Shown here: piece by piece, positions 1 through 64,000 of the stretch | How the letters are laid out: each line of letters begins with the position of its first letter | How positions within the stretch are numbered: the first letter of the stretch is position 1 | Assembly (NCBI GenBank): GCA_963674755.2 | Contig: CAXXVS010000003.1 | Location: 320,001 to 384,000, forward strand | Reading direction: 5' to 3' | DNA length: 64,000 nucleotides | DNA from: Desulfobacterales bacterium | Lineage (GTDB): Bacteria > Desulfobacterota > Desulfobacteria > Desulfobacterales > UBA5852 | Made by a program: the position numbers and the translations under genes | Notes under the pieces: generated by a model | Seen by the model: the letters and a program-made list of their open reading frames with translations, nothing else | Told to the model about the DNA's origin: nothing | Databases searched by the model: none

Positions 1-1
1 G

Positions 2-286
2 CTGGAATGCTGCGGCCACGCTGTGCGCAGCCAAAACCCGACCCTGGCGGCCGAGTTGATGCAACGCAAGTGTGACGACGCACGCGCCGCCGGCGCCCGT
101 CTTCTTGTCACGGCCTGCACCTATTGTCAGATGCAGTTTACGGGCATCTACGAAACACCATACGTTTCCGAAGGCCGAGGCGGTGATTTACCCGCGGTAC
201 TGGTTTCCCAGCTTTTAGGGTGGGCCATGGGGTTGCCGGACGACCAGCTGGGGGAAGAGATCAAAAGCCTGACAGCCCTCCTTTGA
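2..286 (+). CDS. C-terminal part of a CCG-domain protein (heterodisulfide reductase subunit B-like), 5'-truncated by window edge
   Basis: Frame from base 2 reads LECCGHAV...[16 protein letters not shown] plus CxxC of the cysteine-rich CCG domain, with an HdrB-like tail ([10 protein letters not shown]). Confidence 0.75.
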
Positions 287-383
287 GCCTCGGCTCCGGT
301 CTGTATTGCTTTTTCTTTGGCTTTTAGACATGCTGGGAGCATCCCTTCCGGATCGATCAATCCTTTTAATAAGGAGGCCGTGC

Positions 384-1892
384 ATGGACCCATACATCGG
401 CGCCGTGGATCTCGGCACCACCAGCAACCGTTTTATTATCTTCGATCGCCAGGGCCGCATCGTCGGCGTGGATCAGATGGAGCACGAGCAGATTTTCCCC
501 AAGCCGGGCTGGGTGGAGCACAATCCCATGGAAATCTGGGACAACACTTGTTCTGTAATCCGGGGAGCCCTCGGGAAAACGGGTATTCGGGGAACGGAGA
601 TTGCGGCCATCGGCATCACCAACCAGCGCGAGACGGCCGTGGTCTGGAACCGTCATACCGGCCAGCCCTATTACAATGCCATCGTCTGGCAATGCACCCG
701 CACGGACGCCATCTGCAACGATCTCATGGCCGACGGCGGCCAGGACCGCTTTCGCACCAAGACAGGGCTGCCCATCGCCACCTATTTTTCGGGCCCCAAA
801 ATCAAATGGATTCTGGATAACGACCCACACGCCCGCCAGGCGGCGGAAGCAGGGGATGCCCTGTTCGGCACCATCGAAACCTGGATCATCTGGTGGCTGA
901 CCGGCGGGCCCCGGGGCGGCGCCCATGTCACCGATGTCACCAACGCCAGCCGCACCCTGCTGATGAACCTGCAAACCCTGGCCTGGGATGAGGAAATCCT
1001 GGATATCCTGAGCGTGCCCCGCCGGATGCTGCCCCGCATCGTGCCTTCGGTGGACCGGGAAACCTGGGGCCATACCCTCCTGGACGGACCTTTGCGCGCC
1101 ACCGTTCCCGTGTGCGGGGCCCTGGGCGATCAGCAGGCCGCCCTGGTGGGCCAAACGTGTTTCGAGGCTGGCGAAGCCAAAAACACCTATGGCACCGGCT
1201 GCTTCCTGCTGATGAATACGGGCCACGAACCGATTGTATCCCAACATGGATTGCTCACAACGCTGGCCTATCAGATGAGCGGCGAAAAGCCCGTCTACTG
1301 CCTGGAGGGCTCCATTGCCATCGCCGGCGCCCTGGTGCAGTGGTTTCGCGACAATCTGAACCTGATCGAGCAGGCGCCTGAAATCGAACAATTGGCCCTA
1401 TCGGTGGAAGACAACGGCGGAGCCTATATCGTACCGGCCTTTTCCGGTCTCTTCGCGCCCTATTGGCGTTCGGACGCCCGGGGTGTCATCGTGGGGCTGA
1501 CGCGGTACGTCAACAAGGGCCATCTGGCCCGGGCCGTCCTGGAAGCCAATGCGTTCCAGGCCCGCGACATCGTGGAGGCCATGAACAAGGATTCGGGTGT
1601 TGCCCTGACCAGCCTCAAGGTGGACGGCGGCATGGTGGCCAACAACTTGCTGATGCAGTTTCAGTCCGACATCCTCGATGTTCCCGTCATACGGCCCGCC
1701 GTCACGGAGACCACGGCCCTGGGGGCGGCCTACGCCGCCGGGCTGGCCGTGGACTACTGGTCCGGGCCCGATGAGCTGCGCCGGAACTGGTCCATGGACC
1801 ATACCTGGGAACCCCGCATGGGGGCGGAAGCGCGGGAAAAAGCCTATCAGGGATGGCAGAAAGCCGTGACACGCACCTTTGACTGGGTTTGA
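384..1892 (+). CDS. glpK: Glycerol kinase
   Basis: [38 protein letters not shown] and ETTALGAA motifs; ATG at 384 follows RBS AAGGAGG. Confidence 0.97.
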
Positions 1893-1910
1893 TGCTTTCC
1901 TTGAAAATGA

Positions 1911-1941
1911 AAAAGCCGCAGCGTTAATCGCTGCGGCTTGT
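1911..1941. terminator. Hairpin terminator between convergent genes
   Basis: AAGCCGCAGCG-ttaat-CGCTGCGGCTT perfect 11-bp stem with an A-run on the left (U-tail for the minus strand). Confidence 0.75.
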
Positions 1942-1974
1942 CTTGGCCTGTCATGGGTCGTGCAATAGCGGGGC

Positions 1975-2760
1975 TCAGGCCGACGGATCTTCCGATTTCA
2001 TTTTGAAATCACCGAGTTTAAACAGGATGAACTTGAGCCAGCGCATCCCGAAATTCAACAGCGCGATCTCATCGTTTTTAATCTCGTCCAGAGTGGCGGC
2101 ATCGATGTCGTAGCGCTTCAGGAAGCTGCTGCTGAAGACGAACTCCCGAAACTTGTCGATGTTGTAGCTGGCCAGAAAAAACATCTGCTTGCTCTGGTCG
2201 GTCAGCTTGATGTTCTGGGGGAAGGAGCGCTTGCGCACCACCAGGTCGGTCCACTCGGCATTGATCTCGTCATGGCGGTCTGCCCCCTGATCCTGGCGCC
2301 ACTCCTCCACCGTCCAGGTCTGCTCCTCCTCGAAGCCCCGGCAGTGCGCCTCGTCCACGAAAAAATAGAAGCCCTCGTCGTCCGCCCCTTCCTTGTGGGT
2401 CAGGGCGGCCACGCCCAACGGATAGTAGCGGCAGGTGGTGGGGCGATCCTGATAGACGATGCAGCCCTCCTCCCGGACGAAGGGGCAGGATTGCTGGTCG
2501 TCCTCCAGCAACTTCAGGGTAACCACCGGCAAATCCGTTTTCTCCATGATATGGGGCTCGGTGTAAATGGCCAGAAATTCTTCCGATGACAGCCCCAGGC
2601 GGTTTTTCAGCCGGATCACGTCATAGGGCGTCAGGATGATGTTGATCCCCCGGCAGCACTGGGTAAAGCAGGGCACCCCGGGATGGCATTTGAATTTAAA
2701 GCGATTTTTTAGGCCTACACGCATGGGGGCGATCTGGGCCATGGCTTCCTTATCGGTCAT
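1975..2760 (-). CDS. YkgJ-family cysteine-cluster (Zn/Fe-chelating) protein
   Basis: FKCHPGVPCFTQCC...CPF...CIVYQDRPTTCRYYP pattern; RBS GGAGG upstream. Confidence 0.85.
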   Translation of the reverse strand: MTDKEAMAQIAPMRVGLKNRFKFKCHPGVPCFTQCCRGINIILTPYDVIRLKNRLGLSSEEFLAIYTEPHIMEKTDLPVVTLKLLEDDQQSCPFVREEGCIVYQDRPTTCRYYPLGVAALTHKEGADDEGFYFFVDEAHCRGFEEEQTWTVEEWRQDQGADRHDEINAEWTDLVVRKRSFPQNIKLTDQSKQMFFLASYNIDKFREFVFSSSFLKRYDIDAATLDEIKNDEIALLNFGMRWLKFILFKLGDFKMKSEDPSA

Positions 2761-3136
2761 AAGATTTGATTAACCTCCACCATCATTCCGGGTATTAGAA
2801 AATGAAATAAACGAGAGCCATTCTCATTTGGCTCCAAGGCATCCCCTCCATAACGGAGTTGCCCGGGGAAGTCAAACGTGCTTGAAGGCTGTAAACCCCT
2901 TCCAATCGTGTTAATTTTTTGACTTTGAGCCCTTATTTTCCTCCCTCGGCCGACGGCCGCTCGGCAGGACTTCCCTTGCAGGCCCATCGACATGCCCATA
3001 GGAGCCGCGATGCCGGGCGGATCCGCGCCGCATGGGATTCAGAATCGAGATTTAATGCTTGATTTAAGCTTCCAACATGTTATGAAATTTCTTTTTGATC
3101 GGAATAAGCGATTAGTTTTCTTTGGAATCCGCAAGC

Positions 3137-3594
3137 ATGGCGGCATGGCGCAACTACCGGTGGGGACGCTGCTTTTTGAGGCGCCTGACAGCCGACGAAG
3201 ACCTCATCCGGGCCGTTACCGATCTTGGCGTGAGGGAGCCTATCGCCACGGCCTGCGTATCGATTACCGGGCGCATCTCACGACTGACGGTGGGCACCTT
3301 CGACCCGCACCAGCAGGTCTACATTACCCGTACGGAAGAGCGTCCCATGGAGATCGTCCGCGGCCAGGGCCTGCCGTCAACAGCAGGCGAGGCCCCCTTT
3401 TTTATGCCCATATCATGCTGGCGGATGGGGACACCGTGGTGGGGGGCCGGCTGTTTCCGGAAACCCTGGCCGCGGAAGCCGAGTGCGTGGTGAACGAGCT
3501 CAGAGGACCGGTGACGTTTCGGACCTATGATCCCCGCACCGGACAGCTCGTCCTTGCCTTTCAAGAAAACGCGCCGCAGGACAAGCCGTCCTGA
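3137..3594 (+). pseudogene. PPC/DUF296-domain protein split by a 1-nt frameshift in a C5T6 run
   Basis: N-half (FLRRLTADEDLI...GTFDPHQQVY...PMEIV) is in one frame; C-half (YAHIMLAD..VGGRL...RTYDPRTG) is in the -1 frame; junction GCCCCCTTTTTTATG at 3392-3406. Confidence 0.7.
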
Positions 3595-3647
3595 TCCGGC
3601 CGTTTGGAATAGTTGATTATCTGTTTGACGATCTAAAGGAGGACATC

Positions 3648-4709
3648 ATGGATATCACCATAACCAAGGCCGAATCACTGAAAGCCAAACCGGACGCCGA
3701 TCGTCTGGGATTCGGTGCCCTTTTCACGGATCATATGTTCAATATGGATTACGATCCACAGCAGGGATGGCACAACCCGCGCATCGAGCCTTACGGACCG
3801 ATCGCAATGGATCCTTCGACGACGGTCCTCCATTACGGTCAGGAGGTTTTCGAGGGCCTCAAAGCCTATCGCACCGCTTCAGGCGCCATTCAGCTGTTTC
3901 GCCCCCAGGAGAATTTCAAGCGCATGAACCGCTCCTGCCAGCTGCTGTGCATCCCCCAATTCGATCCGGATTTTCTTCTGGCAGCCCTGAAAAAATTGCT
4001 GCGCCTCGAACAGGAGTGGGTACCCAAGGCGCCCGAGACGTCCCTGTACATCCGCCCCACGATCGTGGCCATGGATCCCTATCTGGGGGTGCGGGCCTCC
4101 CAAACCTATCGCTTCTTCATTATCCTTTCGCCCGTGGGTGCCTATTACCCGGAGGGTTTCAACCCGGTCAAGATCCAGGTTACCCGGGACCACGTGCGCG
4201 CGGTGCGCGGAGGGATCGGTGAAGCCAAAACATCGGGTAATTACGCCGCCAGCCTGCTGGCGGGCGACAGGGCCCACGAAGAGGGCTACACCCAGGTGCT
4301 CTGGCTGGACGGGGTCGAGCAGAAATATATCGAAGAGGTGGGCTCCATGAACATTTTCTTCGTGATCGGTGACGAGCTGGCCACGCCGGCCCTCAACGGC
4401 AGCATCCTGCCGGGAATTACCCGCGATTCGGTGCTGGCCCTGGGACGCAAATGGGGCCTCAAGGTTGCCGAGCGCAAGATCAGCATCGACGAGGTGATCG
4501 CCGCGCACGCCGACGGCCGGTTGAAGGAAATTTTCGGCTCGGGCACGGCGGCCGTCATTTCACCGGTGGGCGAGTTGAACTACGATGGCCGCAGCTTCGA
4601 GGTGAGCGGCGGCCAGGTAGGGCCCTTGGCCCATAAATTTTACGAAGCGATCACGAACATCCAGTATGGCACCGGGGAGGATATTATGGGGTGGGTCGAA
4701 CCTGTCTGA
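3648..4709 (+). CDS. ilvE: Branched-chain amino acid aminotransferase
   Basis: FTDHM, LHYGQEVFEGLKAY, LYIRP, K-x-x-GNY, EEVGSMN, ILPGITR, GTAAVISP; RBS AAGGAGG. Confidence 0.96.
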   Translation: MDITITKAESLKAKPDADRLGFGALFTDHMFNMDYDPQQGWHNPRIEPYGPIAMDPSTTVLHYGQEVFEGLKAYRTASGAIQLFRPQENFKRMNRSCQLLCIPQFDPDFLLAALKKLLRLEQEWVPKAPETSLYIRPTIVAMDPYLGVRASQTYRFFIILSPVGAYYPEGFNPVKIQVTRDHVRAVRGGIGEAKTSGNYAASLLAGDRAHEEGYTQVLWLDGVEQKYIEEVGSMNIFFVIGDELATPALNGSILPGITRDSVLALGRKWGLKVAERKISIDEVIAAHADGRLKEIFGSGTAAVISPVGELNYDGRSFEVSGGQVGPLAHKFYEAITNIQYGTGEDIMGWVEPV

Positions 4710-4775
4710 TCCGAGCCACCAATTCTACCCAACCGACAGGAATGCTATCCGCCCGGCAGGCCATGCTACCCAAGG

Positions 4776-6170
4776 GTGACGCAGCACATGAACCAGCACA
4801 GCGAGGACCATCTACAGGCATTTAAAACCAAAATGGTGGCCGCCGGGCTCGCCCCCATGGTGATCGAGACCTTCGCGGCCTACTACGGCCAACTGGTGAA
4901 CGGCGCAACCGGCATCATCGCGGATGACGCCATACGCCCCCCGAGGAACGGCGAGGTCGTCGAGGCAGCGTCTCTCGCGGCCTACCGGTCCACCGGCCAG
5001 GCCGCCTTTAACCAGGCGGTGCGGATTACCCTCAACGGGGGGCTGGGCACCAGCATGGGCCTTATGGGGCCCAAATCCCTGCTGACGGTCAAAGACCGTA
5101 AATCCTTTCTGGAAATCATTCTGGGGCAGTCGGCGCGCCTGAAGATCAAACAGGTCCTGATGAACAGCTTCAGCACCCAAGCGGCCACCGAACAGGCCCT
5201 CCGTGCGCTAGCCCCGTCCGAAGCACCACTGATGTTTACCCAGAACTGCTTCCCCAAGATCCTGCGGGAGAATCTGGCGCCGGCCGCCTGGCCGCCCAAC
5301 CCCGAACTGGAATGGAACCCGCCCGGACACGGTGATATCTACACCGCCATGACCACCTCCGGGATTTTGGACCGCTTGCTGGAAGAGGACATCCGCTATG
5401 CCCTGATCTGTAATTCCGACAACCTGGGCGCCACCATGGATGATGCGCTTTTAGGCTATTTTGCCCACCATGAACTGCCGTTCCTCATGGAGGTGGCCCG
5501 GCGCACGCCCTCGGATGCCAAGGGGGGCCACCTGGCGGTGGACCGCAGCGGTGGACTGATCCTGCGGGAATCCGCCCAGTTTCCGCCCAACAGTCAGGGC
5601 CAGGACATCGACGTCTATCGCTTTTTCAACACCAACAACCTCTGGGTGAATCTGAAGGCCCTCAAAACGCTGATCCGCCGCGAAACAACCCTGCGGCTGC
5701 CCCTGATCGTCAATCCCAAAACCCTCGACCCCCGTGACGATGACAGCCCGGGCGTCTACCAGCTCGAATCGGCCATGGGGGCTGCCATCGGGTTGTTTGA
5801 CGGAGCCCGGGCCGTTCAAGTGCCCCGGACCCGCTTTTTTCCGGTCAAGACCTGCAATGACCTGCTGGCAGTGCGCTCGGACGCCTATCGGCTCAACGCC
5901 AATCTGGTATTGGAACCCAATCCCGAGCTGACGCATGCCGGTCCTCAAATTTCCCTGGATTCACGATATTACAGTAACATTGATATGTTTGATGAACGTT
6001 TTCCCGAAGGGTCCCCCTCACTGGTGCATTGCCGCCATCTGCGCGTCGACGGCGACGTCCTTTTCGAGAAAGACATTTGCATCGCGGGGGATGTCACCAT
6101 CACGAATTCCCGGGGTGCTCAAACAGTCGTAAAAGCCGGCACCACGATCGATCAGGACTTGCAACTTTAA
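4776..6170 (+). CDS. UTP--glucose-1-phosphate uridylyltransferase, eukaryote-type (UDPGP family, not GalU)
   Basis: LNGGLGTSMGLMGPKS, LMNSFST, WNPPGHGD, NSDNLGA, KGGHL, FNTNNLW, QLESAMG, RFFPVKT and a C-terminal beta-helix region. Confidence 0.9.
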   Translation: MTQHMNQHSEDHLQAFKTKMVAAGLAPMVIETFAAYYGQLVNGATGIIADDAIRPPRNGEVVEAASLAAYRSTGQAAFNQAVRITLNGGLGTSMGLMGPKSLLTVKDRKSFLEIILGQSARLKIKQVLMNSFSTQAATEQALRALAPSEAPLMFTQNCFPKILRENLAPAAWPPNPELEWNPPGHGDIYTAMTTSGILDRLLEEDIRYALICNSDNLGATMDDALLGYFAHHELPFLMEVARRTPSDAKGGHLAVDRSGGLILRESAQFPPNSQGQDIDVYRFFNTNNLWVNLKALKTLIRRETTLRLPLIVNPKTLDPRDDDSPGVYQLESAMGAAIGLFDGARAVQVPRTRFFPVKTCNDLLAVRSDAYRLNANLVLEPNPELTHAGPQISLDSRYYSNIDMFDERFPEGSPSLVHCRHLRVDGDVLFEKDICIAGDVTITNSRGAQTVVKAGTTIDQDLQL

Positions 6171-6325
6171 ATCCCGGCGCTAGTATTCGTCTTAATGGCG
6201 TGTCATCCGACGGCGGCGATCGAGGATTCCGACGCCTCTTTTCCGTTGAGCGTGAGGGATACCGTCCGGGGACGCCATAGGGTCGATGACCACCAGATTG
6301 AGAAACGCTCGACGGGACAACGATC

Positions 6326-7657
6326 ATGCCATCTGATATGCAAGCCGGACCCAAAAATATCGGCTTTGTGGCGACGCGCTTTGCCGGAACCGACGGCGTA
6401 TCGCTGGAGGCCGCCAAATGGGCCGAGGTGTTGAGCGAAAAGGGGCATCGTTGTTTCTGGTTTGGCGGCGAGCTGGACCGGCCGGCCGCGGTCAGCGAAC
6501 TGGTACCCGAAGCGCATTTCCAGACCGAACGCAACCAGGAGATCATGCAAGCGGTCTTCGGCCACAAGGCCCGCCCCCCGGCCATTACCGATGCCATTCA
6601 TGAATTGCGCCACTACCTGCGCAGCCGCCTGCATGGCTTTATCCGGCGGTTCGACCTGGACATGCTGGTTGTTCAGAACGCCCTGACCATTCCCATGCAG
6701 ATCCCCCTCGGTCTGGCCCTCTCCGAGGTTATCGCCGAAACCCTGATCCCCACCATTGCCCACCACCATGATTTTTACTGGGAGCGGGTGCGCTTCGCGG
6801 TGAATGCGGTGGGCGACTATCTGCGCATGGCGTTTCCACCGCGGCTCAATAACATCGAACATGTGGTCATCAACTCCACCGCCCAGGAGGAGCTGGCCCA
6901 CCGCAAGGGACTCTCATCGGTCATCATTCCCAACGTCCTTAATTTTGCCCACCCGCCGAATTCGCATCTTCCCTCGGACAATGACCTGCGGGCCGGCATC
7001 GGATTGAGCGACGACGATATCATGATCCTGCAACCCACCCGTGTCGTCCAGCGCAAGGGGATCGAACACGCCATCGAACTGGTCAAGGAACTGGACGATC
7101 CCCGCTGCAAACTCGTCATATCCCATGCGGCCGGCGACGAGGGCCTGGAGTATGCGGAGTGGCTGCAGGAAGACGCCCATAAAATGGGCGTCGATCTGCG
7201 TTTTCTGGAAGCCCCGGATAGAGCCACCCATCTGCCGCAACACGACGATTTTCGCCATCTCTCCCTCTGGGATATTTATCCCCATGCCGACTTCATCACC
7301 TATCCCAGCCTCTATGAGGGGTTCGGCAATGCCTTTCTGGAGGCGGTCTATTTCAAGAAGCCCCTGCTCATCAACCGCTATGCCATCTTCGTCAAGGACA
7401 TCGAGCCCCAGGGGTTCGACATGGTCGTCATGGACGGTTTTCTCACCCGCCACAATGTCCAGGCGGTGCGGGAGGTGCTGGCCTCGCCGGAGCGGCGCGC
7501 GCAAATGGTGAACCACAACTACCGGGTGGCGGCGCGCCACTATTCCTATGGTATTCTGCGTGAACGTCTGGGCAGTCTCATGCTGAACTTTTTCGGTATG
7601 GAAAACGGAGCCCTTGATCCCCCGAAGGAACGCTCTTTACAGCGTTGCGGAAAATAG
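6326..7657 (+). CDS. Glycosyltransferase family 4 (mannosylglucosylglycerate synthase-like)
   Basis: GTDGVSLEAAKW N-terminus, AHHHDFYWER, QPTRVVQRKGIE, YPSLYEGFGNAFLEA. Confidence 0.8.
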   Translation: MPSDMQAGPKNIGFVATRFAGTDGVSLEAAKWAEVLSEKGHRCFWFGGELDRPAAVSELVPEAHFQTERNQEIMQAVFGHKARPPAITDAIHELRHYLRSRLHGFIRRFDLDMLVVQNALTIPMQIPLGLALSEVIAETLIPTIAHHHDFYWERVRFAVNAVGDYLRMAFPPRLNNIEHVVINSTAQEELAHRKGLSSVIIPNVLNFAHPPNSHLPSDNDLRAGIGLSDDDIMILQPTRVVQRKGIEHAIELVKELDDPRCKLVISHAAGDEGLEYAEWLQEDAHKMGVDLRFLEAPDRATHLPQHDDFRHLSLWDIYPHADFITYPSLYEGFGNAFLEAVYFKKPLLINRYAIFVKDIEPQGFDMVVMDGFLTRHNVQAVREVLASPERRAQMVNHNYRVAARHYSYGILRERLGSLMLNFFGMENGALDPPKERSLQRCGK

Positions 7658-7660
7658 ACG

Positions 7661-10600
7661 ATGCCGGTCAACCTCCAACAAATTCCCGATCCGGACCAAC
7701 GGCTGTTGCTGAGCCGGGGGGATACGGTGACCTTTACCCTGCGCCTGCCCCGTCCGTTGAAGGGACAGGCCTGGCTGCGCGCGAACATCGGCCATGCGGC
7801 CACCATCCGCCAGGAAATCATCCGCCAGGCCGAACGGGATGAAAACCCGCTGGGGCGCGACTGGTACGACCGCCCCATGTCGCCCGTAAACGATGTGGAA
7901 TTCCGCATCGTGGTGCCGCTTCAGCAGGTGGGCCATTTCGAAGCCAAATGTTATTTTCTGGAAGATGGCGGGCATCCCCCCCTCTGGCCCCGGGGCGGCA
8001 ACACCATCGTCAATGTCGAGCCGGCCACCAGCTGTGCGGCCAACATTATTTACAATGCCTTTGTGCGGCAGTTCGGGCCCAATCGGGACGGCCGGGTCGG
8101 CCCGGAGTGGGCCTGTGAGGCCGTCAACGAACTGGATCACAAGCAGTTCACCGTCATTCCCCCTTCGGGCACCTTTCGCGACCTGATCGAGCACCTGGAT
8201 TTTATCATCGGGGAGCTGGGATGCACCATTATCCAACTCCTGCCGATTCACCCGACCCCCACCACCTACGCCCGCATGGGGCGTTTCGGAAGCCCCTATG
8301 CCGCCTTGAGCTTTCTGGATGTGGATCCCGCCCTGGCCCGTTTCGATCCGGCCGCCACCCCCCTGGAACAATTCGGCGAACTGGTGGATGCCGTCCACGC
8401 CCGCGGAGCCCGGATTTTTCTGGATATCGCCATCAATCACACCGGCTGGGCGGCCCGCCTGCACGGCATGCATCCGGAATGGCTGGCCCGGGACGACGGG
8501 GGCCGCATCGAAGTCCCCGGTGCCTGGGGGGTCGAATGGGCGGACCTGACGCGCCTCGATTACGCCCACCGGGACTTGTGGCGCTTCATGGCCAACATGT
8601 TTCTGACCTGGTGCCGCCGGGGAGTGGACGGTTTCCGCTGTGATGCCGGCTACATGATTCCGGAACCGGCCTGGCGCTACATGGTGGCCAAGGTGCGCCG
8701 CCAATTTCCGGATACGATTTTTCTGCTGGAGGGCCTGGGCGGCAAGATATCCGTCACCCGCGCCCTGCTCAATCGGGCCAACTTCAACTGGGCCTACTCG
8801 GAATTGTTCCAGAATTACGACCGCGGCCAGATCGAGTCCTACCTCCCGGGGGCGCTCGACATCGCGTGCACCGACGGATTGACGGTCAACTTTGCCGAAA
8901 CCCACGACAACCTGCGGCTGGCCGCCCGCTCCCAGGAGTGGGCCCGTCTGCGCACGGCCCTGTGCGCCCTGTTTGCCCCCCAGGGCGCCTTTGGGTTTGC
9001 CAACGGCGTGGAATGGTTTGCCACGGAAAAAATCAACGTGCACGACTCGCCCTCGCTCAATTGGGGGGCTGTTCCGAACCAGGTGGCGGTCATTCGCCGT
9101 TTGTCGGATCTGCTCAAACACCACCCCTGTTTCCACGATCAGACCCGGTTGCAATTGATTCAGGCCGACGGGGGCAATGTGGCGGTCATGCTGCGCCACC
9201 ATCAGCCCACACATCAACGTCTGCTGGTGGTGGTCAACCTGGACGACAAGACCCCGGCCACGGCCAGTTGGCTGTCGGAGGCCGCCCCTGAAATGCCTTC
9301 GGAATTGACGGATCTTCTTTCGGGCCGCTCCCTGACGCCCCTTCGGCAGGATGGTTATGTGCGCTGCGACCTGGCGCCCGGGGAGGTATTGTGCCTGGCA
9401 CCCTCTGAAACCGGCTTCACGCCTCCGGAACCGGAGACCGGGGCCTTGATGGCCGCCGTTCCAAGGGTTGAACAGCAACGCCGAAGGGCCAAGGTGCTGG
9501 ATCTGGTAATGCATTGGAACGGCGGCCGATGCGATGGACTGGATATCGACGCTTTAGCGGAAGAGCTGGCGGCGGACCCCCTGGCCCTCTGCCGCCGCCT
9601 GGGCAACGCTGGAAGCGATCCGGGTGTCACCCGCTGGCAATGGCCGCAGGATCTCCATCGGCAGGTCATGATTCCTCCCGGGCACGTGCTGCTGGTGGAG
9701 GCCCCCCACCCTTTTCAGGCGCGCATCGTGCTGAATCGCCGGGTGATCGGCCAGGAAACCTCGCTGGCAGGCCGCGACGCGGGGCATTTTGCCTTCTTTA
9801 CCCTGGGCGAAACGCCCTCGAATACGGTTACCGTGGGGTTGGAACTTTTTCTCTACACGCCCGAAGCCACCGAGCGCTCCCTTACGGACATGCTCCTGCT
9901 GACCGCCGCGGAAAGTATGTCTGTGCGCACCTTATGGCCCCGTCAGGGCCTGCCCGACGCCCCGTTGGTTTGGCTGGGCACCAACGGCCGCGGCGCCATG
10001 AGCCACACCCCGGTCCGCTGGGGTGTTCTTTACAGCCGCTACGATGCCCTGCTGGCCGCCAATCTGAACCCCGAAGTGCCCGAGGACCGCTGGATCATGC
10101 TGACCCGTCTGCGCGCCTGGGTCGTGTTCCAGGGCTACTCCCAGGAAATCCGCCATGACTGTCTGGAATCGTTTCATTACGACGGGCAAAACCGGGCCCG
10201 CTGGCGATTTCACATGCCCACGGGGCAGGGGCAATCCATCCGCCTCACTGTTTCGATCGACATGCCGGAGGCGGCCAATGCCGTCCGGATCGCTTTTGTG
10301 AGGGAGCCGGCCGGTCAGGTGCCCAACGGCCTGCCAGACGATCTGCCGGTTCACCTGATCCTGCGTCCCGATATCGAGGACCGCAATTTTCACGCTACCA
10401 CCAAGGCCTACCTTGGACCTGAAACCGGGTTTCCCGCGGCGGTGACACCCCGGGCCGACGGATTCATCTTTCGGCCGGATTCCGAGCGGCAGCTGCAGCT
10501 GAGCACCACCCTGGGGCATTATGTCCATGAGCCGGAATGGACCTATATGGTCCACCGCCCGCTGGAGGAGGAAAGGGGGCTCGATGCGGCCTCAGACCTA

Positions 10601-11941
10601 TTCAGCCCGGGATACATCACCGCCCCTTTGTCCGGGGGCGCCCGGCAGATTCTCCGGGCCTCCGTTAACGGCCACGACGGGGCCGCCGCCGATAAAGGCG
10701 AGCGTCAGGCCGGCCTTTTGGAAAAATATCGCGATACCGAGTTGGCCCTGCGGCAAGCCATGTCGCAGTTTATCGTCCAGAGAGGATCATTCGCCACGGT
10801 CATCGCCGGTTATCCCTGGTTTCTGGACTGGGGGCGGGATACTTTGATCTTTTGCCGGGGGATGATCGCCGCCGGTATGACCGAAACCGCGGTCAACATC
10901 ATCCGTCAGTTTGCCGCTTTCGAGCAGGACGGCACCCTGCCGAATATGATCCGCGGCAACGACGCCAGTGACCGGGATACATCGGATGCCCCTTTATGGC
11001 TCTTCGTCGTCTGCCGGGACCTGATCCGGAAGGGTCATACCGATATCCTCGATATGCCCTGCGGCGAACGACCCCTCCGGAAGGTCTTGGCCGACCTGGC
11101 CGGGGCCCTGGTTCGGGGTACGCCCAACGGAATTGTCATGGACCATGAATCCGCGCTCCTTTTCAGCCCGGCCCATTTTACCTGGATGGACACGAACTAT
11201 CCGGCCGGTACGCCGCGGGAGGGCTACCCCATCGAAATTCAGGCCTTATGGTTCGCCGCGCTGGATTTCCTGGCGGAATACGGGGACCCGTCCGGCAGGA
11301 CGGAATGGCGCCGGCGGGCCGCGCAGGTTGAAGCCTCCATCAACCGGCTGTATTTTAATGATGACTTGGGGTATCTAGTGGATTGCTTACACGGTCCGAC
11401 CGGCCGGCCGGCTAGGGCCTGCCAGGCCGACGATGCCCTGCGACCCAACCAGCTTTTTGCGATTACCTTGGGGGCCGTTCACGATCCGGCCAAGACCGGG
11501 CGTATCGTTGCGGCGTGCGAGGCATTGATTGTGCCGGGCGCTATCCGCAGCCTGGCCGATCGGCCGGTCAAGATCCCGCTGGCCATCCACCATCAGGGGC
11601 ATCTCTTGAACGATCCCCATCGCCCCTACCAGGGCCGCTACCAGGGGGATGAGGACACCCGGCGCAAGCCCGCCTACCACAACGGTACCGCGTGGACATG
11701 GGTCTTCCCTTCCTTTTGCGAAGCGTGGGATATGGTTCACGGCGCAAGCAGGCGGGCAGCCTGTCGGGCGCTCCTGGCGACATCGGCGGCCTACATGAAT
11801 GGCGGTTGCCTGGGGCATATACCGGAAATCGTGGATGGCAGCAGCCCCCACCAGCCACGGGGCTGCGACGCCCAGGCCTGGTCGGTGAGCGAAGTCTACC
11901 GGGTGTGGCGGCGCTTGAATCACGATGCGGAAGGCGCCTGA
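7661..11941 (+). CDS. Bifunctional GH13 alpha-amylase/glucanotransferase + amylo-alpha-1,6-glucosidase (GH133) glycogen debranching-like enzyme
   Basis: N-terminal GH13 motifs (QLLPIHP, GSPYA, INHTG, GFRCDAG, LLEGL, ETHDN); C-terminal GDE_C motifs (IAGYPWFLDWGRDT, TWMD, RPNQ, YHNGTAWTW, QAWS). Confidence 0.88.
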   Translation: MPVNLQQIPDPDQRLLLSRGDTVTFTLRLPRPLKGQAWLRANIGHAATIRQEIIRQAERDENPLGRDWYDRPMSPVNDVEFRIVVPLQQVGHFEAKCYFLEDGGHPPLWPRGGNTIVNVEPATSCAANIIYNAFVRQFGPNRDGRVGPEWACEAVNELDHKQFTVIPPSGTFRDLIEHLDFIIGELGCTIIQLLPIHPTPTTYARMGRFGSPYAALSFLDVDPALARFDPAATPLEQFGELVDAVHARGARIFLDIAINHTGWAARLHGMHPEWLARDDGGRIEVPGAWGVEWADLTRLDYAHRDLWRFMANMFLTWCRRGVDGFRCDAGYMIPEPAWRYMVAKVRRQFPDTIFLLEGLGGKISVTRALLNRANFNWAYSELFQNYDRGQIESYLPGALDIACTDGLTVNFAETHDNLRLAARSQEWARLRTALCALFAPQGAFGFANGVEWFATEKINVHDSPSLNWGAVPNQVAVIRRLSDLLKHHPCFHDQTRLQLIQADGGNVAVMLRHHQPTHQRLLVVVNLDDKTPATASWLSEAAPEMPSELTDLLSGRSLTPLRQDGYVRCDLAPGEVLCLAPSETGFTPPEPETGALMAAVPRVEQQRRRAKVLDLVMHWNGGRCDGLDIDALAEELAADPLALCRRLGNAGSDPGVTRWQWPQDLHRQVMIPPGHVLLVEAPHPFQARIVLNRRVIGQETSLAGRDAGHFAFFTLGETPSNTVTVGLELFLYTPEATERSLTDMLLLTAAESMSVRTLWPRQGLPDAPLVWLGTNGRGAMSHTPVRWGVLYSRYDALLAANLNPEVPEDRWIMLTRLRAWVVFQGYSQEIRHDCLESFHYDGQNRARWRFHMPTGQGQSIRLTVSIDMPEAANAVRIAFVREPAGQVPNGLPDDLPVHLILRPDIEDRNFHATTKAYLGPETGFPAAVTPRADGFIFRPDSERQLQLSTTLGHYVHEPEWTYMVHRPLEEERGLDAASDLFSPGYITAPLSGGARQILRASVNGHDGAAADKGERQAGLLEKYRDTELALRQAMSQFIVQRGSFATVIAGYPWFLDWGRDTLIFCRGMIAAGMTETAVNIIRQFAAFEQDGTLPNMIRGNDASDRDTSDAPLWLFVVCRDLIRKGHTDILDMPCGERPLRKVLADLAGALVRGTPNGIVMDHESALLFSPAHFTWMDTNYPAGTPREGYPIEIQALWFAALDFLAEYGDPSGRTEWRRRAAQVEASINRLYFNDDLGYLVDCLHGPTGRPARACQADDALRPNQLFAITLGAVHDPAKTGRIVAACEALIVPGAIRSLADRPVKIPLAIHHQGHLLNDPHRPYQGRYQGDEDTRRKPAYHNGTAWTWVFPSFCEAWDMVHGASRRAACRALLATSAAYMNGGCLGHIPEIVDGSSPHQPRGCDAQAWSVSEVYRVWRRLNHDAEGA

Positions 11942-12024
11942 CGGCGACCGATAGCGGTCAACTTAGAAATTGAAAAACCCGCCCCCCCGGGGCGGCATAC
12001 ATATTCTTTAACGGAGACGAGTTC

Positions 12025-14571
12025 ATGCGCAACATTCAGACTTTTCAGGTGTTTCCCTTTATTCCCGAATCCCTGGCGTTCCTGGAAACCTTGACCCGGA
12101 ACCTGTGGTGGTGCTGGCAGCGGGACGCTTTCGAGCTGTTTCGCCGTATCCACCCCGGCCTGTGGCATCAATGCCAGGGCAACCCCATCCTGTTTTTTAC
12201 CCGCATCCCCCAGGAACGCCTGCAGGAACTCGCCCGGGACAAAAGCTTCATCGCCCACATGGAGCGGGTGCGCCTCCATTTCGAGTCCCAGGTCATGAGT
12301 CCGCCCTCCGAAGACGGGCCCTTTGCGCCCGAGGCGACGATCGGCTATTTTTCAATGGAATTCGGCATGCACGAAAGCGTGCCCCTTTATTCCGGCGGCC
12401 TCGGCATTCTGGCGGGCGACCACCTCAAAGCGGCTTCTGATTTGAGGCTGCCCCTGGTGGGTATCGGGCTATTTTACCGACAGGGATACTTCCGGCAGTT
12501 TTTAAACGACGATGGCTGGCAGCAGGAGACCTACCCCGAGAACGACATTTTTATGCTACCCATCGAAAGGGCCCGAACCCCCGAAGGCCAGGAAATCCTA
12601 GTGCAAGTGGACAGCCCTGACGGCCCCCTTCACGCCATGGCCTGGGAAATTCGCGTCGGCCGCATTCCCCTTTATCTGCTGGACACCAATGTTCGCGAAA
12701 ACCCCCCGGCCCTGCGGGACATCACCGCCCGGCTCTATTCGGGCGGCAGCCGGCGGCGCCTGGCCCAGGAAATCGTTCTGGGAATTGGCGGCATGCGGGT
12801 TTTGGAAAAGCTGAATCGCAATCCCCAGGTGGTTCACATGAACGAGGGACACTCGGCTTTTGCCAGTCTGGAGCGGCTCTCCCAGCTGGTGCAGTCCGAA
12901 GGTCTGGATTTGAAGACCGCCACCCAGGTGTTACCGCGCACCACCGTGTTCACTACCCACACCCCGGTGGCGGCGGGCCACGATGATTTTCCAGTGGATA
13001 TGGTCATGCCCTGCCTGAAACCTTTCGAGGAAAAACTCGGTACCCATGTGGCCGCCATCGTTCGATGGGGTCAGCCCCAGGGCGGTTCTCCCGAGACACC
13101 GCTTTCCATGTTTATTTTGGGCAAGCGCATGTCAGCCTACTGCAACGGCGTCAGTGAGCTGCACGGGGCCGTCGCCCGGCGGATGTGGCACCATCTCTGG
13201 CCCGGGATTCCCGAGGACGAGGTCCCTATCACCCACGTCACCAACGGGGTTCACATTCCCACCTGGACCTCCTCGGAAACCAGCCTGCTGTTCGAACGCT
13301 ATATCGGACCGGACTGGCACTTGGCGGTCGGGACCTCCGACAACGGTCACCGCCTGGAAGAAATGTACGACGAGGAGCTCTGGCACGCCCACGAAATCAA
13401 CCGCGCCCGTCTCATCCGAACCTGCCGACGCCGCATGGCGGACCAATACGGTCGGCGCAACGCCCCCATTACGATTATGAAGGAGATGGAGTCTGTTCTG
13501 GACCAGGACATTTTGACCATTGCCTTTGCCCGCCGGTTTGCCACTTACAAGCGGGCCAATCTTCTGCTGCAAGACCCTGATCGGTTGGAGGCCATGATCA
13601 ATTCGGAGGACCATCCCGTGCAGTTTATCTTTGCCGGCAAGGCCCATCCCCAGGACAACGAAGGCAAGGAATTGATCCGGCGCCTGGTGGAGTTCGGGCG
13701 GCGTCCCGGCATCCGGCACCGATTTATCTTTCTTGAAGACTATGACATGCAGGTCGCCCGGCGGTTTATCCAGGGGGCCGATGTCTGGCTGAACACCCCC
13801 CGCCGGCCGTTTGAAGCCTGCGGCACCTCCGGCATGAAAGCGGCCATCAACGGCGTCCTCAACGTCAGCGTTCTCGACGGGTGGTGGTGTGAAGGCTACC
13901 GGGATGACCGGGGCTGGCGTATCGGCAACGGTGAGGAATTCGAGGATGCCGACTACCAGGACCGCATCGAGGGCCAAGCCCTCTACAATGTTTTGGAAAA
14001 CGAGGTGATCCCCTGTTTTTACGATCGTGAAGCCGGTGGTCTGCCCCTGCGCTGGCTGGCCCGCATGAAGGCCTCCATGAAAATGGCCATGCAGGATTTC
14101 AGCGCCCAGCGCATGGTCAACCAATACAGCACACGCTTCTACACGCAGGCGGTACAACACTATCACGACCTCCTGGCCGATCAGGCCCGGCTGGCCGTGC
14201 AGAAAAGCCAAACCAACGAGCGCCTGACGAAGCTATGGAAGGAAATCGTCATCGATTTCCCGGTGTTGCAAACCGAGGGGACCCTGCGGGTGGGCGACCG
14301 GCTCCAGATCAACGTACTTGTCAATCTGGGTCAGATCAAGCCCGACGAAGTCGATGTGGAACTCTGCTATGGCCCACCCAAAACCGTGGACCGCTTGGAG
14401 GAAACCTATCGCAAAACCATGACCGTTCAGGAGACGCTCAGCGAAAACCGCTATCTTTACAGCTGCTCCCTGCCATGCGATGCAGCCGGTCGCTACGGGT
14501 TTACCGCACGGGTGACACCGAAGGGCGATATCTGGACACGCTATACCCCGGGACTGATCGCCTGGGCCTGA
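12025..14571 (+). CDS. glgP: Alpha-glucan (glycogen) phosphorylase
   Basis: YFSMEFG, YSGGLGILAGDHLK, HMNEGH, TNGVH, ARRFATYKRA, EACGTSGMKA (PLP lysine). Confidence 0.96.
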   Translation: MRNIQTFQVFPFIPESLAFLETLTRNLWWCWQRDAFELFRRIHPGLWHQCQGNPILFFTRIPQERLQELARDKSFIAHMERVRLHFESQVMSPPSEDGPFAPEATIGYFSMEFGMHESVPLYSGGLGILAGDHLKAASDLRLPLVGIGLFYRQGYFRQFLNDDGWQQETYPENDIFMLPIERARTPEGQEILVQVDSPDGPLHAMAWEIRVGRIPLYLLDTNVRENPPALRDITARLYSGGSRRRLAQEIVLGIGGMRVLEKLNRNPQVVHMNEGHSAFASLERLSQLVQSEGLDLKTATQVLPRTTVFTTHTPVAAGHDDFPVDMVMPCLKPFEEKLGTHVAAIVRWGQPQGGSPETPLSMFILGKRMSAYCNGVSELHGAVARRMWHHLWPGIPEDEVPITHVTNGVHIPTWTSSETSLLFERYIGPDWHLAVGTSDNGHRLEEMYDEELWHAHEINRARLIRTCRRRMADQYGRRNAPITIMKEMESVLDQDILTIAFARRFATYKRANLLLQDPDRLEAMINSEDHPVQFIFAGKAHPQDNEGKELIRRLVEFGRRPGIRHRFIFLEDYDMQVARRFIQGADVWLNTPRRPFEACGTSGMKAAINGVLNVSVLDGWWCEGYRDDRGWRIGNGEEFEDADYQDRIEGQALYNVLENEVIPCFYDREAGGLPLRWLARMKASMKMAMQDFSAQRMVNQYSTRFYTQAVQHYHDLLADQARLAVQKSQTNERLTKLWKEIVIDFPVLQTEGTLRVGDRLQINVLVNLGQIKPDEVDVELCYGPPKTVDRLEETYRKTMTVQETLSENRYLYSCSLPCDAAGRYGFTARVTPKGDIWTRYTPGLIAWA

Positions 14572-14675
14572 TGGATGAGGACGATTCGCGGCGGACCGCT
14601 TATTGAATCGGGGGTGATAGCCCCACCAAAGCCCTCGGGATCGGGGAAGGAGGAGGCCCCCAAAGGGAGATTTTT

Positions 14676-16199
14676 ATGCCAACGCCTTTAAGCAACCCCA
14701 CCGTATTGGTGGTAACCCCTGAAGTCACCTATCTGCCGGAAGGTATGGGCAACATGTCCAACCACCTGACGGCCAAAGCCGGCGGCCTGGCCGATGTATC
14801 CGCCGCTCTGATCAGTGCGTTATTCGACCAGGGCGCCGATGTGCACGTCGCCCTGCCGGACTATCGCGAAATTTTTGCCGCCCAGACGGCGCCGCTTTTA
14901 AAAAACGAATTTCGGCGCATTCGCGACAAGATGCCGGATGAACGCATCCATTTAGCCGAAGACCGCGCCTTTTTCTACATGAACACGGTCTATTCCCATT
15001 ATGGGGCGGATAACATCAAAATCGCCCTGGCGTTCCAGCGCGAAATTATCAACAACATCATGCCCCGCGTCAAACCGGACTTGATCCATTGCAATGACTG
15101 GATGACCGGTCTAATTCCGGCCGCCGCACGGGAAATGGGCATCCCCTGCCTGTTTACCGTTCATAATATCCATACCGTCAAGGCCTTGCTGGCCTACATC
15201 GAAGACCGCGGTGTCGACGCGGCCTATTTCTGGCACCACCTCTACTACGAGAACATGGCAATGGAATATGAGGAAACCCGGGATACCAATCCTGTGGATT
15301 TCCTGGTGAGCGGCATCTTCGGCGCCCATTTCGTGAATACGGTCAGTCCCACCTTTCTCAGGGAAATCGTGGATGGCCATCACCATTTTGTTGCGCCTCA
15401 TATTCGGCAGGAACTGGCCAATAAATACTATGCCGAATGCGCCACCGGGATTCTCAACGCCCCCGATCCATCTTATCGCCCCGAGACGGACGACGCCCTA
15501 GCGCAACCCTATTCCGCCAAGGATCACGCCCGCGGCAAACAAGCCAACAAGCGCTATCTGCAGCGCAGTCTAGGCCTCGTGCCGGACGACCGGGCACCGC
15601 TTTTTTTCTGGCCCCATCGCCTGGACCCGGTGCAGAAGGGCTGTCAGCTGCTGGCCGACATTCTCTACCGGGTGGTATCCCAATACTGGGATCAGCACCT
15701 GCAGATCGTTTTTGTGGCCAATGGCGACTACAAGAACATCTTCCATAATATCGTGGCCTTCCACGAACTTTACGACCGGGTGGCCGTCTGTGGGTTTGAC
15801 GAAACACTGGCCCGGGTGGCCTATGCCGCTTCCGACTTCATGCTGATGCCGTCACGCTTCGAGCCCTGCGGACTGCCCCAGATGATCGGGCCCCTTTACG
15901 GCTGTCTGCCCGTAGCCCACGATACCGGCGGAATTCATGACACCGTCGCCCATCTGTCGCCGGAAACGGATTCGGGCAACGGCTTCCTTTTCGAAACCTA
16001 CGACAGCCCTGGACTTTTCTGGGCCATGGAGCAAGCCATGCTTTTCCATGAATTGCCGGAAGAAACACGGCGTCGACAAATCCAACGCATCATGGAGGAA
16101 AGCGTCAAGACGTTCAATCACGACGTCACCGCTCGTCATTACATGCAGCTTTATGAAAAAATGCTGCATCGCCCCCTGATCGCCGAACGACCCTATTAA
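14676..16199 (+). CDS. glgA: Glycogen/starch synthase (GT5)
   Basis: KAGGLADV, HCNDW, FTVHN, NTVSPT, QKG, PSRFEPCGLPQM, TGGIHDTV. Confidence 0.9.
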   Translation: MPTPLSNPTVLVVTPEVTYLPEGMGNMSNHLTAKAGGLADVSAALISALFDQGADVHVALPDYREIFAAQTAPLLKNEFRRIRDKMPDERIHLAEDRAFFYMNTVYSHYGADNIKIALAFQREIINNIMPRVKPDLIHCNDWMTGLIPAAAREMGIPCLFTVHNIHTVKALLAYIEDRGVDAAYFWHHLYYENMAMEYEETRDTNPVDFLVSGIFGAHFVNTVSPTFLREIVDGHHHFVAPHIRQELANKYYAECATGILNAPDPSYRPETDDALAQPYSAKDHARGKQANKRYLQRSLGLVPDDRAPLFFWPHRLDPVQKGCQLLADILYRVVSQYWDQHLQIVFVANGDYKNIFHNIVAFHELYDRVAVCGFDETLARVAYAASDFMLMPSRFEPCGLPQMIGPLYGCLPVAHDTGGIHDTVAHLSPETDSGNGFLFETYDSPGLFWAMEQAMLFHELPEETRRRQIQRIMEESVKTFNHDVTARHYMQLYEKMLHRPLIAERPY

Positions 16200-16208
16200 G
16201 GTGCGCCC

Positions 16209-18248
16209 ATGAGCTCAGGACAATCCAGCGATGCCCCCATCTGGCTGAACCGCCTGCTTGCGAAAGATCCCTGGCTGGCGCCTTTTCGCGAAGGATTGGT
16301 CCGGCGGCGGCAAACCATGGAATCCGCCCGCGACAGACTTCTGGCCGACGGTGACCCCTTGCAGGAGGTGGCTCGCGACCATCACTATTTCGGCCTTCAT
16401 GCGGAAGCCGACGGGTGGGTTTTCCGGGAATGGGCCCCCAATGCCACAGCAGTCTTTCTGTTGGGGACGTTTAATGCCTGGGAGGAAAACCCGTCTTTTG
16501 CCCTCCAGCGCACGACGGCGCGGAACGGGGTCTGGGAACTTCGTCTGGCCAGGGATCAAATCGCGCACGGGGATTTGTATCGATTGCGCCTCTATTGGCC
16601 GGACGGCCAGGGGGAGCGGCTGCCAGTCTACGCCCGTCGGGTGGTCCAGGATCCCCATACCCATATCTTCAACGCTCAGGTCTGGTACCCGCCGGAACCC
16701 TATCGCTGGAACCATGCCGCACCGGCGGCGCCGGATCCGATCCTGATCTACGAAACCCATGTGGGCATGGCCCAGGAAAAACACGGTGTCGGCACCTACC
16801 GGGAATTTGCCGACCTTTTGGTGCCCCGCATCAAACGCTCCGGCTACAACACCATCCAGTTGATGGCGGTCCAGGAGCATCCCTATTATGGGTCCTTCGG
16901 CTACCAGGTGTCCAATTTTTTTGCGGCCTCCTCGCGCTTCGGCACACCGGAAGATCTCAAATACCTGGTGGACGCGGCCCATGGGGCCGGTCTGCGGGTG
17001 GTCATGGACATCGTCCATTCCCATGCCGTTTCCAACGAGGTGGAGGGCCTGAGCCGATTTGACGGAACGCTCCACCAGTACTTTCACGACGGGCCGCGGG
17101 GCCATCATGCCGCCTGGGATTCCCGCTGCTTTGACTACCACAAGGTCGAGGTGCTGCGCTTTTTGCTGTCCAACTGCCGCTTTTGGCTGGAAGAATATCG
17201 TTTTGACGGCTTCCGCTTCGACGGCATCACCAGCATGCTCTACCTGGATCACGGGCTGGGAAAAGCCTTTACCAGCTATAACGATTATTTCAGCGGGAAC
17301 GTGGATGAGGATGCCGTGGCCTACCTGACCCTGGCCAACGAGGTGGTCCAGGCCGTCAATCCCCAGGCCGTTACCATTGCCGAGGACATCAGCGGTCTGC
17401 CGGGGCTGGCCCTGCCCATCGACCAGGGAGGGGTCGGCTTCGATTACCGCTTTGCCATGGGGATCGCCGATCAGTGGATCCGGCTGACCAAGGAGGTGCC
17501 CGATGAGAACTGGCAGATCGGCAGCATCTGGCACGAACTGACCAACCGCCGGGCCCATGAAAAGTCCATCAGCTACGCCGAATGCCACGACCAGGCCCTG
17601 GTGGGGGATAAAGCCCTCATGTTCCGCCTGGCCGATGCCGCCATGTACGATCACATGCACCGGGACGATCCGGACCTGACCATGGACCGGGCCGTGGCCC
17701 TGCATAAGATGATTCGCCTGATCACCCTAGCCACGGCCGGCAACGGTTACCTGACCTTCATGGGCAATGAATTCGGCCATCCCGAATGGATCGACTTTCC
17801 CCGGGAGGGCAACAACTGGTCCTACCACTATGCCCGCCGTCAATGGCACCTGGCGGACCATCCGGATTTGAAATACGGTCTGCTGGCCGCCTTTGACCGG
17901 GCGATGCTGGAACTGGTGAAGACCCGCGCGCTCTTCCAGGATCCCTGGGCGCATCTGGTATACGAACACAACGACGACAAGATTCTGACCTTCGCCCGCC
18001 ACGACCTGCTCTTCGTTTTCGGCTTTCACCCCACCCAATCGTTCAGCGACTACAGCTTCCCCACAACTCCGGGAAAATACCGGCTGATATTCGACAGTGA
18101 TCGGCCGGCGTTCGGCGGCCATGGTCGCCTGCGATCCGACCAGGAACACCTTACCCTCCCGGAGGCCCAGGATCCCTCAGGGACCCGGTACCGGCTGCAA
18201 CTCTATATCCCCAACCGCACCGCCCAGGTGCTGCTGAAGGTGGATTGA
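16209..18248 (+). CDS. glgB: 1,4-alpha-glucan branching enzyme (GBE1/GH13_8-like)
   Basis: FREWAPNA, SFGYQVSNFFAASSRFGTPEDLK, WDSRCFDY, GFRFDGITSMLY, HDQALVGDK, FMGNEFGHPEWIDFPREGN. Confidence 0.93.
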   Translation: MSSGQSSDAPIWLNRLLAKDPWLAPFREGLVRRRQTMESARDRLLADGDPLQEVARDHHYFGLHAEADGWVFREWAPNATAVFLLGTFNAWEENPSFALQRTTARNGVWELRLARDQIAHGDLYRLRLYWPDGQGERLPVYARRVVQDPHTHIFNAQVWYPPEPYRWNHAAPAAPDPILIYETHVGMAQEKHGVGTYREFADLLVPRIKRSGYNTIQLMAVQEHPYYGSFGYQVSNFFAASSRFGTPEDLKYLVDAAHGAGLRVVMDIVHSHAVSNEVEGLSRFDGTLHQYFHDGPRGHHAAWDSRCFDYHKVEVLRFLLSNCRFWLEEYRFDGFRFDGITSMLYLDHGLGKAFTSYNDYFSGNVDEDAVAYLTLANEVVQAVNPQAVTIAEDISGLPGLALPIDQGGVGFDYRFAMGIADQWIRLTKEVPDENWQIGSIWHELTNRRAHEKSISYAECHDQALVGDKALMFRLADAAMYDHMHRDDPDLTMDRAVALHKMIRLITLATAGNGYLTFMGNEFGHPEWIDFPREGNNWSYHYARRQWHLADHPDLKYGLLAAFDRAMLELVKTRALFQDPWAHLVYEHNDDKILTFARHDLLFVFGFHPTQSFSDYSFPTTPGKYRLIFDSDRPAFGGHGRLRSDQEHLTLPEAQDPSGTRYRLQLYIPNRTAQVLLKVD

Positions 18249-18333
18249 TTCTCTATCCGCAAGTTATGGGATGGGATGAAGGAAACGGGAAGGCGTGTGC
18301 CCCATCCCCGGGGAAAGCTGCCGGGAGGGCGCT

Positions 18334-18972
18334 TCAAATCCCGTTTTTATAATGGCGATAAAAGCGCATCACCTTTTCCACGTAACGCTCGGTCTCGGGT
18401 ATGGGGGGTATGCGCTGGTAGCGGTCCACGATGGTAGGGCCGGCATTGTAGGCCGACAGGCATAGGGCCAACTGGCCCTGGTAGCGATCGTAAAGCGAGC
18501 GGAAATAGCGGGTACCGCCCATGATATTTTGGTGGGGGTCAAAGGGATCTTTGATATTTAAGGCCGGGAAGTTCTGCGGCATGATCTGCATAAGCCCGCG
18601 GGCGCCTTTCTTGGATATCGCCCGCGGATTGAAGCTGGATTCCGCCTGGATAATGGCTTTGACCAGATAAAAGTCGATGCCGTGGCGCCGGGCGGCTTCC
18701 TTGATGATGCGGTCGTAGGTGGTGGTGTCGGCCGGGGTATAGAACCGGGGTTTATGGGTGCGGATATAGAGGCGGTACTCCGGGGAGGACGGTGTATTGG
18801 TGAAATGCATCACGCCGTCGTTATCACGATACATGTAAATATCGGCGGCCGCTGGCAGGCCTGCCAGCAACAGCGTCGCCGCGAGGAGTGTGTAGAGCCC
18901 CCGCCGTATAATTGTGATTACGTCCGCTCGCATAAGCCTGCGTTTGCCTGTGGTTGAAAACCGGTTCCCCAT
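18334..18972 (-). CDS. Lytic transglycosylase (SLT domain with N-terminal DUF4124-like region and signal peptide)
   Basis: AIIQAESSFNPRAISKKGARGLMQIMP, AYNAGP, ETERYV; start may be 18933. Confidence 0.9.
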   Translation of the reverse strand: MGNRFSTTGKRRLMRADVITIIRRGLYTLLAATLLLAGLPAAADIYMYRDNDGVMHFTNTPSSPEYRLYIRTHKPRFYTPADTTTYDRIIKEAARRHGIDFYLVKAIIQAESSFNPRAISKKGARGLMQIMPQNFPALNIKDPFDPHQNIMGGTRYFRSLYDRYQGQLALCLSAYNAGPTIVDRYQRIPPIPETERYVEKVMRFYRHYKNGI

Positions 18973-19113
18973 CCAATCCCTTGCGGGCCGTCATTATTTT
19001 TTATAGGTCGTTTTTTTCAGAAACTCAAGACCTCCACTCGCGGCGGCCCTCCAGTGCATAGGATATCGGAAGCGCGCTCCCCTCGAGGCTTGCCGGGCGG
19101 GACCCTATCCGCA

Positions 19114-19141
19114 CTATCGGCGTAGCGCGGCGGGAACTTGA
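19114..19141 (-). promoter_or_regulatory. Possible sigma28 (FliA)-type promoter upstream of the lytic transglycosylase
   Basis: Minus strand TCAAGTTC-N12-GCCGATAG resembles TAAAGTTT-N11-GCCGATAA; spacer is one base long. Confidence 0.4.
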
Positions 19142-19242
19142 GCCCTTTGGCCGGGCGAGCCGGCATATGGAAGGGCCGGACGTTGAGCGCCGGAAGGGAA
19201 AACAGGGGGGCGGGATCCGTCCAACCTTTTTCGCGCCGGCGT

Positions 19243-19662
19243 TCAGTCGTTTTGGTCCGGATCCCCAGGGTCGGCCGGCGCCCATGAGCGCTGTTTCCGA
19301 ATCGCCTGATACTGCTTGAGGATGAAACGGGCGGGAAAGGCTGGAAGGGCGAGATAGGGCAGGGTATTCCGACAAAATTCATCCTGGAAGGTTTGAAGCA
19401 ATTGCGCTTTGTCTTCGCTGGGCACGAAGACGCGCTGCTTGCGGCTGACATAGGTCACGCAGGGACCCAATACCCGGCGCAGCGTTTCCAGGGCCGGGCG
19501 GTCGCCATCCAGCGCCGATAGGCTGTGGGTGTCAACCGGGATGTCGATGCGGGCTTCCAGGGCCACGATCCAGCGGTCGGCGGTTTGCGGGCGGGAGAGA
19601 TTCACCAGTTGGAGCGTCATCCCGTTAGGCAATTGACGGGTTTCAAGCGGTGTGTCGTTCAT
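19243..19662 (-). CDS. Hypothetical protein
   Basis: Clean ORF with RBS GGGAGG ~8 nt before ATG 19662; no motif recognised. Confidence 0.7.
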   Translation of the reverse strand: MNDTPLETRQLPNGMTLQLVNLSRPQTADRWIVALEARIDIPVDTHSLSALDGDRPALETLRRVLGPCVTYVSRKQRVFVPSEDKAQLLQTFQDEFCRNTLPYLALPAFPARFILKQYQAIRKQRSWAPADPGDPDQND

Positions 19663-19762
19663 CTGCAAGACCTCCCTTCAACCGGATACCGGCAATATAA
19701 TGTCTATGATGGGTAAACCGGGCGGGTACAAGGCATGGGATGATAGCTTAGCGGAAACCGCC

Positions 19763-20242
19763 TCAACTGATGGGCAGCATATAGTCTGCCAGGCGGCTGG
19801 ATGTTTTGCGCAGGTTGTTGCTGAGCAAAATGGCGATACCCTTCAGCAGCTTGATGCCGATGTTGGCATGACGGTGCAAAATCAGGTCGAAGGCCGCCTG
19901 GGAGAGAATGAACAGCTTGGCGTTGTCGCGCGCTTTGATGGTGGCCGAGCGCGGCATGTTTTCAATGACCGACATTTCGCCGATGGACTGCCCCTTGTGC
20001 AGGGTGGTGATGACGATCTCCTGCTCCTTCGCCGTGGGTTGTTTGATGACATCCAGCGTACCGTGGGCGATGAAACACATGAAATTGCCCCGGTCGGCCT
20101 CCTGAAAGAGAAGCTCGCCCGGCTGCAACTCGATCACGTTCATGTGTTTGGCCACCAATTTGATTTCTTCAGCATTCATCCGGCTGAAAAGCGGGATGTT
20201 CGTGAAAAACGCAATGATGGCTTTTGACAGATTAGGATCCAT
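19763..20242 (-). CDS. Stand-alone cyclic nucleotide-binding domain protein
   Basis: IPLFS, LFQE, GQSIGEMSVIENMPRSATIKA cNMP pocket; no HTH domain. Confidence 0.88.
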   Translation of the reverse strand: MDPNLSKAIIAFFTNIPLFSRMNAEEIKLVAKHMNVIELQPGELLFQEADRGNFMCFIAHGTLDVIKQPTAKEQEIVITTLHKGQSIGEMSVIENMPRSATIKARDNAKLFILSQAAFDLILHRHANIGIKLLKGIAILLSNNLRKTSSRLADYMLPIS

Positions 20243-20366
20243 CCTCTAAAACCCTCACGTCGGGCGCTTGCTCGCGCCGGATACCCGTATATATAATGCT
20301 TCTAACAAAATTTGCACGCTAAATGAAGCCTTTCTTCACCACCATACCCTTTAAAGGAGGCCTGCC

Positions 20367-20948
20367 ATGACCAACGCGCTCCCCACGCGCGAAGACGCCT
20401 GGAAGCTGCTGACATCCTACAATCAAAGCGAGAGCCTGCGCAAACACGCCCTGGCCGTGGAGGGCGTCATGCGCTATTTCGCCCGCCAATACGGTGAAGA
20501 CGAAACCGTCTGGGGAATTATCGGCCTGATCCACGATCTGGACTACGAGCAGTATCCGGATCAGCACTGCATCAAGACCGAGGAAATCCTGCGGGAGCAT
20601 GAATGGCCGGAGGACTATATCCGGGCCGTGATCAGCCACGGCTACGGTATCTGCACGGATGTGGAGCCCCGCTCGACCATGGAAAAAGTGCTGTTTGCGG
20701 TGGACGAACTGACCGGCCTGGTAACCACCACGGCCCTGGTGCGCCCTTCGAAAAGCGTCATGGATCTCAAGGTCAAATCCGTGAAAAAGAAATGGAAGGA
20801 CAAACGCTTCGCCGCCGGTGTGGATCGATCCATCATCGAGAAGGGGGCCGCCATGCTGGACATGGAACTCGCGGCCCTCATCACCGGTACCATTATGGGA
20901 ATGCAGGAGGTGGCCGATGCCATCGGCCTTAAAGGAGAGCCCGCCTAG
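20367..20948 (+). CDS. HDIG-domain metal-dependent hydrolase
   Basis: KHALAVE, GLIHDLDYE, SHG, AVDELTG, KKKWKDKRFAAGV; RBS AAGGAGG. Confidence 0.88.
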   Translation: MTNALPTREDAWKLLTSYNQSESLRKHALAVEGVMRYFARQYGEDETVWGIIGLIHDLDYEQYPDQHCIKTEEILREHEWPEDYIRAVISHGYGICTDVEPRSTMEKVLFAVDELTGLVTTTALVRPSKSVMDLKVKSVKKKWKDKRFAAGVDRSIIEKGAAMLDMELAALITGTIMGMQEVADAIGLKGEPA

Positions 20949-21005
20949 ACGGGCCGTTTCGAAGGACTGGCGTAAGGAGAGGGGGCCATCGCTTCAGGAA
21001 ATTGT

Positions 21006-21039
21006 CCGCCGCCCCCCGCTTGAGGGCGGGAGGCGGCGG
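21006..21039. terminator. GC-rich hairpin between convergent HDIG and dnaK genes
   Basis: CCGCCGCC...GGCGGCGG inverted repeat. Confidence 0.5.
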
Positions 21040-21047
21040 GTGCAGGG

Positions 21048-22946
21048 TTAATGCACTTCTTCAAATTCAGCGTCCACGACATCCTCATGGGATTTCCGGG
21101 AAGGCCCGGCAGACGCCGTTTCCCCGGTTCCCGCACCGCCAGCCCCCTGGCTGTAGGCCGTGGACCCCATCTGCTGGGCGATGCGTTTGAGATCCTCGCT
21201 CAGGCGGCGGATCTCGGCCACGTCATCCCCCTGCATGGCGGTCTTTAAAGCCTGGACCGCGTTGCTGACCTGGGTCCGGGAACTCTCGTCCAACCGGCCC
21301 TGCAACTCCTGCAGGCTTTTTTCGGTGGTGTAGACCAGGGCATCCGCCTCGTTGCGGGCGTCCACGAGCCCTTTCTTGCGGCGGTCCTCATCGGCATGCA
21401 TTTCCGCTTCCCGCACCAGGCGGTCGACATCGTCCTTATTCAGACCGCTGGAAGCCGTGATGCGGATAGACTGCTCCTTGCCGGTGGCCTGATCCTTGGC
21501 CGAAACACTGACAATGCCGTTGGCGTCGATGTCGAAAGAGACCTCGATCTGGGGCATGCCCCGGGGGGCCGGTGCGATCCCGGTCAGTTCGAAGCGGCCG
21601 AGGGTCTTGTTGTCCGAGGCCATCTCCCGCTCACCCTGCAGAACATGCACCGTTACGGCCGGCTGGTTGTCTTCCGCGGTGGAAAACACCTGGCTCTGAC
21701 GGGCCGGAATGGTGGTGTTGCGTTCGATCAGCCGCGTCATGACACCGCCTAGGGTTTCGATGCCCAGGGACAGCGGGGTCACATCCAGCAGCAGCACGTC
21801 CTTGATGTCACCTTTCAGGACGGCTCCCTGGATAGCGGCCCCCATGGCCACCACTTCGTCCGGATTGACACCCTTGCCGGGCTCGCGGCCGAAAATTGCC
21901 TTCACGCGCGCCTGGACAGCCGGCATACGAGTCATACCGCCCACCAGAATGACGTCGTCGATCTCGCCTGAAGAAAGACCTGCATCCTTCATGGCCTGAC
22001 GGCATGGTCCTTCCAGCCTGTTCAGCAATTCGGCCACCAGTGCTTCCAGTTTGGCCCGGGACAGCTTGATGTTCATGTGTTTGGGACCACCGGCATCGGC
22101 CGTGATAAAGGGCAGATTGATCTCCGTTTCCATCGAAGAGGAAAGTTCCATCTTGGCCTTTTCGGCAGCTTCTTTGAGCCGCTGCAAGGCCATCTTGTCG
22201 GAACGCACATCGATGCCCTGATCCTTGCGGAAGGTGTCCGCCAGATAGTCGATCAGACGCAGGTCGAAATCCTCGCCCCCCAGATGGGTGTCGCCGTTGG
22301 TGGCCTTGACTTCGAACACCCCGTCCCCGATTTCCAGGATGGAGATGTCAAAGGTGCCGCCGCCAAGATCGAACACCGCGATTTTTTTATCTTTTTTTCC
22401 TTCCAAGCCATAGGCCAGGGAGGCGGCCGTAGGCTCGTTGATGATGCGCAGGACGTTCAGACCGGCGATTTTACCGGCGTCCTTGGTGGCCTGGCGCTGA
22501 CTGTCGTCGAAATAGGCCGGCACGGTGATGACCGCGTCGGTGACCTTTTCCCCGAGGTAGTCCTCCGCCGCCTTGCGTATGGTGCTCAAAATAAAGGACG
22601 AAATCTCCGCCGGACTGTAAGCCTTATCTTTGAGACGGACGCGCACGTCGCCGTTTTCGGCTGCCTCGATCCGATAGGGCAATACCGGAACGTCCCGCTG
22701 GACCTCGGCTGAAGTATATTTTCGTCCGATCAGCCGTTTGACACCGAAAACCGTATTTTCCGGATTGGTAACGGCCTGGCGTTTGGCAATCTGACCCACA
22801 AGGCGCTCACCCGCGTCGTTGACAGCCACGATGGAAGGCGTGGTACGGCCCCCCTCGCTGTTGGTGATCACCTTGGTGTCTTTGTTCTCCATGATCGCGA
22901 CACAAGAATTGGTGGTGCCCAGATCAATTCCAATAACCTTACCCAT
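21048..22946 (-). CDS. dnaK: Molecular chaperone DnaK (Hsp70)
   Basis: [29 protein letters not shown], acidic C-terminus VVDAEFEEV. Confidence 0.98.
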
Positions 22947-22975
22947 GATGAATACCCCCTATATAGATTATTATT

Positions 22976-23028
22976 ACATTACTTAAAAACATTTATAACA
23001 AAAGTAATGTTTGTCGTGGGGGTGTCAA
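22976..23028 (-). promoter_or_regulatory. dnaK promoter (TTGACA-16-TACTTT) overlapped by a 9-17-9 inverted repeat
   Basis: TTGACA at 23028-23023 (minus); ACATTACTT 22976-22984 and AAGTAATGT 23002-23010. Confidence 0.55.
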
Positions 23029-23081
23029 GGGTATGGGGGTACCGCCCTCCAAATTTTCTCAGCCATATTACAAAAGGCGGC

Positions 23082-23993
23082 TTACCCTGTGGAGCGCTGT
23101 TGTTTCTTGGCCCACTGGGCCGCACCGATCCCGGCCACGCAGCCTTCCCCGACCGCTTTGGCCATCTGCCAGGGCATCCCGCAAATATCGCCGGCGGCAA
23201 AAATGCCGGGTACATTGGTCTCCTGCTGCTTATTGGTCCGAATGTATTTCATGCTGTCATCCAGCTGAATGCCCAGATTGAGCGCCAACTCCAACACCCC
23301 CTTGGCGCCCAGTTCGACAAAGACCCCTTGCACCGCCAGACGGGAACCATCCCCCAGGCGAACCCCTTCCACCGCCTCGTTGCCGTAAATGGCTTCAATA
23401 TGCTGGCCTTCATGAAGGATGACCGGCGAGGATAGAAGGTCTTTTTTCAGGGTTTCGGCCACCGCCAGGCCATCGCAGACCAAATGCACCTCGCGCGCCG
23501 TTTTAGTGAGGGTCAGGGCGCCGTCCACAGCCGCGCTTTCCCCGCCAGCCACACACACGTCCATCCCCCGGAAAAAAAGGCCATCGCAATCCACGCAAAA
23601 GCTGACACCCTTGCCCAAGAATTCCTTCTCCCCGGGAACCCCCAAGTGATTGCGCTTGGAGCCCGTGGCCAGGATCAAACTCCAGGCCTCGATTTCTGCA
23701 CCGCCTTCCGTGCGAAGGCGAAAGCGATCCCCCTCCGTAACGATCCCCAAAACATTTTCTTCCCTGACATGGGCTCCGAAGCGCCGCGCCTGTTCGAGGC
23801 CGCGCGCCAGCATTTCTTCGCCGGAAATATTGAACAGACTGAAATAGTTTTCGATATGCGCACTGAAAAGGCTGCTTTTCTCAATGCTTCCCAAAAGCAG
23901 AACGGATGTCTTGCGCCGGGCCGCATGGACCGCCGCCTGGAGCCCGGCCGGTCCCAGGCCCAGAATGACGACATCGTAGTCAAGTGGTTTCAT
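23082..23993 (-). CDS. trxB: Thioredoxin reductase-like FAD/NAD(P)H oxidoreductase
   Basis: GLGPAGLQAA, LATG, GKGVSFCVDCDG (CxxC), GIFAAGD; ATG 23993 follows GGAGG. Confidence 0.8.
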   Translation of the reverse strand: MKPLDYDVVILGLGPAGLQAAVHAARRKTSVLLLGSIEKSSLFSAHIENYFSLFNISGEEMLARGLEQARRFGAHVREENVLGIVTEGDRFRLRTEGGAEIEAWSLILATGSKRNHLGVPGEKEFLGKGVSFCVDCDGLFFRGMDVCVAGGESAAVDGALTLTKTAREVHLVCDGLAVAETLKKDLLSSPVILHEGQHIEAIYGNEAVEGVRLGDGSRLAVQGVFVELGAKGVLELALNLGIQLDDSMKYIRTNKQQETNVPGIFAAGDICGMPWQMAKAVGEGCVAGIGAAQWAKKQQRSTG

Positions 23994-24214
23994 CAATTGA
24001 CCCTCCGTGGGTTGGGGTTGCTGTCGTTGGGTTGCCCCTATCATTATAGGAACTAAACCATCGGATGCCACCTGCCGCTCCGGGGGTTGCGAATGGACTT
24101 TTCGATGCAAATGATTTAGATTTCCTTAAGCATGCAGTAGGGCGGTCGACGGTGCGCGGCCGATTCCGATAATGCCAGCCCCTTACCACTCAAGATGATT
24201 CAGGAAATCTTACG

Positions 24215-25045
24215 ATGACCAACGATGTGCTCGCAGGACGACGGATCGGGTTTATCGGCGCCGGTAATATGGCCGAAGCCATCATTCGGGGATTGCTGGA
24301 CAGCCAGACAGTGAGTCCCGGAAACATCACGGCTTCCGATGTCATGCCCGAGCGCCTTGAATTCATGGCAACCACCTATGGCATCGGCACCACGGAGGAC
24401 AATGGGGCCCTGGTTGCGGGAGCCGACATCCTGGTGCTGGCGATCAAGCCCCAAGTGGCATCACAGGTGCTGGCCCACATCGCCTCCCACACCGATGACA
24501 CCAAGCTGATCATCTCCATCGTGGCCGGCTTGACCTCCGTCACCATGAGCGCCGCTTTGGGCGCCGGACCGCGCATTGTACGCACGGTGCCCAACACGCC
24601 GGTTTTCGTAGGTGAGGGCATGGTCGCCATCGCTGCCGACGGACCCGCCCGTCAAGAGGATTATGCCGCGGCGGCGGCTATCTTCGAACCGGTGGCCCGC
24701 ATCGTCATGGTGGAAGAAAAGCACATGGATGCCGCCATCGGGGTTTCCGGCTCCGGACCGGCCTACGGGTTTTTGATGATCGAGGCCCTGTCGGACGGCG
24801 GCGTTAAAATGGGCCTGCCGCGTCCGGTAGCACTCGAACTAGCCGCCCAGACCCTTCTCGGGGCGGCCAAGATGTGCCTCGAATCCGGCCGTCACCCCGG
24901 ACAGCTGAAGGATATGGTCACCTCACCGGGGGGCACCACCATCGCGGCCCTGCACAAAATGGAAGCGGCCGGTGTGCGGGCTGCCTTGATGGATGCCGTG
25001 GAAGCCGCCACCCGGAAGTCAGAGGAGCTCGGTCGACAGGGATAG
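24215..25045 (+). CDS. proC: Pyrroline-5-carboxylate reductase
   Basis: IGFIGAGNMAEA, LAIKPQ, PNTP, SGSGPAY, VTSPGGTT. Confidence 0.96.
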   Translation: MTNDVLAGRRIGFIGAGNMAEAIIRGLLDSQTVSPGNITASDVMPERLEFMATTYGIGTTEDNGALVAGADILVLAIKPQVASQVLAHIASHTDDTKLIISIVAGLTSVTMSAALGAGPRIVRTVPNTPVFVGEGMVAIAADGPARQEDYAAAAAIFEPVARIVMVEEKHMDAAIGVSGSGPAYGFLMIEALSDGGVKMGLPRPVALELAAQTLLGAAKMCLESGRHPGQLKDMVTSPGGTTIAALHKMEAAGVRAALMDAVEAATRKSEELGRQG

Positions 25046-25174
25046 GCTTGTAAAACATGGGGGCGCCGACCGCTGTGATCTTTGCTTTCATCAGTGATCG
25101 CCATAGAGCCACAGCCATGACGCCGGAACGTCACCCGCAATGCGCCGTTAATCCCGCCAAGAAGGACTTGGACC

Positions 25175-25369
25175 ATGAACCGCTTTTTTAAGGTCATCCT
25201 GCATCTCAGCGTTTTCGCCATCGGCATTCCCGTAGTGGCTTTCTCCAATTTCTGGGACTGGAACCTCCTGCGGGGGATGGTGCTGCCCATCCTGGCGACC
25301 GGATTTTTCATCTACCTGATTCTGTTTGTTGCCCTTGGAGGCTATCGGGTCTTTCAATCATCAACCTGA
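25175..25369 (+). CDS. Small hypothetical membrane protein (two hydrophobic segments)
   Basis: 64-aa ORF with AAGGA upstream and two TM-like stretches. Confidence 0.55.
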   Translation: MNRFFKVILHLSVFAIGIPVVAFSNFWDWNLLRGMVLPILATGFFIYLILFVALGGYRVFQSST

Positions 25370-25421
25370 CGGCACCTGCCTGAAGATGCCAGCAAGCAAA
25401 CACCGGAAAGGAGCGTTCGCC

Positions 25422-26042
25422 ATGTCCGACCGCACGATCCTTGAAATCTTCACGGACTATATCTGACCCTGGTGCTATTTCATTACCGGGCGTATTGAAA
25501 GACTGCAGCAGGAATTCGACATCGACCTTCGCTGGACATGGTTTCCCCTCCATCCGGAAACACCGGAGGAGGGCCGCCGCCTAGAGGATCTTTTTGCCGG
25601 ACAACCCGTCAACATCCCGGAGATGCTGGCCCACCTTAAAAAAACCGCCGATCAGATGGGGTTGCCCTTCGGCGAACGCCATATGACCTTCAACAGCCGT
25701 AAGGCGCAGGAGCTTAGCAAGTGGGCCGAACAGCGCGGCCTGGGGGACGCTTTTCACCGCGCTGTTTTCGAGGCTTATTTTGCCGAGGGAAGGAATATCG
25801 GCCGACTGCCGGTGCTGTTGGAGATTGTGCAAGTCATCGGGGGGGATCCTGAAAAAGCACGCATCGCTTTGAACGATAGCCATTTCAAGGCGGCCGTGGA
25901 TCAAGACTGGCAGCGCGCCCGGTCCATGGGAGTCACCGCCGTGCCGACCTTCGTCGCCAACGGCCGCCGCCTGGTGGGTGCCCATCGTTACCAGAATTTG
26001 GCGCGTTTTATAACACAGGCCCCAACAGACCCTTTCTCATAA
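25422..26042 (+). CDS. DsbA/FrnE-family thiol-disulfide oxidoreductase containing selenocysteine (UPWC)
   Basis: ATG 25422 after AAGGAG reads MSDRTILEIFTDYI-TGA-PWCY...FPLHPETP and continues in frame into ORF 25623-26042 (GVTAVPTF); the TGA at 25464-25466 occupies the first Cys of CPWC. Confidence 0.88.
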
Positions 26043-26046
26043 GGAA

Positions 26047-29000
26047 TCAAAAAAGTTTAAGCTGCACCTGCTGCACCTTACGGTCCACGGCAAGCTGCGG
26101 GGACTGGTGCTTCAAGAGCTGGCGCTCGATGTCGGACACAAACGGAGATAAGTCCCGCACTTCCTGACGGCCAAATAGGCGCCGCTTGCGGGACCATGTC
26201 AGATAAAGCTGCTCTTTGGCGCGGGTCAGTGCCACGTAAAACAGACGCCGCTCTTCATCCACATCCACGACGGCGCTATCCCCGCGACAAAGGGGAATCA
26301 AACCTTCCTCGCACCCAACGATAAATACCACCGGAAACTCCAATCCTTTGGCCGCGTGGATGGTGGACAAGGTCACTTTCTCCACCCGGGGCTGCACCAT
26401 ATCGGCATCACTTTGCAGGGCCAGCCGGGCGAAAAAACGCTCCGGATCCCCCTGGCATTGTCCGGCATGGACCACCAGGCGGTTCGCCGATTCCTGCAAC
26501 CGCGCGGCGTCATCCTCCTCCTTTGTCCATTGGGCGGCCAGATGGCGGATGCGATCGGCAAGAGATAAGGACCTCAATTCGGCCGTGTGGTTTTGCAGAT
26601 CGTCCAGTGCCTGGGCGAGCCGTCGCCTTTTGGACGCTGAGAGCGCCTGAAAAGGCCCGGCATCGATCTGCTCCATAGCTTGTGAAATGGTAAACTGATG
26701 GTGGTCCATGACGTCCAGCAATACCATCACGCTGGTTTTATCCATGGGGGGCAGCAGAAAAGCGGCCATTCGATTGATATCGTTGGCGGTTGCCATACCA
26801 TAAGTGATGCGCAACAACGACAACCATGCCGCTACCCGCGGGTCTTCATAGTAGTGCCGGCGGCTGGCGGTTTGAAAGGGAATGCCGGCCTGCGCGAAGA
26901 TCTCCGACAAAGTATCAGCCTGCTGGCTGGTACGGTAAAGGACAGCAAAATCCGCAAAGCTGTAATCGTGGGTCGCATAGCCGTCCACCTTGCCGGAATC
27001 GATCGCCAAAAAACCGGCTCCGCCGACGGCCTTTTCGATGGTCTGCCCCACCGCAACGGCTTCGGCCTTTTCCGACGGCAGCTCGATCACCGCCAGGTGC
27101 GGCATGCCGGTCAACCCCGAATAGAGCCGGGCCCCCATTCCCCCCAGACCGGATAGAGGGCTTTGACTGGGGCGGATCACCTGACCGGAGGCCGCCAAAA
27201 TGGTTTCGGTGGAGCGGTAGTTGCGAGTGAGGTGCACGACCCGGGCGTCAGGATAGTCTTCCACGAACTGGTTGAAGAAGGCCACATCGGATCCCCGAAA
27301 GCCGTAGATGGCCTGGTCCGGATCGCCGATCACGCAGAGATTCCCGTCCGGGGGCACCAGCCGCCGGATCAGACGGTACTGTCCGAAATTCAAATCCTGG
27401 TATTCATCCACAAACACATGGGAAAAGCGCTGGCGGCATCCTTTCAAAAATGCGGCGTCGTTTTCCAGCCGTCGAACCACCCTGAAGATCAAGTCTTCAA
27501 AGTCCAGAAGGTCTTGATCCTCCATGAAACGCTGATAGACGCCATAGGCGCGGGCAAATTGGCTGGCCGGCGCTTCCGGCGCCACGGATTCGAAATGATC
27601 TTCCGGGCCCCGCAAGCGCTGTTTGGCATCGACGATCTTCTTCAGAAGTGATTGGGCACTGACGGTCACCGCATCGCCATCCTGAACAAGGCGGTGCAAG
27701 ACCCGTTGGATGATAAACAGGCGCTCTTCATCATTGACAATGCGCAGCGCCCGCCCGGCCGTTTCTTCCCGGATCAGGGTCCAGCACAAGGCATGGAAGG
27801 TGACCGTCATGGGCAGCGCCATATCCTCGTCCAGCAAATGCACCAGACGTGAGCGCATTTCCTCGGCGGCCTTTTCGGTAAAGGTCACCGCCAGCACGGC
27901 TTCCGGCGGCAGGCCGCGCTCCTGGATCAAATGGGCGATCCGGTGGGTCAGGGTGCGCGTCTTGCCTGTTCCCGGACCGGCCACGATCAACAGCGGCCCG
28001 TTTCCATGGGTGATGGCTTGCTGTTGGGCGTTATTGTCCCGCTCCGGTTTTCCTGTAAGTTGTTTCTTCAAAGGTAAATCGTCGTAAAAACGGCTGTCCT
28101 CCTCAACTGGGGAATGATCAGCCGGTCGGTTGTTCGGAGCCGGTTCCTTGGCCGGCATGCCCGGAAAAAGTACCCGTTGCCCCAGCAGAGCAGCCTTTTC
28201 TTTATCTGTAAAAATACGGATGCGGCCGAACTCGCCGTCAAACCCGGCTTTAATGTTTACTTCCCCGGAGCGCATACGGCGAATGGCTTCCCCCAGTAAA
28301 GGGATGCCCAGGGCGTCAATATCTTCCGGGAGGGCCTGGCGCAGAATGTAAAGCTCGTTTCCCAGGGAAGACAACGCGAGATGATAAGCCCGTTTGACGG
28401 TCTTCGTAGCCGGCCCCACCTGAAGCACCTCGGCCAGGATTTCCACGAAGGGAATCAAACTTTCAAAAGGCGGATAACCATTCGGTACGGTTTCCGGGGT
28501 ACGGTCGGCCAGGGCCTGAACCCGGTTGAACACCCCCACGGTGAGCGCTCGGCCGCAGACCGGACATATCCCCTTGAATTTCCGGGTCTCCTCGGGGGTG
28601 AGAGACACCCCGCACTTGCGATGCCCGTCCAGATGATATTTTCCCTCCTCGGGATGAAATTCGATGGTACCACCAAAATGACCAAGGGAAGGGTTTTCCA
28701 GAGCGGCACGGATGGCGCTATAGGCTGGTTCGCAATGAAATAGGTTGGCTTCCCGGGCCAGTTTGGAAGCCGAGTGGGCGTCTGAGTTGGAGACGAGGGT
28801 CAGCCGATCCAGGCTGGATACCAGCCGATTCATGGGCGGATCCGACGAAAGACCGGTTTCGACCGCAAAAATGTGGCCGGAAAGATCCCCGAAACAGTCC
28901 TCCAGGCTGTCAAAGCCGGATTTCGATCCCAGGAGCGAAAACCAGGGGGTCCAGATATGGGCCGGTATCAAAAAAGCGCGTTCATCCGTCTCCAGCAGGA

Positions 29001-29448
29001 TTTCCAGCAGATCGCGGGCGTCCAGACCGAGAATGGGGCGGCCGTCGGAGCGAATATTGCCGATATCATCCAAGCGCCGGTTGAACCGCTCCGCAGCGTC
29101 CAGACTGGGCAGAAAGACGAGGTTATGGTTTTTCCTGGTTTGACCGTCTTTTTTGTAAATATTGCTGATTTCCGATACCAGCAGAAAGCGCACGGGCGCA
29201 CGGCATCCGGTCGGCACGCGGGATGCGCAGGCCGAGGTCAGCTCGTCATTGAGCCGGAACAAGCCATCGCCGTCCGGGACCAGCTTGGCCCTGATTTCCG
29301 ACATCCAGCCGGGATGGGTGGCATCGCCCGTACCGAGAACCGCCAGCCCTTTCATTTGGGCGGCCGTATGAAGTTGCTCCAGATCGAGATCCTTGGAGGT
29401 GGCCCGGGAAAACCGGGAGTGGATATGCAGATCAGCTAAAAACGTCAT
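26047..29448 (-). CDS. Endonuclease Q (PHP/TIGR00375-like) - UvrD/PcrA helicase fusion
   Basis: N-term DLHIHS, GTGD, PAHIWTPW, ETGLSSD, NSDAHS, GKYH..CPVCG; C-term AGPGTGKT, VDEYQD, GDPDQAIYGFRG, NYRS, HAAKGLEF, EERRLFYVALTRA. Confidence 0.92.
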   Translation of the reverse strand: MTFLADLHIHSRFSRATSKDLDLEQLHTAAQMKGLAVLGTGDATHPGWMSEIRAKLVPDGDGLFRLNDELTSACASRVPTGCRAPVRFLLVSEISNIYKKDGQTRKNHNLVFLPSLDAAERFNRRLDDIGNIRSDGRPILGLDARDLLEILLETDERAFLIPAHIWTPWFSLLGSKSGFDSLEDCFGDLSGHIFAVETGLSSDPPMNRLVSSLDRLTLVSNSDAHSASKLAREANLFHCEPAYSAIRAALENPSLGHFGGTIEFHPEEGKYHLDGHRKCGVSLTPEETRKFKGICPVCGRALTVGVFNRVQALADRTPETVPNGYPPFESLIPFVEILAEVLQVGPATKTVKRAYHLALSSLGNELYILRQALPEDIDALGIPLLGEAIRRMRSGEVNIKAGFDGEFGRIRIFTDKEKAALLGQRVLFPGMPAKEPAPNNRPADHSPVEEDSRFYDDLPLKKQLTGKPERDNNAQQQAITHGNGPLLIVAGPGTGKTRTLTHRIAHLIQERGLPPEAVLAVTFTEKAAEEMRSRLVHLLDEDMALPMTVTFHALCWTLIREETAGRALRIVNDEERLFIIQRVLHRLVQDGDAVTVSAQSLLKKIVDAKQRLRGPEDHFESVAPEAPASQFARAYGVYQRFMEDQDLLDFEDLIFRVVRRLENDAAFLKGCRQRFSHVFVDEYQDLNFGQYRLIRRLVPPDGNLCVIGDPDQAIYGFRGSDVAFFNQFVEDYPDARVVHLTRNYRSTETILAASGQVIRPSQSPLSGLGGMGARLYSGLTGMPHLAVIELPSEKAEAVAVGQTIEKAVGGAGFLAIDSGKVDGYATHDYSFADFAVLYRTSQQADTLSEIFAQAGIPFQTASRRHYYEDPRVAAWLSLLRITYGMATANDINRMAAFLLPPMDKTSVMVLLDVMDHHQFTISQAMEQIDAGPFQALSASKRRRLAQALDDLQNHTAELRSLSLADRIRHLAAQWTKEEDDAARLQESANRLVVHAGQCQGDPERFFARLALQSDADMVQPRVEKVTLSTIHAAKGLEFPVVFIVGCEEGLIPLCRGDSAVVDVDEERRLFYVALTRAKEQLYLTWSRKRRLFGRQEVRDLSPFVSDIERQLLKHQSPQLAVDRKVQQVQLKLF

Positions 29449-29548
29449 TGTTTCCAATCCCTTTTGTCATCCCGGAGCGCCTGGGAGGAGCATCTTTGAT
29501 CCCGTGACGGAAATATCCGCCACGGGATCGTCGGAACCCTTAAAAATC

Positions 29549-29615
29549 TTGTAATCGCAAGACAATCAGGCTATATATATTCACTTTTTAGTAAGCGCCA
29601 TACCATATATTGTAT
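29549..29615 (+). promoter_or_regulatory. sigma70 promoter TTGTAA-17-TATATA with tandem NrdR-box-like sites
   Basis: AGGCTATATATATTCA (29568-29583) and ATACCATATATTGTAT (29600-29615), starts 32 bp apart, versus consensus acaCwAtATaTwGtgt. Confidence 0.6.
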
Positions 29616-29658
29616 TTTAGCCTGAAACCCTATTCACCATCAATGGGTATATAAAGCT

Positions 29659-30270
29659 ATGGGCCTTTTGTCTCCAAGCGTATCGATCACCCAGTATCGC
29701 GTCGAGGGCCAACTGCCTTCGCCGGTCAACGAGCAGGTGACCGCCGCGTTGCAAAACAATACGATTAATGAAATCGACAACGATGCCAGCGAGCAAACCA
29801 TGGGGTGGACATCGTTTGACGATCCCTACCGGCCCGATTTCGAGGGATCCCGCTTTGTCATCGATACCGCCTGGGTCTTTTCCCTGCGGATCGATAAAAA
29901 GAGTATCCCCGCCAAGGTGCTGAAGAAGCATTATAATATGGAGGTGGCCAAACGGCTGGCCGAATCCGGGCGGGACTACCTTTCCAAGGCGGAGAAAAAG
30001 CAGATTAAAGAGCATGTCCTGACCGTGCTCAACATGCGCATACCGGCCACGCCCAATGTCTACGATATTCTCTGGAAATACGAAGAGGGGCTGTTGTGGT
30101 TTTTTACCAACTTGAAAGCGGCCAATGAAGCGCTGGAAACCCTGTTTACCCGTTCCTTCAAACTTCGTCTGGTGCGCTTGTTTCCTTACACGGCCGGTCT
30201 GCAGGCCGGTTTGAGCGGTCCGGAACAAGATGCCCTCGACCAATTGAAACCAACCCTTTTCATGGAATAG
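29659..30270 (+). CDS. RdgC-like recombination-associated protein (deltaproteobacterial type)
   Basis: MGLLSPSVSITQYRV, GWTSF, FSLRIDKKSIPAKVLK, LSKAEKKQIKE resemble the RdgC N-terminal part. Confidence 0.65.
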   Translation: MGLLSPSVSITQYRVEGQLPSPVNEQVTAALQNNTINEIDNDASEQTMGWTSFDDPYRPDFEGSRFVIDTAWVFSLRIDKKSIPAKVLKKHYNMEVAKRLAESGRDYLSKAEKKQIKEHVLTVLNMRIPATPNVYDILWKYEEGLLWFFTNLKAANEALETLFTRSFKLRLVRLFPYTAGLQAGLSGPEQDALDQLKPTLFME

Positions 30271-30273
30271 ATC

Positions 30274-30804
30274 ATGCTGGATATTGCCGTCGCCTATCGC
30301 CGCTACCAGTTCATCGGCGATGAATTCCTCACCTGGCTCTGGTATACCCTTGAGCAGGATGCCCGGCTTCTAACGCGCATCGATCCGGAAATCGCCGCGC
30401 TGGAAATCGGCAACCGGATGGTTTTCGAAAACCGCTACCGCAAAGACAACGAGGAAACGGTCACCATTAAAGGAGAAGAGGCTAATATGGACGAGGGGCT
30501 GCTGGCCCTGAAAAAAGGCGCCATGGTGACCGAAGTCAACCTCGTCTACCGTTCCGGCGACCAGGAATGGCGCTTCAACCTGAAGGGCGAAAGCCTCAAT
30601 CTGTCCAGTCTGCGCGTTCCGGAAACCGGCAAAATCGAAACCCGGGAGGATATCGAGGGCGCTGTTATCGAAAAAACCTATTTATATGATAAAATCATTA
30701 AGTTAATTAATGTCTTATTTCAATATTTCATCAAGCTGCGCATATCCAATGAATGGTCGACCAAAACCGTACCGGGAATTCGCAAATGGATTTTATCCTC
30801 ATAA
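30274..30804 (+). CDS. Conserved hypothetical protein, partner of the RdgC-like gene
   Basis: FIGDEFLTWLW motif, ALKKGAMV; starts 3 nt after the preceding stop. Confidence 0.7.
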   Translation: MLDIAVAYRRYQFIGDEFLTWLWYTLEQDARLLTRIDPEIAALEIGNRMVFENRYRKDNEETVTIKGEEANMDEGLLALKKGAMVTEVNLVYRSGDQEWRFNLKGESLNLSSLRVPETGKIETREDIEGAVIEKTYLYDKIIKLINVLFQYFIKLRISNEWSTKTVPGIRKWILSS

Positions 30805-31010
30805 GCTGTTCACAAGATATTCACAGCCTGTCGATAACCACGGAGTTATGAACATGCGCCGGCGTGATGTTCACAAGGTGAGTTTTTTCAGCAGCTTTTC
30901 AACGCTTTATGAACAACCAATTTAGTATTTATCTTTAATAAAAATATATAGTTATAATTTTATTGGGCGTATCGACAGGTTATTATCTCCTTTATTTATT
31001 ACTCTTATAT
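30793..31010. other. Candidate chromosomal replication origin (oriC)
   Basis: About 8 DnaA-box-like 9-mers (TTATCCTCA 30793, CTGTTCACA 30806, ATATTCACA 30817, TGTCGATAA 30829, TTATGAACA 30846 and 30907, ATGTTCACA 30867, GTATCGACA 30969) plus a near-pure AT tract at 30919-30964, directly upstream of dnaN. Confidence 0.7.
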
Positions 31011-31024
31011 AAAGGATAGAATAG

Positions 31025-34587
<3,563 letters not shown>

Positions 34588-34686
34588 TCCTGTGGTGGTC
34601 CCTTTTGGAATCATCAATGCCAGGCGCCGGTATTCATCGTTGCAGCGATGCCCCATCCGGCGTGATGAAAGATAAAGCGAGGCGTG

Positions 34687-35478
34687 ATGTACATTCACAG
34701 TGTTGTTGCCAGGGATCTGCCGGACCTTTGGTTTCAGGCCGTTCACGACATTCTCGATCACGGTCGCCGGTTTACCATCGATCGCGGATCCTATGCCGGT
34801 CAAACCCGTCTGGAGTATGATTATTTTACAGGTCTCATCAATTATCCCGGTACCCAGCCGCTGATCCCCGACATTCCGCCCTCCTGCGGCATCCCCAACC
34901 CGGTTGAACACGACTATATTTATGGCGGTGAGGGATATGACCGCTCCTACATCGAATACCTGATGACGCCCCACAAGGAGCCGGGGGAATCCTACACTTA
35001 CGGCGAAAGACTGACACGGGTGCCCATCACCGGCGACAAGCAGGCCTGGTGGGAGGCAGGGAACACCGAAATCGTCGACCAGCGCGAGGTGGACGGCAAG
35101 GCCGTTTTCGAGGAGGAAGGGAAGCTATACCTGAACCAGATCGAATGGATCATCAATACCTATAAAAAATTCGGGTTCCGCAACAATCAGATGGTCCTGC
35201 AGGTGGCCCACCCTTCCGACCTCACCCTGGTGGACCCCCCCTGTCTGCGCTCCATCGACACCCGCATCCAGGACGATACCCTGAACTTTTTCGTCTATTT
35301 CCGCAGTTGGGATCTCTGGGGGGGGCTGCCGGCCAACCTGGCCGGGATTCAGAACCTCAAGGAATACATGGCCGCCGAAATCGGCGTTAAAGACGGTCAG
35401 ATGATCGTCGAGAGCAAAGGCTTGCACCTCTACGGCTATGCCGAAGATCTGGCCAAGTTGCGCTGCCTGAAAGACTAG
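34687..35478 (+). CDS. thyA: Thymidylate synthase, archaeal/methanogen-like ThyA
   Basis: YTYGERL, NQIEWII, DPPCL (catalytic Cys), FRSWD, PANL, LHLY. Confidence 0.8.
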   Translation: MYIHSVVARDLPDLWFQAVHDILDHGRRFTIDRGSYAGQTRLEYDYFTGLINYPGTQPLIPDIPPSCGIPNPVEHDYIYGGEGYDRSYIEYLMTPHKEPGESYTYGERLTRVPITGDKQAWWEAGNTEIVDQREVDGKAVFEEEGKLYLNQIEWIINTYKKFGFRNNQMVLQVAHPSDLTLVDPPCLRSIDTRIQDDTLNFFVYFRSWDLWGGLPANLAGIQNLKEYMAAEIGVKDGQMIVESKGLHLYGYAEDLAKLRCLKD

Positions 35479-35482
35479 ATTG

Positions 35483-35531
35483 AAATAAGAAAGGCCCTCC
35501 CTGTAGCCTGCCGGGAGGGCCTTTCTTATTT
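35483..35531. terminator. Bidirectional intrinsic terminator
   Basis: 19-bp perfect inverted repeat AAATAAGAAAGGCCCTCCC...GGGAGGGCCTTTCTTATTT. Confidence 0.85.
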
Positions 35532-35549
35532 TTAGGCGTAGCCTAAAAA

Positions 35550-36112
35550 GTGAAGGCTCCGACCGCCTAAAGGCGGTGGCTTCAAACGTGGTCGACTGAA
35601 GTCGACTCACGAGTCCACGGTGAAGTCGTCATCGCGGGCTCGCTCAGTGTGGGTTTGCTTTTCGATATAGTCAGCTATGACCTCATCGGTGACATTACCC
35701 GATGATGCTGCAAAATAGCCGCGAGCCCACAGATGACGACCCCAACATTGTCTGGCTAAAATACGGCTTTCGCTTAACAACCGCCTTGACGTTTTTCCTT
35801 TGATGCGTTTCATCACCTGGCTTACCGAATGATACGGCGGTACGGAAACAAACAGATGGACGTGGTCCTTGGAAACATGCCCCTTGATGATCTCTATATC
35901 CATCGCCTTGCAGATCTCACGGATCAGCTCCCGCAACCGCGTCCCCACTCCTTCACTGAGCATCGGCTTGCGATATTTCGTGATCCATACCAAATGATAC
36001 TTGATGTCATAAACCGAATGCGAGGTCTTGCGGTAATTCTTCATAATATCGCAAGCCTACTAAAGTCTTCGCCTAAAGGCGAGGGATTTTCTCCCATTCC
36101 CCGAGGGGGACA
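35550..36112 (-). mobile_element. IS200/IS605-family element (tnpA only, 563 bp)
   Basis: Subterminal CGCC-TTTA-GGCG hairpins at both ends; left guide AAAT with target TTAA (asnS stop); right guide GAAG with cleavage site TCAC. Confidence 0.85.
35607..36044 (-). CDS. tnpA: IS200/IS605 Y1 HUH transposase
   Basis: YHLVWITKYR, DHVHL (HUH), KGKTSR, LWARGYF, YIEKQ (catalytic Tyr). Confidence 0.96.
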   Translation of the reverse strand: MKNYRKTSHSVYDIKYHLVWITKYRKPMLSEGVGTRLRELIREICKAMDIEIIKGHVSKDHVHLFVSVPPYHSVSQVMKRIKGKTSRRLLSESRILARQCWGRHLWARGYFAASSGNVTDEVIADYIEKQTHTERARDDDFTVDS

Positions 36113-37495
36113 TTAAAAATCTATGGAGCCGGGCGTGCGCGGAAAGGGGATCACGTCCCGGATATTGCTGATGCCGGTCACCAGCATCAGCAGACGCTCG
36201 AACCCCAGTCCGAATCCGCTGTGGGGCACCGTGCCATACTGGCGGGATTCGAGGTACCACCAATAGGGCTCCCTGGCCATTCCCACCTCTGCCATGCGGG
36301 CCTCGATCACCTCCAAACGCTCTTCGCGCTGGCTTCCCCCGATAATCTCGCCGATGCTCGGCACCAATATATCCATGGCAGCCACGGTTTCATCATCAGC
36401 GTTCATCCGCATGTAGAAGGGCTTGATGGACTTGGGATAGTCATAGAGAATGACCGGTTTTTTAAAGTGTTCCTCCGTCAGGTAGCGTTCATGTTCCGTC
36501 TGCAGATCCTGGCCGAACCCAACAGGATAGGTAAATTTGTTTTTGGCCCTTTCCAGAATGGCCACCGCCTCGCGATAGGGCAGGCGTTCGAAATCCGAAG
36601 CGATGATATTGTCCAGGGTCGCCATGAGGCCCTTGTCTACGAAACGGGCGAAGAGTTGCAGATCGTCCGGACATTCCTCTATGACAAAGCGCACCAGGCT
36701 TTTTATCAGATCCTCCCCCAGTTCCATGTTGCCGTCCAGATCGCAAAAGGCCATTTCCGGTTCGATCATCCAAAATTCGGCGGCATGCCGCCGTGTGTTG
36801 GAATTTTCAGCCCGGAAGGTGGGACCGAAAGTGTAAACGTCCCCTAGGGAGAGGGCGAACATCTCGGCGGAAAGCTGCCCGGATACGGTCAGGTTGGCTT
36901 CCGTGCCGAAAAAATCACGGGAAAAATCAGGCTTGTGGTTTGCCATGGGGATGTGGGCCATATCCACGGTGGTGACGCGGAACAACTCTCCGGCCCCCTC
37001 GCAATCGGATCCGGTGATGATGGGGGTATGAATATAGCGGAAGCCCCGCTCTCTGAAATAGTGATGCACCGCATAGGACAATTCCGAGCGGATGCGAAAG
37101 GCGGCGCCGTATTTATTGGTACGGGGCCTTAGATGGGCAATGGTGCGCAGAAATTCATCCGTATGGCGCTTTTTCTGGAGGGGAAAAGTCTCCGGCGCCA
37201 GACTGATGATCTCCACCCGGGAGGCCTGGATTTCCCAGTCCTGTCCGCCCCCCTTGGAGGACACCAGGCGGCCCTGCACGGCCAGCGCCGATCCGGTGGA
37301 CAGCTTGCGGATATCGTCGTAGTTGGGCAGGGCTTCGTCAGCGACGACCTGGATGTTCTTCAGGCTTGATCCATCATTGACTTCGATAAATGAAAAGGTT
37401 TTGGAATCACGCCGGGTACGCACCCATCCCTTGATGAGAACGTCTTCCAACCCACTTTCCAGACCCAGCAACACCTTAATTTTTGTTCGCTTCAT
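36113..37495 (-). CDS. asnS: Asparagine--tRNA ligase
   Basis: GWVRTRR, NDGS, HLRPRTN, LTVSGQL, FRAENSNT, EIIGGSQRE, PHSGFGLGFER. Confidence 0.97.
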   Translation of the reverse strand: MKRTKIKVLLGLESGLEDVLIKGWVRTRRDSKTFSFIEVNDGSSLKNIQVVADEALPNYDDIRKLSTGSALAVQGRLVSSKGGGQDWEIQASRVEIISLAPETFPLQKKRHTDEFLRTIAHLRPRTNKYGAAFRIRSELSYAVHHYFRERGFRYIHTPIITGSDCEGAGELFRVTTVDMAHIPMANHKPDFSRDFFGTEANLTVSGQLSAEMFALSLGDVYTFGPTFRAENSNTRRHAAEFWMIEPEMAFCDLDGNMELGEDLIKSLVRFVIEECPDDLQLFARFVDKGLMATLDNIIASDFERLPYREAVAILERAKNKFTYPVGFGQDLQTEHERYLTEEHFKKPVILYDYPKSIKPFYMRMNADDETVAAMDILVPSIGEIIGGSQREERLEVIEARMAEVGMAREPYWWYLESRQYGTVPHSGFGLGFERLLMLVTGISNIRDVIPFPRTPGSIDF

Positions 37496-37553
37496 CGACG
37501 TTTTCCTTGACGGCAATTATGGTTATTCAAACGCCAGGTGCCGCTGACAGCGA

Positions 37554-38936
37554 TCAACGGGTCATGGGTACGGTGATGTAATAGCGCTGGTTGTCGCGTT
37601 GCAGCAGCAAGACAACGGAGGTTTCATCGCGGTATTTGATGACCGCCTTGTGGAAATCCTTAGCGTCACGCACCATAAACTCATTGACCTGGCGAATCAC
37701 ATCCCCGGTCCGGACACCGGTACGGGACAGGTAGCCACCCTGTTTGACATCGGAAACGACCGCCCCTTCTTGTGATGCGGGGTCGACTTTAAGTCCTAAT
37801 AAGGTATAGGCAAGATCCGGCCCCTTGCCAATGGGAAAAGCGCGGGCTTCGAGCCGGATGTCGCGCTTTTTGCCATCCCGCCAGATCGTCACCGACATTC
37901 GATCGCCGACACCGTAGTTTTGCAGACGGGCTTGGTAATCCTCGACCGAAACGATTTTACGGCTGTCGATGGCCAGAATGATATCTCCCGCCCGCAGGCC
38001 GGCCTTGTGGGCCGGGCTGTCGGAATCGACGGTGGAAATCATCACGCCCTGTTTTTTGGGGAGATTGTAATAGCGGGTCAGGCTGCCATCCAGCTCCTGG
38101 ACCCAGGCGCCGACCCAGGCATCGATGACCTCGCCGTAGGCGATCAGGTCTTCGATGATGCGGCGGGCCTTGTTGATGGGGATGGCGAAGCCGATTCCCT
38201 GGGCCCCGGCATAGATGGCGGTGTTGATGCCGATCAAATCGCCATTGATGTTCAACAGGGGTCCCCCGCTGTTGCCAGGATTAATGGAGGCGTCCGTCTG
38301 GATGAAATCGTGGAAAACGCGGTCTTTGGTGCGGAAACTGCGATTGTGGGCACTGATGACACCGGTAGTGACGGTATTGGAGAAGCCAAAAGGATTACCG
38401 ATGGCAATCACGGTTTCACCGATCAGCAGATCACGGCTATCGCCCATGGCAACGGACGGCAGGGGACCCTTGGGCTTGATTTGCAGGACGGCCAGATCGG
38501 AATCAAGATCGATACCAACGATTTCAGCCGTGTACTCACGCTCGTCATTGAGGGTGACATTGACCGTACCGGTTTTTTCCACCACATGGGCGTTGGTCAA
38601 AATATAGCCGCGACGACCGTCGATGATCACTCCGGATCCTAAACTGGTGCGTTTGTAGTGCCGGTCGAATCCCGGATCAAAAAAATCGTTGAAAAAATCC
38701 TCGAACAAGGGATTGGAAAATTCGGCGAACGGGCTGATCCGTTTGCGAATTTCATACTCCAGGCTTATGTTTACAACCGACGGGCTGACTTTGCTGACCG
38801 CCTCCACGACAGCGCTGCGCCGGGAAGTGGTCTGGCCGGCCCGTGTGGAAGGAACGCCGGCCAGCACGACCAGCAGGGCGGCCAGGAGGCATAACGGCAC
38901 GTGTTTATAGTTGCTTTGTTGGTTGAAATTTGTCAT
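37554..38936 (-). CDS. HtrA/DegP-family serine protease with two PDZ domains
   Basis: Signal peptide, GSGVII, TNAHV, DLAV, QTDASINPGNSGGPL, PDZ repeats. Confidence 0.92.
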   Translation of the reverse strand: MTNFNQQSNYKHVPLCLLAALLVVLAGVPSTRAGQTTSRRSAVVEAVSKVSPSVVNISLEYEIRKRISPFAEFSNPLFEDFFNDFFDPGFDRHYKRTSLGSGVIIDGRRGYILTNAHVVEKTGTVNVTLNDEREYTAEIVGIDLDSDLAVLQIKPKGPLPSVAMGDSRDLLIGETVIAIGNPFGFSNTVTTGVISAHNRSFRTKDRVFHDFIQTDASINPGNSGGPLLNINGDLIGINTAIYAGAQGIGFAIPINKARRIIEDLIAYGEVIDAWVGAWVQELDGSLTRYYNLPKKQGVMISTVDSDSPAHKAGLRAGDIILAIDSRKIVSVEDYQARLQNYGVGDRMSVTIWRDGKKRDIRLEARAFPIGKGPDLAYTLLGLKVDPASQEGAVVSDVKQGGYLSRTGVRTGDVIRQVNEFMVRDAKDFHKAVIKYRDETSVVLLLQRDNQRYYITVPMTR

Positions 38937-39042
38937 GTGAGCCCCCACTCTATCAATACGCGCATCGCCAGAGCGGCCCGCAGAGGAGAAGTAGCCGTCA
39001 GGCTGGCGATTTGATTCAAATTCAGGAACGGCATTACCTAAC

Positions 39043-41562
39043 ATGAGGTCGACGCACATTCAAGATATCCTGCCACTGGTAGACGCCCCCAGCCGTTATC
39101 TGGGAAGCGAGATCAATACCATCAAGAAAGATCCCAGGAAGGTCAAATTGAAGGTGGCCATGGCTTTTCCTGATCTTTATGAAATCGGCACATCCCATTT
39201 CGGTCTCCAGATCCTCTACCACATACTTAACCGGCATCCCGCTATTCTGGCCGAACGGGTTTTTACCCCCGCAGCAGACATGGAAGGTTTCCTGCGGGAA
39301 AGAGGGCTGCCGCTCCAGGCGCTGGAGTCCGGACGGCCCCTGGCGCAGTTCGACATTCTGGGCTTCAGCCTGCTCTATGAGCTCAACTATACCAATGTGT
39401 TGATGATGTTGGAACTGGCCGGCCTGCCCTTCAAGAGTGCAGACCGCGACCAGCGTCATCCCCTGGTTATTGCCGGGGGTCCCTGCACCTGCAACCCGGC
39501 GCCGGTGGCGGACTTTTTCGACGCCATCGTGGTGGGGGACGGCGAAGAGGTCCTGCTCCAGATGGCCGAAGCCTGGATCGATTGGCATCAAAACGGCGGG
39601 CGGTCCCGGGAGAATTTGTTGAAACATTGGTCGCAATTAACCGGAGTGTATGTGCCGGCCCTGTATGATCGAATGTGCGATGGTGAGCCGGCCGCCGGGC
39701 CGACGCGCGTCCATAGGGCCGTTTTGGGTGATTTGGACGGTGCCGACTTTCCGACCGCACCGATCGTTCCCTTCAGCCGGCCGGTGCATGACCGATTACG
39801 GCTCGAGCTGGCCAGGGGTTGCACCCGCGGCTGCCGCTTCTGCCAGGCGGGAATGATCTATCGGCCGGTCCGCGAACGCCATCCCGCAACGGTGATGCGT
39901 CAGTGCGAACAGTCCCTGGCCAAAACCGGTTACGATGATATTTCGCTGCTCTCGCTGAGCACGGGGGACTACCGCTGTATTGCGCCCCTGATGGAACAGA
40001 TGATCCACCGTTACGCCTGCGATCACGTGGCTCTCTCGCTGCCGTCCCTGCGGGCCGGTACCCTGACACCCGAGTTGATGGCGCACATCAAGGCGGTTCG
40101 CAAGACCGGTTTTACCATCGCACCCGAAGCCGGCAGCCAGCGGCTACGGGACGTTATCAATAAAAATATCACGGCTCAGGACATCCATCAAACCGTTCAG
40201 GACGCTTTCGGCCTGGGATGGAACCTCATTAAACTCTATTTTATGGTGGGGTTGCCCACCGAACAGCAGGCGGATCTGGAAGAACTGGTGTCTCTCGCCC
40301 GGGAATTGAGTCAGATCAGGACGCCCGGCAGGAAAAAGAATACCATCAACGTGAGCGTGGCGACCATGATCCCCAAGCCCCATACGCCCTTTCAATGGGC
40401 ATCCCAGATCAGCATTGCCGAGGGGTGGCAGAAGATCAATTGGATCAGGGAAGCGCTGCGCTCGCCGCATATCCGGCTCAAATGGCAAAACCCGGAAGTC
40501 AGCTATATTGAGGGGCTTATGGCCCGCGGGGACCGGCGTATGGCCGAGCTGATCCTGTGTGCCTACCGCAACGGCTGCCGCTTGGACGGGTGGAGCGACC
40601 ACTTCCGTTTCGATCTCTGGCAGAAGAGCATTGAAGAGGTTGGATTGGACGCGGACGACATCGTATACCGGGAACGCGCTTCGACCGAAGATTTCCCCTG
40701 GGACCATATCGATATGCGCGTGAAACGGTCCTATCTCTGGGATGAGTGGCAGCGGGGCCTGCGCGGGGATACCACGGGGGACTGCCGGGACGGTGCCTGT
40801 CAGGATTGCGGGGTATGCGATTTCAGCGACATCAAACCAAGGATTCATTCGACCAAAGGGTTTAATGCCGCTGGCAAGACGGAACCCAAACAGCCGGTCG
40901 CGGATTTCCAACCCTTTAGCGTCTCTTTTAGCAAAACGGGGAAGGGGCGCTTTTGGGGACATCTTGAGATGGTGAATATTTTCATCAGGGCGCTGCGGCG
41001 GGCCGGCATCCGCGTGAAATTCAGTGCCGGCTTTCATCCCAAACCCAAATTGGTCTTCGACGACGCGCTGCCTATCGGCATGGAAAGCCTTGTTGAAACG
41101 ATGTTGTTCTCGCCTGAAGCGGGTTGGGCGCCTCAAGAACTGGTAAGTCGGCTCAATGCCGAACTTCCCGAAGGTTTGAGGATCACGGACTGCCAGCCTT
41201 ACGACAAAAAAAATCAACCCGTAACCCGGTCGGTTGTCTACCGGGTTACGCTTAGTAACAGCGATTCTTTCGATCCCCAAGCCGTGCAGCGTTTTGAAGC
41301 GGCCGAATCGGTTGATTACGCCAAAACCAATCGCAAAGGTTTGTTGAAAAAGATCAATCTCAAGGCTATGGTGAAGCGCATCGACTTGCTGGGATCGGAA
41401 ACGCTTGAGATGGAATGCCTAGCGCATTCAGGTGGTTTTATTCGTCCGGATATTGTTTTAAAGCATGTGTGCGCATTATCGTCGGAGGCGATTCGGGGCG
41501 CCCGGGTCGTCAAGCTCCGTTACGGGCAGCCGTCTAGCAGTCCACCCCCCAAAGGGGATTAA
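39043..41562 (+). CDS. B12-binding radical SAM protein (TIGR03960) fused to TIGR03936/DUF2344 domain
   Basis: FPDLYEIG, RGCTRGCRFC (CxxxCxxC), APEAGSQRLR; C-terminal GHLEM..FSAGFHPKPKL..ALPIG. Confidence 0.9.
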   Translation: MRSTHIQDILPLVDAPSRYLGSEINTIKKDPRKVKLKVAMAFPDLYEIGTSHFGLQILYHILNRHPAILAERVFTPAADMEGFLRERGLPLQALESGRPLAQFDILGFSLLYELNYTNVLMMLELAGLPFKSADRDQRHPLVIAGGPCTCNPAPVADFFDAIVVGDGEEVLLQMAEAWIDWHQNGGRSRENLLKHWSQLTGVYVPALYDRMCDGEPAAGPTRVHRAVLGDLDGADFPTAPIVPFSRPVHDRLRLELARGCTRGCRFCQAGMIYRPVRERHPATVMRQCEQSLAKTGYDDISLLSLSTGDYRCIAPLMEQMIHRYACDHVALSLPSLRAGTLTPELMAHIKAVRKTGFTIAPEAGSQRLRDVINKNITAQDIHQTVQDAFGLGWNLIKLYFMVGLPTEQQADLEELVSLARELSQIRTPGRKKNTINVSVATMIPKPHTPFQWASQISIAEGWQKINWIREALRSPHIRLKWQNPEVSYIEGLMARGDRRMAELILCAYRNGCRLDGWSDHFRFDLWQKSIEEVGLDADDIVYRERASTEDFPWDHIDMRVKRSYLWDEWQRGLRGDTTGDCRDGACQDCGVCDFSDIKPRIHSTKGFNAAGKTEPKQPVADFQPFSVSFSKTGKGRFWGHLEMVNIFIRALRRAGIRVKFSAGFHPKPKLVFDDALPIGMESLVETMLFSPEAGWAPQELVSRLNAELPEGLRITDCQPYDKKNQPVTRSVVYRVTLSNSDSFDPQAVQRFEAAESVDYAKTNRKGLLKKINLKAMVKRIDLLGSETLEMECLAHSGGFIRPDIVLKHVCALSSEAIRGARVVKLRYGQPSSSPPPKGD

Positions 41563-41582
41563 CGTGCAAGACTGTCACCATC

Positions 41583-43115
41583 ATGTTTAAAGAAATTGTC
41601 ATCAACGTCACCGGACGTGAGACCCGAGTGGCTCTTCTGGAAGACAGCACCATCGTCGAGCTATTCATCGAACGCGGTGATATTGTCGATATTACCGGGA
41701 ATATTTATAAAGGTCGCGTGCAGCGGGTGTTGCCGGGCATCCAGGCGGCCTTCATTGATATCGGATTGAACCAGGCCGCTTTTATTTATGTGGATGATGT
41801 CATCCGCAACGGTTTCAAGGAAGTGGAACGCGAACTGGCCGAGGGGGACGGCGAAAACGATACTGTGGATGAGATGCTCGATGCGCTGCGGGCCGAGGAG
41901 CGGGAATATCCCATTGAAGATTTGCTGACGGAGGGACAGGATATCCTGGCCCATGTTGCCAAAGCCCCCATGGGGACCAAAGGGCCTCGGGTCACATCCT
42001 ATATCTCGTTGCCGGGGCGCTATCTCGTGTTGATGCCTTTTTCAAATCATATCGGTGTTTCGCGGCGCATCGAGGATGAGGATGAGCGCAAGCGACTGAA
42101 GCACATGATCGGAGAGATGCGCGACAATGACTATGGCTATATTGTGCGAACGGCAGCCGAAGGCATCGACCAAGCCCGCATCGTTCACGAAAAGCAATTC
42201 CTTGTCAATCTATGGGAAAACATCCAGCGCAAGTTCAAGACCGCCCCGTGCCCCAGCCTCATCCATCAGGAGTTATCCCTGAGCTTGCGCGCCGTACGGG
42301 ATCTGCTGATCCACGAAGCTGATCAACTGGTCATCGATTCCTCGCACGAATATGAAACGATCCGCGCCTTCCTGGATGTGTTTATGCCGAACCTGAAGGG
42401 GCGGGTGAGCCTTTATGACGGACGTGAGCCGATCTTTGACGCCTATAATCTGGAGGGCGACATTTCCAGGGCGCTCAAACGTAAAGTCTGGTTGAAATCA
42501 GGAGGCTACATCATCATCGAACACACCGAGGCCCTGGTGGCGATCGATGTCAATACCGGGCGCTATGTCGGCAAACACAACCTGGAAGAGACGATTCTCA
42601 AGACCAATCTGGAAGCAGTCAAAGAAATCGCTTATCAAGTGCGTTTGCGCGACATCGGCGGGCTCATTATTATCGATTTTATCGATATGCAGAAAAAGAC
42701 CAGCCAGGATAAGGTCTACAACGCACTTAAGGATGCCCTTACCAAGGACCGCAGCAAAACCCACGTCCTGCCGATTTCCGATATGGGTCTCATTCAAATG
42801 ACCCGTAAACGCAACAAGGAACCGTTGACCCGAATGATGTGCGAGCCCTGCGTCTATTGTGAAGGCGAGGGGTATATGATCTCGCGGCAATCGATTTGCT
42901 ACAATGTCTACCGGGAGATCATGCGGGAAAGCCAGGATATCACCGGAGAGCGGCTATCGGTCAAGGTGAACCCGGAAGTGGCCGATCTGCTGCACGGGGA
43001 GGAAAATGAGCTGATCCTAGCGCTGGAGCGCCAAATCGGACGACCGATTTTCATTTACCCTAATCCCCAGTTCCACATGGAGGAAATCGAAATCATCGAG
43101 ATTCTGAAGGACTGA
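41583..43115 (+). CDS. rng: Ribonuclease G/E family
   Basis: GNIYKGRV, AAFIDIG (S1), IDVNTG, RLRDIGGLIIIDFIDM, CVYCEG. Confidence 0.93.
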   Translation: MFKEIVINVTGRETRVALLEDSTIVELFIERGDIVDITGNIYKGRVQRVLPGIQAAFIDIGLNQAAFIYVDDVIRNGFKEVERELAEGDGENDTVDEMLDALRAEEREYPIEDLLTEGQDILAHVAKAPMGTKGPRVTSYISLPGRYLVLMPFSNHIGVSRRIEDEDERKRLKHMIGEMRDNDYGYIVRTAAEGIDQARIVHEKQFLVNLWENIQRKFKTAPCPSLIHQELSLSLRAVRDLLIHEADQLVIDSSHEYETIRAFLDVFMPNLKGRVSLYDGREPIFDAYNLEGDISRALKRKVWLKSGGYIIIEHTEALVAIDVNTGRYVGKHNLEETILKTNLEAVKEIAYQVRLRDIGGLIIIDFIDMQKKTSQDKVYNALKDALTKDRSKTHVLPISDMGLIQMTRKRNKEPLTRMMCEPCVYCEGEGYMISRQSICYNVYREIMRESQDITGERLSVKVNPEVADLLHGEENELILALERQIGRPIFIYPNPQFHMEEIEIIEILKD

Positions 43116-43274
43116 ATCGATCGGGATGGGATCAAAGAAATTATTGACAAAAACAATATCATATGGTCAATAACTGAGGTTACGGTTATGAAATTGCCGG
43201 AATAGCTATTCCGGCTTATTTTTTTAGCAGCCCACAGATAATGTAGGGCGGTGCCATAAAAGAAGGTCGAAGCC

Positions 43275-43415
43275 ATGAAAAGAACCTATCAGCCCAGTCG
43301 AATCAAACGTGCCCGAACCCATGGGTTTCGTAAGCGGATGTCCACCAAAGGAGGGCGGGCCGTGATCAATCGCCGTCGCGCCAAAGGCCGTAAACGGCTA
43401 GCCGTTAAATATTGA
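43275..43415 (+). CDS. rpmH: 50S ribosomal protein L34 (not in ORF track)
   Basis: Translates [46 protein letters not shown]. Confidence 0.98.
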
Positions 43416-43460
43416 TCCGAAGTGGCGGCGCCCAAAAAGTCAATTGTGCTGTAAAGGTGA

Positions 43461-43844
43461 ATGCGCCGATCAGATGATGAAAGGCGATGGGCGAAAGTGC
43501 GATCTTTGGGGCAAGGATTTCCTAAAGCGAACCGCATACGCAAGCGCCCCGAATTCAAGCAATTGGGTGAGGTGGGAAAACGCCTTGTGGGGCGGCACTT
43601 CATTGTGGTTTACGTTTCCAGTGAACATCCCCAATCCCGAATCGGTATCACCGTTACCAAAAAGGTAGGAAACGCGGTAACCCGCAATCGCCTCAAGCGA
43701 GTGTGTCGAGAGTTTTTTCGTACCTACCGGAAACGATTGGCGGTTGCTTACGATGTGCACCTTATCGCGCGCAACGCCGCCGCGGGGGCAGCCCATAAAG
43801 AATTAGTCTATAGCCTTGAAAAGCTCTTCTCCCAAATTAAGTGA
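43461..43844 (+). CDS. rnpA: Ribonuclease P protein component
   Basis: [21 protein letters not shown] (RNR motif); synteny; start uncertain. Confidence 0.95.
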
Positions 43845-44076
43845 GGGCCTGCAGGAACTTGGGATCGGCGCCTGGATTATCCTGAAGATGATAAAGGGAT
43901 ATCAATGGTTCATATCCCCGCTGCTTGGCCCCCGGTGCCGCTTTTATCCGACCTGCTCACAATATGCCGCCGAAGCCGTTTTACGTCACGGAATCCTCAG
44001 AGGCACGTTTCTCAGCATCAAAAGAATTTTAAAATGCCATCCGTTCCATCCCGGCGGTGTCGACCCTGTTCCGTGA
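43816..44076 (+). CDS. yidD: Membrane protein insertion efficiency factor
   Basis: [31 protein letters not shown]; true start may be later. Confidence 0.93.
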
Positions 44077-44258
44077 GGCCTCATCGCCAAAAGGCTTTCT
44101 CGGTTTACCATTCGGCCGGGCCTGTTGCCATGGTTAAAGGTACGGCACACGAAAGCTGAGCCGTTGATGTGGAGTACGGAATCAACTCGAGTTGAAGAAT
44201 TTAGCGGTCTGCAGAGGGAAGCCTAGCTTTCAGGCCAAATCTTAGGAGAGTTTATAAA

Positions 44259-45947
44259 ATGGAACAAATGCGTTTGCTGCTTGCCATCGTCCTATCGTTT
44301 CTCGTTTTCGTCGTGTGGCAATGGCTGATGGTTGAGCCCGAAATGGCCAAACAGACGCCAGAACAAGCAACGCTGGCCGAAAGCACCCCTACATCGGAAG
44401 AAAGTGCGACGACCCCCTCGGCTAAACCGGAGGGGGGGAGAAACCTGGTTGCGCCGGAAGTCCAGGAAACCCCATTACCACAGGCGCCGCCCACCCTGGA
44501 AAATCGCGAAGCGCGGCAGATCCGTGTCGAAACCCCGCTTTATACGGCCGTATTCACCGAGAAGGGTGGTGCTTTGGATGACCTCATCCTGAAAGACTAC
44601 CATGAGACTACCGCTAAAGACAGTCCGCTTAAGGATATGATTCCCGAAGCGGCACGGAAAATTCCGCTCCAAACGGGCTGGGTGGGGAAGAATTTACCAG
44701 GAATGGAAAACGCGCTCTATGAAAGCGGCACCTCCCAGGATGAAATCCAGGTCCAGAATACGCCGCAGACCATTGAATTCCGTTATACCAATGCCCAAGG
44801 CATCACCATTCGAAAAGAATTTTCCTTCCGGCCCGATAGCTACCTTATAGGAATGACGGTGACGATTGCCAACCATTCGGCGGCTGCCATTGACGGAAAA
44901 CCCATGGTGAAGATCGCCAACGTCGTTGGCGATCCTGACAGTCGTATTACATTTGAAGGGCCCATGGCGCTGATGGGCACCAGCCTTGAAGAAGTCAAAA
45001 TGAAGGATATCGCCAAACAGCCCGAACTGGAAGGCTCTTTGCGCTGGATCGGTATAACGGATCGCTATTTTATGACGGTTCTTATCCCGGAAGAATCCAT
45101 CGACGGTGCGATGAAGATGGAAAAAGTCGGTGACGACATGGTCATTGCCACCCTGGTTTTACCGGAAACCAGCATCGCTCCGGGCGAGGATAAGAACTTC
45201 AGCTACAAATCGTTCATCGGGCCTAAGGATACCGAAGTGCTGGCGAAGGCCAACTACGATCTGAGCAAGGCCGTCAATTTCGGGATGTTTGATCTTTTAG
45301 CCAAACCTTTTTTATGGATCATGAATCAGATTTACAAGGTCATACCGAACTACGGCATTGCCATCATTCTGTTGACCTTGATGACCAAAATCATTTTATG
45401 GCCGCTGGGCAATAAAAGCTATAAATCCATGAACGACATGAAGCGCATGCAGCCGCTCATGGCTGAAATCCGGGAAAAGTATAAAGGCGACAAAAAGAAA
45501 ATGAACGAAGAGACCATGGCGCTTTACCGCACCTACAAGATCAATCCTATGGGCGGATGCCTTCCGATGATTGTACAACTGCCTGTATTTTTTGCGCTTT
45601 ATCGTATGCTTTACCAAGCCATCGAACTCCGGCATGCACCGTTCTTCGGCTGGATCAACGATTTATCAGCACCGGATCGATTGTTTCATTTTGGATTTAG
45701 CATTCCCTTCATGCAACCGCCTTACGGGATTCCCGTGCTGACCATCGTGATGGGGGTTACCATGCTGCTGCAGCAAAAAATGTCACCGCCGCCGGGCGAT
45801 CCGACCCAGGCCAAAATGATGATGTTCATGCCGATTATTTTCACCGTGATCTTTATTAATTTTCCGGCCGGACTTGTACTGTACTGGTTGACGAATAATA
45901 TTTTTTCCATAGCGCAGCAATATTACATCCAAAAGAAATATGCTTAA
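44259..45947 (+). CDS. yidC: Membrane protein insertase
   Basis: NYGIAII, INPMGGCLP, WINDLSAPD, GLVLYW. Confidence 0.96.
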   Translation: MEQMRLLLAIVLSFLVFVVWQWLMVEPEMAKQTPEQATLAESTPTSEESATTPSAKPEGGRNLVAPEVQETPLPQAPPTLENREARQIRVETPLYTAVFTEKGGALDDLILKDYHETTAKDSPLKDMIPEAARKIPLQTGWVGKNLPGMENALYESGTSQDEIQVQNTPQTIEFRYTNAQGITIRKEFSFRPDSYLIGMTVTIANHSAAAIDGKPMVKIANVVGDPDSRITFEGPMALMGTSLEEVKMKDIAKQPELEGSLRWIGITDRYFMTVLIPEESIDGAMKMEKVGDDMVIATLVLPETSIAPGEDKNFSYKSFIGPKDTEVLAKANYDLSKAVNFGMFDLLAKPFLWIMNQIYKVIPNYGIAIILLTLMTKIILWPLGNKSYKSMNDMKRMQPLMAEIREKYKGDKKKMNEETMALYRTYKINPMGGCLPMIVQLPVFFALYRMLYQAIELRHAPFFGWINDLSAPDRLFHFGFSIPFMQPPYGIPVLTIVMGVTMLLQQKMSPPPGDPTQAKMMMFMPIIFTVIFINFPAGLVLYWLTNNIFSIAQQYYIQKKYA

Positions 45948-45962
45948 AGCCAGAGGATTTTT

Positions 45963-46703
45963 ATGACGGCTGACATGGAATTTACCGGACGAAACGTTAA
46001 AAAGGCGCTTCAAAAAGCCGCTGAAAGGCTCGACATACCGGCTGAAAAGATTGACTATGATATCCTGTCACACGGTTCAACGGGCATTTTCGGGTTGGCC
46101 GGCATCAAAAAAGCCCGCATTGTGGTCAAAAGCAAGACAGAAGAAGATCGACCCAATGATGATAATGAACCCGAGGAAGCCCTAGCCAAGAAGAAGACCG
46201 TTACGGACCGTGAAAATGCAGTGGCGAGCGATCCTGAAGAGGCTATCCAAATCGGCGAAGCGGTTTTGCGACGCATGGTGGATGCCATTTCACCAGAGGC
46301 TACGATTGTTGTCGAAAGAGATGAAAAGCGGGTGCGGTTTATCATCGAAGGGGGTCAGTCCGGAATTCTGATCGGCAAACGTGGACAGACCCTCGATGCC
46401 ATGCAGCTTTTGGTCGAAAAGGCGGCGCGGCGGCTTGGCGGACAGCGCATGCGGTTACAGGTCGACGTTGAGGGGTATCTCGCCAAAAAGAAGGCCGGAC
46501 TAGTGCAAACGGCCGAACGTGTTGCCAAAAAGGTGGCCTCCAAAGGGAATCCGGGCAGCATTGGATATCTCAACGCGCAGGATAGGCGCATCGTACATTT
46601 GGCCCTGAAAAACAACCGCAGTGTTCGGACCAAAAGTGTCGGTGAAGGGCCGGTGCGCAAACTGATGATTTATCCACAGCGAAATCCACGAACCAAAACC
46701 TGA
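45963..46703 (+). CDS. jag: Jag/EloR RNA-binding protein (Jag_N, KH, R3H)
   Basis: LIGKRGQTLDA (KH), RRIVH (R3H); synteny. Confidence 0.92.
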   Translation: MTADMEFTGRNVKKALQKAAERLDIPAEKIDYDILSHGSTGIFGLAGIKKARIVVKSKTEEDRPNDDNEPEEALAKKKTVTDRENAVASDPEEAIQIGEAVLRRMVDAISPEATIVVERDEKRVRFIIEGGQSGILIGKRGQTLDAMQLLVEKAARRLGGQRMRLQVDVEGYLAKKKAGLVQTAERVAKKVASKGNPGSIGYLNAQDRRIVHLALKNNRSVRTKSVGEGPVRKLMIYPQRNPRTKT

Positions 46704-46739
46704 GTTCGGGCCGTTTCATTTTGTCTAACGTCAGATACC

Positions 46740-46763
46740 AAGCCGCTTTTTAAAGCGGCTTTT
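46740..46763 (+). terminator. Possible intrinsic terminator/attenuator between jag and mnmE
   Basis: AAGCCGCTTT-TT-AAAGCGGCTT followed by Ts. Confidence 0.5.
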
Positions 46764-46791
46764 ATGATTTATACCGGCACGACGATCCACC

Positions 46792-48168
46792 ATGCTCAAC
46801 GACACCATCGCCGCTATCGCGACACCTCCCGGAACCGGAGGCATAGCGATCATCAAAATTTCCGGTCCGGATGCCCTTGGGGCCGCCGAGATACTTTTTA
46901 AGCCGGCTAACCCACAGCGATCGTTGCCCGAACTGCCTAGCCAAAGCATGCTTTACGGGCATGTTTATGACCCCGGGCAGGGGGACCTGATCGACGAGGT
47001 TCTGATTACCGTGCTCAAGGGGCCCCACAGTTTTACCGGTGAAGATGTGGTGGAAATCAATTGTCATGGCGGTCCCCAGGTTTCACGGACCATTCTCGAC
47101 CTGCTTTTGGAAAGAGGTCTTCGTCTGGCGGAGCCGGGCGAATTTACCCGCCGGGCCTTTATGAATGGCCGCATCGATCTGACCCAGGCGGAAGCCACGA
47201 TCGATTTGATTCAGGCCCGGACAAGACGCGCGGCCCGGCTCGGAGGCCGGATGCTCAAGGGCGGACTGGGAAACAAAATCCAATCCCTTCTGCGCATTAT
47301 CGACGAGAGCCGTATGCGTATCGAGGCAGCCATCGAATTTGGCGAAGAGACGGACATGGATGTAGCGCCCCAGGATATCCAGGACATGCTGGGCCAAAAG
47401 GTTTTGCCGGTTATCAACCAACTCATCGTGGCTCATCAACATGGCGAGTGGCTTCGCAATGGCCTCCGTATCGTGCTCGTCGGCAAGCCTAACGTGGGTA
47501 AGTCCAGTTTGATGAATCGGCTTTTACAGAAGGAACGGGTCATAGTTACGCCGATTGCCGGGACAACGCGTGACACGATTGAAGAAGGATTTGAAATCGA
47601 AGGGGTTCCCATTCTGTTGACCGATACGGCGGGGCTACGGCGCCATCCTGATCCTATTGAACGGGTCGGACAGGAGAAAGCCTGGCAGGCTATCGAACAG
47701 GCGGATTTGCTTTTGTTCATGATTGACGGGAGTCAATCTGTCGACGATTATGATCGTGAGTTGGCAGACAAGGTCGAAGGACGGCCACATTTGGTCGTAC
47801 GCAACAAGGTGGATATTGTGGCCGATCCGGCGCGACGGGCGTCGTTTGCTGCCCCGCCGTTAGATGGCTATCTCGATATTTCGGCTCTGCGGGGAGACGG
47901 GCTCGAAACGCTCAAGACCAAAATAATGGATCATTTCGGAGAGGATCTGGCGATCGGCAATGACACCTGGCTGCCGAGTCGGCGGCAAAAGGACCTCTTG
48001 ATGAAAGTGCAGAGCCTTCTTAGCGATTCTCTTGCAACGAGCCCCACGATTGATGCGCTGGCGATGGATTTGAAAGATTGCGAACACTATTTTAATCAGA
48101 TAATAGGAATAGATGTTGAACCGGATGTGTTGGAAACCATTTTTAAGCGCTTCTGTATAGGGAAATAA
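46792..48168 (+). CDS. mnmE: tRNA modification GTPase MnmE
   Basis: DTIAAIAT, GKPNVGKSS, GTTRD, DTAG, NKVD, C-terminal FCIGK. Confidence 0.97.
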   Translation: MLNDTIAAIATPPGTGGIAIIKISGPDALGAAEILFKPANPQRSLPELPSQSMLYGHVYDPGQGDLIDEVLITVLKGPHSFTGEDVVEINCHGGPQVSRTILDLLLERGLRLAEPGEFTRRAFMNGRIDLTQAEATIDLIQARTRRAARLGGRMLKGGLGNKIQSLLRIIDESRMRIEAAIEFGEETDMDVAPQDIQDMLGQKVLPVINQLIVAHQHGEWLRNGLRIVLVGKPNVGKSSLMNRLLQKERVIVTPIAGTTRDTIEEGFEIEGVPILLTDTAGLRRHPDPIERVGQEKAWQAIEQADLLLFMIDGSQSVDDYDRELADKVEGRPHLVVRNKVDIVADPARRASFAAPPLDGYLDISALRGDGLETLKTKIMDHFGEDLAIGNDTWLPSRRQKDLLMKVQSLLSDSLATSPTIDALAMDLKDCEHYFNQIIGIDVEPDVLETIFKRFCIGK

Positions 48169-48184
48169 TGTTTCACGTGAAACA
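48169..48184. other. parS centromere-like site
   Basis: Perfect palindrome TGTTTCACGTGAAACA immediately after the mnmE stop. Confidence 0.92.
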
Positions 48185-48225
48185 ATCAATGCCCTGCTAA
48201 GGGAGCCCCCCAAAGGAGTTGGTCA

Positions 48226-48894
48226 ATGGATTTCGCCCCCTACTTTTTAAAATACGAAGCTCTCTCAAAAGCGGCCGACCAGGTATTCGAGCGTGTTCGG
48301 CAAGCCTTTCCGGATTGTGTGCAGTGCCGGGAGGAGTGCGCCGACTGCTGCCATGCCCTTTTTGATCTAACCCTGATCGAAGCCCTGTACATGAATGAAA
48401 AGTTCAAGGCCCGTTACGATGGTGCGGAGCGCGAGGCCATGCTGGAAAAAGCTAACCGGGCCGATCGGACGATCCATAAATTGAAACGCGAAGCCTATCG
48501 GGATTTAAAGGCCGGTAAATCCGAAGATGAGATTCTGGCCGCTCTGGGAGAAGAGCGGGTGCGTTGTCCCCTGCTAAACGAGCGCGACATGTGTGACATG
48601 TATCAACACCGGCCGATCACCTGTCGTCTCTATGGCATTCCAACCGCCATTGGTGGGAAGGGGCGCACTTGCAAGCTTTCCAAATTTGAGGGCGGCAAAT
48701 CCTATCCTACGGCCGATATCGACAAGATTCACAGCCGGCTCCAGGAGATTTCGGCGGAGATCTTACGGGATATTCAATCCGCTAATATCAAGTTGGCCGA
48801 TCTTCTGATGCCCCTTTCGATGGCCCTGATAACGGAGTTCGATGACGCCTTCATGGGGACCGAAGAATCGGCATCGGAAAAGGAGTCCTCCTGA
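48226..48894 (+). CDS. YkgJ-family cysteine-cluster protein
   Basis: CREECADCC, CPLL, CDMYQHRPITCRLYG; RBS AAGGAG. Confidence 0.85.
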   Translation: MDFAPYFLKYEALSKAADQVFERVRQAFPDCVQCREECADCCHALFDLTLIEALYMNEKFKARYDGAEREAMLEKANRADRTIHKLKREAYRDLKAGKSEDEILAALGEERVRCPLLNERDMCDMYQHRPITCRLYGIPTAIGGKGRTCKLSKFEGGKSYPTADIDKIHSRLQEISAEILRDIQSANIKLADLLMPLSMALITEFDDAFMGTEESASEKESS

Positions 48895-48895
48895 A

Positions 48896-49246
48896 ATGAC
48901 GGTATCCAAAGATGAGGCCGAAGCAAGAAAACGCGCCATCTACGAAAGTCTGGGAAGCCGCAACCGACGCTATATCGATCGTATCGGTTATGACAAATGG
49001 GATCCCTTTGAGGAACCCAAGGATCCGATCGAAATCCGTCGGGACCCCACCAAGCGGACCAGCCAGCAATTGGTTCGAGAATTTCTTCAGTCGCGTCCCA
49101 TGGAGGGCTACAGCAATGCCTATGGGCGGGGCGTCCTTGAAATGTGCCTGGGCATTATCAACAATGACGAGCGCTATGTCGCCATGTTGGAGTTTGCCAC
49201 CTGGTACAATGCCCTTCTCGAGAGGGAAGGGGCCAAGCGGGATTGA
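48896..49246 (+). CDS. Hypothetical protein
   Basis: ORF starts 1 nt after the preceding stop (IGYDKWDPFEEPKDP). Confidence 0.75.
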   Translation: MTVSKDEAEARKRAIYESLGSRNRRYIDRIGYDKWDPFEEPKDPIEIRRDPTKRTSQQLVREFLQSRPMEGYSNAYGRGVLEMCLGIINNDERYVAMLEFATWYNALLEREGAKRD

Positions 49247-50133
49247 TCCCCGTGGGGCGGTTGGAAAAAGAGCAACAAGCGCGGGAAATACCGACTCATA
49301 TCCGCAATGCCATTCAAGATCGGATTTTCAACGCCGGGCGCCACCATACGATGCGCGATCTGGTGCATGAAATTGCACAACAACAAAACTGTTCCCGTTC
49401 CGTGGTCCAATCAGCTCTCCGCAGGCTCATAGCGGAGGGCGTTCTCGAATATCATTACACCTTCGGGCAGTCTTATCTGGGGGTGTCCTTCGCCCATCCG
49501 GTGGAATTGACCTCCCGCTTCACCATTGTCCCACCCGGACACGCCGGCCAAATGCCGCCGGCCAAGATTCCCCTGGTCATCGCTCCGGGAATTGCCTTCG
49601 GTGATGGCCGACACGCCACGACGTGCCTGGCACTTTGCGCTCTTGACAAAGGATGGGGCCATTTCCGGCAACACAACCCGGACGCCGCCATACGTGCGGT
49701 GGATATTGGTACGGGCAGCGGGATTCTGGCGATAGCGGCCGCCAGCCTGGGTGCGGCGCGTGTCTTGGCACTGGACATCGATGCCTGCGCCCGCACGGAA
49801 GCCCTCCACAACGTTCGATTAAATCCAAAGGCGGTAGCGGTCGTCCATGTTACCGACAGCGCTGCGGAGTCCCTTGACGAGCGATTCGATTTGATTATGG
49901 CCAATCTTCGCTTGCCGACGCTGGCGGGTTTGGTCGGATGGGTGCGCAATTGTTTAAGCCCTCGGGGCTGTGTGGTGGTCAGCGGATGCCGGGAGGAGGA
50001 GTGGCCGCATCTCGTGGGCATTTACGACGCCAAAGGATTGCATCCGTTATGGCAAAATGCAAGCAGAGGGTGGGCCGGAGGCGTATTTATAGACGCTGAA
50101 GAGGGGGCGTTAGCTTCGTATGGCGCAACCTAG
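49243..50133 (+). CDS. PrmA-like class I SAM methyltransferase with atypical N-terminus
   Basis: AFGDGRHATT, VDIGTGSGILAI, DID, MANL, SG motifs. Confidence 0.75.
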   Translation: MIPVGRLEKEQQAREIPTHIRNAIQDRIFNAGRHHTMRDLVHEIAQQQNCSRSVVQSALRRLIAEGVLEYHYTFGQSYLGVSFAHPVELTSRFTIVPPGHAGQMPPAKIPLVIAPGIAFGDGRHATTCLALCALDKGWGHFRQHNPDAAIRAVDIGTGSGILAIAAASLGAARVLALDIDACARTEALHNVRLNPKAVAVVHVTDSAAESLDERFDLIMANLRLPTLAGLVGWVRNCLSPRGCVVVSGCREEEWPHLVGIYDAKGLHPLWQNASRGWAGGVFIDAEEGALASYGAT

Positions 50134-50194
50134 CGGATAAAGATCACCCCTGTCCACAGGGCCTCCAGGGCGCTAATTTTCAAAAAAAACTAAA

Positions 50195-50242
50195 ACACAA
50201 TATGTTGTATTCTTGTCCAGGAGATAGTCGAATATATGGCAT
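50195..50242. promoter_or_regulatory. Tandem NrdR-box-like sites in a convergent intergenic gap
   Basis: ACACAATATGTTGTAT (50195-50210) and GTCGAATATATGGCAT (50227-50242), starts 32 bp apart. Confidence 0.55.
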
Positions 50243-50390
50243 ATGGTGGATTCGGCGTTTCAGGCCTTATCTGGTAAGGCTTTCCAGCAACAGGGGAGGC
50301 GGATCGACCATGCTCCAGTCGCTAGGGGCGCCATGAGGCGTATTCGTAGGAGGGTCTACATACCGCGGCAGCTTGACATCGATCTTGGGA

Positions 50391-51371
50391 TCACGCCCGG
50401 GGGCGGAAGACCAGTTTGCCTCCAAGCCATCCGGCGATGCCGGCAACGACCAGCATAACAACGTGCAGCAGCAAATAAAAAGCACCGGGGTCGCGTGCGG
50501 ATTCGGGGGATATCAACCCCCAGGCGAAGAGAATAAAAGACAAAACCAGCACGGCCGCACCACAGATAATCTTCCACTTGAACAGATCCGTCATGTTGCC
50601 GCCAAACTTGAATTGCCAGTGGAGATAACCGGTGAAGAGGACCACCGGCATGGAGAGGAGGATAAAGCCCATGTTGTAAACAGCGGCCTGCCCGATGGCC
50701 GGCCAGTGAAAAATGGCCGTTAAAAATACCATGGTCACTGTAATGGGCAACACACCGTTGGGAATGTGAACGGCAATCGGATGGGCGTGATAGTCAATCG
50801 CCAGATCGATCCACTTTCGATAGGGAGTTAAAAAGGCGGCAGCTGGTGGGGCTTGATCGTAAGCAGGCGTCGCTTCCGTTTCCGTTGGTGCCGGTTTTTC
50901 TTCGGGCGTATCTATCCGCACGAATTGGGATCTATCGGCACCGCATACCGGACATTTTTCAGGAGGCTCGGGGCCGGTGTGGATATAGCCGCACACCGTG
51001 CATTGCCAGCGCAGTTCCGGGCCTATGTTGCGGGCTTCCTGATTGCCGGAGACCGGCGCAGGAGATGGCGCCGGAGGGGTCGGGCGGGGCGTTTCATCGG
51101 CGGTATGAAAGTGGCGTCCTTCTGATCCGCAAACAGGGCATGTGTCGGGCGGGGTGGCGCCGGTATGGGCAAAGCCGCATACGCTACATTCCCACTTTAG
51201 GGCGGCGGGCGGTGAGGATTCCGGCTCTGAAGCGGCTGCGCCGGGAGCCGTCTCTTCAGCCTCATCCACAGGAACAAAGCGGCTTCGGTCGGCGCCGCAG
51301 ACCGGACATTGATCCGGCGGCTCAGCGCCCTGGTGAACATAGCCACATACCGTACAGCGCCACTTTTTCAT
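50391..51371 (-). CDS. Three rubredoxin-like domains fused to a DUF2231-like membrane domain
   Basis: 3x WxCxVCG..H..P..CPVCG; C-terminal HPIAVHIPNG followed by about 4 TM helices. Confidence 0.85.
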   Translation of the reverse strand: MKKWRCTVCGYVHQGAEPPDQCPVCGADRSRFVPVDEAEETAPGAAASEPESSPPAALKWECSVCGFAHTGATPPDTCPVCGSEGRHFHTADETPRPTPPAPSPAPVSGNQEARNIGPELRWQCTVCGYIHTGPEPPEKCPVCGADRSQFVRIDTPEEKPAPTETEATPAYDQAPPAAAFLTPYRKWIDLAIDYHAHPIAVHIPNGVLPITVTMVFLTAIFHWPAIGQAAVYNMGFILLSMPVVLFTGYLHWQFKFGGNMTDLFKWKIICGAAVLVLSFILFAWGLISPESARDPGAFYLLLHVVMLVVAGIAGWLGGKLVFRPRA

Positions 51372-51398
51372 TGTATCTCCCTGAGGACGCGAATTTTA

Positions 51399-52538
51399 TT
51401 ATCCCATGATGTTGAAGGACCAGAGCACACCGGCGGCAATGGCGGAGCCGATCACGCCGGAAGAATTGCAGGCCATGGCATGCATGAGCAGGTAATTGTC
51501 GGGATCTTCGTGTTGGCCCATCAAATGAACTTCGCGGGCCGAACCGGGAACCGCGGAGACGCCGGCGGCACCCAGGAGAGGGTTGATCTTTTTCTTCAGG
51601 AAAAGATTCATGATTTTGCCGAAGATGACACCGGAAGCTGTGGCCAAAGAGAAGGCCAATGCGCCCAGCCCGAAAATTTTCAAAGACTGGGGGGTCAGGA
51701 AGACATCCGCCTGGGTGCTCATCCCCACCGCGAAACCGAGAAAGACGGTGGCCGTGTCAATGATGGCGTTGCGCGCCGTATTGGCCAAACGGTCGACGAC
51801 GCCGCATTCCTTGAGCAGGTTTCCCAGAAACAGCATGCCAAGCAAAGGCAGAGCCGTGGGTGCCAACAGACAGCAAAGCAATACCCCAAGGATAGGGAAG
51901 ACCAGCTTTTCGGTGCGCGAGACGTCGCGCAGGTCTTCCATGCGGATGAGCCGTTCTTTGCGGGAGGTTAGAGCCCGCATGATAGGCGGCTGAATCACCG
52001 GAATAAGGGCCATGTAAGAATAGGCGGCGATCGCAATCGGACCGATCAAATGCGGGGCGAGTTTGGCGGTCAAAAAGATGGAGGTGGGGCCGTCGGCACC
52101 ACCAATGATAGCGATAGACGCCGCTTCCCTGGGCAGAAAGCCTAAGAACAAAGCGCCCAGCAAGGTGAAAAAGACGCCCATTTGAGCGGCGGCCCCCAGC
52201 AGCATCAATTTAGGCTGGGCCAGCAGGGAAGAAAAATCTGTCATGGCCCCCAGGCCAAGAAACACGATAGAGGGGTATACGCCGGTGGTAACACCGAAAT
52301 AAAGGTAGTGAAAAACACTATTGTTTTCATAGACACCAATTCCGAAACCCTTAAAAAACGGTATGTTACCAACAATAATGCCGAAAGCGATGGGCACTAA
52401 AAGCAGGGGCTCGTATTTTTTGGCAATGCCGAGATAAAGAAAAAGGCAACCCACCAGGATCATGATGATATAGCGAAAATCCTGGGAGATGAAATAGTAG
52501 CCGGTGTTGGTGAGAAAAGAGATCAATAAATCATACAT
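51399..52538 (-). CDS. oadB: Na+-translocating decarboxylase beta subunit
   Basis: YEPLLLVPI, GAMTDF, IIGGADGPT, AYSYMAL, GVSAVP. Confidence 0.93.
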   Translation of the reverse strand: MYDLLISFLTNTGYYFISQDFRYIIMILVGCLFLYLGIAKKYEPLLLVPIAFGIIVGNIPFFKGFGIGVYENNSVFHYLYFGVTTGVYPSIVFLGLGAMTDFSSLLAQPKLMLLGAAAQMGVFFTLLGALFLGFLPREAASIAIIGGADGPTSIFLTAKLAPHLIGPIAIAAYSYMALIPVIQPPIMRALTSRKERLIRMEDLRDVSRTEKLVFPILGVLLCCLLAPTALPLLGMLFLGNLLKECGVVDRLANTARNAIIDTATVFLGFAVGMSTQADVFLTPQSLKIFGLGALAFSLATASGVIFGKIMNLFLKKKINPLLGAAGVSAVPGSAREVHLMGQHEDPDNYLLMHAMACNSSGVIGSAIAAGVLWSFNIMG

Positions 52539-52574
52539 GGCGCAACCTCTGGGGGCTCATAATCGATACCCGAA

Positions 52575-52988
52575 CTATTCGTTCCAGTTAAAAAATCCCT
52601 CTCCCAGCGCCACCAGATGGCCGTCCTCGCGCAGGCAACGGATCGTAATATGGGGGTGGGGCAGGTCATATTCGACGGCGCGCTGATAGAGATCCTTTAA
52701 CTGAAAAGGGGCGCCTAAAGACTCCGTCAGGGGACGGTAGATCTTCAAGGTAGTGGTGAAGTCCAAAGGGCATTGGGCACCCTCGACGGATGCGCTATCC
52801 GCTTCTTGGTTCGCAGGCCCTTCGCCTGCAGCGGAAGAGGGTCCGGCCTGGCGGCGTTCCCAAAAAGCGACAAGCTTGTGGATCTGGGAAATGGCAAAGG
52901 ATAAAATGACGAGGCCTGTCATAACAATCAGTGCGCCAAGAAAGGCCTGGGACCAACCGTGATTTAGGGCGATATTCTCCAAACCCAT
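52575..52988 (-). CDS. oadG: OadG-family gamma/delta subunit with C-terminal extension
   Basis: Single TM (GALIVMTGLVILSFAI) plus linker; directly upstream of oadB. Confidence 0.7.
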   Translation of the reverse strand: MGLENIALNHGWSQAFLGALIVMTGLVILSFAISQIHKLVAFWERRQAGPSSAAGEGPANQEADSASVEGAQCPLDFTTTLKIYRPLTESLGAPFQLKDLYQRAVEYDLPHPHITIRCLREDGHLVALGEGFFNWNE

Positions 52989-53221
52989 CGAAAAATCCTC
53001 CTGGGATGGTAGCGGCCTTGGCAAGGGCCGTCGAATAGCCTGCGACAGCCCTTTCGGCCCACGGAAAGGGGGGAGCTTGAAAGGCGCGATCGAAGACGTC
53101 AAAACAAAAGGGAGACTAAGTCATATCTATTGAAGAATGTCAATAAAATAGTGAACGGCATTAAGTGCGTCCTTTAATGCCAAAACAGGGAAGATGCCCA
53201 AAAGGCATTTGATCGGATGGC

Positions 53222-54712
53222 TTAAGCGGCGACTCCGGCCATCATCAGGCCGATACGATCGATTTTGGCCTGATCGTCGGCATCGAAGGTATCCACGATG
53301 CGGCCGTCGAAAATAACCGCGATGCGGTCGGACAGGGAGAGGGCTTCCGCCAGATCGCCCGTGACCAGCAGAATGCCCGCTCGCCCGCGCGCTTTCAAAA
53401 GGACTTGCCAGACATCTTCCGTGGCGGCGATATCGAGCCCCTGGGTCGGCTGTTCGGCCACGATCAACCGCGGCCGGCGGAAAAATTCGCGCGCTAAAAC
53501 CATTTTTTGGAGATTGCCCCCGGAAAGCTGCCGGGCCAAGGCGTGGGGTTCAGGCGGTTGGATATCAAAATCCTGGATCAATTCAAGCAGGCGCTCTTCG
53601 GCGCTGCTGCGCAGCAGCCATGGGCCGCGGCAAAATCCCTGTCGGGTGGTCAGCAAAAAGTTTTCCGTCAGCGTCAGGTTGCGGCAGGTAGCGCGCGCCT
53701 GCCGGTCCTCAGGAATGTAGGAGAGGTTGCCGTCCCACGCTCTTTGACGGTAGAAAGGGAACCAGTCCTGTCCCATAACGCGCACCTGTCCGGTGCGCGG
53801 GGGGCGCAGGCCGCAAACCGTTTCCACCAGGGGCCGTTGTCCGTTGCCGGCCACACCGACCAGCCCCAGAATTTCGCCCTGCCGCACGGTCAGGTGGACA
53901 TCTTTGAGCGGCGCGTCGTTGAGTCCGCTGACCCGTAAAACACTCTGCCGGGGTTCCATGGCCTCCCGCTCGACCTGCAAAATCACTTCGCGCCCCACCA
54001 TCAGACGGGCCAGTTCTTCCTTGGTTTGCACAGCCTGCGCCTTCATGTCAGCCACGACTTCGCCTTTGCGAAGAACGGCAATTTCATCGGATAAGGCCAT
54101 GACCTCGCCCAGCTTATGGCTGATGAACACGATGGCTTTGCCCTGACGGGTCATTTGACGCAGCGCTTCAAAAAGTTGTTGCGCTTCTTGGGGTGTCAAA
54201 ACAGCGGTGGGTTCGTCCAAAATTAAAACGCGGTTGCGGCGGAAGAGCAGTTTGAGGATTTCCACCCGTTGCTTTTCACCCATGGAAAGGCTTGCCACAC
54301 GGGCACCCGGATCGATGTCGAGCCGCACATCCCGGGCCAGCTGGGCGACCTGGCGCTCCATCTCCGAGGGGTTGAGCAGGATCCCCCCGGGATGACCCAG
54401 AAAAATGTTCTCGGCCACGGACATGGCCTCTACAAGCATAAAATGCTGGTAGACCATGCCGATGCCCTCCTGGATCGCATCCCGGGCCGAAGAGAAATAG
54501 CAGGGGCGGCCCTCGATCAAAATGCGGCCCTCGTCCGGACGCAACCGGCCGGCCAGCATGCCCATGAGGGTGCTTTTGCCGGCCCCGTTTTCCCCCAGCA
54601 GCGATTTGATCTTGCCGGCCCGGATGTTCAGGCAGATCCCGCGGTTGGCGTATTTGGGGCCGAACTTCTTACTGAGGCCCTCCAGCCGTATGAGCGGTTG
54701 ATCGCCGGTCAC
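53222..54712 (-). CDS. ABC transporter ATP-binding protein (CUT2/nucleoside type)
   Basis: [27 protein letters not shown] start overlaps the gpt stop. Confidence 0.92.
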
Positions 54713-55200
54713 ACATGCTCCTGGGTTTGCCCGATGATGGGTTGCACAAATTGCGATTCCGAATCCCAGGGGAATAAAATCCAGGTATCCTGGCTGACCT
54801 CGGTTACGAAGGTATCCACCAGCGGCCGTCCGGCCGGTTTGGCGTAAATGGTCGCAAAATGCGCTTTGGGGAGCATCTTGCGCACGACTTCGGCCGTGCG
54901 CCCGGTATCCACGAGATCGTCGATAATCAGCCACCCCTGACCGTCATGGTCGACAGGCTTGAGAATTTCGACATCGCCGCGCTGGTCTTTCCAGGCATAG
55001 CTGGACACACAGACCGTATCCACCAGCCGGACGTCGAGTTCCCGGGCAATGATGGCTGCCGGTACCAGTCCGCCCCGTGTTATGGCAATAATACCCTGAT
55101 AAAAATCATGATCCAAAAGGCGCCAGGCCAGCGCCTTGGCGTCACGGTGGAGCTGGTCCCATGAAATGGGATAAGTTTTGCGATAGCGAGACGAGTTCAT
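54709..55200 (-). CDS. gpt: Xanthine-guanine phosphoribosyltransferase
   Basis: [39 protein letters not shown]. Confidence 0.92.
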
Positions 55201-55213
55201 GATCATACTCCTG

Positions 55214-56134
55214 CTAGTCGTTTGGTTCCATGTTGACACCCAGGGCGGCCGGGGAGGCGCTTTGGCGATTTTTCCAGGAAGCGAATACCACCACGACGAC
55301 GGTGAGTCCGTAAGGCAGCATGAGAAGAAGCGAGGAAGGCAGGTGGGTGCCCGCGGCCTGCAACCGCAATTGAAAGGCCATGACACCGCCGAACAGATAG
55401 GCGCCCAGCAGGGCGCGACTTGGCCGCCAGAAGGCGAAAATCACCAGCGCCACGGCGATCCAGCCCCGACCGGCGGAAAGGCCGTTGGTCCAAAGATGGG
55501 TGTAGGCCAGAGAAAGGTAGGCCCCGCCAAAGCCCACCAGGGCGCCTCCGCCTGTTATACCGATCCAGCGGTACCGCAATACGCGGATACCGGCGGCAGA
55601 GGCCGCCTCGGGGTGCTCGCCGACAGCCCTGAGATGCAGGCCCCAACGGGTTTTTTCGAGAAAGAACCAAAGCAGCGGTACCAGAAGCATGGCCACATAA
55701 ACAAGGGCATCCTGTTGAAACAGAATCGGGCCGAGGACAGGCAGGCGATGGACGAAGGGCAGGGCCAGCTTGCTGAATCCCGGCGCAGATTGCCCGATAA
55801 GCGGGGTGCCCAGATAGTTCGCCAGCCCCAGCCCGAAGATGGTCAGGGCCAGGCCGGAAACCACCTGATTGCCGAGAAACCACAGACAAACGACGGCATG
55901 GATGCCCCCCACGATCGCCCCGACCAGTCCGGCCACGAGAAAGGCCAGGGCCGGCTGGCCGGTCAACTGGGCGGTGACGAAAGCGGCTAAGGCCCCGGTG
56001 ATCATCATGCCTTCGACGCCGAGATTGAGGACGCCGGATTTTTCAGTGAGAATCTCACCCAGGGTGGCAAATAATATCGGTGTGCCGGACTGGATAGCGG
56101 CGGCCAGCAGCGGAACGACCAACTCGGCGTTCAT
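55214..56134 (-). CDS. ABC transporter permease (nucleoside type)
   Basis: [29 protein letters not shown]. Confidence 0.9.
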
Positions 56135-57195
56135 GATCGTCTCCGGAGACGAATTCCGAATTCGTTGAAAAAACTGCCGGCCAGTACCGTCAAGAGAATC
56201 ATTCCCTCCATGATGCCGCCGAAGGCGGCCGGCACCTGCAGTTCAAGCTGCAGATTCTCAACGCCCACCCGCAAGGCCGCCAAAAGAAAGGAGGCAATAC
56301 CGATGGTCAGAGGATTGAGACGGGCCAGCCAGGCCACCACGATGGCGGTGTAGCCGTAGCCGACCATGATGCTGGGCTGCAGGCGATTGATCGTGGCCGA
56401 GGCCTCGAGAAAGCCGGCCATACCGGCCAGACCGCCGCTGACGATCATCACGAAGCACACCAGTTTTGCATAAGGCAGTCCGGCATAGCGGGTGGCCTGG
56501 AAGTTTTCCCCCGAGACTTTCAACTCAAATCCTATGCGGGTAAATCGAAAAAAAACCCACATGGCCAGTCCGCACACCAGACACACGGCCAGCCCCCAGT
56601 TGAGTTCGGTACCGGCGATTTTGGGCACAATGGCGCTTTCCGAAAAAGTGGGGGTCATGGGAAAGCCGAAACTGCGGGGATCCTTCCAGCGGCCGTAGAC
56701 GAGATAGTCGAGGAAAAGAATGGCGATATAGTTGAGCATGAGGGTGACGATGATCTCGTTGGCCCGCAGACGCAATTTCAAGAGCGCCGGCAGCAGCCCC
56801 CACAAGCCCCCACAGACAAATGCCATGAACGCCATCAGGGGCAGGAGCACATACCACGGCTGGTCCGGAAAAGTCAGGGCGGCCCAGGTCGCGCCGATGG
56901 CCCCGAGGGCAAACTGCCCCTCAGCCCCGATGTTCCAGATCTGCAAACGGAAGGCGATCGCCACCCCCAGCGAGCACAGAAAAATCGGAACGGCCTTGAT
57001 GAGGCAGTCTTCGATGGACCAGCGGGACCCCAGGGCCCCCTGGAAAAGAAGTTCGATGCCCTTAAAGGCCGGTTTGCCCTGGAGCTTGAGCATGAAGGCA
57101 CTGACGGCCAGCGAAAGCACGACGGCCGCCAAAAAAACAAGACAGGAGCTCCACGGACGCGGCTCCTGTCTTTTATAGGCATTGATGCTGAGCAT
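56131..57195 (-). CDS. ABC transporter permease (nucleoside type)
   Basis: WNIGAEGQ, NEIIVTLMLN, GYGYTAIVVA. Confidence 0.9.
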   Translation of the reverse strand: MLSINAYKRQEPRPWSSCLVFLAAVVLSLAVSAFMLKLQGKPAFKGIELLFQGALGSRWSIEDCLIKAVPIFLCSLGVAIAFRLQIWNIGAEGQFALGAIGATWAALTFPDQPWYVLLPLMAFMAFVCGGLWGLLPALLKLRLRANEIIVTLMLNYIAILFLDYLVYGRWKDPRSFGFPMTPTFSESAIVPKIAGTELNWGLAVCLVCGLAMWVFFRFTRIGFELKVSGENFQATRYAGLPYAKLVCFVMIVSGGLAGMAGFLEASATINRLQPSIMVGYGYTAIVVAWLARLNPLTIGIASFLLAALRVGVENLQLELQVPAAFGGIMEGMILLTVLAGSFFNEFGIRLRRRS

Positions 57196-57246
57196 GGGGT
57201 AAGGGCGCTGGTCGGGCGGCCGCCAGGACGACAGCGGCCGCGGGGT

Positions 57247-58308
57247 TTATTCAGTGGTGCCGATAACGCCTTGGACAAAGTAGTCCATACCGAGCAATTC
57301 GCCATCGTCAGCCGCCCGGCCTTCGGGGATGCGAACCTTCCCGTCCTGGTCCTTGACCGGCCCGGTGAAGACAACCTCCTTACCGGATATAATGGCTTCC
57401 TTTTCGGCCAGCACCTTTTGCTGTACATCTTCCGGGACCATGTCGCTCATAGGGCTCAAATCTACGATACCGTGTTCGATGCCATACCAGTAGGCTTTGG
57501 GCTCGAACGTCCCGTTGCGAACAGCTTCAACCACTTCCTCGTAAAAAGGACCCCAGTTCCAGACGGCGGCGCAGAGATGGGCCTTGGGGGCGAAAGCGGA
57601 CATATCGCTGTTATAGCCGATGGAGTAGACCCCGGCTTCCTGAGCGGCTTCCTGGGGGCCGGGGGAGTCCTGGTGCTGGGCAATGACATCGGCTCCCACG
57701 TCCAACAGGCTCTTGGCGGCTTCCTTTTCCGTAGTGGGGTCGTACCAGGTCTTGGTCCACACCACCCGCACCTGGACATCAGGATTGACGGCCTGGGCTC
57801 CCAGGGTAAAGGCATTGATGCCCCGGATGACTTCCGGAATGGGGAAGGCGGCCACATACCCCAGGGTATTGGATTTGGTCATGGATCCGGCCACCATACC
57901 CGATAGATAACGGGCCTGGTACATGCGACCGAAATAGTTGCCCATATTGGGGGCGGTTTTAAACCCCGAGCAATGCATAAAAACCGTATTAGGGAATTTC
58001 TGGGCCACTTTCAGCATGGGGTCCATATAGCCGAAGCTGGTGGCAAAAATAAGATCGTAACCCTTGCGGGCCATGTTGAGCATGACGCGTTCGGAGTCGG
58101 GTCCTTCGGGTACGGCTTCCACATAGGACGTGCTGACCCCGTCCATCTTGTCGATAAAGAGGCGTCCCTGGTCATGGGCATAGGAATATCCCGCGTCGCC
58201 AATGGGAGAGACATACACGAATCCCACCTGGAAATCTTTGGCGATCGCCGGAGCGGCGCTGAAGGTCAACGCCAAAGAACATAGAATCAATACCAATCTT
58301 CTCATCAT
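57247..58308 (-). CDS. BMP-family ABC substrate-binding protein (purine nucleoside)
   Basis: Signal peptide, IGDAGYSYAHDQG, TSFGY, PEVIRGINAF; RBS AGGAGG. Confidence 0.9.
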   Translation of the reverse strand: MMRRLVLILCSLALTFSAAPAIAKDFQVGFVYVSPIGDAGYSYAHDQGRLFIDKMDGVSTSYVEAVPEGPDSERVMLNMARKGYDLIFATSFGYMDPMLKVAQKFPNTVFMHCSGFKTAPNMGNYFGRMYQARYLSGMVAGSMTKSNTLGYVAAFPIPEVIRGINAFTLGAQAVNPDVQVRVVWTKTWYDPTTEKEAAKSLLDVGADVIAQHQDSPGPQEAAQEAGVYSIGYNSDMSAFAPKAHLCAAVWNWGPFYEEVVEAVRNGTFEPKAYWYGIEHGIVDLSPMSDMVPEDVQQKVLAEKEAIISGKEVVFTGPVKDQDGKVRIPEGRAADDGELLGMDYFVQGVIGTTE

Positions 58309-58417
58309 AACGTTCCTCCTGAGGAAAGTTGTAAAGCACAACAGAATTCACCGCTTATAGCTTGCTTTGGGGGCTTTCGCAACCGCTTTTGGAAAGCCCG
58401 GCCGGGTGTGCGGCGGG

Positions 58418-58723
58418 CTATGGTGCGGTTTTTTTAATCCGCTCGATATAAGCTTCCCATTCCATGGGCAACAAGCTTTTCTTGCGGTTGTTGCAATCCT
58501 TGCAGGCCGGTACGCAATTGCCTTTGGTGCTGCGCCCACCCCGGGCCAGAGGAACGATATGGTCCATCGTGAGCTCCCGGGCCGGCGCAGGGCGTCCGCA
58601 GTAGTGGCAGACGCCCTTGGCGCAACGCCGTTTCCACCACTGGGTCTGGCGCAATTCGCGGGCCTTGCGCCGCTGCCGGCGCAGGGTCGCCTCGTCCACA
58701 GGATAATCAGGAAGATGTATCAT
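58418..58723 (-). CDS. Small HNH endonuclease
   Basis: CHYC..TMDHIVPLARGG..N.VPACKDCN; ATGA overlap with the upstream gene. Confidence 0.88.
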   Translation of the reverse strand: MIHLPDYPVDEATLRRQRRKARELRQTQWWKRRCAKGVCHYCGRPAPARELTMDHIVPLARGGRSTKGNCVPACKDCNNRKKSLLPMEWEAYIERIKKTAP

Positions 58724-59595
58724 ATGGAGAGCGCTCCCGTGGCCGGCCCGGTCCCGTCTGCTAGCCAATGATCGATGGCTCGCAGCAGTCGCCGATAATA
58801 GGCGGCTGAGCCCCACAGCCCCCGGCGGCCGAAAAAATAATTGATTTCGAGGAAAAGCGGCGTCTGCGGGTCGGCCACCATGGGGTCGCTGCAGAAAAGG
58901 AAATCGAAGCCGGCCAGATTGATGCCGGTTTGGCGGCAAAAGGCGGACGTCGCCCTTTCGGCAGCTGCTATGAGATGGCTGTCGCTGCGATGGTCGATGG
59001 TCCCGCCGCCGGCCAGGTTCGCCAAGGGAGCATCTTCAGCAGACATAACCCGCCAATAGGAAAAGAGCTCCTGGCCTATGACCACCACCCTAAGGGCGCG
59101 GGCGCCGGTGGGAATCCATTCCTGTAAGATAAAGCCGTTCTGTCCGGTGGCTTCATAGGACTGCAAGCGCGCGATAATGTCGTTCAAATCACTGGTCTGC
59201 GTAATCGGGAAAACGCCCTGCCCTTCACCTCCCCAGTTGAGCTTAACCACCGCGGGTGGAGCAAAAGGACCGTTGCCGGCCGGGTCCTGGTGGAGGAAAG
59301 CCGCTGTATCGGCAAAACAGAGACTGGGCGGATGGGGAACACCGATCTTTTGAAACAAGCAGGTTTGACCGATTTTACCGGGATAGGCAAAGCGGGCCTC
59401 GTAATTGGGAAAAACCCGGCCGCAGGCCCGCACGGCGGTCCGGTAAAGCGACTCCCGACATCCCTGGGGCAGAATCACGGCAGCCGCCTGGCGCATGGCG
59501 GCCCGGTCCTCGGCATCCGGATCCCGCCCGGCACACAGGCGATTCACATCGCCTTCGTAAAGGGGATGGAAAGAAAGGATCATGGTGATGGTCAA
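58720..59595 (-). CDS. RimK-like ATP-grasp protein
   Basis: VVKLNWGGEGQGV, ILQEWI, ANLAGGG, GFDF, LEIN. Confidence 0.8.
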   Translation of the reverse strand: MTITMILSFHPLYEGDVNRLCAGRDPDAEDRAAMRQAAAVILPQGCRESLYRTAVRACGRVFPNYEARFAYPGKIGQTCLFQKIGVPHPPSLCFADTAAFLHQDPAGNGPFAPPAVVKLNWGGEGQGVFPITQTSDLNDIIARLQSYEATGQNGFILQEWIPTGARALRVVVIGQELFSYWRVMSAEDAPLANLAGGGTIDHRSDSHLIAAAERATSAFCRQTGINLAGFDFLFCSDPMVADPQTPLFLEINYFFGRRGLWGSAAYYRRLLRAIDHWLADGTGPATGALSI

Positions 59596-60503
59596 TACCC
59601 GAATTTGCGCAGGGCACGGGTGTCCCGGGTCCAGTTTTTCTGAACCCGGACAAACAACGCCAGATAGACCCGGGTGTCCAGCAGCCGTTCGATGTCTTCC
59701 CGCGCGGCCCGGCCGATTTGTTTGAGTTTGCGCCCACCCCGGCCAATGACAATCCCCTTTTGGGTGTCCCGTTCGACATGAATGGTGGCGCTGATATGCA
59801 CCGTTTTGCTTTGAGGGGTCTCCCGGAAGTCATCGATGGTCACGGCAGCGGCATAGGGAATTTCCTCGCCGGTCAAGCGGAACACCTTTTCGCGAATCAG
59901 CTCGGCCACGATAAAACGCTCCGCGCTGTCGGTGAGCATGGCTTCCTCATAAAAGGGCGGTCCCTCGGGCAGCATGGCTTCCAGCACCGCCAGCAGCTTA
60001 TCCACCTGGGTGCCCTGGCGCGCTGAAACGGGTAGAAGGTGCTCAAACGCGAAGCGCTGTGACCACGCCGTCAGGATTTCCGCTAGCGGTTGCGCTGCCA
60101 GTCCGTCGATCTTGTTGACCGCCAGGACGACCGGTTTGGGGATTTCGGTCAACCTGGTGAGCAAAAAATTCTCGGCTGGCGGATCTGGCCGCTGGGCATC
60201 GGCCATGAGCAGCACCACATCCACATCGCTTAGGGCGGACAGGGCGGCATCCACGATACGGACATTGAGGGGTTTTTGGGTCAGGTGCACGCCGGGTGTA
60301 TCGATGAAGACGAGCTGCGCCGCCGGGCGATGAACGATTCCGAGAATGCGGTTGCGGGTGGTCTGGGGTTTGCGGGACGTAATCGATATCTTGGTGCCCA
60401 GCAGGCGGTTCAAGAGGGTTGATTTGCCGGCATTGGGTGCTCCCATAAGCGCCACCAAACCGGAGTGGAACCCGCTAAAATCGTGAACGGTGTTTTCGAT
60501 CAT
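59592..60503 (-). CDS. era: GTPase Era
   Basis: GAPNAGKST, PQTTR, DTPG, NKID, EEIPY, KH domain IVIGRGG. Confidence 0.96.
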   Translation of the reverse strand: MIENTVHDFSGFHSGLVALMGAPNAGKSTLLNRLLGTKISITSRKPQTTRNRILGIVHRPAAQLVFIDTPGVHLTQKPLNVRIVDAALSALSDVDVVLLMADAQRPDPPAENFLLTRLTEIPKPVVLAVNKIDGLAAQPLAEILTAWSQRFAFEHLLPVSARQGTQVDKLLAVLEAMLPEGPPFYEEAMLTDSAERFIVAELIREKVFRLTGEEIPYAAAVTIDDFRETPQSKTVHISATIHVERDTQKGIVIGRGGRKLKQIGRAAREDIERLLDTRVYLALFVRVQKNWTRDTRALRKFGY

Positions 60504-61090
60504 TGGGGTTGTTCAACCATGGCATCAATGGCCTGCCACAGGGCTTCCACGCCCTGGCCCGTCTTGGCGGAAAAGAGCAACAGCGCTTCCCGAGGGCAGG
60601 CAAATTGTTCGGCGATGGTCCGCAGGGGGCGCACCTGCTTGTTGCGGGAGAGCTTGTCGACCTTGGTGACGACGATGCGGTGCGGCCGATGATGGAACGC
60701 CAGCCAGCGCACCAGATCATGTTCTTCCTGGCTGGGAATGCGGCGAATGTCAACCAACAAAAAGACGCCCCGCAGCATTTCACGGGAGGCCAGATAGGCC
60801 TCCACCATCGGCCCCCACTGCTTCTTGACCGCCACCGGTACCCTCGCGTAGCCGTATCCGGGTAAATCAACGAAAGACAGGCAGTCATTGATGCAGAAAA
60901 AGTTGATCAGCTGGGTGCGGCCGGGGGTATTGCTGGTTTTCACGAGCCGCTTGCGGTTGACCAGTCGGTTGATCAGCGATGATTTGCCCACATTGGAGCG
61001 CCCGGAAAAGGCGATTTCCGGATAGTCCGGTGGCGGATAGTGCTGGGGTTTGACGGCGCTGGTAACGAATTCGGCGGATTTTATAATCAT
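60500..61090 (-). CDS. engB: Ribosome biogenesis GTPase EngB/YihA
   Basis: GRSNVGKSS, SNTPGRT, DLPGYGYA, TKVD. Confidence 0.96.
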   Translation of the reverse strand: MIIKSAEFVTSAVKPQHYPPPDYPEIAFSGRSNVGKSSLINRLVNRKRLVKTSNTPGRTQLINFFCINDCLSFVDLPGYGYARVPVAVKKQWGPMVEAYLASREMLRGVFLLVDIRRIPSQEEHDLVRWLAFHHRPHRIVVTKVDKLSRNKQVRPLRTIAEQFACPREALLLFSAKTGQGVEALWQAIDAMVEQPQ

Positions 61091-62247
61091 GACCTGTCGG
61101 ATGGTTTGGGGAGCGACGCCAGATACCCCTCCAGGCGATCCATGCCCTCCTTGATGTGTTCCAGCGAATTGGCATAGGAGAAACGCAGATAGCCCTCCGC
61201 GTGGGGGCCGAAGTCGATGCCGGGGGTGACCCCCACCCGGGCCTTCTCCAGGATATCGAAGGCCAGGCGGTAGGAATCCTGGTCGATATGCCGCGCATTG
61301 GCAAAGACATAGAAGGCGCCGGTGGGTTCGACCGTTATGCCGAAGCCCAATTCCCGCAGCCGGCGGATCATGAAGACCCGCCGCTCGTTGTAGATGGCTC
61401 GCATGCGGGCCGTGTCTTCCTCCGCTTCGGTCAAGGCCGCAATTGCGGCTTTCTGGACCATGGTATTGGCCGAGATGAAAAAATTTTGCACCAGCTTTTG
61501 GATCGGCCGGATGAACTCGGGCGGGGCGATCAGATAACCCAGGCGAAAACCCGTCATGGCAAAAAGCTTGGAAAATCCGTTTAATACGAAAGCCCGGTCG
61601 GTGAATTCCAGGATACTGTGCTCCCGTCCTTCATAGACCAGCCCGTGATAGATCTCATCGGAGACCACATAGGGCTTGAGCCGGCTGATGGCCTGCATGC
61701 GTTCGGCCGAGAGGAGATTGCCGGTGGGATTGGAGGGCGAGTTGATGAAGACGGCTTTCGTGCGGTCGGAGATTTGGGCGGCGATGGCGTCCGGCCGGTA
61801 TTGAAAACCGTCTTCCTCGTAAACCGGCACGGTCACGACCCGGCCCTGGGCGAATTTGATGAAGTTCGGGTAGCAGGCATAATGCGGGTCGGAGATGATG
61901 ACCTCGTCCCCTGGCTCCAGCAGGGCAGCGAAAAGCAGAAACATGGCCGGCGAGGTGCCGGGCGTGACGACGATGCATCCGGGATCCACCGCCACCTGAT
62001 AGGTCCGTTGATAATAGGCGCTGATGGCTTCCCGCAGTCCGGCCAGCCCCAGGCTGTGGCAGTAGTGGGTGTGCCCCTCCTCCAGCGCACGGCAGAGGGC
62101 CTGCTTGATGCAGGGGGGGGTGTCGAAATCCGGCTCGCCCACCTCTAAATGGATGACGTCCTGCCCGCACTTTTCCATCTCGCAAGCCCGTTCCAACACG
62201 TCCATGACGATAAACGAGCTGATTTCTTCGGTCCGTTTGGCGACCAT
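61087..62247 (-). CDS. Class I/II PLP aminotransferase (aspartate aminotransferase-like)
   Basis: GEPDF, NSPSNPTG, SDEIY, GFSKLFAMTGFRLGY. Confidence 0.92.
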   Translation of the reverse strand: MVAKRTEEISSFIVMDVLERACEMEKCGQDVIHLEVGEPDFDTPPCIKQALCRALEEGHTHYCHSLGLAGLREAISAYYQRTYQVAVDPGCIVVTPGTSPAMFLLFAALLEPGDEVIISDPHYACYPNFIKFAQGRVVTVPVYEEDGFQYRPDAIAAQISDRTKAVFINSPSNPTGNLLSAERMQAISRLKPYVVSDEIYHGLVYEGREHSILEFTDRAFVLNGFSKLFAMTGFRLGYLIAPPEFIRPIQKLVQNFFISANTMVQKAAIAALTEAEEDTARMRAIYNERRVFMIRRLRELGFGITVEPTGAFYVFANARHIDQDSYRLAFDILEKARVGVTPGIDFGPHAEGYLRFSYANSLEHIKEGMDRLEGYLASLPKPSDRS

Positions 62248-62299
62248 AGGATACCCTTTATTTAGGATGGAGGCGGCATCCATCCCCGCAACCGTTGTT

Positions 62300-63175
62300 C
62301 TAGACCACCTTGTTGAGGGGGTACTCGATAATGCCCTCGGCCCCGTTTTTCAACAATTCCGGAATCAGATCCCGGACCGTATTGGCATCCACCACCGTTT
62401 CCACGGAAAACCAGGTGGACTGGTAGAGGGAGGCCACGGTGGGGGCATTCAGGCTGGGCAGCAAGGCCACCACGCGGTCCAGCTGCTCCTGGGGCACGTT
62501 CATTTTCAACCCCACCAGTTTGTCCCCCAGGAGGGCCCCTTTTAACAACAACGCAATCTGTTCGACCTTTTCACGTTTGAAAGGGTCCTGCCAGGCGGTG
62601 TGGTTGACGATGAGCTGGGTGTTGGTCTGCATGAGCTCGTGAATGATGCGCAGACCGTGGGCCCTGATGGTGCTCTCGGTTTCGGTGACTTCGACGATGG
62701 CGTCGGCCAGCTTGGAGACCACCTTGGCTTCCGTAGCGCCCCAGGAAAACTCGATGTCCACCGCGATGCCGCGTTCCTCGAAATAGCGCCGGGTAAAAGC
62801 CACCAGTTCCGTGGCGATTTTTTTCCCCTGTAGGTCCTCCAGGGTTTTAATGTCGGAATCATAGGGTACCGCGAGCACCCAGCGGGCCGGCCGGGCGCTG
62901 ACTTTCGAGTACACCAGGTCGCTGACCACATGGACGTCCGAGCTGTTTTCGGCGATCCAGTCCCTGCCGGTCAATCCGGCGTCCAGGGTGCCGTTTTCCA
63001 CATAACGCGACATTTCCTGGGCCCGGCAGATGGCACAGTCGATGGAGCTGTCATTGATTTCAGGAAAATAGCTGCGGCCGTTGACGTTGATTTTCCACCC
63101 CGAACGTTTGAACAGGGCAATGGTGGCATCTTGCAGACTTCCCTTGGGAACCCCCAGCTTCAATATATCACTCAT
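62300..63175 (-). CDS. hisG: ATP phosphoribosyltransferase (long form)
   Basis: [26 protein letters not shown]-terminal regulatory domain. Confidence 0.94.
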
Positions 63176-63176
63176 G

Positions 63177-63551
63177 CTATTTATAGACCTCCTTGGGATC
63201 GAAGACCGGCTCACCGATGGTGTGAACCGTTCCGTTTTCAATCTTGCGGTAAAAGCAGCTTCGATAGCCGGTGTGGCAGGCCGCTCCGCCGATCTGGTCG
63301 ACCCGCACGAGAATGGCATCCCGGTCGCAGTCGAAAAAGACGGTTTTGACCACCTGCAAATTTCCGGAAGTTTTACCTTTGACCCACAGCTCCTTGCGGC
63401 TGCGGCTATAAAAGGTGGCGTGTCCGGTTTCCAAGGTGGCCTGAAAGGCTTCGGCGTTCATATAGGCCAGCATCAGGACGTCGCCGCTGGCGTCATCCTG
63501 AACGATGGCCGGAATCAGCCCGCCCATTTTGTCAAAATCCAGATCAATCAT
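63177..63551 (-). CDS. hisI: Phosphoribosyl-AMP cyclohydrolase
   Basis: [36 protein letters not shown]. Confidence 0.96.
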
Positions 63552-63806
63552 CGTTTTTCCTTTCCCTGGGCATGGGATTCAAGGTCCCCCTGGCATCGCA
63601 ACCGTCCCGCATATGATCGCTGCCGATTTGTAAAACTGACAATTTAACGATATCAACTTGTTAAGTCAACTCTTTTTAAATCATGCTGGCTTGCATTATA
63701 GTGGGCCTTTTGTTAGATTTATATTTTTTGGGGACATCGGGACGATTTAGCGCATGGACGGGCCCGGCCCTGCTTGGATAAGACCTTATCGCAGGAACCA
63801 CATATC

Positions 63807-64000
63807 ATGACGGAAGACAGCAAGCGGACCCGCGCCATCGAAAAGCGGGCCCGTCAAACCACCCCCCGCTGGGGGCGTCGTATTTTTTTCTGGCTGGTGG
63901 GCCTAACGGCGGTTACCGGCGTTGTCGGCGCCATTGCCGCGGCCGGATTCTTTTTTTACTTGATCGAAGACCTTCCCAAAATCACCACCCTGGCCGATTA
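63807..64000 (+). CDS. Probable penicillin-binding protein 1A, N-terminus only (truncated by window edge)
   Basis: Basic N-tail and single TM, then DLPKITTLAD typical of class A PBPs. Confidence 0.6.
   Translation, partial: MTEDSKRTRAIEKRARQTTPRWGRRIFFWLVGLTAVTGVVGAIAAAGFFFYLIEDLPKITTLAD

Follow-up and report, generated by a model that had tools for sequence, protein, structure and literature searches.

The locus described here raises the question of how a bacterium might make and degrade glycogen from one gene cluster that lacks glgC, and which sugar nucleotide would feed the synthase. The cluster lies in a stretch of 64,000 nucleotides from a Desulfobacterales bacterium (the window), where six open reading frames, all on the + strand, span positions 4776-18248. 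The gaps between them are 155, 3, 83, 104 and 9 bp, in agreement with the sequence-only reading, which had described six co-oriented genes with gaps of no more than about 155 bp, and their GC3 of 0.69-0.76 is of coding type. Pfam and profile searches assigned the genes as follows, together with the gene upstream.

3648..4709, + strand: ilvE-like class IV aminotransferase (PF01063), not a glycogen gene
4776..6170, + strand: UGPase, eukaryote-type (UDPGP, PF01704, 388 bits), 464 aa
6326..7657, + strand: GT4 glycosyltransferase, MggS-like (NF041101, 235 bits against a cut-off of 640), 443 aa
7661..11941, + strand: fusion of GH13 (Alpha-amylase), GDE_N and GDE_C (GH133) by Pfam, 1426 aa
12025..14571, + strand: alpha-glucan phosphorylase (GlgP), GT35, Thermococcales MalP-like (TIGR02094, 805 bits; NF041129, 748 bits, under its cut-off of 1500), 848 aa
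14676..16199, + strand: GT5 glycogen synthase of a divergent clade (TIGR02095, 279 bits), 507 aa
16209..18248, + strand: branching enzyme (CBM48-GH13), human GBE1/GH13_8 type, best match human GBE1, 679 aa

As that reading had also stated, the profile search places no GlgC, GlgX or MalQ among the six genes. Contigs from a second public run bridge positions 11164-13840 and 13981-16954 with seven differences each, and the junctions within these spans are therefore not an assembly artefact. The conserved core of the cluster is the fusion, GlgP, the GT5 and the GH13_8-type branching enzyme. We consider it reasonably probable that the cluster is an operon for glycogen synthesis and breakdown in a genome without glgC, with the divergent GT5 likely fed UDP-glucose by the neighbouring PF01704 enzyme and the fusion predicted to be a two-step debrancher. 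It is a variant of a known pathway, in a form not previously described.

The whole host genome (three contigs, 97.4% complete) was searched. glgC was not found, the best TIGR02091 score being 76.9 bits against a cut-off of 424.9 in a search whose controls responded, and further genome-wide searches gave no GH77/MalQ (PF02446), galU, GH57, GH65 or GH31. Only four PF00128 proteins were found: two belong to the cluster and the other two resemble sucrose phosphorylase. None of these is GlgX, and no TreS was seen among the four. The glgE marker PF11896 (GlgE_dom_N_S) had zero matches genome-wide, as had the GT3 synthase (PF05693), for which the Bacteroides control responded. The NTP-transferases score as RmlA (two), ManC, GlmU-like, MurU-like and one unassigned, HddC/ManC-like, none of them as GalU or GlgC, and the PF01704 gene is the sole recognisable UDP-glucose pyrophosphorylase. 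Three phosphorylases are encoded in the genome. A sucrose-phosphate-synthase-like gene and sucrose phosphorylase are located outside the cluster.

Against TIGR02095 the synthase reaches 279 bits, short of the cut-off of 328. Its best PDB match is E. coli GlgA (153 bits), with archaeal GT5 at only 56 bits, and in the tree it belongs to a separate clade with SH-like support of 1.0 and a stem of 1.54 substitutions per site, within which identity of about 60% is held across two phyla. Among the best 120 longer proteins most are unnamed, the named matches are bacterial fusions of about 30% identity, and no particular affinity to eukaryotic GT5-UDP synthases is apparent in these comparisons. The eukaryotic style ascribed to the pathway by the sequence-only reading probably does not extend to this enzyme, which appears to be of bacterial descent and is not a eukaryotic GT3. 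PF08323 and the catalytic set KxGG, H163, R315, K321 and E396 are present, and K34, G36, G37, D40, H163, N261, R315, K321 and E396 are invariant in 72/72 clade sequences. The aliphatic position of the adenine sandwich (Ile330 in AtSSIV; PMC6086201) is Pro in all 72, compared with V, I or T in 66/66 classical GlgAs, and 71/72 have Ala in place of the Gly in the LG[ST]G loop; the host residues are P313 and A348. Clade members also have extra residues ahead of K34 and in the R315-K321 interval, and retain the adenine-stacking aromatic F374, as well as K34 and D40. Judged from the alignment, the host GT5 has intact catalytic residues and a remodelled adenine pocket.

The occurrence of glgC follows the type of synthase. 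The clade is present in 50 of 141 Verrucomicrobiota genomes, and in this phylum glgC was found in 0/45 clade-only genomes, 5/5 with both synthases, 63/65 with the classical synthase only and 9/26 with neither. Of 41 genomes sampled from the order, 34 have the clade and two have glgC, in both cases within a glgC-glgA-pgm cassette with classical GlgA, while 0/31 clade-only Desulfobacterales genomes have it. Among further clade genomes glgC occurs in 1/16 (G052), which again has classical GlgA. Altogether, classical GlgA is present in 8/8 clade genomes with glgC, and a search of 76 genomes with this GT5 clade only found no glgC. The gene lies within 25/64 classical GT5 loci vs 0/32 clade loci. 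Because these genomes share kinship and are not independent, the co-occurrence table rests on roughly four to six events; the 18 fusion-bearing classical-only genomes, for instance, are one clade. Since glgC tracks classical GlgA and never the clade alone, it is very likely that the clade synthase works without GlgC, and the proposal of a GlgC-independent glycogen module is upheld in the host and across the clade-only genomes.

The remaining partners of the synthase differ in how closely they are tied to it. The branching enzyme matches human GBE1 (4BZY) with 679 bits, yeast Glc3 with 633 and plant SBE with 630, vs 193 for E. coli GlgB (1M7X), which confirms the GBE1 type originally proposed; it adjoins the GT5 in 32/39 Verrucomicrobiota loci and 14/16 loci of the order. 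GlgP adjoins the GT5 in 21/39 Verrucomicrobiota loci. The GT4, which had been counted as part of the module, is accessory and not needed for it: it is missing from the cluster in six relatives (G006, G007, G008, G009, G011 and G012), was not found in 40/40 Verrucomicrobiota clade genomes, and has two full-length paralogues of 50% identity elsewhere in the host genome.

The fusion consists of a GlgE/GH13_48-like GH13 module, approximately residues 1-584, followed by GDE_N (119 bits) and GDE_C (PF06202, 207 bits), the GH133 amylo-1,6-glucosidase. D328, E357, D416, D1177 and E1389 are invariant in 62/62 copies and in 48/48 Verrucomicrobiota copies. E1389 aligns with human E1502, and D1177, within an invariant WMD motif, presumably corresponds to human D1261. 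The fusion occurs in 48/50 clade genomes and in 18/65 classical-only genomes, 17 of the latter 18 having glgC, and its presence in both groups implies that it serves glycogen whatever the donor. It is highly probable that this protein is a debranching enzyme. The sequence-only reading had seen in it the eukaryotic bifunctional debrancher, with which it shares only the layout: the hGDE Pfam domains (hGDE_N, hGDE_amylase and hGDE_central) gave no match at E<=0.001, GDE_N is prokaryote-specific, and eukaryotic debranching enzymes match within the GH133 region. A precomputed PF14701 mark is found on 1 of 120 homologues. The fusion likely arose independently of the eukaryotic debrancher.

The main uncertainty about the fusion concerns its GH13 half, which could be a maltose-releasing exo-amylase like those of GH13_48, with GH133 cutting branches directly, so that the protein would be a tandem of hydrolases and not a eukaryotic-style indirect debrancher. 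By sequence, the PDB entries that score highest are two GH13_48 amylases, 3DHU at 102 bits and 4GKL at 70 bits, with GlgE 4U33 also matched. The AlphaFold model (pLDDT 82.9) gave two fold lists, both headed, among the families listed, by GlgE and GH13_48; 4GKL has the lowest rmsd of the best 12 matches, 2.7 A across 392 residues at Z 32.5. GH13_48 features are retained, namely C327 before the nucleophile, L299-D300 closing CSR-V, and D295 and H260, equivalent to Asp135 and His103, the pair which in GH13_48 caps the non-reducing end; CSR-VII ends in GV in 61/62 fusions, not GQ. An archaeal amylo-1,6-glucosidase, possibly a GH133 member, was reportedly able to cleave DP 13-24 chains directly (PMC9142091). 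Against this, a genome with no GlgX, MalQ, GH57, GH65 or GH31 found has no obvious route to recycle free maltose, and the full 1-584 module, N-terminal domain included, follows the transglycosylase GlgE, which is the best fold match (Z 33.8, rmsd 5.6, 505 residues aligned over model residues 1-583; Foldseek E 4.5e-29) and provides all nine highest matches. We therefore regard the hydrolase tandem as unlikely, though a serious alternative, and lean slightly towards a transferase.

We then return to the donor. The best PDB matches of the UGPase are the UTP-glucose-1-phosphate uridylyltransferases 3GUE (339 bits) and 2OEF (334 bits); UGPases score 231-339 bits vs 22 for USP, the NGGLG, PPGHGD, RESAQ, FNTNNLW and VKTC motifs align, and the nearest relatives are trypanosomatid UGPases. 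The eukaryotic type proposed for this gene therefore stands, but across relatives the module is not consistently linked to it. The gene lies next to the glycogen block in 15/17 genomes of the host's family, including those in which the GT4 (G006, G007, G008, G012) or both the GT4 and the fusion (G009, G011) are lost, and in 0/10 scorable genomes of other families and 0/39 Verrucomicrobiota GT5-clade loci. The co-oriented ilvE gene ends 66 bp upstream of the UGPase and, in most of the relatives inspected, directly precedes it (in G032 and G018, galU instead); in other families of the order the UGPase is at ilvE, apart from the block, in 10/11 genomes, the remaining one (G022) being at contig ends. 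A housekeeping gene, the UGPase has its anchor at ilvE throughout the order and may have become a neighbour of the four-gene core in a single event, in the host family's ancestor. Being confined to that family, the adjacency is weak evidence.

UDP-glucose is the probable donor in the host, on the indirect evidence of the glgC pattern and the pocket residues. The pocket is an unreliable guide, because in Cyanophora GBSS the adenine is displaced in the crystal and yet ADP-glucose is preferred in solution (PMC6086201). One alternative, which we think rather improbable, is that the GlgC-independent GT5 is promiscuous, with UDP-glucose as just one of its donors, or takes a different NDP-glucose (dTDP-, GDP- or any available). 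Archaeal GT5s are described as accepting ADP-, UDP- or GDP-glucose (PMC11046441), and the host has two RmlA. Moreover, neither GalU nor this UGPase is recognisable in 23/45 clade-only Verrucomicrobiota genomes, which have a weak PF01704 protein only (one examined matches UDP-GlcNAc pyrophosphorylases), nor in 4/34 clade genomes of the order (G021, G024, G031, G038). However, most of these genomes are fragmented assemblies, and the host does have a UGPase, adjacent to the cluster. UDP-glucose may also come from UAP-type enzymes or from a divergent GalU.

It is more doubtful still that the GT5 uses ADP-glucose, made by a GalT/HIT-type ADP-glucose phosphorylase or a reversed sucrose-type synthase. 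The host encodes a 348 aa GalT/HIT-like protein (G000:C1, L179:1027-2073), found in 27/33 clade genomes of the order, whose best PDB match is Arabidopsis 1Z84 (E 9e-4); the sucrose genes noted above and the retained F374, K34 and D40 would also fit. But the match is weak at 21 bits, E. coli GalT scores equally, the gene lies away from the cluster, such a protein occurs in 0/45 clade-only Verrucomicrobiota genomes (TIGR00209 in 3/78 clade genomes), and the adenine-pocket changes are fixed throughout the clade.

The absence of glgC would also be accounted for if the fusion were a true GlgE making glucan from maltose-1-phosphate. Its fold matches suggest this, as do many homologues automatically named "starch synthase (maltosyl-transferring)", but it is very improbable: PF11896 and TreS were not found, the phosphate-binding N371, Y376 and N414 (PMC4663749) become A288, W293 and A329 by a mapping inferred from motif spacing, the fusion accompanies classical GlgA in 18 genomes, and an intact GT5 is in the same operon. 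The chance that the GT5 is a relic, inactive or no longer needed, with phosphorylase and branching enzyme making glycogen alone, is slighter again, because despite the three phosphorylases and the existence of degenerate clade paralogues (one in the host genome) its catalytic residues are invariant, its identity is held across two phyla, and it adjoins the branching enzyme more often than GlgP.

On the preferred reading, glucose-1-phosphate and UTP would be converted by the UGPase to UDP-glucose, from which the GT5 would build alpha-1,4 chains for the GBE1-type enzyme to furnish with alpha-1,6 branches. In breakdown, the TIGR02094-type phosphorylase would trim chains until roughly three glucoses are left as a stub; the T. 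litoralis enzyme is described as needing chains of at least four (PMC11046441). The GlgE/GH13_48-like domain may then transfer a maltosyl unit onto another chain end and the GH133 domain free the last glucose of the branch, with the GT4 a probable passenger.

The host shares with E. coli glgBXCAP an operon that combines a GH13 branching enzyme, a GT35 phosphorylase and a synthase of GT5 fold whose catalytic residues are the same. It differs in having no GlgC, GlgX or MalQ in the cluster, in the divergence and pocket of its GT5, and in using a GBE1-type rather than GlgB-type branching enzyme and GH133 rather than isoamylase-type debranching. The Prevotella bryantii and wider Bacteroidota route likewise has no glgC, and there the UDP-glucose donor is shown, whereas in the host it is inferred. 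PMC7935935 describes its synthase as eukaryote-type, and PMC11046441 describes Bacteroidetes as carrying GT3, in contrast to the host GT5 and the lack of GT3 matches in the host genome. Bacteroides encodes an orthologue of GBE1 as well as a GDE_N-GDE_C protein (PMC4236520), but the host GH133 is fused to a GH13 module. Human AGL and Candida GDE (GH13_25-GH133) share with the fusion an N-terminal GH13 and a homologous C-terminal GH133 in one chain, and differ in their hGDE domains. With GlgE (GH13_3) and GH13_48 the 1-584 module shares fold, domain order, N-terminal beta-sandwich, catalytic triad and non-reducing-end Asp, at about 20% identity and with phosphate-binding residues apparently missing, no PF11896 and the altered CSR-VII; GH13_48 enzymes are mostly three-domain, whereas the fusion has an extra N-terminal domain and GH133. 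Use of UDP-glucose by GT5 enzymes has precedents in Chlamydia trachomatis and Aeromonas GlgA, archaeal GT5 and the eukaryotic GT5-UDP synthases, as described in PMC7935935, PMC11046441 and PMC6086201, although C. trachomatis and Aeromonas retain glgC and none was found in the host.

A 2021 paper describes just two cases in which GlgC is bypassed in the classical pathway, P. bryantii and C. trachomatis (PMC7935935). If our reading is true, the present system would be a third, widespread and GT5-based bypass, in 34/41 genomes of this sulfate-reducer order and 50/141 Verrucomicrobiota. Tentatively, and somewhat short of an even chance, this unrecognised GT5 subfamily may be the synthase, UDP-glucose-fed and GlgC-independent, that is standard in Desulfobacterales and in roughly one third of the Verrucomicrobiota, travelling with a bifunctional debrancher in which bacteria independently joined a prokaryotic GH133 to a GlgE-type maltosyltransferase, as a second, convergent origin of animal-style glycogen chemistry; a 2025 paper describes the bifunctional debranching enzyme as not conserved in bacteria (PMC12219210). 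The two or three fixed pocket residues offer a natural contrast for the question of ADP- vs UDP-glucose specificity in GT5. Genome surveys of glycogen capacity based on glgC would overlook these taxa, and pipelines that label the fusion as GlgE would misassign the pathway. In the organisms themselves, glycogen synthesis would, if the reading is true, escape the allosteric control that usually acts at GlgC.

All six open reading frames of the glycogen cluster proposed in the sequence-only reading are present as described, with intergenic gaps of 155, 3, 83, 104 and 9 bp. Pfam and NCBIfam assign them, in order, to UDPGP (the UGPase, PF01704), GT4, Alpha-amylase + GDE_N + GDE_C (the GH13+GH133 fusion, 1426 residues), TIGR02094 phosphorylase (GlgP), GT5 (the synthase) and CBM48-GH13 branching enzyme (GBE). 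Positions in the window are as follows.

4776 to 18248, forward strand: the six-gene glycogen cluster
14676 to 16199, forward strand: the GT5 synthase
306 to 1892: glycerol-kinase-like ORF, named from its translation, which we take to be ordinary
21048 to 22946: DnaK-like ORF, likewise named from its translation and presumably ordinary
30001 to 34000 and 42001 to 46000: GC content of 0.47–0.52, against about 0.59 around the cluster

The source genome is 6.7 Mb in 3 contigs and 97.4% complete, and the names borne by close homologues indicate Desulfobacterales. Searches of the whole of it, each with control genomes that responded, found no glgC, no GlgE N-domain and no GH77, and likewise no galU, GT3, GH57, GH65 or GH31. 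The GH13 proteins outside the cluster are all sucrose-phosphorylase-like, and the genome also carries 2 further phosphorylases, 2 full-length GT4 paralogues and 1 degenerate GT5 paralogue. We note that a sucrose-phosphate synthase/phosphatase-like fusion adjoins a sucrose phosphorylase gene (locus L108:2904-6805, contig C1), which suggests sucrose metabolism in this organism. A scan of the cluster for promoters and terminators gave no more sites than shuffled sequence (5 against 6.8; 22 against 16.1, sd 3.9), and one metatranscriptome yielded short low-depth contigs over the cluster, 14 at 99% or more, although such contigs cannot reveal transcription.

The synthase scores under the GlgA profile cut-off. 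Genome searches with it were bimodal, giving matches either of 48–96% identity or of about 30%. In a phylogeny of 139 GT5 sequences (taken from retrieved loci, with alignments of at least 380 residues and one duplicate locus omitted), a divergent clade of 73, which holds the cluster's synthase, stands apart from 66 classical GlgA-type sequences. SH-like support for this split is 1.0 when the tree is left unrooted, and its stem measures 1.54 substitutions per site; the groups were first split by BLAST score, with which the tree is concordant. All 72 intact clade members have K34, G36, G37, D40, H163, N261, R315, K321 and E396. Among genome contigs, a pattern scan kept 80 loci, at least 16 of them of the clade, with Akkermansiaceae, Luteolibacter, Lentisphaeria, Kiritimatiellia and Desulfobacterales/Thermodesulfobacteriota among the matches listed. 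Among remoter kin are Ca. Stygibacter, Syntrophaceae and GH57 fusions. P0128 and P0164 (903 residues) are GH57 joined to a wider-clade GT5, and the WPxRL and ADG motifs recur in relatives from Ca. Stygibacter and Syntrophaceae. The source genome has a second clade GT5 (contig C2, 1796824-1798533; L007:8825-10534) of 48% identity, which carries K34R, G36S, H163Y, N261Q and K321R and lies beside a protease gene and the genes of a two-component pair. Degenerate copies of this kind are many and together form a subclade; they are likely to be pseudoenzymes, perhaps with a regulatory role.

The distribution of glgC follows the type of synthase. In our sample of 41 Desulfobacterales genomes, 34 have a clade GT5 and only two have glgC, which in both stands in a cassette with classical glgA and pgm; a further clade genome (G021) has a classical-like GT5 and lacks glgC. 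None of the remaining 31 genomes, with a clade GT5 and no classical one (clade-only), has it. An even sample of 141 Verrucomicrobiota gave the same picture, with glgC in 0/45 clade-only genomes, 5/5 with both types, 63/65 classical-only and 9/26 with no GT5 match. Among 16 further clade genomes, one of which overlaps the 141, glgC was found in 1, which also has classical glgA. Most genomes in the survey are MAGs, those of Verrucomicrobiota without completeness figures. Used as a marker of lineage, 62 fusion proteins gave a tree that puts the 18 classical-only carriers in a single clade and the five genomes with both types in two groups. Related genomes do not count as independent observations, and the pattern represents approximately 4–6 events, all pointing in the same direction. 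We therefore consider it well supported that the clade synthase is independent of GlgC. The two Desulfobacterales cassettes (L008, G001:C3:2714000-2733999; L009, G032:C100) come from two families, their GlgAs are 78% identical, and they were likely gained laterally; that of G001 adjoins a second clade GT5 copy and a GBE.

The nucleotide pocket of the clade differs from that of classical enzymes. According to PMC6086201, the adenine is sandwiched by an aromatic residue and Val/Ile (Tyr390 and Ile330 of AtSSIV). By alignment the clade retains the aromatic (F374), and the Val/Ile position is Pro in 72/72 clade members against V/I/T in 66/66 classical ones. In the LG[ST]G loop, Ala stands in place of the Gly in 71/72; the spacing from aligned E16 to K34 is 17 residues in 70/72 instead of 5, and that from R315 to K321 is 5 instead of 4. 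These differences are compatible with an altered nucleotide preference, without naming the nucleotide; in Cyanophora GBSS a displaced adenine failed to predict solution kinetics (PMC6086201). A 66-residue pocket fragment had no match in the PDB.

The core of fusion, GlgP, GT5 and GBE recurs across families of the order, with GBE in 14/16 loci, GlgP in 14/16 and the fusion in 12/16; among 39 Verrucomicrobiota clade loci GBE is found in 32, GlgP in 21 and the fusion in 7. When the ORFs of 72 clade loci were all clustered, cluster size revealed no recurrent partner beyond these four genes, and the next-largest clusters resemble opposite-strand or short shadow ORFs. The linkage of the UGPase proved narrower than proposed. 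Across the order the UGPase lies downstream of ilvE, and in three such loci a lytic transglycosylase gene closely follows, the same gene that follows the glycogen block in the source genome. In G032 (L176) and G018 (L138) galU occupies the slot next to ilvE, an apparent in-place replacement of the PF01704 enzyme by a non-homologous one. The glycogen block sits in the ilvE/UGPase slot in 15 of the 17 genomes of the source family (11 seen in sequence and 4 by coordinates; the remaining 2 stop at a contig edge), where the link persists after loss of GT4 and even of the fusion, and in 0/10 scorable genomes of other families (G022 was unscored). UGPase, GT4 and glgC occur in none of the 39 Verrucomicrobiota loci.

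UDP-glucose is the likeliest candidate donor of the cluster's GT5. The main gap in this reading is that 23 of the 45 clade-only Verrucomicrobiota have no recognisable UDP-glucose pyrophosphorylase, with GalU in 20 and the cluster-type UGPase in 2. The 23 have, besides, only a weak PF01704 protein, of a sort that many Verrucomicrobiota carry; the one tested (L180:682-2022, G181) is like eukaryote-type UDP-GlcNAc pyrophosphorylase. ADP-glucose might instead come from a GalT-like phosphorylase, as a distant GalT/HIT-like protein of 348 residues (L179:1027-2073, contig C1), weakly similar to Arabidopsis 1Z84 and E. coli GalT, occurs in 27/33 clade genomes of the order. Against this route, the protein is found in 0/45 clade-only Verrucomicrobiota and its gene is unlinked to the cluster in the source genome. 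The genomes G018, G021, G031 and G038 lack both this protein and the PF01704 UGPase. GT4 as primer or donor-maker is ruled out by its absence from 40/40 Verrucomicrobiota clade genomes. GT4 itself had no match in the PDB, and nor has its MggS-like family, which reaches 7 matches in a single genome of the order; one paralogue (L111:566-7179, contig C2) follows iPGM, PGK and phosphohexomutase genes.

For the GH13 part of the fusion, the leading matches were two GH13_48 amylases, 3DHU and 4GKL, followed by GlgE and the Thermotoga maltosyltransferase; it was in the GH133 region that eukaryotic enzymes matched. A model of residues 1–760 from a 77-sequence alignment (pLDDT 82.9, pTM 0.88; the GH13 module without alignment gave pLDDT 37 and was discarded) superposed on GlgE over 1–583 (Z 33.8, rmsd 5.6, 505 aligned) and on 4GKL over 122–584 (Z 32.5, rmsd 2.7, 392 aligned). 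Eukaryotic debranching enzyme was not among the roughly 50 best matches listed in either fold search, which does not exclude it. GH13_48 marks (C327, L299-D300, D295, H260; PMC11239784) are retained, and the GlgE phosphate-binding trio (PMC4663749), mapped by motif spacing, is seemingly missing. Across two phyla neither active site varies, and the fusion occurs in 48/50 clade genomes and 18/65 classical-only genomes. Its domains, Alpha-amylase-GDE_N-GDE_C, differ from those of the eukaryotic indirect debrancher, of which it is likely an analogue and not an orthologue. We infer that it would debranch by maltosyl transfer first and then glucose release, which is favoured by the maltose-sized donor site, by a Thermococcales-type phosphorylase that would leave three-glucose stubs, and by the lack of a maltose-recycling enzyme in the genome. 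The literature search gave no confirmation of a GH13+GH133 protein of this kind from Akkermansia muciniphila in CAZy.

Each part of the module has precedent, and its proteins are already in databases under automatic names. Earlier work describes bacteria with GBE1 orthologues (PMC4236520). It also describes UDP-glucose-accepting GT5s from Chlamydia, from Aeromonas and from archaea, and in Prevotella a eukaryote-type synthase that works with UDP-glucose (PMC7935935, PMC11046441). Pontiella has glycogen-like granules (PMC7356697), but is annotated glgABCPX, so they are no proof for a clade-only organism. Our literature search, which covered few subscription journals or book chapters and took in main texts only (such proteins may be listed in the supplements of PMC11046441, PMC4236520, PMC7965971 and PMC11239784), found no study of the GT5 clade or of how glgC relates to it, and none on a GH133 fusion of the GlgE-like kind. 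The description of the pathway as eukaryote-style stands by homology for two enzymes and, for the debrancher, probably by convergence. The cluster is real, and its glycogen module is a variant of a known pathway.
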